A stretch of 32,000 nucleotides of DNA from NCBI GenBank assembly GCA_004563595.2, contig CP042461.1, positions 300,001 through 332,000 of the forward strand, given 5' to 3'. The notes beneath the pieces were generated by a model. That model did no database searches and was not told the origin of the DNA. It was given only the letters and a program-made list of their open reading frames with translations. The DNA is from Candidatus Saccharimonadota bacterium (GTDB lineage: Bacteria > Patescibacteriota > Gracilibacteria > BD1-5 > UBA6164). Positions 1 to 32,000 of the stretch are shown here, one piece after another. The position numbers and the translations under genes are program-made. The first letter of the stretch is position 1. Every line of letters starts with the position of its first letter.

Positions 1-711
1 GAAATCATCCCTCATCCACATATTCTTTTCTCAAAGAACTATATTAAAGTTTATGTCTTGTAAATCAGGAAGAATTGTTAAGAGGGTCTTGAATATAGTT
101 GTTGATCATTGACTTCCGGCTATTATCATCACTTCAAGCTTTTCATTCTCTTCTATTTCTAAATCATCAAGGTAATCTAGTAACTCAGGGTTTAAAATTT
201 GTCAGGCTACAATATATTTTTTATTATCAATTTTTTTATTTGGGAAAGTATAAAACGTTTTTGTTGCAACTTTTCAGATAATTTTATTTGCAATTCATGC
301 TGTCATATCAGACTCATGAACATATATTTTTTTCCTGAGAATAAATGCTGCAATACAAAGAGGAAGACTTACATAGCCTCATTTTGAGAATACAATATCT
401 ATTTTATATTTTAATATATAGAATATTCAAAACACAATTCATGAGAGATTTTTTAATGGTTCATAAAAATTCCTCAGATCAAAGTATCTTCTTACTTTCC
501 CCGCAGGTATACTGAGAAATTTTATTTTATTTTTTGATGCTATTTCTTCTTCTAACGAATCTTCTTCTCAAACCCAGAAAAAATTATATTTTCGTTCCTC
601 GTTTAAATAATTATATGTTGATAATAATGGAAAAACATGACCTCAAGTTGAGCCTCAAGTAAGAGCAATAGTTTGTTTAGAATTCAGGGTTTTATCAATA
701 TGAGTACTCAT
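1..711 (-). CDS. murG: MurG, UDP-GlcNAc:lipid I N-acetylglucosaminyltransferase (3' end off the left edge)
   Basis: Code-25 translation from ATG 709-711 (minus) gives MSTHIDKTLNSKQTIALTGGSTGGHVFPLLS..., the MurG N-terminal GGTGGH loop. Two of its glycines are TGA (643-645, 655-657). Confidence 0.85.
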
Positions 712-713
712 GT

Positions 714-1301
714 TTAAAGTTTTATGTAATGTAATATTTTTATAATAAGCTTATTCAGTGATTTTACAAATTTTTGTTCTTTTAATAAATCTGTCATAAT
801 GAAACTTGATATAAATCAAACCAAAATTCATCAAATAATATCAAATGGCCAATGGACTCATGCAATTATTCTAGAAATATTCATTAACAGAACAAATGGA
901 AAAAATATGAGTCAGATCTTTTTATAACCTGCAAAGAATAATGAAAAAAGAAAAGCAAAGCTTACGGCTGCATGGTCTGAGGGGAAACTTGCATCAGGGA
1001 CATGGGAAAGTAATAACTTTCATACTCATTTTATAGCTTCTTCGGGTCTATCAAAAATGACTATTTGTTGAATAATCAGATTCATGATAATAGCAAGAAC
1101 AACAGAATAAAATATATTTAGTAACATTTCCTTTTTTTCATGTTGAGAATTAAAGTTATAAAAAATCCATGTAGATACTAAGAAGATTGGAAGGAAAAAT
1201 ATAGGAGCATCCGCAAAAATTCAAACCATAGATTCTATATTTGAATTTGAATTGAGAGAGTTCAGAAAAACAAGAAGGTCCTCATTAAATTTTTGTAACA
1301 T
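714..1301 (-). CDS. PAP2-family phosphatase (undecaprenyl-diphosphatase/BcrC-like)
   Basis: 195 aa under code 25. PAP2 motifs are present: DRPEE, PSDHA and SRIIAGVHWPFDI. The rest is hydrophobic. It sits 2 nt upstream of the murG start. Confidence 0.8.
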
Positions 1302-1451
1302 ATTTTAAGTTTATTTTAAGGTATTAAATTATACTAAAAGTCATTTTTAACAATTTAGCGTATTTCGTAAAATAATCAAGAAAAAACTTTCTATTTTATT
1401 AAAAAGCTTTATACTGAAGGGGACTTATTTTTTTATTACATTTTTTACTCT

Positions 1452-2729
1452 ATGTCCGATTATACTCCTTTAAAGTGAACAAAAGATTTATTTCCAGATG
1501 ATCATAAATACCTAACTTTCTTAAAGAAAGTTTTTCGTCATGAATTTCGTAAAAACTGATTTAGAAGAATTACCACTTCAGTACTTGAAAGTAATGAAAT
1601 TATAGGTGATGTTTTTTGAGAAAATACTGGAGGAATTTATAAAACAGAAGATGGATGTTTAAGATCTCATTCAGCAGTATGAATATTAAGAGCATATTTG
1701 AATGCAGAAATGAGTGAGGAGATTCAACCAGTATATTATTACTTTATGGATAATTATTTCTCAAATGGGGAAATGTGATATAATGAACTAGAAAAAATTG
1801 GTTGAGAAATAATCTGAGAAAATGATCCTATACTCGATGCCATTCTTATATATATTACTTATAGTATATTAAATAAAATTGGACTAGAAAATGATTTCAC
1901 TATCAGGATAAATTCTATTTGAATTGAAAAAGAAAAAGTAAAATATAGAGAAGAACTTATTTCTTTTTATGAAAATAAAAAACATTTATTATCAGAGAAA
2001 TCATTAGCTCTATTAGAATCTGATCCTATGCTTCTTCTCCTTTCAACAGAAGAAAATGAAGAAATTTTGGCAAAGGAAGCTCCTGCAATGACGAAGCTTC
2101 TTAAAAAGGACTCAAAAGCACATTATGCGAGTTTTAAAGAATACTTAGATTTATTAAAAATTCCATATATAGAAGATCATACTCTTGTTTGAAAATTTGA
2201 TTTTAACACTCATAATGTATGGGATTTTAGAGTAAAAGGCACGCATGAACAAATAGCTCTTTGAGCGAGGCATAATAAATTATCAACAAAACTCTGAACA
2301 CTAAAAGAGATTCCAGCAACTTGATTTTTTACAAATACAAATGTGATTGTAAAAATGCTTAAGGATAAGAATATTAAAATAAAAAATAAAGATTCAATTG
2401 ATCTCTATTTTGTACAATTATGAGATGAGGCAAAAAAAGCGATATTACCTTTGAGTTTACAAGCAAGAGATGCATGAATAAATACAGTAGTATCTCTTGG
2501 GACTCCTTCAATGAGAGAACAAATGCTCAAGGCAAATAGATCTTGATCAAAATATGTTGTAATGGTATGAATCATGGAAGCAAGGAACTGAATTTTTCAA
2601 GTAAGAGACACTATAGCAGGAACTCAAGAGGAAGTGAATAGGGATGACTTAATTAATTATATAATTGATAAGGTTTGAATTAAAAGTCTAGATTTTTATT
2701 GTCCAGCAAAGGATTTAATTAATGAATAG
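1452..2729 (+). CDS. hisS: Histidine--tRNA ligase (divergent HisRS/HisZ-like)
   Basis: 426 codons under code 25. Sequence: MSDYTPLKGTKDLFPDDHKYL...NGFRRITTSVLE...ALGARHNKLSTKLGTLKEIPATGFF. This matches the HisRS N-terminal GTxDxxP signature and a motif-3-like segment. Many in-frame TGA codons. Confidence 0.7.
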
Positions 2730-2740
2730 AAAATAAAGAA

Positions 2741-2770
2741 AAAAGAGTTATTATATATAACTCTTTTTTT
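2741..2770 (+). terminator. Rho-independent terminator after hisS
   Basis: Hairpin agagtta/taactct (2744-2764) followed by a T-run. Confidence 0.65.
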
Positions 2771-2847
2771 AATGCTCCTATATTTGACTCACTTTAATAT
2801 ATATTGTATAATATATACAGATACTATATAATTAAAAAAAGGAAAAT

Positions 2848-3513
2848 ATGACTACATGAGTAATAATTTTACGTTTATTTATAAGTGCATTACTTTCAAT
2901 GGCAATAGGGTTGGAAAGAGAATTCAAACATCAACCAGCTGGAGTGAGAACTCATATACTTATATGAATTTGATCATGCTTATTTATGATGATTTCAATT
3001 CTAATGACTGAACATTATGCAACTGCAGTAAGTGATCCATCAAGAATAGCTGCTCAGGTAGTATCATGAGTTTGATTTTTATGAGCATGAGCAATTTTAA
3101 AAATGTGATTTAATACAAAGTGACTTACAACTGCTGCAAATATCTGGGCAACTTCTGCTATATGATTAGCAGTTTGAGCCTGATTTTACGCAGCTGCCTT
3201 TGCAGCGGTAGCATTTATTTTGTTTAACCTCGTCTTTGTTTCAAAGATTAAGTGAAAATTTATGAAAAAATCTCGTTATTGTTCCATTCATCTGGAATTT
3301 CTTAAAAAAGATTTATCTGAAAAAAAATTGATAGGAAAATTAGACAAACTTCCTGTAGAAGTATTAACAAAAAACATTAAAGAGGATTCAAAGAAGACCA
3401 ATATTAGAATTATAGCAAAAATAAATAAAAATATTGATATATATGAAGTACATGCAGAGTTAAAAGACATTGAATGACTCTCAAAAATATCGATTTGAGA
3501 AAACGTAAAATAA
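2848..3513 (+). CDS. MgtC/SapB-family membrane protein
   Basis: Sequence: GLEREFKHQPAGVRTHILIGIGSCLFM...SRIAAQVVSGVGFLGAGAI...GLTTAANIWATSAIGLAVGAGFY. By hand count, 15 of 18 Gly codons are TGA. Confidence 0.85.
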
Positions 3514-3516
3514 AAA

Positions 3517-3542
3517 ATAGTCCCATTCGGGACTATTTTTTT
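3517..3542 (+). terminator. Rho-independent terminator after the mgtC-family gene
   Basis: atagtccc-attc-gggactat hairpin followed by a T-run. Confidence 0.8.
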
Positions 3543-3616
3543 AAGTTTAAATTTAGTTTAATTTAATGTTACAAGGTTAAAATATAATCACGATTTATTC
3601 TTTATAAAAAACTTAT

Positions 3617-4240
3617 ATGTTTTACTCACAAAAAGAATTGATTGATACAATGAAAACCCGATGATATTTAAAAACAAAAAAAATAATATATGCTTTTAAT
3701 CGTGTAGATAGAAAAGATTTTGTACAAGATGAGTGATGAGGGAATGTATATTGAGATTTTCCTTTGCCAATCTGAAGTTGACAAACCATATCTCAACCTT
3801 CCACCGTTGCTTTTATGCTTGAACTCTTAAGGCCAGAAAAATCAGAAAATATTTTGGATATAGGATCAGGCTCTTGATGGACGACGGCATTATTAGCTGA
3901 AATTGTATGAAAATGATGAAGTGTATTATGATTAGAAAGAGTTGATGAACTGGTTGGTTTCTGATCAGAAAATTTGAACAAATATAATTTCAAAAATGCT
4001 AGCATCGAAAAAGCAGATAAAACTTTATGAAAGAGAGGTGAAGAATTTGATAAAATTTTGGTATCTGCTTGAGCTGATATGTTACCACAAGAGTTGGTAA
4101 AACAGTTACAAATATGATGAATAATGGTGATTCCGATAAAAAATTCTATTTGTAGAATAAAAAAAATATCTGAGGATGATTATTCTTTAAAGGAATTCCA
4201 AGGTTTTATATTTGTTCCTTTAATAGATGATACAGGGTAA
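3617..4240 (+). CDS. pcm: Protein-L-isoaspartate O-methyltransferase
   Basis: Sequence: GQTISQPSTVAFMLELL...ILDIGSGSGWTTALLAEIVG...GGIMVIPI. The SAM-binding DIGSGSGW contains TGA (3875-3877) directly followed by TGG (Trp). Confidence 0.85.
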
Positions 4241-4263
4241 CTTATTTTTCTAACTTTGTTATT

Positions 4264-4545
4264 ATGTTTAAAGCAAGTATAAGAGTTTATAAAAATATAA
4301 ACTGAAAAGAGGAAGAAATAAAAAAGGATTTTGATAATGAAAAAGAATACAATGATTTTGTTGAGAAAAATCCTGAGTTAAAAAAAATGAGTGAATGGAA
4401 AGAACTAGGTTGGCCTAAAGACTTATTTGATATGAAGCATTTTTTTGAAGAGAGAGACAAAATACTTGATATGAGTATGTTTGATGAAATAGAGGATGAT
4501 TTTAAAAAGCTCTCAAATAAAGCGAGAGGAATGCTTTGAAAATAA
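4264..4545 (+). CDS. Hypothetical small acidic protein (93 aa)
   Basis: Open frame under code 25 with 2 TGA codons. No recognisable motif. Confidence 0.45.
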
Positions 4546-4569
4546 ATTTATTTAGTAAATAGTAATATT

Positions 4570-4863
4570 ATGAAAGAAAAAATAAGAACTTTTATAGAGA
4601 ACGTAAGTTCGAAAGATTTAAAAGATGTATTAAAAAATCATCTTTATGAAATAATAGAGGATAAGACAAAACAGAGAATTACATTACTGATTGATAAAAA
4701 ATATGCTATGAATGTTTTACGAAAACCAGCAAATTTAGTTAAGTTAATCAAATGAATATATAAAAAGTATTGAGTAAAATACAAAGCAAATATAAGATTA
4801 AAAATTGATACAACTCATCATGATAGGGAGATGATGCTTCCTCATATAATCCATTATGGATAA
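4570..4863 (+). CDS. Hypothetical protein (97 aa)
   Basis: The track ORF 4570-4755 continues through two TGA codons to TAA at 4861-4863. Confidence 0.5.
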
Positions 4864-4868
4864 GCACT

Positions 4869-4899
4869 AAAAAAACCGACACGAATGTCGGTTTTTTTT
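4869..4899. terminator. Bidirectional rho-independent terminator
   Basis: ccgaca-cgaa-tgtcgg hairpin flanked by an A-run and a T-run, between convergent genes. Confidence 0.8.
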
Positions 4900-4908
4900 C
4901 TCTTCAGA

Positions 4909-5352
4909 TTATCATTCTTTTTTATTTATTTTTGATAAGAATGGTTTGTCTTTAGAGATGTTGAATTTATTTTTTATAAATCCAGGTAACATATAATTAT
5001 TACTTCTCGAATTATCGAGGGTAAAATTATCTGTTGTGGTATCAGTTTTTATTTTCCTTTTCGAACTATTGAAAGTAAAACGATATACTGTGGTATTAGT
5101 CTCGTTTTTCCCTTTCGAATTATCGAGAGTAGAAGGTAAATACTGTGGTATCAATTTTGCTTTTCCCTTTAATATTGAGAGAAGGCAAACTGAGTGAGCA
5201 TTGGCAAAATCAACATGACCATTATAGCGGTTGATTGCTTTTATTGCTCGTTTAGGACTCAAATTATTTGTAGATACTAATAATTGAGTGAGTTCTTCTT
5301 TCTGTGTACCATTAATTTGTTGGTACTTTATGTTTCCTGTGTTGTTGAGCAT
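4909..5352 (-). CDS. TGA-free repeat protein with a possible ComEA-like HhH N-terminus
   Basis: Strong SD (caaggagaaattcaATG). The N-terminus QINGTQKEELTQLLVSTNNLSPKRAIKAINRYNGHVDF resembles the ComEA helix-hairpin-helix. The C-terminus has three tandem repeats of about 19 aa (..TLDNS..). The gene ends TGA-TAA, so code 25 adds one Gly. Confidence 0.55.
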
Positions 5353-5487
5353 TGAATTTCTCCTTGAGCGTACAACTTGTGTTTATATCTATCATTTTAC
5401 TGTCCCTTTTTGGAAAGTGCATAATGTAGGTTTGATTATCATTATTAATAATCGAGCATATTTTATATGAATAAACGCTTAAGTCAA

Positions 5488-5525
5488 TAAAAAAGCGCTT
5501 TCTCTATAGAGAAAGCGCTTTTTTA
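5488..5525. terminator. Bidirectional terminator (11-bp perfect stem)
   Basis: agcgctttctc-tata-gagaaagcgct hairpin flanked by A- and T-runs. It overlaps the malic-enzyme stop codon. Confidence 0.8.
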
Positions 5526-6683
5526 TTTTATTACTTTTGCAATTTCATCTGCAACTCATCTATCAAGAGGAGAGGGGATAATCTCATCAACAGTAGGATT
5601 TTTTATATAAGCCGCAAGAGCTTTTGCAGCTGTTATCTTCATATCATCTGTGATTTTATTCACTCTATTTTGAAGTGCTCACTTAAAAAGTCATGGAAAC
5701 ACCAGTACATTGTTCAATTGATTTGGAAAATCAGAACGACCGGTTGCAATAATTTTTGCTCCAGCTTCTTTTGCCAAGTCAGGCATTATCTCTGGGGTAG
5801 GATTTGCCATCGCAAAGATCATTGGATCAGTATTCATAGATCTCACCATATCTTGAGAGAGAGCTCCAGCAACTGATACTCAAATGAATACATCCCTGTC
5901 TTTTACAGCTTCAGTTAATCATCACTTTATACATTCTTTAGAGTCTGGATCAAGAATACACGCTGTATTTGTAATATCAGTAAGCATCTCTTTTGTTGGA
6001 TTGAGCCCATCTCTTTCTTTGTGGATAGTTCATCTGCTATCAACCATAACTATATCCTTTACTCAGTAGAGAAGGAGGAGTTTTGTAATTGCTACTCCGG
6101 CAGCTCATACTCCATTTACTACAACTTTGATCTCTTCTTTAGTTTTTCCTGTGATCTTTAAACCGTTAATAAGTCCTGCAAGGGTTACAATTGCAGTTCC
6201 ATGTTGATCATCATGAAATACTGGTATATCCAGTTCAGCTTTGAGTCTTTCTTCTATTTCAAAACACCTTGGTGCTGAAAAATCTTCTAAGTTAATTCAC
6301 CCAAAAGTCGGAGCAATATGTTTGATAGTTTGTATTATTTCTTCTGTATCTTGAGTATCAAGAATAATAGGGAATGCATTTACTCATCCAAATTCTTTGA
6401 GGAGAGCACATTTTCATTCCATAACCGGAAGTCATGCAATTCATCCTATATTTCCAAGTCATAGTACAGCTGATCCATCGGATATAACGGCTACTGTATT
6501 TGCTTTGAGGGTATATTCATAGGCTTTTTCACTATCTTTTGCTATTTCTCTACATGGTTCTGCTACTCATGGTGAATACGCAAGAGAAAGGTCATCTTTT
6601 GTATTAAGAGACATTTTTAAACCTGTTTCAAGTTTTCCTTGATGTTGCTTATGTAATTTTAGGCTTTCTTTAAAGTAGTCCAT
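5523..6683 (-). CDS. NAD(P)-dependent malic enzyme (short form)
   Basis: 386 aa under code 25. Sequence: ...[14 protein letters not shown]...[36 protein letters not shown]...[19 protein letters not shown]...[13 protein letters not shown]...VNGVGAAGVA. Confidence 0.9.
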
Positions 6684-6852
6684 AGTTTGATTTAAGTTAT
6701 ATGTATAGAAGAGTATTATATATGATTTAAGAATTATGCAAAATAATATATCAGTATTTTTTAACATGAATCCTTACATGCTTCTTACTTAGTATGTATA
6801 TATTGATATTAATTCAATAGGAATATTACTGTATTTGTATATCAATTTTAGT

Positions 6853-6993
6853 ATGAAAGCCTTTAAAGATCAATTACTTGAAAAAGCTAAAAATGAATGA
6901 ATAGGGAAAGCTATTGAGTATTTAGATGACTTGAATTTTCCTGATAAAAATAAAAAAGAGATATTAGATTTTATTAATGATAATTATAGATAA
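6853..6993 (+). CDS. Possible small protein (46 aa)
   Basis: ATG to TAA with one TGA. No homology recognised. It could be non-coding. Confidence 0.3.
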
Positions 6994-7012
6994 GAAAATT
7001 ATAGATTTTTTA

Positions 7013-7040
7013 TTGACAAATTAAATAAATAATCTATAAT
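7013..7040 (+). promoter_or_regulatory. Sigma70-type promoter for purL
   Basis: TTGACA (7013-7018), 16-nt spacer, TATAAT (7035-7040). The start codon lies about 65 nt downstream. Confidence 0.6.
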
Positions 7041-7106
7041 TTTTCAGCATTTTTTTGTTCATTAACATTACTGAAATCTGTTGAAAAATACAGAAAGGAA
7101 AGCGCT

Positions 7107-10100
7107 ATGTTACAGTTATATGTAAAGATAGACCAAAATAAAGAGAAATGTTTCAGTATTGATGTGAGTTCTGAACTTACGCAAGATGAATCAAAGATTC
7201 TTTATGAAATTCTAGCCCCAGGCTGGGAAGTAGATCTAATCAGTCTTAGACCTTACCTTGATATTTGTGATGGGAAAGGTGTTGAGATTGGACCACGTAT
7301 GAACTTTGAAACAGCTTTTTCTACGAATGTAGTTTCTACATACCATAATATTGGTTTGCAGAAGGTTCTTCGTGTTGAAAAATCTATCCGGTATCTTACT
7401 GATAATGTTTCAAGAGTAATTGAAATACAATGTGATCGTATGACCCAAGAGGTCTATTATAGACCTCTTGGGTCATTTTCTCTTGATCGTCCTGTTTATG
7501 AAGTAGTTAAACTTGGGCTTTTTGAAAATGGTATTGATGCTTTTAGCTTACTGAAAGGTCTTTCTTTTAGTGAACAAGATAAACAGATTTATTATGATTA
7601 TTTTGTGAATAAAGAAAAGAGAAATCCTACGAATGTGGAACTGTTTGATTTATTAAACTCTAATTGTGAACACTCACGACATGGTTGGTTCAATGCACTT
7701 CAAATTATTGATGGGGTTGAGCAGGAACATTCTGCTTTTTCATTGGTTAAATCAACTTTACAAGCAAATAAAAATGGGAGTGTAATTGGTTTTCATGATA
7801 ATTCGAGTAGTATTCGTGGTTTTATTGGAAAAATATTAATACCAACTTGTCCTGGTCAACCTTCTGAATTTATTCCACGAGTAGTTGATTGGGATCTTAC
7901 CTTTACAGCTGAAACTCATAACTTTCCAACTGGTATTGCTCCATATCCTGGAGCAGCTACTGGTACAGGAGGTCGTTTACGTGATCAGATGGCAACAGGG
8001 AAAGGAAGCAATGTTATAGCTGGTACTATTGGTTATGATGTTTCGTCTCTTCATATTGAAGGTTATGAATTGTCTGGTGAAAATCCAGATTTTCATTCTC
8101 CTGAGAATATGGCGACTGGCTTAGAAATCTTGATTCAAGGAAGTAACGGTGCCTCTAATTATGGAAATGAGTTTGGTGAACCTCTCATTCAAGGTTATAG
8201 TCGTAATTTTGACCTGAGAATTCCAAATGGTGAACGCTGGGCTTATGTAAAGCCTATATTGTTTACTGGTGGAATTGGGCAAATGCGACATGAACATCAT
8301 GAAAAAGGTCATGCAGAAAAAGGTTTACTTATCGTTCAGGTAGGTGGTCCTGCATATCGTATTGGCTTTGGAGGTGGTGCTGCTTCTAGTATGCATCAAG
8401 GTGATAATGATGCTGAACTTGATTTCAATGCCGTGCAACGTGGCAATGCTGAAATGGAGAAAAAACTGTATAATGTTGTACGTACTTGTAATGAGATGGG
8501 TGAAAACTCTCCTATTGTAAGTACACATGACCAAGGTGCAGGTGGTCCAGGAAATATACTGAAAGAACTTGTTGAAGAATCTGGAGGGAGAGTTGATATT
8601 CGTAAAATCAATAGTGGTGATCCGACATTATCGGTATTGGAACTGTGGGTTTGTGAATTTCAAGAACGTGGTGGTTTTTTAATTCCTCGTGATCGAATTG
8701 AAGAATTTTTATTAATTTGTGAAAGGGAGAAAGTTCCATGTGAAATATTGGGTGAAGTGACTGGTGATGGACGTTTTGTAGTTGAAGATAGTCATGATGG
8801 ATCAACTCCTGTTGATTTTGACTTAAAAGCAATTCTTGCTGATTTCCCTCGTACTACGTATGAGGATACAAGAATTGATCTTGGATTACAATCACTTGAA
8901 ATTCCTGATGAATTAACTGTATCTGTTGGACTTGAGAGAGTTTTTAAACTTCTTTCTGTTGGTTCAAAAGGTTACTTAGTTCACAAGGCTGATCGAAGTG
9001 TAAGTGGCCTAATTGCTCAGCAACAGTGTGTAGGTCCTCTCCAGTTACCATTATCAAATGTTGCTGTAATTGCTCTTTCTCATTTTGAGTTATCGGGTGG
9101 AGCAACAGCTCAAGGTGAAAAGTCGCCTTGTATGATAGTGAATCCAGAAGCAGGAGCTCGTTTATCGATCGCAGAAATGCTCATGAATATGATGTGTGCT
9201 GGTATTACTGATATTAAGCATGTTAAATGTTCTGTAAATTGGATGTGGGCACCAAAAAAACCAGGTGAAGGAGCTGCATTGTATGATGCAGTAAATTCTA
9301 TGTCTCAATTTATGCCACTCCTTGGAGTAGCAGCAGATGGAGGGAAAGATAGTCTATCTATGGCAGCTGAAGTGAATGGTGAATTAGTAAAATCACCAAG
9401 AACAATGGTTGTTTCAGGGTATGCTCCAGTAGCAGATATTACAAAAGTTGTCACACCAGATATTAAAAAACCTGGTGAAAGTCAGCTTTTGTATATTGAT
9501 TTATCTGCTGACTTGGCTCGCTTAGGTGGCTCAGCTTTTGCTCAATCACTTGGGCAGATCGGGAATGAATGTCCTGATATTGATACTCCAGAGCTATTAT
9601 TAAGTTTATTTGATGCTATTCAGGGGTTAATTACTGAAGATTTCATCTTGTCATATCATGATATTAGTGATGGAGGTCTTATTACGACGCTTTGCGAAAT
9701 GGCTATGGCTGGTAATTGTGGTATTGATGTTAATATACAGACTCAACAGGAAGCAATAAATAAGTTGTTTGCTGAAGAGCCAGGAATTATCATTGAAGTA
9801 CAACATGATTATATTGATGAAGTATTAATGGCTTTAAGCTTAAAAGGGGTAGGTTTTCAAAAAATTGGTGAAACAATTCCATGGAAGCATATAACTATTC
9901 ACGTAAATGACGATGAGGAGTTTAATCTAGCAACAAAAGATGTTCGTCAGTGGTGGAATGAAACTTCGTATCAGTTAGAAAAACAACAAGGAAATACTTG
10001 TGCTGATGATGAAAAAATGAATACTGATGACTTAAAAAATCCACAGTATTCATTAAGTTTTGTTCCTGAAATTACTTCAAAAGAAATTTTGGAGTCTGAT

Positions 10101-10895
10101 GAAAAAACCTGGGTTGCGGTGATTCGTGAAGAAGGAAGTAATGGAGATAGGGAAATGATATCAGCGCTTTATATGGCTGGTTTATGTCCTGTTGATATTA
10201 CTATGTATGATTTGCTGAATAAAAAAGTAGATCTTGCAGCTTTCCGTGGTGCTGTCTTTGTAGGAGGTTTCTCTTATGCAGATTATCCGGAATCAGCCAA
10301 AGGTTGGGCTGCAACTATTAGAAACAATCCAAGATTAAAAACTATGTTTACAGCGTTTAAGGAGCGCAGTGATACCTGGTCATTTGGTGTTTGTAATGGT
10401 TGTCAAATGATGGCTTTACTTGGTTGGGCAGTTTCTTCTGATATTCCTGAAGTAGAAAGACCTCGTTTTGTAAAAAATGTGTCTGATAAATTTGAGTCTC
10501 GTTATACTACGGTAAAAATACCAGAAAGTCGTTCGATTATGTTTAGTGGAATGTCTGGTTCGGTGTTACCGGTGTGGAGCGCTCATGCTGAAGGACAAAT
10601 TTTTGCTGATCAAGAATTATTAGCAAAAATGAGAATAGAAGGAAATGTTCCAGTGTTATACGCAGATAATGAAGGGGAAGAAACTCAAGATTATCCGTTT
10701 AATCCGAATGGGTCACCACTAGCAATTGCTGGTTTGTGTAGTTCAGATGGTCGGCATACAATTATGATGCCGCATCCAGAAAGACTTTTTCAGACTTGGC
10801 AGTTCTCATGGTTACCTGAAGAAATGCAAAACTTAACTGCATCACCTTGGCTGAAGATTTTTCAGAATGCCAGAGAGTGGTGTGAACAAAATTAA
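7107..10895 (+). CDS. purL: Phosphoribosylformylglycinamidine (FGAM) synthase, single-chain large PurL
   Basis: 1262 aa, uninterrupted even under the standard code. The glutaminase nucleophile GVCNGCQMM and the MMPHPER motif are present. All Gly codons (about 112 by hand count) are GGN and none is TGA. Ends in TAA. Confidence 0.95.
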   Translation: MLQLYVKIDQNKEKCFSIDVSSELTQDESKILYEILAPGWEVDLISLRPYLDICDGKGVEIGPRMNFETAFSTNVVSTYHNIGLQKVLRVEKSIRYLTDNVSRVIEIQCDRMTQEVYYRPLGSFSLDRPVYEVVKLGLFENGIDAFSLLKGLSFSEQDKQIYYDYFVNKEKRNPTNVELFDLLNSNCEHSRHGWFNALQIIDGVEQEHSAFSLVKSTLQANKNGSVIGFHDNSSSIRGFIGKILIPTCPGQPSEFIPRVVDWDLTFTAETHNFPTGIAPYPGAATGTGGRLRDQMATGKGSNVIAGTIGYDVSSLHIEGYELSGENPDFHSPENMATGLEILIQGSNGASNYGNEFGEPLIQGYSRNFDLRIPNGERWAYVKPILFTGGIGQMRHEHHEKGHAEKGLLIVQVGGPAYRIGFGGGAASSMHQGDNDAELDFNAVQRGNAEMEKKLYNVVRTCNEMGENSPIVSTHDQGAGGPGNILKELVEESGGRVDIRKINSGDPTLSVLELWVCEFQERGGFLIPRDRIEEFLLICEREKVPCEILGEVTGDGRFVVEDSHDGSTPVDFDLKAILADFPRTTYEDTRIDLGLQSLEIPDELTVSVGLERVFKLLSVGSKGYLVHKADRSVSGLIAQQQCVGPLQLPLSNVAVIALSHFELSGGATAQGEKSPCMIVNPEAGARLSIAEMLMNMMCAGITDIKHVKCSVNWMWAPKKPGEGAALYDAVNSMSQFMPLLGVAADGGKDSLSMAAEVNGELVKSPRTMVVSGYAPVADITKVVTPDIKKPGESQLLYIDLSADLARLGGSAFAQSLGQIGNECPDIDTPELLLSLFDAIQGLITEDFILSYHDISDGGLITTLCEMAMAGNCGIDVNIQTQQEAINKLFAEEPGIIIEVQHDYIDEVLMALSLKGVGFQKIGETIPWKHITIHVNDDEEFNLATKDVRQWWNETSYQLEKQQGNTCADDEKMNTDDLKNPQYSLSFVPEITSKEILESDEKTWVAVIREEGSNGDREMISALYMAGLCPVDITMYDLLNKKVDLAAFRGAVFVGGFSYADYPESAKGWAATIRNNPRLKTMFTAFKERSDTWSFGVCNGCQMMALLGWAVSSDIPEVERPRFVKNVSDKFESRYTTVKIPESRSIMFSGMSGSVLPVWSAHAEGQIFADQELLAKMRIEGNVPVLYADNEGEETQDYPFNPNGSPLAIAGLCSSDGRHTIMMPHPERLFQTWQFSWLPEEMQNLTASPWLKIFQNAREWCEQN

Positions 10896-10915
10896 AAGGA
10901 GTGAAATAAGAGAAA

Positions 10916-10946
10916 ACGTGTAGATTTAAATCTACACGTTTTTTTG
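10916..10946 (+). terminator. Rho-independent terminator after purL
   Basis: 10-bp perfect stem acgtgtagat-ttaa-atctacacgt followed by a T-run. Confidence 0.85.
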
Positions 10947-10959
10947 TTGTAAAAATTAT

Positions 10960-10988
10960 TTGACAAATATGTATAAAATACGTATAAA
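10960..10988 (+). promoter_or_regulatory. Sigma70-type promoter for the purN-like gene
   Basis: TTGACA (10960-10965), 17-nt spacer, TATAAA (10983-10988). Confidence 0.55.
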
Positions 10989-11056
10989 TACTTGAATAAA
11001 TTATGTAAAATAGAGATGGAGGACTCTAGATTTTTATTTTTTTAATAATTATTTTT

Positions 11057-11953
11057 ATGTTCCAATTTCTAGAAGTATATAAGTTTTTGTTATTCAGTAG
11101 TTTTTTGAATTCAAAAGAGAGATGATATGATGATTTATCGACTGTATGAATACTTGCTACAGGATGACCAGATTGAGGTTGAAGTTGAGCAAGAGTATTA
11201 ATAGAAAAAATATTAAATTGAGAATTTGCTGAAGTAAATAAACTTGTATTAATTACAAATTATACAAAAGGATGAGTTGCAAAAATATTTGAAAAGTATA
11301 AAGATCAACTACAAGAAATAGATGTAAACCTGGAACTAAAAATAGTTAAAAATTTTCCAAAGAGGTGAGAAAATGGTGAATTTACTCCAGAAGATGATCA
11401 ATGGATCAGAGATACATATCAAGAAATTTTAACAACATATGGTTTAGATTACCTCCATTGCTCTTGATGGATGAAACATATTTTATGATTAAGCCCAAGT
11501 ATATCTCAAAATATTCATCCAGGTCCAACTAAAGAACCATATGGTTGACTCGGAATGCATGGAGATAATGTTCATGAATTGGTTTGGGAAGACTATCAAA
11601 AATGAATCATTAATCAATCATGTGTAACGATGCACTTCGTTATTGAAGAACTTGATAGAGGACCAATTTCAGTACAAATACCCGTAAGTATTGCTAGTTG
11701 CAAATCAGCTGATGATGTTTGATCTGAAGTAAACAAAACAGAACATAAATATCAATATATAGTGTATAAAATGTTACTAGAAGGTAAGATTACATGGTCA
11801 TGAAATAAAGAAGACCCCGTTCAAATTGATAAGGATGAACTAGAGAAGTATGATTTCCCTGAGGGGACAGTATTTGGTGGAGAGGTAGAATTAAACAAGT
11901 GGGCTTGATTAGCAGAGGCTGAAATGAATGCGTGGTTAGATGGGGAAGAATAA
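11057..11953 (+). CDS. purN: Formyltransferase, PurN-like (GAR transformylase) with N- and C-terminal extensions
   Basis: Code-25 translation gives ...GSGARVLIEKILNG...LVLITN...SQNIHPGPTKEPYGGLGMHG...CVTMHFVIEELDRGPISVQ. This is the PurN N-x-H and D-x-GPI catalytic pattern. About 16 in-frame TGA = Gly codons. The first in-frame ATG is at 11057, so the start is uncertain. Confidence 0.7.
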
Positions 11954-11985
11954 AAAAAAGTGTAGGTAATCCTACACTTTTTTTT
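11954..11985 (+). terminator. Rho-independent terminator after purN
   Basis: gtgtagg-taat-cctacac hairpin followed by a T-run. Confidence 0.8.
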
Positions 11986-12058
11986 ACACACTTATTATTG
12001 ACTTATTAATAAATACTATTATAAATAGTATAGCTAATGAGGCTAAAAACAAAGGAGA

Positions 12059-13219
12059 GTGAAAATGGTTGATTTATACGAAGTAGCTGGTGTAGATGTA
12101 GAGGCAGGTGATACTGCTTCTTCAATTGCAGCAAAATTTTGTAAAGAAACGTATCAAAATTCACCGATTGCATCAGTTGTTGATATGACAAATGGTAATT
12201 TTCGTGGACCACGAGCAATTGATTTGGATGATAAATTTCGTATGAAACCTTATTATCTCTCATGTGCTCCTGATGGCATTGGTACCAAAGTGGTATTACA
12301 TGATGCTGCGAAAACCTATGGTGTTGCTGCATTCGACCTTATAGCAATGACAAGTTTTGATCTTGTTCGTTGGGGAGGGATGCCAGTATTTTTTACATCT
12401 GTATTAGATGTAAGTAAATTAGGGAAACCTGATTCTGATTCATTTAAAGCAACGGTTGCCTTATACTCCGGTGCAGCAAAGGCTGCTACTGAAGTGGATA
12501 TGGTTATTTTGAATGGTGAAACTGCTGAATTGGGTGCTCAAGTAGCTTCAGAAAATCCTGATGGAACTTTACAGTTTAACTGGGGTGGTTCTGCTCAAGG
12601 ATTATATCATCCTGATAAGATGATACTAGGAAAGACGCTGAAGCCTGGTCAAGTTATTATGTTGTTAAAAGAAAATGGATTTCGTAGTAATGGTATTTCA
12701 TTAGTACGATCAATTTTTGCTCATCAATATGGTAAAGACTGGTATACAAAACCAGATGCACAAAAATATATTCGTATGGCAGCAGAACCATCTGTTCTTT
12801 ATGATAAGTTTTTTTGTAGTATCAATGGTTGGTATGAAGATGATTCACAACGGATTAAAGTTCATTCATTGGTTCATCTCTCAGGAGGGAGTTTTGAATC
12901 AAAATTTGGGAAAGATATTCTTTACCCTCTTGGCTTATCGGCTGATATCTCTGATCCATGGGAATTACCTGAAATCATGCAAGAGTGCTCCGAATGGGGA
13001 ACTTCAGATGGAAAAATTGATGATTTAACATTATATAGAACCTGGAATGGAGGCCAGGGAGCATTAGCTGTTATTGATAAAATTGATGCAGAAAAATTTA
13101 TGGAAGAAGCGACAAGATTTGGCTTAGAAGCAAAAATAGGAGGGGTAATAACAAAAAATGATACTCCATCTGTTCGATTAAAATCGAGTTTAACAGGGGA
13201 TGATATCATTTTTGGATAA
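12059..13219 (+). CDS. purM: AIR synthase (PurM)-like protein
   Basis: Sequence: YEVAGVDVEAGD...CAPDGIGTKV...AFDLIAMTSFDLVRWGGMPVFF...ILNGETAELG...ENGFRSNGISLVR. The SD aaaggagag favours ATG 12065 over the track's GTG 12059. About 37 Gly codons, none TGA. Ends in TAA. Confidence 0.85.
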   Translation: MKMVDLYEVAGVDVEAGDTASSIAAKFCKETYQNSPIASVVDMTNGNFRGPRAIDLDDKFRMKPYYLSCAPDGIGTKVVLHDAAKTYGVAAFDLIAMTSFDLVRWGGMPVFFTSVLDVSKLGKPDSDSFKATVALYSGAAKAATEVDMVILNGETAELGAQVASENPDGTLQFNWGGSAQGLYHPDKMILGKTLKPGQVIMLLKENGFRSNGISLVRSIFAHQYGKDWYTKPDAQKYIRMAAEPSVLYDKFFCSINGWYEDDSQRIKVHSLVHLSGGSFESKFGKDILYPLGLSADISDPWELPEIMQECSEWGTSDGKIDDLTLYRTWNGGQGALAVIDKIDAEKFMEEATRFGLEAKIGGVITKNDTPSVRLKSSLTGDDIIFG

Positions 13220-13242
13220 TTTCACAATCAAGTGAATAGTTT

Positions 13243-13268
13243 GCAGGCACTAAAAGCCTGCTTTTTTT
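13243..13268. terminator. Terminator between the convergent purM and DUF2132 genes
   Basis: gcaggc-actaaaa-gcctgc hairpin followed by a T-run. Confidence 0.75.
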
Positions 13269-13275
13269 ATGGGTA

Positions 13276-13512
13276 TTATTTTCTCTTTCTCTCAAGCATT
13301 GTTCTTACATATAATCATTGAACTTGAGTACGTGCCCATTCTGTTTTTCTGAGAAATTTAAGACTTGATTGTTTACTCGGGTTACTGGCAAAGCAATTCA
13401 CTCTTACTAACTCACTGAGTTTTTCAAACCCGTATTCTTCGACAAGTACATCTAGAATGGTAGCAAGAGTAACTCCATGCAACAATGCATGATCTTTATT
13501 CGTTTGGTTCAT
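13276..13512 (-). CDS. VF530/DUF2132-family small DNA-binding protein
   Basis: Sequence: [55 protein letters not shown]. The track ORF stops at TGA 13315-13317. Code 25 continues with [13 protein letters not shown] to TAA at 13276-13278. Confidence 0.65.
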
Positions 13513-13624
13513 AAGTTTATGATTATGTATATTAATGTTTTTTATGTTTATATATTATTTAAATAATATTAATTATCAATAGTATATTGCCTTCTATATA
13601 TAAAATAGACAATAAATTATATAT

Positions 13625-14050
13625 GTGCTATTATATATTTACTTATCTACTTCTGAGGATGGTCTTATGTCTATTTACGATAGTGAATATATTTTAAATT
13701 TATTTGATCTTATTATTACAAGAATAGGAGAGAATGTAAAAGAGCCAGAAAAATGTTGGTTTAAAGCTTCTTGTGGGGGTGAGCCAATAGCTTATACTAA
13801 ACTTAAAAGTTTATCTGATAAGAATAAAAAAACTTTTGTTTGGAGTATGGTTCTGATTCATGGTTTTATTGGTAAAACATTACTCCATGGTTTAGAATAT
13901 AAACGTCAAGGTGGAAAAAATAATTTACATTTTGACATGGACTTAGCCTTTGAAACAGATAAGGATAAAAAGGAATATATAGAGTTTCGTGAATTTGTGA
14001 TAAGTGCAGACTCTTCTGTAGAAATGCTTGATGCAGTTCTTGAAGACTAA
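13625..14050 (+). CDS. TGA-free hypothetical protein (127-141 aa)
   Basis: Uninterrupted ORF. The likely start is ATG 13667 (MSIYDSEY...). Gly codons are all GGN, W is TGG, the stop is TAA, and it has its own terminator. Confidence 0.55.
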   Translation: MLLYIYLSTSEDGLMSIYDSEYILNLFDLIITRIGENVKEPEKCWFKASCGGEPIAYTKLKSLSDKNKKTFVWSMVLIHGFIGKTLLHGLEYKRQGGKNNLHFDMDLAFETDKDKKEYIEFREFVISADSSVEMLDAVLED

Positions 14051-14067
14051 TCATAATGAAACTTTAT

Positions 14068-14098
14068 AAAAAGCGCTAGAAATAGCGCCTTTTATTTT
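14068..14098 (+). terminator. Rho-independent terminator
   Basis: gcgcta-gaaa-tagcgc hairpin followed by a T-rich tail. Confidence 0.7.
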
Positions 14099-14182
14099 GC
14101 GTTACTTATGGATAAAGCTGAGTACTGTAGTGAATATATATTAGAACGTTAATGATGATTATTAAAGAATAAGATAATCCAT

Positions 14183-14210
14183 TTGACAATTATTTATAGG
14201 TCGATATAGT
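14183..14210 (+). promoter_or_regulatory. Sigma70-type promoter for the HD hydrolase gene
   Basis: TTGACA (14183-14188), 16-nt spacer, TATAGT (14205-14210). Confidence 0.5.
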
Positions 14211-14253
14211 TTAGTTATATGTTAACACCATTATTTCTTTATACTATAAAGTT

Positions 14254-15069
14254 ATGTCAAAATGATATTCAATCGATCAAGTATTAGAGGTATATGAAAA
14301 TTTGGAAGAAAAGAAATGATTAGAAAAAATGATAGAACTCCTTATTAAAAATGTTTTTTGATGAGAAAATATAGAAAAAAATCAAATATTTAAAAAAGCA
14401 GTTCGTGATATAAGTACAGCTTATCCTATGATGAAGGAAAAATTTGAAGAAGTATTAAGAACTGATGGAGAAAGGTATTTTGAGCATTTGAGAGCGGTGG
14501 CAAATATTATATTAGAAAATATTTCAAATCCATCAATAGATAAAGTTCTTATTGCATTATTACATGATGCAATTGAAGATACAAAAATCGACTTTCATAC
14601 TTTATATATAATTTTTTGACCAAAAATTGCAATAGCTGTTCAAGCTTTAAGTAAAAAACCATGGGAGGATTACCGTATTAATACAGAAGTTACAAGAAAA
14701 GCATGTAAAATAAAAAGCAATGAAGAATACTTTGGGCATTTGAAGTCTTATGAGAGTATGAGAGAGCATGTGTTAAGTATAGCCGAAGAAAATACTATTA
14801 CTCTAAACTCATTGGAAATAGACGAGATAACTATGAATATATTTGATGTAAAATTTGCAGATAGGATTCATAACTTATCTACACAATGGGATCCTAATAA
14901 TATAGAAAAGGTAAAAAGAAAAATTGAAGAAACTCAATTTTATTTCCTTGATATAGCAAAAGAATTAAATATTGATGTATATAATCAGTTGAAATCTCTT
15001 ATTTTACAGTTAGAAATAAAAATAGCAAAAGTATCTAATGATGTAACTACAATAATCAATGAAGAATAA
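14254..15069 (+). CDS. HD-domain (p)ppGpp pyrophosphohydrolase (SpoT/Mesh1-like small alarmone hydrolase)
   Basis: Sequence: GERYFEHLRAVANIIL...ALLHDAIEDT...FGPKIAIAVQALSK...KFADRIHNLST. This is the H..HD..D pattern of the RelA/SpoT hydrolase domain. No synthetase domain. The frame continues through TGA codons. Confidence 0.8.
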
Positions 15070-15532
15070 ATCGTATCTTGATGAGAAGCAAGAAGAGCTA
15101 TGAGAATATAATAGACTCCTTCAAATGAGGGAAAATATATTAGAACAATGAAGAAGTTGATATATTTCTGAAGAGGCATTCCAGCAGGCATGGAATCAAC
15201 TAGAGGATGAAATTCAAAATTATTTGATAAAGAAGAATGTATATAAACCTGAAATAAATATAGGTATGTTACTTTGTATGGTTATACAAAAAGTATCTAT
15301 CGAAATTAATGATATATTAAATGGATGAGGCTCTGGTTCTTGAGGGAGGAAATGACATGCTCACAGATATGAAACAGACAATGAGCAATTTTATAAAAAT
15401 GAGGCAGAGGATATAGCAAGAAGTGAGGAGTTAGAATGTAAGAAAAAACAGGCAAGAGAAGAAATGAAAAGATTTAGAAAACAAGAGGAAGAATATTCTA
15501 GATTTCATCAAAAGAATGGCCACCGTATGTAA
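15059..15532 (+). CDS. Hypothetical coiled-coil protein (157 aa), overlapping the upstream gene by 11 nt
   Basis: ATG 15059 lies inside the last codons of the HD gene. Contains a central GGGSGSGG linker, partly TGA-encoded. The C-terminus is charged. Confidence 0.5.
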
Positions 15533-15593
15533 AATAAGTGTAACTAAAAAAATGGGGGTTTTGATTGATATAATTGAATACCTCGTTTTAATT

Positions 15594-15623
15594 AAAAAGT
15601 CCTCGTTAAGAGGGCTTTTTTTT
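15594..15623 (+). terminator. Rho-independent terminator
   Basis: gtcctc-gttaa-gagggc hairpin followed by a T-run. Confidence 0.65.
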
Positions 15624-15713
15624 GACTTTATTTTATATATAGTTTGAATAAAATTTTTATGAGGTATAATTAAAATAGACATAAAAGAATATATTTTTTC
15701 ATCATATACATAC

Positions 15714-17012
15714 ATGTTATTTTCAGATTTAGATATTATCAAACCTATTTTAAATGCTCTTGATAAACAAGGATATAAAAATCCTACTCCTATTCAAGAA
15801 AGAGCTATTCCTCATATCCTTGATGGAAAAGATGTACTTGGTTCTGCTCAAACTGGGACAGGGAAGACAGCAGCGTTTGCTATTCCAATATTACAACTCT
15901 TATCAAGAGAAAAAGAAATTTCAAATTTTTCAGGTGCTATTAAGTGTCTTATCCTGACACCGACTCGTGAGTTAGCAATTCAGATAGAGGAAAATATAAA
16001 AGAGTACTGAGCTCAGTTATGACTTCGTCATTCCGTTATTTTTGGTGGAGTAAGTCAAGGTTCACAAGTCAGAAAACTAAAAGCAGGAGTTGATATCCTG
16101 GTAGCCACTCCATGAAGATTATTAGACCTCATGAATCAATGATATGTTGATTTAAAAAAAGTTGAAATATTCACACTCGATGAAGCAGATAGAATGCTGA
16201 ATATGGGGTTTATAAATGATGTAAAAAAGGTCCTTGCAAAATTACCAACTAAAAGACAAACACTGTTCTTTTCAGCAACCATGCCAAAAGAAATAGCTTG
16301 ACTTGCAGATTCTATTTTAAATCATCCTGTAAAAATTGAAGTCACTCCTGTTTCTTCTACGGCTGATACAGTCAAACAAGTAGTATTTTTTGTTACTAAA
16401 TGAAGCAAAAAACTTCTTTTAATAGATATTTTGGAATATAAAGGGATAAAATCACTCCTTGTTTTTACCCGTACGAAACATGGGGCTGATAATGTAGTGA
16501 AAGATCTTGTAAAATCAGGGGTAACAGCTGAAGCTATCCATGGAAATAAATCACAAAATGCCCGTCAAAGAGCACTCAAAAACTTCAAAGGATGAGTAAC
16601 AAGAGTTCTCGTTGCCACTGATATAGCAGCCAGAGGGATTGATATCGATGACCTCACATTTATGGTCAATTATGACTTATCAAATGAACCAGAAACATAT
16701 GTACATCGTATTGGTCGTACTTGAAGAGCTTGAAAAAATTGAGTTGCCTACTCTTTTTGTTGCCAAGAGGAAGTAGAATATCTCTTGGATATTCAAAAAA
16801 TGCTATGAAAAAAAATACCAGTGAATGAAAAACATCCATATGCAATAACAGTTGATGAAAGCATTAAGGCTCCAAAAAGACAACAATGAGGAAGAGGGAG
16901 ATGAGGACGCTGAGGCTGAAACTCTTCAAGACATTGAAATAGTTCAAAGTGAAAAAGACCAGCTGTGGCGAAAAGGAAAAATAATGTAAAAAGGAATAGA
17001 AATAAAATATAG
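15714..17012 (+). CDS. DEAD-box ATP-dependent RNA helicase
   Basis: Motifs present: Q motif, [23 protein letters not shown] (the G is TGA at 16113-16115), DEAD, SAT and HRIGRTGR. The tail is RG-rich (GGRGRGGRGGG), largely TGA-encoded. Confidence 0.95.
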
Positions 17013-17018
17013 TTTAAT

Positions 17019-17053
17019 AAAAAAGCTGCCTAATCAATAGGGAGCTTTTTTTT
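17019..17053 (+). terminator. Rho-independent terminator
   Basis: agctgcc...gggagct hairpin with one mismatch, followed by a T-run. Confidence 0.6.
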
Positions 17054-17262
17054 GTAATTTATTTTGGTACTTCTCAGTATGATATTAGAGCTTTTAGTGA
17101 GTATATAAGTGACATTAATTTGAATAATTTTATATTGGTATATAATAAAATTATATAGTTGAGAATTTATTATCATGTTAATTTTTGAATTTGAAAAATA
17201 AGATTGAAGGTTGATTGCATTGAGGTTGAGAGGATTCTCAAATCTATGTTATCCATCCTAAT

Positions 17263-17814
17263 GTGAATCATTATTTGAGCTATGTGCTCGATAGTAAAGA
17301 AGTACGTAAAAAGCTTGGGAATGATACGATGTTTCATTTTGATCAGTCGCCACTGGTGTATGCTGAAATTTGGAAACCCATAGAGATTAGCTTTGCTAAA
17401 TTATCTGGTGTTAAGAAAGGTGATATCCCGGATTTGATGATTCGTAATGGCCGTTTGTTCTTGAATGAAAAAGCATATGAATGTTTGCGTGAAACTTTGG
17501 AAGCTCATGGAGAATTTTTACCTGTTACATTTGGTAGTGAAGCTGGTTATCTTTTCAATATTTTGAGGTTGGCCGATGATATTGGGGGGCTCAATCAAAA
17601 ACTCAGTACTAGAGATGAACATGATGATTTACAATCATTGGTCTTCCATGAAGAGAAAATGATAAAAATATTGGTTTTTCGCACCTCTTTTGATGATTAT
17701 ATGGGTGTGTATTGCAATGGTGCCTTTAAGCAAGCCGTGGAAAATGCTGGATTGAAAGGACTTGTTTTTAGTCTGGATTTGTGAAATATCTTTCCGACAG
17801 ATTCTTCTGTGTAA
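17263..17814 (+). CDS. TGA-free Imm11/DUF1629-like putative immunity protein
   Basis: 173-aa ORF from GTG 17263 (alternative ATG at codon 23) with no internal TGA. The layout ..PD...L.L.EKAYECL...GEFLPV...YLFNIL...VFR... recalls DUF1629/Imm11. The standard-code stop is TGA 17782-17784. Code 25 reads on as G-NIFPTDSSV to TAA at 17812-17814. Confidence 0.55.
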
Positions 17815-17832
17815 AAGCTAGTAAAAAATTAA

Positions 17833-17863
17833 TAAAAAAAACCTAATAAATAGGTTTTTTTTT
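17833..17863 (+). terminator. Rho-independent terminator
   Basis: aaaaaaaaccta-ataaa-taggttttttttt hairpin. Confidence 0.7.
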
Positions 17864-17878
17864 ATTTTTGTAAAAAAA

Positions 17879-17908
17879 TGGTACTCCTGAGGGGTTGAAT
17901 ACTCGAAC
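17879..17908 (-). other. Degenerate tRNA 3'-end-like remnant (possible distal att site)
   Basis: The reverse complement is GTTCGAGTATTCAACCCCTCAGGAGTACCA, which has a T-loop-like GTTCGAG and a terminal ..GTACCA. It begins TGGTAC on the plus strand, like the tRNA-Arg at 24996. It is a GC-rich patch in AT-rich spacer. Confidence 0.3.
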
Positions 17909-18079
17909 TTTTATAGGTTATTGGAGGAGATTGATTTGGACAATTTGAAAGAATTTTTGCAAGATATTCGTAAAGTAATCAGATAATTTCTATTTATCTA
18001 ATAATGATAATTTTGTTAATAGTCAATTAGGAATTAAAAAAACTTTAAAAAATTAATACTATGTTAATGTCTCATCATT

Positions 18080-18118
18080 ATAGTTAGTAGGTTATAACTT
18101 TATACACCTACTAACTAT
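18080..18118 (+). promoter_or_regulatory. 13-bp perfect inverted repeat overlapping the start codon of the 1116-aa gene
   Basis: atagttagtaggt (18080-18092), 13-nt loop, acctactaactat (18106-18118). The ATG is at 18117-18119. Confidence 0.6.
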
Positions 18119-21100
18119 GAACTTTCAACAACTTTTAGAAAATATTGAAACATCTCCAGAAATTTTAGAATACTTAAAATATGAAGATTCAACACAAGTG
18201 TTGGATGATATTTTGGAAAACTATAACGATGAACAAGACTATAATTTTCTTTTTCAAATATTTCACACATATATAGGGAATAATTTTCCTTATATTAGGA
18301 ATATATGATTTATTTTTGAAAAACTTATTGAAGAGTGAAAAGTAGAAAACACTCAAGAATTAGAGGAGTTTTTAATTGAAAAACTAACTCATTATGCTGA
18401 TAAGTTAAGAGAATGAGATAGGGATATTCTAAGTAAACTCCTTGTTAGTTTTACAACTCGTACAGAAGAAATGAAAGTTATATATAATAACCTAGAAAAA
18501 AAAGGGTTTTTAAGTGTCTCATCAGTATGATTTTTTACTAAATATTTTGCGAAAGAAGAAAAATGAGACTTTTTCATCAGGTCTTTTTTATATGATGAAA
18601 AAACATGGTTTAGAGGAGTGTTTATCTCTGGAAAAAATGAGGAATATCCTTTAAAAGGTATACAGAAAAGTATTCTTGATTTAGAACAAAAGCAATTTGC
18701 TCACTTTTTAACGGAAATTTCTAAAAAAGAAAATATAGCTTCATGGATTCGTAATGATAATGATTTTACAGATAATATTATAGCTACGGCAAAGTGATAT
18801 AAATTATTTTCGGAGTTATATATATTACTTACGAATATGTTAATGTATTCTAGAAATTATGAATACTCAGAAACTGATGCATATACAACCAAATTAAGAA
18901 CTATATTTGATATATGTAAGAATCAGAAACCAGTCCATTTTTATATTAGATTTTTTAAAGATATAAACTATTGAAAAGAAGGGTTCTATTATTTTAGATT
19001 GTTTGATGATTTTATAGGTCAAACACTACAAACAGAAGAAGACGTAAAGGATTTATTAAGTATGCCTGATTTACAAGAAAATAACTATATTTTAGGATAT
19101 AGGATATTTCAGTTTGTAAAACACTCGGATAGAAAAAATATAATTGAGTTTTTTCAAAAACAAATAGGGAAAGAAATTACTTTACATAGTGAAAATCAAA
19201 AAAAATATCTGGAAAATCAAAAAAAAATCCAAACAGAACAAGATAAGGAAATTAAGGAAGAAATTCAACAAGAATTAATAGTGGCTAAAGATACTGATAG
19301 AAAAATATCTTTTAAATTATTAGAATTTTATATTGGACAAAGTGATTTGTTTGAGGAAGAAAATATCGAGCAAATTATTACTGAACAAGTGAAAAGATAT
19401 TTTGAGTTTAAAAATTTAGATCCAACAAGAAAAGAAGCATTAGAGTCATTTAAAAAAACTGATACATGACATAGCTCTTATCAATTTCTTATTGATTCTT
19501 CTTTAGAAACTATACTAAAAACTGCAGAAAAACTTGGTATAGATTTATCAGAATACACAAGTAAAATAGTATGATTTATTCCCTTTAAGTATGATGGGGA
19601 GGATTTAAAGAAAATCCTTGATCTGGTTGCAGTTAATATTTCTTCAAAGGATATTGATCATATACTTTATGTATACAATACTTACCCTGACATTAATAGA
19701 TATCATATTTTTAATCTTATTTATTTTTACAAAAGAGTAAAAGATATAGTATCAGAAAATTGAGAGCAAAGAGCAGGATTTATCGGATTATTCAAAGAAC
19801 TATTAGAAGATGACTCAGTTTTTGTTTCCGATAAATTAGAAACATTAGTGGAATTGGAAGAATTATGAGTTGAAAAAAGTATTTACCAAGGTGTATTTGA
19901 TAAATATGATGCTGTATTTCCTGGTTTTAATTATTACAAGGACTACTTAGATAGTACTGGTAAATATGATTTCCAATTAGTTTTTAAGTCAAATGAACTA
20001 CTCATAAAACAAGGATATGTAGACGCTATTCAATGGAGAATTGATCAAGTAAGAAATTGATTTATCTCTTGTCCTGAAAAAAAGTGATGGTGATCTATTA
20101 CAAATTTACAATCAGAAATACATTTTGGTAGAGAGTTTATTCAAATATTTTCCGATTTTAAAACGGAACAATGTATACCAGAGATACTTGAATTATTAGA
20201 ATTTACATTTGAAAATTATAAGAAGTATCCAGAGTTTAGTAGATATATATGGGAAGGGATAAAAAAGTATTTAGACTGACTGCAAGGAGTATCTGAAATA
20301 ACTATTTTGATAGAGGGGATATGAGAATTATTGTTTAAAACTGAAAGTAGTGAAATTTCTGTTTATTTTAAAAGGTATATTGATGAGATAGATAATGGCA
20401 ATTTTATTGTTAATATAGATAATAGTATTCATGCCCACGAATACATTGAATTAAAGGAAAATATTTCAAAAGTTATTAAACAAAAAAATAAAATAGAAAG
20501 AATAATGGGTGATTTTGAAGAAAAAAATCACCGTAAGGATGAAGAAATTAAAGAGCTAAGAGAAAGATTAAATGAGATGGATAACAGTTACAGAAAATTA
20601 TCAACTGAAAATGAGTATAAAAATAAGAAAATAAAAGAATTATGAGGAAAGGATATAGTGATATTAACCGAATGAAAAACTGATTGGAAGCATTTAATGA
20701 GGGCTTGGAAAGAATTAAGTAATATGTGATTATTAAAAAGTAATAGTATAGCATATGACTTTGAAAACTATGTTAAAAAATATGAAGATATAAATAATCT
20801 TATATGATGAACCGATTCCATAGATGGCTTTGTGAAAAGTTTTGCTGAATTATTTCCTGAAACATTAATTATAGTTATATTTGATACCGATTCATTTGGT
20901 CAAGGTAAAGAATTAAGGCAATTAAGAGTAAACTATAAAGAGAAGAAAAAAAGGAAGAAATTTAAACAATATGATTACTATAATTTTAAAAAAGAGGATG
21001 AAATTTTAGGTATTGAAAATACATATAAAAACTTATATTTATTTTTTCTACCAGTACCTCAATTTAGAAAAAAAAGCACTTTTTATAATAAAGAAATATG

Positions 21101-21467
21101 TATTGAGTTCTATTATGATGAATACTTATTAAATAGGTATCAATTTATTAGAAAATGTCAGCGAGGTCCAATTATACATAAATATGATAAATCTGTTCAT
21201 TTAATAGATAATATACATTATAGTTTTGGAAAAAAAGATAGACTTATTTTTGATGCAAATGAAAAATTACCATCTCATGATATGAATGGTGACCCATGTA
21301 GAGGGAATCTTTTGTATACTAAAAATCATTTTGCAGAAGATATACTAAATAATTTCCCTAGAAATAACCCTGAATATAAATCACCTTTAGATTACACTTG
21401 GAAAAGATTTTTACCAATATTTAAATGAATTAATGAAATTATTATAGATTTTAAATCCAAATTATAA
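18117..21467 (+). CDS. Large (1116 aa) helical protein with a C-terminal coiled coil and a Toprim-like (E...DxD) module
   Basis: Track ORFs 18117, 18999, 20331 and 20832 are all in one frame, separated only by TGA. An in-frame TAG at 18081 fixes the start. The C-terminus reads GKDIVILTEGKTDWKHL ... LIIVIFDTDSFGQG ... ICIEFYY. No P-loop is seen. Confidence 0.75.
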
Positions 21468-21471
21468 AAGC

Positions 21472-22635
21472 ATGAAAATAATAATCAACATTCTAAAAAT
21501 AATTCAAAAAATCGTATTTTTCTTTTTTCTATTTTTTGCTGTTATTTGAATACTGACTTGAGAATTTGGAGTTACTTTTATGTCTCTAATATTTTGTATA
21601 ATAGTGTATCCAACATTTTATAAAATGTTTCTTAAAAATGACTGGGCAAATAATGCTAAAAAAATTATATTTAAAATGCCTTCATGGGGAGAAGTATTAG
21701 ATAAAGTAAATATATTTAAGGATAGGTCTTTTATTGTTCAATTAAATGATAAAACTAAACTAGAATACTATAATATTTTAAGTGGCATTGAAGATTGAAC
21801 TATTAAAATCAACAAAACCTTGAAAGGTAAAATCAATAAAATTGCTCAGGAAAGTAACTTGGGATATAAAGATGTAGTTTTGAATTTATTTAAAAGTCTA
21901 TGACTCAGTATTAATACTGACTTTGATGAAGAAATAAAAGGACAATTAAGTATTATAAAAAACTTTATCACACATCTATATGAGGACTCCTTTGAGGAGG
22001 ATTTTAAATTGCAACTGAAAGACTTTCTGATTGATTACTGGATTCATATAATAGAAGATTTTAAAATTACTGATGAAGAAAATGATATATTAAATTTTCT
22101 TATTAATAAATTTCAATTTCAACTTGATGAAATATGATTTGATCAAAACGAATACAATAGATACCGTACTATATATCTTATTGAAGATAAATGAGAATTA
22201 CCTGATTTAAAAATAAAATGAGAATTACCAATTATACCGAAAAAATGAGAAAAGATATATTGGATGGAGTGAGCAGTAGTATATAAAAAGAAAATGGAGA
22301 TAGTAAAAAGGGCTTCATCATCTGATGGAATATCTATAAATTTAATGGCATGAGTGAGCTATAAACTAGGTAGTTACAATGCACCTGCTTATAAAGAAGA
22401 AGTGACATTAGTAGATGACTCAGGTTTTTTCATTATCACTAATCAAAGAGTATGATTTATTTGAGATACTAAAAATTTTTGGATTAATTATGATAAGGTT
22501 ATAAATTTTACTGCAAATGAAGAAGGATTGGTTATTATGAAAGAAAATACATCAAAACCTTATATAGTTTCTCTTGGTGATTATAATTTACCACTATTGC
22601 TATTGTCTAAAATTATTAATGACATGGCTGAATAA
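21472..22635 (+). CDS. Membrane-anchored protein with a C-terminal bacterial PH-like domain (387 aa)
   Basis: Starts 4 nt after the upstream stop. Has N-terminal TM segment(s). The C-terminus reads GEKIYWMEGAVVYKK...DGISINLMAGVSYKLG...LVDDSGFFIITNQRVGFIGDTKNFWINYDKV. Confidence 0.65.
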
Positions 22636-22657
22636 TTTATATTAATAATTTAAACTC

Positions 22658-23383
22658 ATGGTAAAAAAAGATACTAAAAAAATAAAATCAATTAAAAAAT
22701 CAAAAGCACAGAAAAATGATTGGGTAGATGATATGTGAGGTTTGATAGAATGAGGTTTTAAGGTTTTGAGTAAGAATATTGCACTTACTTGAGCTATAGC
22801 ATTTGTTTTATGACTTTTGATGCAATATCTCATAATTGATAGTTTTATTGGTGGTTTAGGCTCTATCTACTATATTAATATAGAATATTCAATCATATAT
22901 TTTGTGGTGTTTTGTTTTATTCTACTTTTGGCATTTTTATTTTGATATATGTTTACTTTTTCATTTATTTTTATAATTTTATATTCTGTTTTACAAGTAA
23001 TATTTGAGATTGAAGGTAATTTGAATTATATATTTTCAGTTCTTTTTATAGTGTCAATAGTATTGCTTTTTATAAAAAGATATAGGATGTTTCTAAAAAA
23101 ATATGAAAAAATACTGACAGTATTTTTTCTTTTAACTTTTATTGCATGATTTTTCTTAGGTATTAACTATATGACCACACTATACAAAAACGTTAGTATT
23201 ATTACAAATACTGAAACTAATGTTTGAAAATTATATTTTTTTAATTGAGATTATTATTTTATAGAAATTGATTGAAAAAAAGTATTACTTCCAACAAAAG
23301 AAGTAGAAAAAATAGAATTATTAGAAAAGAATAATGATGAGATTGCTAAGGATATTATAGAAAGTGCAAATGAAAAAAAATAG
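22658..23383 (+). CDS. Polytopic membrane protein (241 aa)
   Basis: Lys-rich N-terminus, about 4-5 hydrophobic helices and a small soluble C-terminal domain. Lies 22 nt after the upstream gene. Confidence 0.65.
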
Positions 23384-23441
23384 AATTTGAGTGCTTGAAT
23401 ATTTTTTAGTATATACCTCTAATGTGAGAAGTTAATTTGTT

Positions 23442-24827
23442 CTATGAATAGTTATTTGTATTGCTAGATTCATATTTATAATTGCTATAAATTCAACTCA
23501 AACTTTCTTGCAATATATTAACAAATTCTGGAGAAAAGGCTTTCTTTCATTGAGGGATAACATGAGCGTATGCTCTTAGTATCATATCTATATTAAAACT
23601 TGATGTGAAAAGATTTGAAGAGGTATATAGTTGATCTTGCTTTGAAAAATCTGTAAGTATTTCTTGTATTCTTTTCTCAATACTTTCAACATTATTTTCT
23701 CACGCTCTAATTTTTCAAGCGGAATAAAAGAGGTCTAAATGCTTACTTTGTTTTTTTATATATTTTATTAATTCAAGATATCATAAAAATAGTTTTTCTA
23801 AAGAATTTAATTCTATATAAATGTTAGTCCACTCAGGTTTGTTCGTATAAAACATCTGCATGTTCTTTACAATTTGTGTGTATTTTTCAAGCTCTATATG
23901 ATTCTTTTTATTTGGAATTATAAAAAACTTTTTCTCATGGTAAGTTATAGAGTGAATATTTATTATTGATTCTTTATGAATTTCCGAAAATTTAAGATTC
24001 TTTCTCATTTTTTCTTTTTCAATAAAATTATCTGGGTTGTTAAGTGCTAAAAAACTTCTATATAGAATATTATCTTTTTTACTGACTTTATCTATTAAAG
24101 AATAAATAAAATTAGTAATTTGTTTTCTGTTCCATGATTCATATTGTTTTTTATACTTAGCGCTATTTGCCTCTACAAAAGTCTCAAAACAGGGGTTCCA
24201 TATTATTGTATAAGTTGACTCTTCTTGTTTAAAATATAATTTGGCCCTCCGATTATCATTTTCAAAAATATTAAAGCCAATATCTATACATCAGATCATA
24301 TATATTTCTACTCAGTTAAATAATATTTCTGTTTGATCATAATACTCAACTATTTGCATAAGTTTTTTGTATAATTCAGGTGAGACTGTTCATATGATAT
24401 ACTCTCAATTTGTTTCACCTTTTAGGGTGCTTCATATATCCAATTCTTTTTGATACTTGTAGCAAGTCCGTTTATATATCATGCATATATAATCTAGAAT
24501 CTTACATAAATACTTTATTTCATTGGAGTTGAGAAATAAAGTTGAATTTCAAATTGAGAATTTAAATTTATTTGGGGAAATTTTTAGTATGTATTTTCTT
24601 TCTTCTATAGGTTTCCATATATAACTTATGAGATCTGTATCAATATTTTTTTTACATAAGTGTATTAGTGTTTTAGACTGTGAATTACAATAAATAACCA
24701 TGAAAAAAAGGGATTCATCATTTTTTTCATGGAATTGCTTTATATTTGGTATATATAAGTCTCACTTCATGTATTGCGAATCAAAGTGCCAAGTATAATT
24801 GCATTTTTTTGCTATCAATTTATTCAT
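23442..24827 (-). CDS. Hypothetical protein (461 aa), no recognisable domain
   Basis: Runs from ATG 24825-24827 (minus) to TAG. It is in frame with track ORF 23781-24008 and has about 11 TGA codons. No tyrosine-recombinase R-H-R-Y pattern. Confidence 0.65.
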
Positions 24828-24864
24828 AAAATTTAGTGAATTTATAAAAAACTAGGTAATGTAA

Positions 24865-24884
24865 ACACCCAACGGGGATCGAAC
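24865..24884 (-). repeat. Partial copy of the tRNA 3' end (T-loop to acceptor)
   Basis: acacccaacggggatcgaac matches tRNA positions 25000-25019 (acacccggcagggatcgaac) at 17 of 20 positions, ungapped and in the same orientation. No 5' half is present. Confidence 0.6.
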
Positions 24885-24995
24885 TCAATGAAGCCCCATA
24901 ACAAAGGGATTTCACTCCATAATCATAAATAATAGCCTAAAAAGATTGAACTAAAAAAAGCCTCTATCGAGGGCTCTTTAGGTTTTTTTTCGTTA

Positions 24996-25071
24996 TGGTA
25001 CACCCGGCAGGGATCGAACCCACGCTAACCAAGGTCCGCGGCCTTGTGCTCTTCCACTGAGCTACGGGTGC
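24996..25071 (-). tRNA. tRNA-Arg (anticodon GCG), CCA-encoded
   Basis: 76-nt cloverleaf: GCACCCG-TA-GCTC-AGTGGAA-GAGC-A-CAAGG-CCGCGGA-CCTTG-...-GTGGG-TTCGATC-CCTGC-CGGGTGT-A-CCA. The acceptor and D arm resemble bacterial tRNA-Arg. The anticodon lies at 25037-25039. Confidence 0.8.
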
Positions 25072-25100
25072 ATAATGTGTAGTAGTATTGTATGTAAAAT

Positions 25101-25160
25101 CAAGAATAATCAAGATTTAATGTTAACTCAAGAATAATCAAGATTTAATGTTAACTCAAG
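25101..25160. repeat. Perfect 28-bp tandem duplication (2.1 copies)
   Basis: caagaataatcaagatttaatgttaact occurs at 25101-25128 and again at 25129-25156, followed by caag. Confidence 0.9.
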
Positions 25161-25223
25161 GTAAGTCTGTAAGATTTTAATTATAAATAGATAATAACAC
25201 TCTTATTCTATAATAACTTCATT

Positions 25224-26246
25224 ATGAATACAAAATTTATAGTAGTTGTGATTTTACTGGTTAGTTTTTTGTTATGAATGAATAGTTACTTCAATGGAAA
25301 CCAAGAAAATAAAAATGAAATAAGAACAGAAAATAAACAATCAGCAACTAATGATATATGAGCAGAATATGACTTTAAGAATGAAGGACTCAATACAAAT
25401 ACAGCAAAAAGGTCAGTTGACCTAGGACTGATACTCAATGGTTGACCATGAAAAGACGGGATTCCCGCTATTAATAACCCTCAGTTTATAAAAATACCTG
25501 AAGGTGATAGCCAAGCTGGACTCAATGATGAAACTCTATGAATCTCTGTAAAAATATGATCAGAAGCAAAGTTTTATCCATACTCAATACTCTACTGGCA
25601 TGAAATAGTAAACGATACCATTTGAAATACCAAAATATCTGTAACATTTTGCCCACTCTGTGGAACAGCAATTGTATATGATAGAGTGGTAGATGGAGAA
25701 GAGCTAACCTTTTGGATATCAGGGAAACTTTATCAATCAAACTTACTAATGTATGATGACCTGACTCATACTCTTTGGTCACAGTCTATATGAAAAGCAG
25801 TTGTCTGAGATTATTTAGATACAAAATTGAGTGTTATAAAATCTGATTTAATAAGCTATAAACAATTTAAAATAAACTACCCTAAATGACTTGTGATGAG
25901 TGAAGATACTGGATATAATAGATCATATGGGAGAAGTCCGTATAGCTGATATGAAACAAGTGATGAACTCTATTTCCCCGTAGAGCATTTAGATGCTCGA
26001 TTCGCAAAAAAAGAGTTATTATTTGTACTTCCGTACAAAGGGGAATCATATGCATTTGTGAGAAGTGAGTTAAAAGAAAAATGAGTAATTAATTATAAAA
26101 TTTGAAATGAGACAATAAAAATTATATATAAAAATTGAGAAATTACAGCAATGTCTTGAGATATAGTTATCCCAGGGTACATAGAAATGTGGTTTTCATG
26201 GGCAACACAGCATCCAGGTTCAGAGAATATATGGGAAGGGGGATAA
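25224..26246 (+). CDS. DUF3179-family secreted/membrane-anchored protein
   Basis: Sequence: GGPGKDGIPAINNPQF...FYPYSILYWHEIVNDT...VTFCPLCGTAIVYDR...FWISGKLYQSNLLMYDDLTHTLWSQ...WFSWATQHP. Confidence 0.85.
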
Positions 26247-26321
26247 TTACTTCTTACCTTTTTGTGTACTTTTCCTTCATTCTCAATATACTTTTTGCAG
26301 TTATAATTTTACAGGATCTTC

Positions 26322-27389
26322 ATGAAAAACATACTTATTATTCTTCTTTTGTTACTTGCTCCTATATCAGTATATGCTTGAGAAGCAAAGGTTTTAGAAA
26401 TTGGTAAGAATAATCTAGTTTTCTTAAACTTATGGAAGAAACCAGAAGTAAGAAATCTATATGAATCATGAAAGCTTACTTTTGACGTCATAAAAGGTGA
26501 AAAACTACAATTTGTGTATAAAAATAAAAAAATATTCCTACATCTTCCAGGAGTGAATATCTCTGAAGAAGGGATGATTGAAGTACGTTTTAAAAATCAA
26601 AAAAAACAGATTGCATATAAAATAGATTATAATAAAAATGACGAAAATTTTGATCTCAAACAAGATTTTTTATTTAAAAGACTTCAAAAAAAACCACTTT
26701 CATGTGAGAGTGCCGCAGCGTCAGATATTATTACCTTTCTTCAATGAAAAATAGTAGATGAAGATGAAGTGTATAACTTATTAGACAAAGACAAAGCCTG
26801 AGAAACAGCAGTCTGGAGTTGAAATAAATTGATATGGTGAAACCCAAATAAATGATTTGTCGGAAACGTAGATTATTATTGAGAAGAAAAAATAAAACCA
26901 AGCCAAAGATTACTCACTTGATACGGAGTCTATGAAAAACCAATTGAAAAAGTATACAAACAATACGGGCTGAAAACAAAAATTATAAACAATACAGATT
27001 ATAATAAATATTTCACAAATAATGAACACCTGAGTTTACTTTTGAAGTTTTTAAAAAAATGAAAAATGGTTCAACTCTGGTGAGATTGGTGTACAGACCC
27101 TTTGTATGATGAATGACCTATTGGTTGAAACCTTATTACAAACTCATGTCCAACACTCAACAACGACAGAAAGATTGAATGGTATTATAAAGAATGATCA
27201 GAGTTAAAAAAACATGTATGACTGAGATGAGAACACTCATTTTATCTTCTTTGATATGAATGAAGTATTTATAAACCAGAAAAAATAATTGTTTGGGACA
27301 CTGATACCTGATATCATAAATATCAAACAAAAGAATGGATGAGAAAATGGGACCTCATGGATAATAGAAGTATAATAGTTGGGAGGTAA
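26322..27389 (+). CDS. Secreted C39-like (YvpB-type) cysteine peptidase, putative
   Basis: Signal peptide MKNILIILLLLLAPISVYA. Candidate nucleophile context SCESAAASDIITFL. 355 aa with many TGA codons. Confidence 0.5.
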
Positions 27390-27414
27390 TATTTTATTGA
27401 TTATTCATTTATAA

Positions 27415-28446
27415 ATGATACCAGACAAGCCAAGTGTAAGTACTGATAGTTGAGTTGAATCTGAAGTGAAGTCAAAGGTTTCTTCTTATCTTGTAGAGTT
27501 TAAAAATAGTATTTTAGATTTTATTCTTTCCGATGAACAAAAGGAAGGGAGGGCATTGAAAGTGATTGATAATAAAAGAGGCAAGAATATTCCTCTAGAA
27601 TGAGAGGAACTTGCTCTCCTTTTGAAAAAGTGAATAGTACTTGATTGATTATCTTTGGATGATAATTCATTTCCATGAAATAATTACCAGACTGAATTCA
27701 ATGACCAAAATTTTTGTAATGTAGTACTCAATATTAGCAATAACTATATATTTAATAATTGTGACTTTCGCTGAGCAGTATTTAAAAATATTGCTTGAAA
27801 TAATGTGAGTTTTAATGACTGTAACTTACAAAATACTCAACTATGAAAGATAGCAGCTCAAGAGTTACAGTTTGCAAATTGTAATATAAATTGAATACAA
27901 TTAATAGAAAATAACTATGATAACTGCAGTGATTTAGAGTGATATTCTTGAATCACTGTTAGAAGTAAGACAAAAAATGACCCTGTTTTTTCTTCAGATT
28001 TTGAATCGGAGTTTCATACGACTTGTAAAAAAAAGATAAATAAAAAATGAATTATTAGAGTTAGAAATATAGATTGAGATGTAACAGAAATTCAAGTTCT
28101 ATTTCGTAAGGCTTTACAATTATTAGGAGTTGTATTTCTGGACTCCTATAAAATATGAGATACTTATTTACATAAGAATGTGATTTATATTTTAGATAAT
28201 CTATGAGAGGAAAATAACAACCAACTGAGAACAGAAATTCATAACCAAATGGATTTGTGAGAATACGATGATATTTATAATATTTTTCCAGAAAATGAGA
28301 ATAGGGAGATGCTGATTGATATAGATAGTGATGAGTCAGAATTAGCTTTTAAATTTGTAAGGCCAATTTCAATAGATAGAAAAATTTGATATAATCAAGA
28401 TGTAAGATTTTGAGACTATTTTACAAAAACAGTGAATGAATTATAA
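27415..28446 (+). CDS. Pentapeptide-repeat-containing protein
   Basis: The central region NFCNVVLNISNNYIFNNCDFRGAVFKNIAGNNVSFNDCNLQNTQLGKIAAQELQFANCNINGIQL has five-residue periodicity. Confidence 0.5.
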
Positions 28447-28455
28447 GAATTATAG

Positions 28456-28488
28456 AAAAAACCAAATACTTTATGTTTGGTTTTTTTT
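28456..28488 (+). terminator. Rho-independent terminator
   Basis: accaaa-tactttatg-tttggt hairpin followed by a T-run. Confidence 0.7.
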
Positions 28489-28530
28489 GTTTCTCCATAT
28501 AATACTTTCAAAGATTATTAACCTACAAAT

Positions 28531-30180
28531 ATGCAAGAAAAAATAAGCCTGAAGTGAAATATTATCAAGTATGATGAAACAAGTTTAGATCATGATATCT
28601 CTGAAATATTAAATAAGAGATTTGATGACCCAAGTGCTATTGAATGAACAATGGAAGATTTACATGATCCATTCCTGCTAAAAGATATGGATAAAGCTGT
28701 AGAGAGAATCTTGAAAGCAAAAGAAGATGATGAAAAAGTCATGATTTTTGGTGATTATGATGTGGATTGAGTAACATCAACCTCTATTTTGATGCATTTT
28801 TTCAAAAAAATATGATTAAAGGCAAGTTATAGACTTCCTCATAGAGTAAACGATGGATATGGTCTCAAGAATTATTTCGTAGATGAATGTGCTGAACTGT
28901 GAGTATCTTTGATTGTCACTGTAGATTGTGGAACTCGTGATATAGGAGTAGTGAAACATGCAAAGAAACTATGAGTTGATATTATTGTCACTGACCATCA
29001 TGCTGTTCCAGATGAAATCCCAGAAGAAGCAGTTGCAATTATTAATCCTAAAAGAAAAGATTGTAACTATCCTTTTAAATGATTAGCCTGAGCAGGAGTA
29101 GCATTTAAACTTATGAGCGCATTGGCTTCAAAGCTTTTTGATGCAAATGAGTATGAAGAATATTTAAGAGATTCAATAGATATATGTGCTATATGAACAG
29201 TAGCAGACTGTATGACTCTGACTTGAGAAAATAGAATTATTGTTATTGAATGACTCAAACAATTAAAAAGATCACGTTCAAACGGTATCAGAGCACTTAT
29301 AGAAGATAGAATTGATACAGACTTAGATGCTGATGTATTTGGATTTGTAATCTGACCAAGATTGAATGCTGCAGGGAGAATGGATAGTCCGTACAAAGCA
29401 GTAAATTTGATTTTGAACAATTGAGAAACACTCAACAAAACACTTTCTGAAATAGAACAGCTGAATGAAAAAAGGAAATTTTTAACAAAACAGTTCGTAG
29501 ATGAAGCGCTTGAAAAAGTAAATAGAAGAGACAATATATTATTTTACTACTCAACGGCAATTGAGCATGGAATTATCTGAATAGTAGCTGGAAGACTTAC
29601 AGAACAGTTTTATAGACCATCAATAGTACTCAAAGATGAATGAGATAAACTCGTTGCGAGTTGTAGAAGTCCCGATTTTTTCTCTATAGTTGATATATTA
29701 GAAAAATACAAAGAGTACTTTATTGGGTTTGGATGACATAAACAAGCTGCAGGGTTTAGTATTAAAAGGGAAAAATTCTGAGAATTTAAATCAAAGGTAC
29801 TTGCTGATTTAAACTCAATGGATTTTAGAAAACATAGAAAAGAAGTAGTCGTAGATAAGATAGTAGAACTCAATGAGTTATGATTTTGATTTTTGAAAAA
29901 AATTAACAAGTTCAAACCGTATGGAATAGGAAATAAAAAACCAGTCTTTATGATAGAAGACCTTGATTATGATACTGTAGAAATTCTTTGAAAAAATAGC
30001 AGGGATCATTTACGTTTCAAAACAAAACATGGATACAAAATATTTTGATTCTGATTCTGAGAATACTTAGATCAAATTAAAAAAGCTGATAAAGTGGATC
30101 TTATTTTTGATGTTTCTGAAGATGTTTGGATGGGGAAGAAAAATTTGATGTTAAAGGTGGTTGATATTGTAATATATTAA
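28531..30180 (+). CDS. recJ: Single-stranded-DNA-specific exonuclease RecJ
   Basis: Motifs present: DHH family GDYDVDG (the G is TGA at 28768-28770), [18 protein letters not shown] and GGHKQAAG. 549 aa. Confidence 0.95.
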
Positions 30181-30194
30181 TAAGTGGGAGTACT

Positions 30195-30228
30195 AAAAAA
30201 CCGTTATGAATATTCATAACGGTTTTTG
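30195..30228. terminator. Bidirectional terminator
   Basis: ccgttatgaa/ttcataacgg palindromic stem flanked by an A-run and a T-run. Confidence 0.8.
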
Positions 30229-30232
30229 TTCC

Positions 30233-30769
30233 TTAAGCAGCTTTTTTGTAAGACTTCTTATTTTTTTTCATCTCGATTCTCTCAGAGAGTTCAATCCGAT
30301 ATTTATTATTTTTTGGAGAGGTTCTTCTCCCATAGTCTTTACAATTTATTTTATACTTCTTCTTTGCATGATGAGTAAATAGAGCCATAAGACACTCTAC
30401 TAAATCTTCTGCTGAGTCTTGTTTTAGGAATTTGGAAGCAGCATTACTTCCAAGACGTAACAAGGTTTCTAAAAAAAAGTATCTTTTCGTCCCATAGTAA
30501 TTTTCAAGTATAATATTGTACTCAGTAAAATTATGGGATTTTTTTAGTATGACTTCTTCATTTGTAAAACGGCTACTTACGAGTACTCCTTTTTCTGTTA
30601 GAATTAATCTTAATACAATACATGCAGCCTGCTTTCGATTTTTTTGAAAACCTTTTTGCTTTGCAACTGCGATAGCTAATTCGAATTGTTCATTTCCAAT
30701 ATTTCGGAGATAAAAACAATCTTCTTTTTCTATATCTGTTTTAGTATCAACTGAAGTGAACTGTTTCAT
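30233..30769 (-). CDS. TGA-free hypothetical protein (178 aa)
   Basis: Uninterrupted ORF with SD aaggaa 8 nt upstream and a TAA stop. All 6 Gly codons are GGN. The C-terminus is basic. Confidence 0.55.
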   Translation of the reverse strand: MKQFTSVDTKTDIEKEDCFYLRNIGNEQFELAIAVAKQKGFQKNRKQAACIVLRLILTEKGVLVSSRFTNEEVILKKSHNFTEYNIILENYYGTKRYFFLETLLRLGSNAASKFLKQDSAEDLVECLMALFTHHAKKKYKINCKDYGRRTSPKNNKYRIELSERIEMKKNKKSYKKAA

Positions 30770-30896
30770 AACTAAATTCCTTCTATTAATTCATTTATAT
30801 TTATAATTATTATGAAAGAAAAGTCAAAAAATAAAATTTGCAGTATTCGTCAAAGAATAATATACTTATTTAGTATTATATTATTAAGAACATATT

Positions 30897-31223
30897 ATGT
30901 CCCTACAAAAATGCCCAAACTGTAAAAAGAAAATCTCTTGGTGGAAAGTATATAAAAAAATTAACCAAAAAAGGTTTTATGGAAATCACTTATTAAAATG
31001 TTCAAAATGTTCTTATAAGTTATGACTGAAACTTAAGAAGAAAGACTTTACCGAGCGTTTATATAAAGCCTTCTTGTGGATGAGTTTCCCAATCTTATTA
31101 ATTGTGGCTGTTGCTCTATGAAAAATATTTTTCTGAACGGCAATTGTATTGGTTGTTTTATACCATTTTGCTGCAATGCATTATATTATTACAAAATATA
31201 AATATGATACATGTAAGAAATAA
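30897..31223 (+). CDS. Zinc-ribbon (CxxC...CxxC) small membrane protein
   Basis: Sequence: MSLQKCPNCKKKISWW...LKCSKCSYKLG, followed by two hydrophobic helices. 108 aa with 3 TGA codons. Confidence 0.5.
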
Positions 31224-31235
31224 AAAACTGAGGGT

Positions 31236-32000
31236 TTAGATATTTTCTTCCCAACCCAGTTTTTCTTTTTTATTAAAAATACCAAATTCATGTTCTCAGG
31301 CTTGAACTTGAGCATGATAAAAGAAATAGTTTCATTTATTTGAAGCTATTTTTTTGTATGGAGGTCTTACTGAGAGAGAAAGGTTAAATTTATTTTTAAA
31401 ATAAGCCTTTATAAAACCTCTGTGATCATCTCATGTTTTTCATAGCTGAAAAGCTTCAAATCTATCAGGATTTTCTGAATAATACTCTTTATGATCTTTA
31501 TGGATACAAACGAATATCTCTGCATCTTTTTTATTTATTTGTATAGATTTTTTTTCTGGCCTTGATTCAGATTTTCATTTATTTTTAAAAAATTGTGAAT
31601 TATGAAGAGGATAATTTTCCCAGTTAATATTTTGTTTTTCATTAATGTCAACAAGACTAGAAAAATCCATGAGAGCTGCATTTATTTCTCTTCATGAGAT
31701 TCAAGTTTTTTCAAATTGTTTTTGAATATTATTTTTAAATTCTTTAGAAAGTTTAATGAAACGGCTTCCAAGGTAGTATCTTGCAAATATTTTTTCTATA
31801 TTGGTATCAAAAGCTAATACACTTTGATTATGTCAAAAAGCAAGGATTGCTTGAGATGTATATGGTCAAACTCCAGGGAGAGAAAGAAGCTCATTATAAT
31901 CATTTGGGAATATTCAGTCATGATCATCTACTATAGCTTTTGCTGCTCCTAACATATTTCTTGCGCGAGAATAATATCAGAGTCATTCATAATATGGGAA
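31236..32000 (-). CDS. mutY: A/G-specific adenine DNA glycosylase MutY (5' end off the right edge)
   Basis: Sequence: ...YYEGLGYYSRARNMLGAAKAIV...FPNDYNELLSLPGVGPYTSQAILAFGHNQSVLAFDTNIEKIFARYY. This is an HhH-GPD fold followed by a NUDIX-like C-terminal domain. Confidence 0.85.

Follow-up and report, generated by a model that had tools for sequence, protein, structure and literature searches.

The DNA that we analyzed, hereafter called the window, is a 32,000-nucleotide stretch from Candidatus Gracilibacteria bacterium 28_42_T64, an organism assigned to genetic code 25. Open reading frames (ORFs) tile the window only when TGA is a sense codon, and reading TGA as glycine restores glycine motifs in the encoded proteins, which confirms code 25. 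With the TGA-free genes set aside, TGA makes up 279 of 512 glycine codons in the window (0.545). A preliminary description of this DNA had counted TGA at 15 of 18 glycines in an MgtC-family gene at 2848-3513, and we obtained the same figures (15 TGA, 3 GGN; Pfam MgtC).

The cluster purL-purN-purM lies on the forward strand. Its first gene, purL (7107..10895), encodes a large single-chain FGAM synthase of 1,262 amino acids. PurL scored 1,394 bits against TIGR01735 (curated equivalog cutoff, 1,123; residues 11 to 1258 aligned) and 1,302 bits against NF003672 (cutoff, 783). The Pfam domains FGAR-AT_N, AIRS_C, FGAR-AT_PurM_N-like, and GATase_5 are all present, and the domain order is an N-terminal domain, two PurM-like (AIRS) modules, and a C-terminal glutaminase. 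The motifs GVCNGCQ and HPER are invariant across the PurL clade; we take their residues C1096, H1223, and E1225 to be the catalytic Cys and His/Glu of the glutaminase. All 112 glycine codons of the gene are GGN (GGA 29, GGT 61, GGC 6, GGG 16), an outcome with a chance probability of ∼1e-38 at the TGA share of the other window genes. Arginine is encoded by CGT (23) more often than by AGA (15), whereas neighboring genes mostly use AGA. The promoter region (6995..7043, forward strand) holds a perfect sigma-70 consensus, TTGACA-16-TATAAT, at 7013-7040, inside a 20-nt inverted repeat (6995-7014/7024-7043, 95% complementary), and the promoter position is kept upstream of purL in two other contigs, L001 and L083. 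The 5′ untranslated leader carries a motif on the same strand, CATTTTTTTGTTCATTAACAT (7048..7068), that the window shares with L001, L002, and, in part, L083 despite different upstream neighbor genes; it matched no Rfam family. Behind the gene, a perfect 15+15-nt palindrome between A and T runs (10913..10942) forms a putative bidirectional terminator.

The second gene, purN (11057..11953, forward strand), encodes a divergent, GAR formyltransferase-like protein of 298 amino acids and, as the native gene of the cluster, anchors it. Sixteen of its 31 glycine codons are TGA and 15 are GGN. PurN fell below the cutoffs of both TIGR00639 (34 bits; cutoff, 150) and Pfam Formyl_trans_N (PF00551; 24.1 bits; cutoff, 26.1), and its public annotation reads "hypothetical protein." It is 33% identical (E = 4e-28) to a Formyl_trans_N gene that immediately precedes purL in the standard-code genome L085, and it contains NIHP and ELDRGP (ELDxGP), presumably the catalytic Asn-His...Asp motifs known from E. 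coli PurN. A promoter-like site read from the sequence (TTGACA-17-TATAAA; 10960..10988, forward strand) precedes the gene, and a perfect 16+16-nt hairpin with A and T runs, a candidate terminator, follows it (11951..11986).

The third gene, purM (12065..13219, forward strand), encodes a CPR-type AIR synthetase of 384 amino acids that we call type A. Its ORF opens at GTG 12059, but, judging by the ribosome-binding site (RBS) AAGGAG, translation starts at ATG 12065. PurM aligned end to end with TIGR00878 (7-364 of 386) but stayed below the equivalog cutoff (119.7 bits; cutoff, 236.35), while both of its Pfam domains scored above theirs (AIRS PF00586, 29.4 against 24; AIRS_C PF02769, 28.6 against 23.1). 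This divergent family is often annotated only as "AIR synthase-related" or "hypothetical" in public records. The genomic neighborhood fits an AIR synthetase: in the window it lies next to purN and purL, and a homologue of another type (type B) sits within purL-purN-purM in the Gracilibacteria contig L139. All 37 glycine codons of purM are GGN (P of ∼1e-13 at the TGA share of the other window genes). A promoter-like site, TTGACT-16-TATAAA, was read from the sequence at 11998..12025, and a GC-rich hairpin (13243-13261) plus a T run forms a putative terminator (13243..13268), both on the forward strand. Downstream on that strand, a 127-amino-acid ORF with no assigned function (13667..14050) has a promoter-like site, an RBS, and a terminator of its own. 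It belongs to a small family, and its confident structure model had no match in the PDB. With 0 TGA and 9 GGN codons (P of ∼4e-4 given the 0.58 TGA share of natives), it possibly belongs to the same TGA-free class.

Each of the three pur genes is thus followed by a strong hairpin; terminator-like sites numbered 13 in the window against 3.0 ± 1.7 expected, while promoter-like sites, at 34 against 35 expected, were not enriched overall. The preliminary description had reported a UGA-rich purN between TGA-free purL and purM, a CGT preference in purL, a terminator for each gene, and TTGACA-type promoters before purL and purN, and these observations all held. Its reading of the three genes as an isolated sub-pathway was not supported, as most purine synthesis genes have been reported in the 28_42_T64 genome (PMC6851277).

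Comparison with two other Gracilibacteria contigs, L139 and L140, placed the cluster in context. Both carry purL-purN or purL-purN-purM with TGA-rich purL and purM, and their purN genes (22 TGA each) are 72% and 65% identical to that of the window. The order in L139 is a fused PurL C terminus (11 TGA/1 GGN), purN (22/7), PurM (37/6), and BipA; in L140 a large PurL C terminus (35% identical; 15 TGA/10 GGN) is followed by purN (22/9). The flanking PurL and PurM proteins are only 35 to 39% identical to the window versions (37% for L139 PurM), and at 19 of the 22 glycine columns shared by the two PurM proteins L139 has TGA where the window has GGN. Gene order is thus kept around an orthologous purN while the flanking genes are of another lineage. 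The window purL and purM are gene lineages of foreign, standard-code-like character, different from the native ones. Because TGA-rich purL and purM flank a 65 to 72% identical purN in L139 and L140, the window cluster is very probably a true mosaic operon, made by in situ gene displacement, and on sequence comparison the mosaic locus proposed earlier stands.

The earlier proposal further implied that purL and purM were recent, barely ameliorated imports from standard-code donors, too young to have gained UGA (a neutral lag). Zero TGA, CGT-rich arginine usage, a foreign phylogenetic affinity of PurL, and higher overall GC (0.373 for purL and 0.369 for purM against ∼0.25 to 0.33 in neighbors) all speak for it. 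The excess GC, however, sits wholly in codon positions 1 and 2 (0.53/0.39 in purL, 0.51/0.41 in purM); GC3, at 0.202 and 0.194, equals that of the neighbors (0.14 to 0.31 in the window). No close donor was found: the closest named relatives of PurL are Desulfobacterota, with the nearest standard-code relatives ∼55% identical; the nearest standard-code relatives of PurM are at most 50% identical. A gammaproteobacterial or host donor, as once suggested, was not supported, with gammaproteobacterial PurL at 36 to 39% identity and PurM of CPR type.

Nor are the TGA-free genes confined to this genome. Orthologues with only 52 to 83% protein identity were TGA-free in every other recoded contig examined, four for purL (L001, 0/98 glycine codons; L002, 0/112; L083, 0/113; L084, 0/103) and five for purM (L086, 0/34; L087, 0/35; L088, 0/33; L090, 0/36; L091, 0/37). 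Third positions of glycine and four-fold codons differ in ∼50% of columns, near saturation, and adjacent native genes gained TGAs on the same branches. GC3, donor distance, TGA-free orthologues, and synonymous saturation contradict a recent import, which we consider very improbable: the foreign, standard-code-like character stands and the recency falls. The preliminary description had itself held that grouping with other TGA-free code-25 lineages would point to selection rather than transfer, and this grouping is what we found.

In neighbor-joining trees, the PurL clade (P0001 to P0012) had 100/100 bootstrap support, and its members were as far as 0.70 apart, compared to a distance of 0.71 from the outgroup; type A PurM formed a 17-member clade (100/100) to which type B is not sister (0/100). 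All 13 gene contexts checked in both clades were recoded, chromosome-like contigs. The genes also share native neighbors. MurG-PAP2-HisRS lie near purL in the window and L002, with matching divergence (69/55/66% identity against 65% for purL), and a DEAD helicase near purL is common to the window and L083. An ABC-ATPase gene lies immediately upstream of purM in L086, L088, and L091, and BipA adjoins purM in L087 and L090. A KilA-N gene was seen near purL in L002 only. Judged by these comparisons, the TGA-free PurL and PurM clades are old, known solely from recoded genomes, and inherited together with native neighbors. P0002 and P0132 stay intact under standard-code gene calls while their neighbors shatter.

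Chimeric assembly or mis-binning, joining standard-code DNA to Gracilibacteria contigs, could also have placed TGA-free genes here, and the preliminary description had named chimeric junctions as a concern. One PurM relative carries the label Tenacibaculum in a public metagenome-assembled genome, so binning errors do occur around these genes, but we found no positive support for an artifact. The genome from which the window comes has been closed and curated with reads (PMC6851277), third-position composition is host-like, and in 11 further contigs, assembled independently (ENA, JGI, and Logan), TGA-rich genes flank the TGA-free ones on both sides. We give this reading almost no credence.

The absence of TGA is absolute and specific to the reading frame. 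In the TGA-free set of 14 genes (the purL and purM orthologues plus thrC, pyrE, and a radical SAM enzyme), 824 glycine codons include no in-frame TGA; 916 TGAs occur off frame (in 9,787 codons, 0 in frame, 177 at +1, and 739 at +2). Native genes behave differently. In adjacent natives, at 81 to 89% amino acid identity, 23 to 42% of conserved glycine columns are discordant between TGA and GGN, in both directions. Three-taxon polarization of the ABC gene gave five GGN-to-TGA gains and seven losses on the L086 and L091 branches, while the purM beside it has GGN at 26 of 26 columns (P = 4.5e-8). Because UGA is absolutely excluded while neighboring natives have freely gained and lost it, purifying selection probably acts to keep UGA out of these resident genes.

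Such exclusion might reflect extreme translational codon bias, with purL and purM highly expressed or accuracy demanding and UGA the least preferred glycine codon. The TGA-free genes do underuse ATA (0.17 to 0.22 against 0.52) and AGA (0.38 to 0.46 against 0.80), as well as TTA, CAA, and AAA, a consistent pattern in lineages whose synonymous sites are saturated. The perfect consensus promoter and strong RBS would also fit high expression, and the TGA share of BipA is reduced (0.25 to 0.57). However, the 0.36% upper bound on TGA corresponds to a log-odds shift of >5.9, compared to 0.65 to 2.5 for ATA, AGR, and TTA. Across 72 native genes, a set that leaves out ribosomal-protein and EF-Tu genes (the highest-expression class), TGA share was uncorrelated with ATA, AGR, or A3 usage and never fell below 0.25, and native trends predict 0.62 to 0.79 for the TGA-free genes. 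Core genes are TGA-rich (TGA/GGN in IF-2, 59/4; RecA, 26/7; SOD, 7/0; likewise DnaJ and ClpB), and the isofunctional purM of a close relative holds 37 TGAs. To our knowledge, codon selection this strong is not expected in small-population symbionts, which also counts against this quite improbable explanation.

An alternative is a reservoir with turnover. TGA-free genes would live mostly where UGA is a stop codon, in RF2-bearing, standard-code "Gracilibacteria," host bacteria, or TGA-free phages predicted for Gracilibacteria, and allele replacement would repeatedly return them to code-25 chromosomes, where no copy would be old enough to have gained a TGA. The signature is exactly standard-code-like, with TGA zero in frame and abundant off frame and CGA/CGG used for arginine, and codon usage falls between the AT-rich standard-code genome L085 and the natives. 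The GC3 of the TGA-free genes is ∼0.19 to 0.22 in most lineages, whatever the host GC3 (0.06 to 0.20), as would also be seen if they came from one shared external pool. The genes are organized as cassettes that bring along their promoter, conserved leader, RBS, and terminator, and conserved loci show signs of allele replacement. Standard-code "Gracilibacteria" exist (PMC8629427), 34 of 38 predicted Gracilibacteria phages have no in-frame TGA (PMC10746230), and purL, purM, pyrE, and the radical SAM gene resemble phage auxiliary genes (PurM matches phrog_1207).

Against the reservoir, our searches of GenBank phages, IMG/VR, and JGI metagenomes for standard-code or phage members of the purL and purM lineages returned none. 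GenBank phages gave best identities of 36% (PurL) and 28% (PurM); in IMG/VR, PurM reached 32% and the PurL of giant viruses 33 to 41%, and pyrE and thrC had no hits. A JGI metagenome scan with clade-specific patterns yielded, above 50% identity, recoded contigs only, and Pfam found no phage genes in the window. Moreover, given the gain rate that we measured, the 824 codons could have stayed free of TGA only if the genes had resided on chromosomes for, on average, less than ∼1.3% of the time since L086 and L091 split. Almost every clade member should then turn up somewhere other than a code-25 chromosome; 0 of 13 did. The purM gene is also colinear with the same ABC-ATPase neighbor in three contigs. 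We therefore regard a reservoir as unlikely.

We favor mosaic displacement combined with old, resident, UGA-excluding genes, and give this explanation as a whole a probability of roughly 0.55. In situ displacement would have put a large PurL and a type A PurM into the slots flanking native purN, and the displacing lineages would behave as though UGA were still a stop codon, purifying selection treating it as nonsense. As to the cause, we tentatively suggest a need to translate these self-contained cassettes even when the decoding of UGA as glycine by tRNA-Gly(UCA), whose gene is not in the window, is limiting or unavailable, for instance in starved or phage-attacked cells; under such conditions, a single UGA would amount to a null mutation. 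Close relatives (BipA 87 to 89% identical) run the PurM step with the purM that holds 37 TGAs, so purine synthesis itself needs no UGA-free genes, and given the 16 TGAs of purN, a failure of UGA decoding would prevent production of the complete three-step segment. The genes also move horizontally, as two signs of allele replacement imply: L088 purM is 54% identical to that of L086/L091 while the adjacent ABC gene is 81 to 85% identical, and purM of both types is found beside BipA.

A bolder and somewhat more doubtful proposal is that code-25 bacteria keep a small "UGA-free regulon" made up of imported biosynthetic cassettes (purL, purM, pyrE, thrC, and the radical SAM enzyme). These would remain translatable when UGA decoding is off or has collapsed, be it because glycine or one-carbon units run short, because phages attack tRNA-Gly(UCA), or because a host defense sacrifices this tRNA. 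If so, the reassigned codon would be a genome-wide translational switch, and the same logic would explain in-frame TGA avoidance by most predicted Gracilibacteria phages. In a radical variant, the cassettes, with their universal sigma-70 promoter, Shine-Dalgarno sequence, and terminator, may be expressed inside standard-code host cells.

Among the closest known systems are the mosaic operons formed by in situ xenologous gene displacement, reportedly described by Omelchenko et al. in Genome Biology in 2003. As there, order is kept around an orthologous anchor (purN, 65 to 72%), and the flanking slots are held by distant homologues (35 to 39% to L139/L140) of other phylogenetic affinity; here, displacing and displaced genes also differ in code compatibility (no UGA versus many), a difference kept indefinitely. 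In mBio in 2023, Liu et al. described TGA-free phages, compatible with code 11, whose predicted hosts are Gracilibacteria and Absconditabacteria (PMC10746230). Like our genes, these phages are associated with code-25 hosts, lack in-frame TGA, and are readable under both codes. They are whole phage genomes, however, explained by broadened host range (PMC10746230), whereas ours are single chromosomal metabolic genes amid TGA-rich natives, away from phage genes and with viral relatives at no more than 41% identity (PurM, 28 to 32%; PurL, 36 to 41% at best). Measured against curated families, PurL is a full-length member above the TIGR01735 cutoff, while PurM (120/236 bits) and PurN (34/150 bits) are homologues with catalytic motifs, far under the equivalog cutoffs.

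Amelioration of horizontally transferred genes, a concept reportedly due to Lawrence and Ochman in 1997, predicts convergence on host codon usage. Our genes share the atypical codon usage, and their third positions and, in part, arginine codons have drifted toward the host; one codon nevertheless remains strictly absent as the others ameliorate, for example in L084 purL, where arginine codons are nearly native (AGR/Arg, 0.85) and TGA is still 0/103. Finally, TTA and bldA form a codon-dependent regulon in Streptomyces, and Elf et al. are said to have described in 2003 a codon choice that withstands starvation because isoacceptors are charged selectively. As a working analogy only, the likeness is that expression of a gene set would hinge on the codon of one dedicated tRNA. 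In keeping with this likeness, the TGA-free genes avoid the major codons read by dedicated tRNAs (TGA, AGA, TTA, and ATA). The logic of bldA would be inverted, however: the codon is present in most genes and missing from a small set.

The genome of Candidatus Gracilibacteria bacterium 28_42_T64, from which the window is taken, is closed (Sieber et al. 2019, PMC6851277); its FGAM synthase and the window's PurL are 100% identical. When the window was read with the standard code, the only long open reading frames (ORFs) were purL and purM, together with a few short ones. Once TGA is treated as a sense codon, the window is tiled by ORFs, and glycine motifs (for example, GGSTGGH in MurG) are recovered. 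The window is read by genetic code 25, in which the assignment of UGA to glycine has been validated by proteomics (PMC4032931). Its sole tRNA gene encodes a tRNA-Arg with anticodon GCG (24996-25071, minus strand), which corresponds to the CPR-typical reading of CGU and CGC without inosine (Shulgina and Eddy 2021). CGU, the Arg codon favored by the TGA-free genes described below, falls within this reading range.

Three purine genes were examined: purL (7107-10895), a purN-like gene (11057-11953), and purM, whose start was placed by its ribosome-binding site (RBS) at the ATG at 12065. A preliminary description had proposed that purL and purM are recent, barely ameliorated imports from standard-code donors, and the codon counts it gave all held on recount. 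The Gly codons of purL comprise 112 GGN and no TGA, and those of purM 37 GGN and no TGA; the purN-like gene has 16 TGA and 15 GGN, and the MgtC gene (2848-3513) has 15 TGA and 3 GGN. Other window genes use TGA at 279 of 512 Gly codons, a share at which the probability of finding none is ∼1e-38 for purL (0/112) and ∼1e-13 for purM (0/37). The proposal that both genes are richer in GC than their flanks is true of overall GC, but the excess is confined to codon positions 1 and 2; GC3 (0.202 in purL and 0.194 in purM) is the same as in the neighbors, which contradicts the idea that the genes are barely ameliorated.

By family score, PurL is a large FGAM synthase of full length (TIGR01735, 1394 bits), and PurM belongs, as a divergent member, to the AIRS family (TIGR00878, 120 bits versus a cutoff of 236). 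NCBI lists the purN-like protein as "hypothetical," and it scores far under the family cutoffs; it retains the NIHP and ELDxGP motifs and shares 33% identity (E, 4e-28) with the product of the purN that immediately precedes purL in a relative using the standard code (contig L085). Since most purine and pyrimidine synthesis genes are reported in the 28_42_T64 genome (Sieber et al., PMC6851277), purL-purN-purM is not the isolated three-step sub-pathway that it had been taken for. The hairpin 3′ of each gene and the TTGACA-type promoters described previously are present. The perfect consensus promoter of purL sits within a 20-nt inverted repeat (6995-7014/7024-7043) that is operator-like in appearance, and 3′ of it lies a leader motif, CATTTTTTTGTTCATTAACAT (in the region 6995-7068), kept upstream of purL in other Gracilibacteria. 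Promoter and leader motif are conserved across lineages having different upstream neighbors. An Rfam search of the leaders and junctions for riboswitches or known RNAs gave no match, either at the gathering threshold or at E≤1. The coding sequence of purL itself contains a perfect 37-nt palindrome (7440-7476, plus strand), which consists of two 18-nt arms, 100% complementary, around a 1-nt loop and is followed by a T-rich stretch.

The absence of TGA extends to the relatives of both genes. PurL has 11 relatives at 58 to 72% identity, followed by a crowd at about 55% in which every source-named member belongs to the Desulfobacterota; L085, a 55% relative, is a standard-code genome. Gammaproteobacterial PurLs are 36 to 39% identical to that of the window, which argues against the gammaproteobacterial donor suggested earlier. 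In the four relatives for which DNA was at hand, TGA accounts for 0/98, 0/112, 0/113, and 0/103 Gly codons of purL, and the flanking genes mostly use TGA for Gly; a fifth purL is intact under standard-code gene calls, with fragmented neighbors. A contig scan with PurL was swamped by Proteobacteria through the conserved peptide VCNGCQMM and returned no Gracilibacteria. The PurM clade has 17 members, and its next relatives are CPR-type, at ≤50% identity, all on standard-code contigs. TGA is likewise missing from purM in five further recoded contigs (0/34, 0/35, 0/33, 0/36, and 0/37), and one more, in a sixth contig, stays whole when genes are called with the standard code. Genes adjacent to these TGA-free genes are TGA rich, including those for IF-2 (59 TGA/4 GGN), RecA (26/7), ClpB (25/5), and SOD (7/0).

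Three more TGA-free genes lie on TGA-rich recoded contigs of relatives, so the class reaches beyond purine synthesis: the threonine synthase gene thrC (L002, 6483-7922; 0/29 TGA), the orotate phosphoribosyltransferase gene pyrE (L002, 16731-17420; 0/21), and a radical SAM/SPASM maturase-like gene (L083, 9321-10694; 0/24). Their low ATA and AGA usage, with raised GC3, resembles that of purL and purM. In the window, a 127-amino-acid ORF just downstream of purM (13667-14050, plus strand) is also TGA free (0 TGA, 9 GGN); a promoter-like site, an RBS, and a terminator of its own accompany it. Its family is small (20 representatives at 50% identity); it matched nothing in Pfam, NCBIfam, or PHROG and only weakly in PADLOC, and its confident AlphaFold model (pLDDT, 91.5) had no significant PDB fold match. 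Between purM and this ORF lies a minus-strand gene for a 78-amino-acid VF530-family DNA-binding protein (13276-13512; 1 TGA), with homologues downstream of purM in recoded contig L138 and near purL in L002; an overlapping plus-strand ORF (13232-13582) is spurious.

The recency of import did not survive these comparisons: the orthologues in recoded relatives are all TGA free, the clades are old, and native neighbors are shared. The PurL proteins of the window's clade (P0001 to P0012) are monophyletic in 100 of 100 neighbor-joining bootstraps when set beside 106 further PurLs from the group at ∼55% identity, with internal distances of up to 0.70 compared to 0.71 to the outgroup. The window's PurM lineage (type A) is also monophyletic at 100/100. 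Both TGA-free clades are old and were found only in recoded contexts, in all 13 of the gene contexts that could be checked. MurG, PAP2, and HisRS genes lie within a few kilobases of purL in both the window and L002, at identities (69, 55, and 66%) matching the divergence of purL itself (65%), and the same DEAD-box helicase gene is near purL in the window and L083. Similarly, purM directly follows the same ABC-ATPase gene in recoded contigs L086, L088, and L091 and adjoins the gene for the translational GTPase BipA in L087 and L090. We conclude that purL and purM are resident genes rather than fresh arrivals. The stretch bounded by HisRS (1452-2729) and by the DEAD helicase (15516-17012) carries other genes than its syntenic counterparts in L002 and L083 and thus looks like a variable region.

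Two other recoded contigs, L139 and L140, carry purN genes whose products are 72% and 65% identical to that of the window. Upstream of purN, L140 encodes a large PurL C terminus (NF003672, 248 bits; 35% identity to the window's; 15 TGA/10 GGN), and L139 encodes a TIGR01857-like fused PurL C terminus (11 TGA/1 GGN). Downstream, L139 has a purM whose product is 37% identical to the window's (37 TGA/6 GGN), followed by bipA; type A is not the sister lineage of this type B PurM. Thus, purL-purN-purM is a shared arrangement in which purN is the native anchor, and the window locus is very probably a mosaic, its native purN flanked on both sides by slots that TGA-free lineages now hold. The mosaic character noted previously, and the foreign ancestry of purL and purM, are borne out; the window copies belong to TGA-free lineages and not to the native type. 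The two TGA-rich PurL fragments (L139, 1-333, TIGR01857-like; L140, 3-656, TIGR01735/NF003672-like) are of different fused types, which means that the purL slot has changed occupants more than once in the Gracilibacteria. Alleles have also been swapped between Gracilibacteria at fixed loci, given that BipA is 87 to 89% identical between L139 (type B purM) and L087 and L090 (type A) and that purM of L088 is 54% identical to those of L086 and L091 when the adjacent ABC gene is 81 to 85% identical.

A neutral lag after recent import would leave genes TGA free simply because too little time had passed. Exchange between TGA and GGN was measured in pairs excluding the window and by three-taxon polarization, because in pairs including the window (41% discordant Gly columns) part of the discordance ran in one direction only, in the window's own lineage, which is slightly richer in GC. 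ABC-ATPase and BipA pairs at 81 to 89% protein identity had 23 to 42% discordant Gly columns, in both directions (e.g., 6 versus 7 and 6 versus 8). Polarized with L088 as the outgroup, the ABC gene gained TGA in place of GGN 5 times and lost it 7 times on the branches to L086 and L091; the adjacent purM has GGN at 26 of 26 shared columns (P = 4.5e-8). At conserved Gly and four-fold codons of purL and purM, third positions differ in about half of the columns, near saturation. With synonymous sites saturated, orthologues TGA free, and neighboring native genes gaining TGA, we consider a neutral lag excluded.

Across 14 TGA-free genes (9,787 codons), TGA occurs 0 times in frame, 177 times in frame +1, and 739 times in frame +2. 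Avoidance of the trinucleotide at the DNA level is ruled out because off-frame TGAs are abundant. Reassignment of CGA or CGG to Trp in these genes is likewise ruled out, since both codons align with conserved Arg and never with Trp. In-frame absence with off-frame abundance is the profile of a standard-code gene, and exactly this signature would result if genes were fed into code 25 chromosomes from an outside reservoir in which UGA is a stop codon. There are precedents in the TGA-free phages predicted for Gracilibacteria (PMC10746230) and in RF2-bearing "Gracilibacteria" (PMC8629427). However, no reservoir member appeared in GenBank phages, IMG/VR, or a JGI metagenome scan. A phage origin was rejected, as nothing from PHROGs, from GenBank phages by tblastn, or from IMG/VR fell within either clade: PHROGs matched only a generic PurM family, and IMG/VR, queried with individual proteins as well as with alignments of the clades (PurL, PurM, pyrE, and thrC), returned nothing within the clades. 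Moreover, at the measured gain rate, a reservoir requires a mean chromosomal residence of less than about 1.3% of the L086-L091 split time, so most clade members would be expected outside code 25 chromosomes, whereas 13 of 13 were inside. We regard such a reservoir as unlikely.

Ordinary codon bias, with highly expressed genes at the end of a continuum, is more doubtful still. The TGA-free class is discrete: the TGA share of Gly codons, TGA/(TGA+GGN), is exactly 0, compared to a minimum of 0.25 among 72 native (TGA-rich) genes, and bias cannot yield an exact zero or the gap between the two. Nor does native TGA share correlate with ATA, AGR, or A3 usage among these 72 genes, as a continuum would require; native trends predict shares of 0.62 to 0.79 for the TGA-free genes. 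The absence of TGA from all 824 Gly codons corresponds to a log-odds shift of >5.9, compared to 0.65 to 2.5 for other depleted codons (ATA, AGR, and TTA), and the purL of recoded contig L084 has an almost native AGR share of Arg codons (0.85), yet TGA at 0/103. Among native genes, bipA (L087, 1433-3232; L090, 1-1075; L139, 2554-3912) has the lowest TGA share (0.25 to 0.57, versus 0.7 to 0.9 in its neighbors and 0.94 in IF-2). Many of its Gly sites stay GGN in all three genomes, which hints at graded, gene-specific TGA avoidance in some native genes. Type B purM of L139, for its part, has TGA at 19 of 22 shared Gly columns.

Four short ORFs have low, mostly nonzero TGA shares: 17329-17814 (plus strand; 1/13), 4909-5352 (minus; 1/7), and 30233-30769 (minus; 0/6) in the window and 6508-6927 (minus; 2/13) in L088. 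Their GC3 is the highest on their contigs (up to 0.31), and one bears a weak resemblance to Imm11; unlike purL and purM, they may be younger acquisitions now gaining TGA. Elsewhere in the window, ORFs 18117-21467 (plus strand; 1,116 amino acids) and 23442-24827 (minus; 461 amino acids) had no Pfam match.

The best-supported reading, to which we assign a probability of roughly 80%, is that these recoded genomes contain a discrete, conserved class of UGA-free resident genes, kept so by strong, frame-specific selection; the TGA-free state points to long-term selection rather than too little time. As to its cause, we tentatively favor the possibility that purL and purM would have to be produced even when decoding by tRNA-Gly(UCA) is lacking or in short supply. 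Against it stand the TGA-rich purN between purL and purM and a close relative that performs the same step with a TGA-rich purM. Chromosomal UGA-free genes are not described in the genome paper (PMC6851277), the proteomic study of UGA as Gly (PMC4032931), a gene-content study of these phyla (PMC8406219), the phage paper (PMC10746230), or the code screen (PMC8629427), and text searches added nothing.

If selection holds, UGA decoding may be conditional, a new layer of global translational control; episymbionts may trade working genes with standard-code partners far beyond what sampling suggests; or the reassigned codon may carry an unrecognized cost. Because the class is so sharply bounded, these options are directly testable, and its members can be catalogued in every Gracilibacteria and Absconditabacteria genome. 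Gene calling with the standard code leaves TGA-free genes whole, so they are easily mis-binned, and in recoded genomes "no in-frame TGA" is unusable for dating a transfer as recent. A reassigned codon is usually assumed to have its new meaning throughout the genome, without exception, and to cut the lineage off from genetic exchange; in the present case, a distinct group of chromosomal genes has remained outside the reassignment.

Follow-up and report, generated by a model that had tools for sequence, protein, structure and literature searches.

An orphan Imm11-type immunity gene, probably imported and adapted to the host code, in a Gracilibacteria-type genome that reads UGA as glycine

The locus and its genetic code

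The DNA analysed here, referred to as the window, is a stretch of 32 kb with a GC content of 29.6%, and positions are counted from its first letter. An Imm11-type immunity gene lies on the forward strand downstream of a gene for a DEAD-box helicase. Further upstream, at 14254-15069 (+), a protein with an HD_4 domain (RelA/SpoT-type HD hydrolase, E 2e-6) is encoded; several genes with RelA/SpoT domains have been noted in another Gracilibacterium (PMC6851277). The gene directly downstream of the immunity gene, 18117-21467 (+), encodes 1116 amino acids with 22 TGA codons, which is host-like, and without any Pfam domain. A weak PADLOC match to AbiLii (E 6e-5, 21.7 bits) covers a region that by eye is Toprim-like (DIVILTEGKTD...), and this protein may be a defence or conflict gene product.

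The genetic code was assigned from the window itself. Counted from stop to stop and with a minimum of 100 codons, the open reading frames number 21 and cover 13 kb under translation table 11; with TGA as sense they number 55 and cover 42 kb. Seventeen TGA codons of the helicase gene could be aligned with standard-code (Spirosoma) homologues; the columns hold Gly in 35 of 65 cells, seven of them are all Gly, and Trp is found in none. Because the helicase TGAs align to Gly and never to Trp, the window uses code 25 (UGA = Gly). The closest relatives of the helicase, with 76-80% identity, are all labelled Candidatus Gracilibacteria, and from these relatives the host appears to be of Gracilibacteria type. 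In the host genes of the window TGA makes up 289 of 503 Gly codons (57%), the start is almost always ATG and there are no Shine-Dalgarno motifs. A tRNA-Gly(UCA) was not found in the window. The features of the locus are given below.

17005..17100, + strand: copy A of a direct repeat, with the helicase terminator hairpin (17019-17052), a T-run and TGGTACTTCTCAG (17065-17077)
17109..17136, + strand: candidate sigma-70-like promoter, GTGACA-16-TATATT, 10 of 12 consensus matches, 50-80 nt 5' of the candidate starts
17185..17241, + strand: lineage-specific N-terminal extension and start region, with TTG at 17185, 17191 and 17215, TGA (Gly) at 17212, 17221 and 17227, and CAA at 17239-17241
17242..17811, + strand: core of the Imm11 subfamily, 190 codons, IYVIHP...DLGNIFPTDSSV, colinear and without gaps relative to the family of 197 amino acids
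17782..17784, + strand: TGA at the nearly invariant Gly of the DL-G-NIFPPD motif, placed by alignment and by GGN in the relatives
17812..17814, + strand: present stop codon TAA, where the relatives have Gln, Glu or Met (CAA in L001 and L006)
17822..17917, + strand: copy B of the direct repeat, with the terminator-like hairpin of the gene (17834-17862), a T-run and TGGTACTCCTGAG (17879-17891)
17830..17832, + strand: second in-frame TAA, exactly at the stop position of the family in the codon alignment
24996-25071, - strand: tRNA-Arg(GCG), the only tRNA in the window, from which the recoding is not directly confirmable

The reading frame described in an earlier note on this DNA was recovered as given there: it starts at GTG 17263, has 173 codons in table 11 and ends at TGA 17782-17784, it is free of TGA over 17263-17781 with 13 Gly codons that are all GGN, and when TGA 17782 is read as sense it continues with G-NIFPTDSSV to TAA 17812-17814. 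The start was misplaced in that note. The conserved N-terminus of the family is MIYVIHP, and IYVIHP with its invariant Pro is encoded 5' of the GTG, at 17242-17259. The Met position of the family is occupied by the CAA codon, the open frame reaches upstream as far as 17182, and this part of it has no in-frame ATG before IYVIHP. Three further in-frame TGAs precede GTG 17263, and the canonical start candidates are the three TTG codons; a start at any of them depends on two to three later TGAs being decoded as Gly. These TTGs have no clear ribosome-binding site, unlike the ATG norm in host genes; since host genes are ATG-started and without Shine-Dalgarno motifs, the start is not fixable by sequence. 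The database call of the window product (P0001) has 209 amino acids from TTG 17185 and shows W at the four TGAs.

The 19 codons of the extension are without demonstrable homology to the relatives, and homology to the family is found only from 17242 on. In the AlphaFold2 (AF2) model residues 1-13 of the product of 209 amino acids have a pLDDT below 50, and IYVIHP (residues 20-25) is modelled confidently as a beta-strand, at a pLDDT of about 93.

Two strong terminators had been proposed to flank the gene. The hairpins are A/T-rich, are followed by T-runs and fold better than shuffled sequences (17019-17052: dG -14.8, z -3.6; 17834-17862: dG -9.8, z -2.4), but a scan for consensus terminators calls neither of them. 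Both lie in the imperfect direct repeat, the copies of which share the hairpin core CCTAATnAATAGG and the motif TGGTACTyCTsAG in the same order, with a spacing of 36 versus 37 nt; within the 32 kb these two elements are found only in copies A and B. The alignment score of the repeat exceeds that of 2000 shuffles, and 3 of 799 A/T-rich genomic windows score as high against copy A, which puts the repeat moderately above background. With moderate confidence, the repeat can be taken to mean that the helicase terminator region was duplicated in connection with the insertion of the gene. The promoter candidate is a consensus match only, such sites being no commoner here than in shuffles of the region, and an Rfam search of the flanks gave nothing meaningful.

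The protein family and its conserved C-terminus

Among 5.8 billion proteins searched, the window's own product and 22 relatives were found, and 20 of these relatives have exactly 197 amino acids. The identity to the window protein is 42-75%, with 74-75% for the closest relative, P0002. When the profile search against Imm11 (PF07791) proposed in the earlier note was carried out, the subfamily members matched strongly (22 of 24 at E < 0.01, best E 5.9e-9), but the window protein itself, with 21.1-21.3 bits and E 2e-4, stayed below the gathering cut-off of 22.1. A precomputed match to PF07791 exists for 14 of the 22 homologues, P0002 among them. NCBIfam and PADLOC gave no match for the window protein.

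A structure model was built by AF2 with the family alignment, using the sequence of P0001 with W in place of Gly at the four TGAs, and reached a pLDDT of 87.3 and a pTM of 0.83. Foldseek against the PDB gave 6a4c (MXAN_0049) as the sole match at E <= 0.001 (E 2.4e-6, probability 1.00), with TM scores of 0.54/0.53 and 17% sequence identity, and a profile search of PDB sequences also found 6a4c, weakly (E 0.062). MXAN_0049 has been named the prototypic member of Imm11 (PMC12077181), and Imm11 (DUF1629) was described by Zhang et al. 2012 as immunity partner of Tox-AHH, Tox-HNH and Tox-SHH (PMC3482391). The borderline Pfam score, the strong matches of the relatives and the fold match to MXAN_0049 together place the window protein, as judged from profiles and a predicted structure, in a divergent Imm11 (PF07791/DUF1629) subfamily. 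The Imm11/DUF1629 affiliation, put forward in the earlier note, is supported by the Pfam matches of the relatives and by the fold.

An exhaustive profile search gave 1375 representative relatives at E <= 1e-3. A G-x-x-[FY]-P tail is specific to the subfamily of about 197 amino acids and is found in 31 of 173 family representatives. Trp at conserved Gly columns, as a sign of code-25 carriers, occurs in none of the 173 family proteins, a count that comprises only two such columns and in which the window protein also scores 0.

The C-terminus of the family can be written ...FSxDL-G-NIFPPDxxAxxPxxH. In all 22 homologues about 18 more residues follow ...DL. At the position of TGA 17782 a Gly is found in 21 of the 22 (G200, at least 90% conserved in the alignment), and the Phe and Pro of the tail are likewise conserved in at least 90% of the sequences. 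The window tail NIFPTD agrees with NIFPPD at five of six residues. The relatives' DNA was fetched for ten loci and the 3' ends were aligned codon by codon. In standard-code DNA (L001, L002, L005, L006 and L007) the codon at the TGA position is GGG, GGA, GGT or GGC, and in all six relatives' genes examined the stop codon is TAA, 18 codons after DL. The 3' codons of the window gene are GAT TTG TGA AAT ATC TTT CCG ACA GAT TCT TCT GTG TAA, and those of the closest relative, L001, are GAT TTA GGG AAT ATC TTT CCG CCA GAT TCA TCG GCG CAA.

TGA 17782 had been taken for the original stop of a captured gene, read through as Gly in the new host and followed by a tail of 10 non-native residues. Under table 11 the frame does stop there, the Pfam Imm11 match ends near ...VFS, just before this codon, and it has been suggested in principle that code-25 bacteria may read through the UGA stops of foreign genes (PMC8080830). 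The 22 homologues, however, all run past ...DL with G-NIFPPD...H and none of them stops at ...FSLDL, their nearly invariant Gly is encoded by GGN in standard-code DNA, and the tail is conserved family sequence in front of a TAA. This is the outcome that the earlier note had itself named as speaking against its proposal, and the read-through of an ancestral stop is refuted by it. Because the Gly is conserved in the homologues and GGN in standard-code DNA, TGA 17782 is a derived Gly codon, synonymous in the host. In genomes with UGA = Gly, an in-frame TGA near the end of a gene that looks imported need not be a fossil stop.

The window protein is not extended; it is 6 residues shorter than the family. 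The present stop drops the last 6 family residues, which are poorly conserved and form the least conserved part of the family. The most parsimonious origin of this stop would be a nonsense change from CAA to TAA. After it, 13 of 21 nt match L001, in A/T-rich sequence. The second TAA, in the same A/T-rich surroundings, may be a relic of the ancestral stop, which is suggestive only.

Signs of import and the toxin partners of the relatives

Among the Gly codons of the core TGA is used once in 14, compared with 57% in the host genes (binomial P = 1.3e-4). TGA makes up about 3.7% of host codons, from which simple arithmetic gives P of about 1.5e-3 for 173 codons without TGA. At 0.31, the GC content at third positions (GC3) exceeds that of every other ORF among the 29 in the window (host mean 0.20, sd 0.036, z = 2.9), and the nearest relative has 0.41. 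Where the same amino acid is encoded in both, third-position differences from GC in the nearest relative to AT in the window gene number 30 and the reverse 18. A GC3 between that of the host and that of the relative and the 30:18 bias would fit partial amelioration. A one-step synonymous change to TGA is possible from GGA only. A slow gain of TGA is therefore to be expected, and a "recent" import is recent in a relative sense.

The TGA depletion and the highest GC3 indicate import. The gene had also been said to be richer in GC than its flanks: its GC content of 0.36-0.37 does lie above that of the intergenic flanks (0.23-0.28), but it equals that of the upstream helicase gene (0.33-0.37), and as the helicase gene is equally GC-rich, overall GC is not diagnostic of import and the real outlier is GC3. 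An origin in a standard-code organism, as the earlier note had it, gains support from relatives in metagenome-assembled genomes (MAGs) of Proteobacteria, from the TGA-poor core and from the high GC3.

Next to the helicase gene of three related Gracilibacteria (helicase 76-80% identical) the Imm11 gene is absent and the downstream genes are different, synteny not being conserved. This absence fits an insertion, although an empty site is not demonstrable. The nearest relative, only 74-75% identical, does not point to a donor, and the direction of transfer is judged from where the relatives occur and from composition. The neighbours of the gene in the window are the DEAD-box helicase and uncharacterised host-like proteins, and among them no integrase, recombinase or other Imm family was detected; the surroundings do not look like a mobile island.

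Other TGA-free genes occur in the window. PurL (FGAR amidotransferase, 1262 amino acids; 7107-10895, +) has 0 TGA and 112 GGN codons and a PurM-like gene related to AIR synthase (12065-13219, +) has 0 TGA and 37 GGN, with a TGA-rich, host-like gene between them (11057-11953). Both have Shine-Dalgarno-like AAGGA/AAGGAG motifs upstream, unlike the host genes, and a host-like GC3 of about 0.20. The PurM-like protein has its nearest named relatives in a Tenacibaculum MAG (55%) and in standard-code Parcubacteria/Nomurabacteria (44-46%), and its best 120 relatives include no Gracilibacteria. The two genes are probably imports from a low-GC donor with the standard code. In the candidate phyla radiation (CPR), genes for purine synthesis are reportedly uncommon (PMC6851277). 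A small ORF, 13667-14050 (+), 127 amino acids from the first ATG, has 0 TGA and 9 GGN codons and no Pfam match; given its position directly behind the PurM-like gene, it may be part of the same imported segment. The absence of TGA looks usable as a quick flag of import in code-25 genomes, the two purine synthesis genes included.

The relatives are found in standard-code genomes in all cases examined, with Dongiaceae, Gammaproteobacteria and Cellvibrio MAGs among the named carriers. Six of the nine distinct loci (L001, L003/L004, L005, L007, L008 and L013) have a gene for 201 amino acids directly upstream of the Imm11 gene, with an ATGA (4-nt) overlap. Its product matches AHH (PF14412) with E 4e-10. 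The AHH domain comprises residues 75-170 of these toxins, in which domains for secretion or trafficking were not recognised. The remaining three loci (L002, L006 and L014/L015) are without the AHH toxin; these orphan relatives adjoin MerR, a phage-terminase-like ORF and ParE/ParD in standard-code bacteria. The modules also adjoin an ArdA anti-restriction gene, a TraG/VirD4 coupling protein gene and ParDE, and another neighbour is an ORF that by eye resembles a terminase small subunit. The GC content of the family gene is below that of the host locus in L002 and L003/L004. Because orphan copies recur beside mobile-type genes and GC is below that of the host loci, the AHH-Imm11 pair is a mobile two-gene cassette, itself mobile within Proteobacteria.

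The window gene is an orphan. As the earlier note had observed, no cognate toxin lies beside it, and no AHH-like sequence was found anywhere in the 32-kb window. An HNH/EndoVII-type toxin neighbour is thus a trait of the Imm11 subfamily, not of the window copy, which has the properties of an immunity gene of foreign origin without its toxin.

A possible relic of the toxin 3' end was suggested at 17200-17221 (GAAGG-TTG-TGCAT) by eye and by a likeness in MAFFT to the last 20 nt or so of the relatives' AHH genes. It was rejected, as an nhmmer profile of the last 45 nt of six toxin genes misses this site and has its best matches elsewhere in the window, with E of about 0.5.

By analogy with the family, the protein is likely to bind and neutralise AHH-type nuclease toxins from neighbours, host bacteria or mobile elements, and the most likely mechanism, judged from family membership, would be stoichiometric binding of the AHH (HNH/EndoVII) nuclease toxin. 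The toxins concerned could also be those of invading plasmids, conjugative elements and phages, in which case the protein would be an anti-addiction or antitoxin-like factor and not a defence against contact-dependent neighbours. The small size of the relatives' toxins with no recognised domain for secretion or trafficking, the position of the modules by TraG/VirD4, ArdA, ParDE and the terminase-like ORF, and the low GC content of the modules relative to the host loci agree with such a role. It is nevertheless an unlikely one: the characterised AHH-Imm11 pairs are delivered toxins, with T6SS and outer-membrane exchange in Myxococcus (PMC12077181), the short unannotated N-terminus of the relatives' toxins could be a delivery signal, and none of the viral contigs in IMG/VR encodes the subfamily.

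Integrity of the gene, proposed history and known systems

The window copy retains 53 of 55 highly conserved columns, one of the lost ones being the Met, and the relatives deviate at 0-6 columns. The dN/dS ratio is about 0.11 relative to L001 and 0.10 between two standard-code members; since dS to the nearest relative is near saturation (1.6), the ratio mostly reflects history before the transfer. The gene has also been assembled independently (L009), with 100% identity to the window copy.

A cassette that has lost its start and its C-terminal end could be a decaying pseudogene, untranslated and persisting because the insertion is young. The replacement of the family ATG by CAA with no in-frame ATG upstream, the TTG candidates without a convincing ribosome-binding site in a host with ATG-started genes, the loss of six C-terminal residues and the missing toxin in the window are compatible with decay. 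It is contradicted by a core of 190 codons without frameshift or premature TAA or TAG in a genome of 30% GC, by a conservation that lies within the range of functional relatives and by the one TGA of the core being synonymous in the host and placed at a conserved Gly. Moreover, 19 open codons that include three possible starts precede the core, the gene has a promoter-like site and a terminator hairpin of its own, and the residues lost are those that the family conserves least. Decay is thus improbable, and the best explanation is probably that of an imported orphan Imm11 gene that was later adapted to the host code.

The proposed history is the following. The gene at 17185/17215..17814 (+) would encode an orphan immunity protein of the divergent Imm11 subfamily. 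The donor-side form would have been the downstream partner, of about 197 amino acids, of the AHH (HNH/EndoVII-fold) nuclease toxin of 201 amino acids on mobile elements of Proteobacteria. A code-25 genome of Gracilibacteria type would have taken up only the immunity half of this pair by horizontal transfer, and the gene may have landed beside the terminator of the DEAD-box helicase gene; part of this terminator region was presumably duplicated on the far side of the inserted gene. After arrival one conserved Gly codon (GGR) would have changed to TGA, the preferred Gly codon of the host. The ATG of the family can have changed to CAA, with translation starting at an upstream TTG and crossing two to three more TGAs, and a sense codon (Gln in the closest relative) can have become TAA, by which 6 poorly conserved C-terminal residues were trimmed. 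The full protein would now be translatable only with a system in which UGA is Gly. The direction of transfer, the order of the mutations, the choice of start, the expression and the protective function of the window gene are all inferred in this account.

A wider scenario is possible but doubtful, in which a Gracilibacteria episymbiont or predator took the AHH immunity gene of a proteobacterium, made it code-dependent through a UGA at an essential conserved Gly and further UGAs in the start region, and survives the nuclease toxins of hosts or neighbours with it. Should the protein be produced and protect the cell, acquired orphan immunity would also be a trait of CPR bacteria living on, or preying on, AHH-bearing Proteobacteria. 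If this scenario is true, the locus would combine acquired interbacterial defence in CPR with a "code lock-in" after transfer between codes. It is a small, clean example of the fate of a gene after crossing a genetic-code boundary.

The window protein resembles the Imm11 prototype MXAN_0049 (6a4c) in its alpha+beta fold, the Imm11 profile matches it at borderline strength, and its relatives, like the genes of known Imm11 systems, lie directly downstream of an AHH (PF14412) toxin gene (PMC3482391, PMC12077181). It differs in scoring just under the gathering cut-off and in having 17% identity to 6a4c. The subfamily differs from Imm11 at large in the G-N-I-F-P-P-D tail, which is present in only 31 of 173 representatives, and in partner toxins that are standalone proteins of 201 amino acids without recognised trafficking domains. 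The window copy differs further in having no partner toxin and in being part of a code-25 genome.

Acquired orphan immunity genes are well known (10.1101/471110, PMC12247911). The window gene is similar to the AID systems of Bacteroidales and Vibrio in being a toxin-less, horizontally acquired immunity gene with a presumed protective role against the toxins of other bacteria. In the AID systems, however, immunity genes form arrays on mobile elements that also carry recombinases, and protection has been shown experimentally (10.1101/471110, PMC12247911), whereas the window has a single predicted immunity gene, beside which neither a recombinase nor a second immunity gene lies.

Horizontal transfer into genomes with UGA = Gly has been described for 126 genes in Vampirococcus, defence systems included (PMC8080830). 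As in the transfers known from code-25 CPR bacteria (Absconditabacteria, Gracilibacteria), the window gene appears to be a standard-code import. It differs from these in the detail seen after the transfer, with a conserved Gly changed to TGA and a start region that needs UGA as sense. In a limited literature search no description was found of a conversion of Gly to TGA or of a UGA-dependent start region in an immunity gene. The kind of system is thus already known, and the twist is an imported gene that is fully translatable only under the code of its host.

Follow-up and report, generated by a model that had tools for sequence, protein, structure and literature searches.

Gene A (A9Q91_01595; 18117..21467, + strand) of the window, the term used here for the whole 32,000-nt stretch analyzed, appears from its sequence to encode a protein without an ATPase, in which a Toprim nuclease of the retron-Eco2 type follows a large helical body. 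The explanation toward which we lean is that A is a self-contained, ATPase-less immune-type nuclease, and that genes B and C downstream are accessory cargo rather than obligate partners. The initial annotation had proposed a defence-type system made up of all three genes; the defence-type part of that proposal was retained for A alone, and the three genes were not sustained as one system.

Genetic code and gene model

The host, Candidatus Gracilibacteria bacterium 28_42_T64, uses TGA as a glycine codon. In translation table 25 the frame 18084-21467 is uninterrupted, and from the ATG at 18117 it comprises 1116 codons plus stop (3351 nt), including 22 in-frame TGA (Gly) codons; under table 11 these codons cut the gene into 23 pieces, few of which are long ORFs. 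The gene model, the TGA-as-glycine reading and the single 3351-nt frame of the initial annotation were thereby reproduced, but its count of four standard-code fragments was not. TGA is read as Gly and not as Trp, because G853, the invariant Gly of the Toprim T-E-G motif, is encoded by TGA, the conserved W857 four residues further on is encoded by TGG, and two Gly residues of the DEAD-box helicase motif HRIGRTGRAG in the window are encoded by TGA. Switching to code 25 raises the summed length of the window's ORFs (100 aa or longer) from 4331 aa to 13838 aa.

Gene B (A9Q91_01600) starts at 21472, 4 nt past the TAA stop of A, and gene C at 22658, 22 nt past the stop of B, in agreement with the gaps given originally; in this genome, A, B and C probably share a transcript. 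Gene D (23442..24827, - strand, 461 aa, no family detected) is convergent with C and lies in the same low-GC block, which is bordered by a tRNA-Arg(GCG) gene (24996-25071, - strand), the adjoining tRNA that had been pointed out. TGA accounts for 40-86% of the Gly codons in A-D, a native-like usage, and the GC3 of these genes matches that of their neighbors; the block was therefore not acquired recently.

Upstream of A, an AT-rich perfect inverted repeat with a T-run (AAAAAAAACCTA-ATAAA-TAGGTTTTTTTTT; 17833..17862, + strand) follows the preceding gene and is, judged from its sequence, a likely terminator, so that A would begin its own transcription unit past a 302-nt gap. The terminator consensus scan, which demands at least three G-C pairs, does not call this repeat. 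The preceding gene (17329-17814) yielded a weak match to Imm11 (2e-4, just below cutoff) and a match to phrog_17602 (1e-7), as would suit the immunity gene of a polymorphic-toxin-like nuclease. That reading of A is barely credible, since this gene lies upstream and is separated from A by the terminator-like hairpin and about 300 nt, its near lack of TGA codons and higher GC content indicate a different history, and no signal peptide, transmembrane (TM) segment or known secretion/trafficking domain was found in A.

Toprim nuclease domain

The C-terminus of A (residues 839-1116; 20631..21464, + strand) is assigned by profile matches to the retron type I-C (Eco2/Ec67) subfamily of Toprim nucleases, with its predicted catalytic residues intact. 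These are encoded on the + strand by E852 (20670-20672), D856 (20682-20684), D923 (20883-20885), D925 (20889-20891), E997 (21105-21107) and K1069 (21321-21323), the TGA codon of G853 being located at 20673-20675. The motifs on which a Toprim domain had originally been proposed, GKDIVILTEGKTDWKHL, IIVIFDTDSFGQG and ICIEFYY, are all found in the translation of A, and the proposal was borne out by NCBIfam retron_Ec67_fus (1e-10, model positions 354-517, 40.7 bits with a family cutoff of 450), by PADLOC RT-Toprim_I-C (1.1e-10 and 2.5e-10) and by a PDB search with a profile of 80 Toprim domains, which returned Retron Ec67 (9i2f, 9lm3) at 3e-9. PADLOC AbiLii matched weakly (6e-5), and no PADLOC model spanned the whole protein. 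Regarding the family labels suggested earlier, the OLD-like one stood, as the recoded C-terminus of family member P0002 scored above the threshold of Pfam OLD-like_TOPRIM (PF20469) at 4e-8 (and matched DUF3226 at 3.5e-5), whereas DUF4435, for which A has no Pfam match, and PARIS did not.

All 13 proteins of the family have E852, D856, D923 and K1069, and 12 have D925. The alignment of the 80 Toprim domains (three from the A family and 77 from other bacteria) shows no variation at T-E-G, D856, D923, E997 and K1069 and very little at D925. HMM alignment pairs the catalytic residues of A with E374, D378, D460 and D462 of Eco2, mutation of which abolished both RNase activity and defence (PMC12405507, PMC12916289). 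The AlphaFold2 (AF2) model of A has a pLDDT of 48 overall and below 35 in the Toprim part, and the assignment of the fold therefore relies on sequence profiles and not on structure.

Among 78 GTDB proteins with an Eco2-type Toprim, the ABC-type ATPase domains AAA_21 and AAA_15 were found in 45 and 26, respectively; other fusions involved retron reverse transcriptase (RT; 5), AlbA_2 (Schlafen; 4), NACHT (3), NB-ARC (2) and receiver (2) domains. To judge by these architectures, the Eco2-type Toprim domain behaves as a mobile effector. The A family itself has two Toprim flavors on one helical body, P0002 having the 'VEGPTD' flavor.

Helical body and coiled coil

The AF2 secondary structure of A, although of low model confidence, consists of helices alone up to about residue 838, in agreement with the roughly 830 helical residues and the Lys/Glu-rich coiled coil described at the outset. 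Residues 1-190 (18117..18686, + strand) are an N-terminal stretch of helices confined to the recoded-lineage family; they align solely with CPR family members and are the best-predicted part of the model (pLDDT about 75-88). Residues 191-727 (18687..20297, + strand) form a helical core in common with standard-code NACHT/HEAT proteins, with the conserved motifs I-P-F-x-Y, N-E-L-L-I...D-A-I-x-W-R-x-x-Q and Y-I-W. An HMM built from nine standard-code proteins matched this region collinearly with 103.8 bits, and P0014, which carries a Pfam NACHT match (2.3e-6), matched A at 5.4e-16 in the library search; the NACHT region of P0023 resembles the model for antiphage EruA (1.6e-10). At their C-terminal end the standard-code NACHT proteins with an A-like core carry a different putative nuclease, a D...ExK-type module. 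Residues 764-838 (20406..20630, + strand) constitute a Lys/Glu-rich pair of long helices (764-793 and 800-838 in DSSP of the AF2 model), a putative coiled-coil linker, with a weak match to Pfam Tmemb_cc2 at 774-838. As had been noted, A has no P-loop or ATPase: no Walker A motif was found in A or its 12 relatives (13 of 13 members scanned), no NTPase/AAA/ABC Pfam match in A, and no match of A to RVT_1 or another reverse transcriptase model.

Distribution and genomic context of the A family

A search of 1.84 billion representative proteins yielded about 13 full-length members of the A family, all from TGA-recoded organisms; the relatives are 17-31% identical to A, and the 90%-identity clusters looked up contain one or two sequences each. 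The genomic contexts are variable or mobile, and no conserved gene neighborhood was seen across the loci. Restriction-endonuclease-like and N6A-methylase-like genes lie immediately downstream of the homologue at L090, that at L089 is followed by a Bro-N gene, that at L085 has an integrase, a methylase and a resolvase on its flanks, and in the two divergent loci L087 and L088 a tRNA-Cys gene is succeeded by a large serine recombinase and then by the A homologue.

It is very improbable that A is a Gracilibacteria housekeeping enzyme of nucleic-acid processing (RNA turnover, repair or topology) and that B and C are envelope proteins with no relation to it. Such a role would suit the native-like codon usage and the housekeeping genes that flank the block in the window (purL/N/M, a DEAD-box helicase and recJ), as well as a malic-enzyme gene within reach of both A and its homologue at L086, which might point to a fixed chromosomal site and vertical inheritance. 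The small number, small clusters and low identity of the relatives and their non-conserved neighborhoods speak against it, and so do the two Toprim flavors on the same helical body, effector swapping being atypical of housekeeping enzymes.

The recombinases next to A homologues at tRNA-Cys in the two divergent loci, the integrase and resolvases at L085, and the B homologues carried on elements that also have resolvases or a PhdYeFM/RelE-like pair would also be compatible with A serving an integrative element selfishly or in competition, for example as addiction toxin or anti-mobile-element nuclease, rather than in host antiviral immunity. Such elements commonly carry defence genes, and context therefore cannot tell the two apart. 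We regard the selfish module as quite unlikely, however, as the A-D block of the window contains no recombinase and no conserved candidate for a cognate antitoxin is found beside A.

Genes B and C

Gene B (21472..22635, + strand) encodes 387 aa with two N-terminal TM helices, a helical middle part and a C-terminal PH-like domain. It is predicted to be a membrane-anchored protein with a PH-like fold, as first suggested: hydrophobic segments are located at about residues 10-28 and 32-54, and a PH-like beta-sandwich with capping helix at about residues 262-387 (nt 22255-22632, + strand). In the AF2 model (pLDDT 68 overall, 76-86 in the C-terminal domain from about residue 310) strands extend across 262-367, and the capping helix covers 372-386. 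Foldseek returned many PH/PTB/FERM-F3 chains, among them bacterial DUF1696 (3dcx), with probability 1.0 but E-values of just 1e-2 to 1e-1; no curated bPH/PH family matched B, PH_3 alone appearing below its cutoff (E=0.099). Gene C (22658..23383, + strand) encodes a polytopic membrane protein of 241 aa with about five hydrophobic segments, consistent with the four to five TM helices reported before, and a short soluble C-terminal tail. No homologue of C was found in family searches, among the genes of the loci retrieved or in viral contigs, and C is considered an orphan on the basis of these searches.

An unlikely alternative, but one with several observations in its favor, is that all three genes, or A and B as a minimum, form one lineage-specific system. 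A would then be a cytoplasmic sensor/nuclease, with B and C serving to tether or regulate it, or as a second effector that disrupts membranes. The three genes lie on the same strand, 4 and 22 nt apart; the terminator scan called nothing in these intervals, and the remaining same-strand intervals of the window mostly measure 25-160 nt. Codon and TGA usage is also similar in A, B and C. In the closest relative, where B is 72-75% identical, the A-B pair is kept with an identical 4-nt junction and is followed by a membrane protein: the first 72 nt of contig Ga0075467_10045674 (also an ENA contig) encode TWERFLPIFQGINESIIDFRSKS*, the C-terminus of an A homologue, which ends 4 nt before the B homologue. 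This is the sole case with A directly upstream of B, and, being from a close relative, it may merely reflect shared ancestry. The small membrane protein after B in the closest relative is different from C; that at L004 shows no detectable relation to C, with a local score of 51 (shuffle mean 38 +/- 6, maximum 56). Homologues of B form only three clusters, and those at L002 and L003 (about 50% identical), which follow tRNA-Ile and tRNA-Pro and have an 85-aa gene upstream, occur where neither A nor C was found. Seven A-family loci (L001 and L085-L090; 21-31% identity) lack B, C and D, with no relative of B or C detected there by phmmer or blastp. Of the three-gene unit proposed initially, the A-B adjacency was thus recovered in the closest relative alone, and B homologues without A or C and the orphan status of C count against the remainder. 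B and C are best treated as co-located within a variable block that adjoins tRNA-Arg.

Comparison with known systems

A and retron Eco2 (Ec67) have the Toprim subfamily in common, including TEGKTDW(K/R)H, DxD, (C/S)IExYY and a conserved Lys, and each is a single polypeptide whose large N-terminal part is expected to restrain the nuclease. The Toprim of Eco2 acts as an RNase on tRNA (PMC12916289, PMC12405507); it is caged until a phage nuclease frees it, whereupon tRNA acceptor stems are cut and translation is shut down. The N-terminal part of Eco2 is a reverse transcriptase, whereas that of A is a helical protein of about 830 residues plus the coiled coil; the caging and trigger logic of A must therefore differ from that of Eco2. 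In the search for a retron ncRNA, the Rfam gathering scan of the window returned tRNA-Arg alone.

The OLD family (Class 1 OLD, Gabija GajA and retron Eco8 OLD) likewise has a C-terminal two-metal Toprim, but is defined by an N-terminal ABC ATPase (PMC10568477), whereas A and its 12 relatives are without Walker A or ATPase match; most GTDB carriers of the Toprim subtype of A are ABC-ATPase-Toprim fusions. The NACHT NLR-like proteins (bNACHT, Avs-like, EruA and HyoA in NCBIfam) have a region after NACHT that is homologous and collinear to A 191-727 (P0014, P0023), and they appear to follow the same logic, with a helical sensor and, behind it at the C-terminus, a nuclease effector that can be swapped; they combine an NTPase with a D...ExK-type module, whereas A has no NTPase and its Toprim is joined via the coiled coil. 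PARIS AriB, AbiLii and DUF4435-type proteins are, like A, ATPase-less Toprim polypeptides, and are used as released effectors. A is four to five times larger, however, and AriB and AbiLii depend on an ATPase encoded by a gene of its own (AriA or AbiLi); the A locus has no such partner, no ATPase match being found among the neighboring genes of A.

Proposed role of A

A defence-type role of A is supported at the level of sequence comparison, since each half of the protein is also found in immune-type architectures and its relatives adjoin restriction-modification genes, recombinases and tRNAs. We infer an immune role, autoinhibition, a trigger and a substrate for A as follows. The helical body (residues 1-760) would probably serve as sensor and autoinhibitory scaffold that keeps the nuclease inactive, the coiled coil (764-838) would probably mediate oligomerization, and the Toprim domain (839-1116) would be the effector. 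A protein or a nucleic-acid state derived from the invader would act as the cue that lifts the inhibition, and A would then cleave host or invader RNA by a two-metal mechanism, or possibly DNA, which is cut by OLD-type Toprims. The outcome for the cell would be growth arrest or abortive infection.

Gene models and genetic code

The window belongs to the genome of Candidatus Gracilibacteria bacterium 28_42_T64. Read with the standard code, 18117-23383 splits into short ORFs; under code 25 (TGA read as Gly) it holds three genes on the forward strand, A (A9Q91_01595, 18117-21467, +, 1116 aa), B (A9Q91_01600, 21472-22635, +, 387 aa) and C (22658-23383, +, 241 aa), with intergenic gaps of 4 nt (A-B) and 22 nt (B-C). 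With its 22 in-frame TGA codons, gene A falls into 23 pieces under table 11; the initial annotation was right that standard-code fragments fuse into one frame and imprecise in counting four of them. TGA encodes Gly and not Trp, which can be read within gene A itself, because TGA stands at the invariant Gly of the Toprim motif T-E-G-K-T-D-W and TGG at its Trp. In the DEAD-box motif HRIGRTGRAG (gene 15435-17012), two of the Gly are likewise encoded by TGA. As had been proposed, the code-25 translation of A carries the quoted motifs, is helical over the N-terminal ~830 residues and has no P-loop. Regarding the smaller proteins, the N-terminal membrane anchor described for B is present as two transmembrane (TM) helices, and C, credited with 4-5 TM helices, has about five hydrophobic segments.

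C-terminal Toprim domain of A

Residues 836-1116 of A, queried alone, matched the nuclease part of NCBIfam retron_Ec67_fus (1e-10, model positions 354-517) and PADLOC RT-Toprim_I-C (1.1e-10). The Toprim matches arise only when the domain is the sole query; full-length A yielded only a weak AbiLii match and a coiled-coil match against Pfam, PADLOC, PHROGs and NCBIfam. The recoded C-terminus of P0002, the nearest full-length homologue of A, exceeded the threshold of Pfam OLD-like_TOPRIM (4e-8) and also matched DUF3226. A scan of GTDB genomes returned 79 loci matching residues ~810-1110 of A only, with no recoded relatives among them, likely because TGA-encoded Gly breaks back-translated patterns.

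In an alignment of 80 Toprim sequences, the T-E-G, the D four residues on, the first D of DxD, the E of (C/S)IExYY and a K further downstream are invariant and the second D of DxD is nearly so; A has every conserved residue (E852, G853, D856, D923, D925, E997 and K1069). The profile of this alignment reached the Retron Ec67 chains 9i2f, 9i2g, 9s1f and 9lm3 in the PDB at 3e-9, and was the only query to do so; a single-sequence PDB search with the C-terminus of A gave nothing meaningful. In the HMM alignment to Eco2, the Glu of TEG corresponds to E374, the next Asp to D378 and the DxD to D460 and D462, all of which are required for RNase activity and phage defence (PMC12405507, PMC12916289). The activated Toprim domain of Eco2 cleaves tRNAs and halts translation (PMC12405507, PMC12916289). 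The HMM output pairs the invariant Lys of the family with Eco2 K546; the catalytic lysine is given as K562 (PMC12405507). From these profiles the C-terminus of A is predicted to be a retron-Eco2-type Toprim nuclease, and the Toprim-like domain of the initial annotation is upheld. The suggested DUF4435 kinship and a PARIS-type assignment were rejected, since no match was obtained and an ATPase partner is absent.

Fusion partners of this Toprim subtype were determined with Pfam on 78 GTDB proteins carrying it. The most frequent were ABC-type ATPases (AAA_21 in 45, AAA_15 in 26), besides retron-type reverse transcriptase (5), Schlafen AlbA_2 (4), NACHT (3), Sacsin domains (3), NB-ARC (2) and receiver domains (2). 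The subtype is a mobile effector module. Within the A family one helical body carries two Toprim flavours, TEGKTDWKH...CIEFYY as in A and VEGPTDKK...LYDFDG as in P0002 and its fellow homologue P0009, which indicates that the effector was exchanged in the family.

Helical region and protein family

A profile of A and P0002 compared with 1.84 billion representative proteins found only 28 proteins, in two main groups; an additional, word-indexed homologue search contributed just one new protein. The first group comprises ~13 full-length proteins (1015-1116 aa) with the architecture of A, all from TGA-recoded organisms, as judged by W or G at TGA positions. The 90%-identity clusters looked up for this group hold one or two sequences each, and a Walker A motif is absent from 13 of 13 recoded family members. 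The second group stems from standard-code bacteria. Two of its proteins are P0014 (1354 aa), with a Pfam NACHT domain (2.3e-6), and P0023 (1435 aa), whose P-loop region matches EruA, an antiphage NACHT model (1.6e-10); in both, HEAT-like repeats and then a stretch aligning with A come after this part. An HMM of nine standard-code proteins aligns to residues 191-727 of A in the same order (103.8 bits), with the common motifs IPFxY, NELLI...DAIxWRxxQ and YIW. Given this shared core and the missing Walker A motif, the predicted architecture of A is a helical region of the kind found downstream of NACHT, a coiled coil (residues 764-838) and a Toprim effector, without an NTPase. The sole model of A (AF2, two-sequence alignment) had a pLDDT of 48 over the full length and below 35 over the Toprim region; its Foldseek matches (karyopherins, CAND1 and other alpha-solenoids) were taken as 'helical repeat' only and not used for function.

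The standard-code relatives end in a module with LLDxKRxDL...ExK, which matched no Pfam model and is read as PD-(D/E)xK-like on its motif alone. In P0014, P0023, P0016, P0022, P0026, P0028, P0030 and P0033 this module follows NACHT, HEAT repeats and an 'IPF/WR' helical core. The C-terminal two thirds of these proteins matched no Pfam or PADLOC model, and they look like an undescribed NLR-like nuclease family in their own right.

Neighborhoods of A, B and C homologues

Seven loci of A-family genes (L001, L085-L090) were compared. An AAA_14/DUF4143 ATPase gene lies upstream and a terminator-like hairpin downstream in L001; an integrase, a DNA methylase and a resolvase are found nearby in L085, and a Bro-N gene downstream in L089. 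In L087 (4827-11243) and L088 (4935-11309) a tRNA-Cys abuts a ~640-aa serine recombinase upstream of the A homologue. These are two divergent recoded genomes, the recombinases being 38% and the A homologues only 24% identical, and the same gene order in both suggests an integrative element with A-family genes as cargo.

Directly downstream of the A homologue in L090 (GCA_023245855.1, 5453-7204) are genes for a 374-aa restriction-endonuclease-like protein with a PD-(D/E)xK-like motif (...FECKRVG...) and a 203-aa protein resembling N6-adenine methylases of the DPPY/NPPY type (DPCSNE and NPPYG); by motifs only, they look like an unannotated restriction-modification pair. In L086, malic-enzyme and HAD genes precede the A homologue and a gene for a 158-aa single-TM protein follows it. 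Its malic-enzyme gene (5900-7042), ~1 kb upstream of the A homologue, is 55% identical to the one at 5523-6767 of the window, 11 kb upstream of A with the TGA-free purL and purM in between; this proximity may be a relic of a common site that A occupied in an ancestor.

Relatives of B, C or gene D (23442-24827, -, convergent with C) were not found in any of the seven A-family loci. For B there are only three homologue clusters. In L002 and L003, B homologues of ~50% identity follow tRNA-Ile, tRNA-Pro and a conserved 85-aa gene (530-787 and 2923-3180, respectively), in a stretch that carries resolvases and lacks A and C. Both loci have a conserved ~186-aa ORF after the B homologue, and L003 additionally a VirB4-like ATPase gene; in these genomes a mobile element appears to carry B. 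In the closest relative (L004/L005), B is 72-75% identical and the 72 nt before it encode TWERFLPIFQGINESIIDFRSKS*, the C-terminus of an A homologue, which is separated from B by the same 4 nt as in the window. There B is followed by a 127-aa membrane protein not detectably related to C and a PhdYeFM/RelE-like pair. No relatives of C were detectable in any retrieved locus, viral contigs gave no match to A, B or C, and a metagenome scan for B found only the already-known contig again.

These neighborhoods show that the A-B linkage is real, but only at short evolutionary distance, and that the A-B-C linkage is unique to this genome. The three-gene system put forward initially is thus not established: the seven A loci lack B and C, conservation of gene order extends to A-B in the closest relative and no further, and the polytopic membrane protein C is an orphan. 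B could be a mere neighbour or a partner acquired recently. Operon-like spacing kept only in the nearest relative calls for caution in guilt-by-adjacency calls.

In the AF2 model of B (pLDDT 68 overall, 76-86 over the last ~80 residues), two TM helices at the N-terminus are followed by a helical middle part, and the protein ends in a beta-sandwich with a capping helix. Foldseek against the PDB matched it to PH, PTB and FERM-F3 domains, including the bacterial DUF1696 PH-like protein 3dcx, with probability 1.0 and weak E-values, but no curated PH or bPH sequence family matched. The model supports the PH-like B proposed initially at fold level only.

Flanking genes and composition

The GC content falls to 0.23-0.26 over 18-24 kb of the window. 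In GC3 and in the use of TGA for Gly, A-D match the rest of the genome; they are therefore long-term residents of the code-25 lineage and not recent imports. A tRNA-Arg borders the block, as noted initially, and no recombinase was found within A-D. The rarity of the families and the tRNA/recombinase context in relatives speak more strongly for an accessory block than composition or a scar.

Between D and the tRNA-Arg, a 23-nt stretch (24864-24886) is identical in 19 of 23 positions to the acceptor/T-arm half of that tRNA. Its score of 15 is marginal, since the best of 30 shuffles reached 14, and Rfam did not call it a tRNA; it could be the scar of an old integration. The search for att sites also gave a tRNA-like stretch at 17878, which was at chance level. 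Gene D (461 aa, 12 TGA codons) is an orphan in the low-GC block of A-C: its matches in Pfam, PADLOC, PHROGs and NCBIfam did not rise above noise, and none of the retrieved loci contains a relative.

Just upstream of A, the gene at 17329-17814 (+) matches phrog_17602 (1e-7) and, just under the Pfam cutoff, an Imm11 immunity protein (2e-4). It was probably acquired horizontally, since only one of its 13 Gly codons is TGA and its GC3 is 0.31. Between this gene and A lies an AT-rich hairpin resembling a terminator (17833-17862). A role of A as polymorphic toxin was rejected, as the gene order does not fit and trafficking domains are missing. Further upstream, purL (7107-10895) and purM (12065-13219) have 112 and 37 GGN Gly codons, zero TGA and the highest GC in the window (0.37), while in their neighbours, among them the intervening purN, TGA makes up 45-89% of Gly codons; purL and purM look as if they had recently been transferred into this code-25 genome from an organism with the standard code.

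Interpretation

The best explanation of gene A is a defence-type nuclease that consists of a single gene and lacks an ATPase. It would combine an NLR-type helical sensor and scaffold with a coiled coil and, as effector, an Eco2-type Toprim domain. To judge by the analogous Eco2, PARIS and OLD systems, the nuclease is probably autoinhibited and released upon infection, and would then cut RNA (tRNA) or DNA. It differs from a retron in lacking a reverse transcriptase, from OLD nucleases in lacking an ATPase, from PARIS and AbiL in lacking an ATPase partner, and from STAND NTPases in lacking NACHT.

A more far-reaching reading takes the A family as an NTPase-independent, NLR-like immunity branch confined to TGA-recoded CPR bacteria, with B and C as partners recruited in this lineage. 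Oligomerisation via the coiled coil would let the helical sensor directly gate a retron-Eco2-type Toprim that cuts tRNA or other RNA, and B and C would couple envelope-level sensing of infection to the cytoplasmic nuclease. Taken as a whole, we regard this reading as improbable, and retain that of a single-gene nuclease.

Gracilibacteria and Absconditabacteria are uncultivated, host-dependent and read TGA as glycine; to our knowledge, almost nothing is known of their immunity. Because standard gene callers fragment gene A, it is invisible to defence-finder tools. The family indicates that neither an NTPase nor a reverse transcriptase is needed to join an Eco2-type Toprim to the helical region known from NACHT proteins, and it offers a compact test case of how an NLR-type sensor may gate a nuclease without nucleotide hydrolysis.
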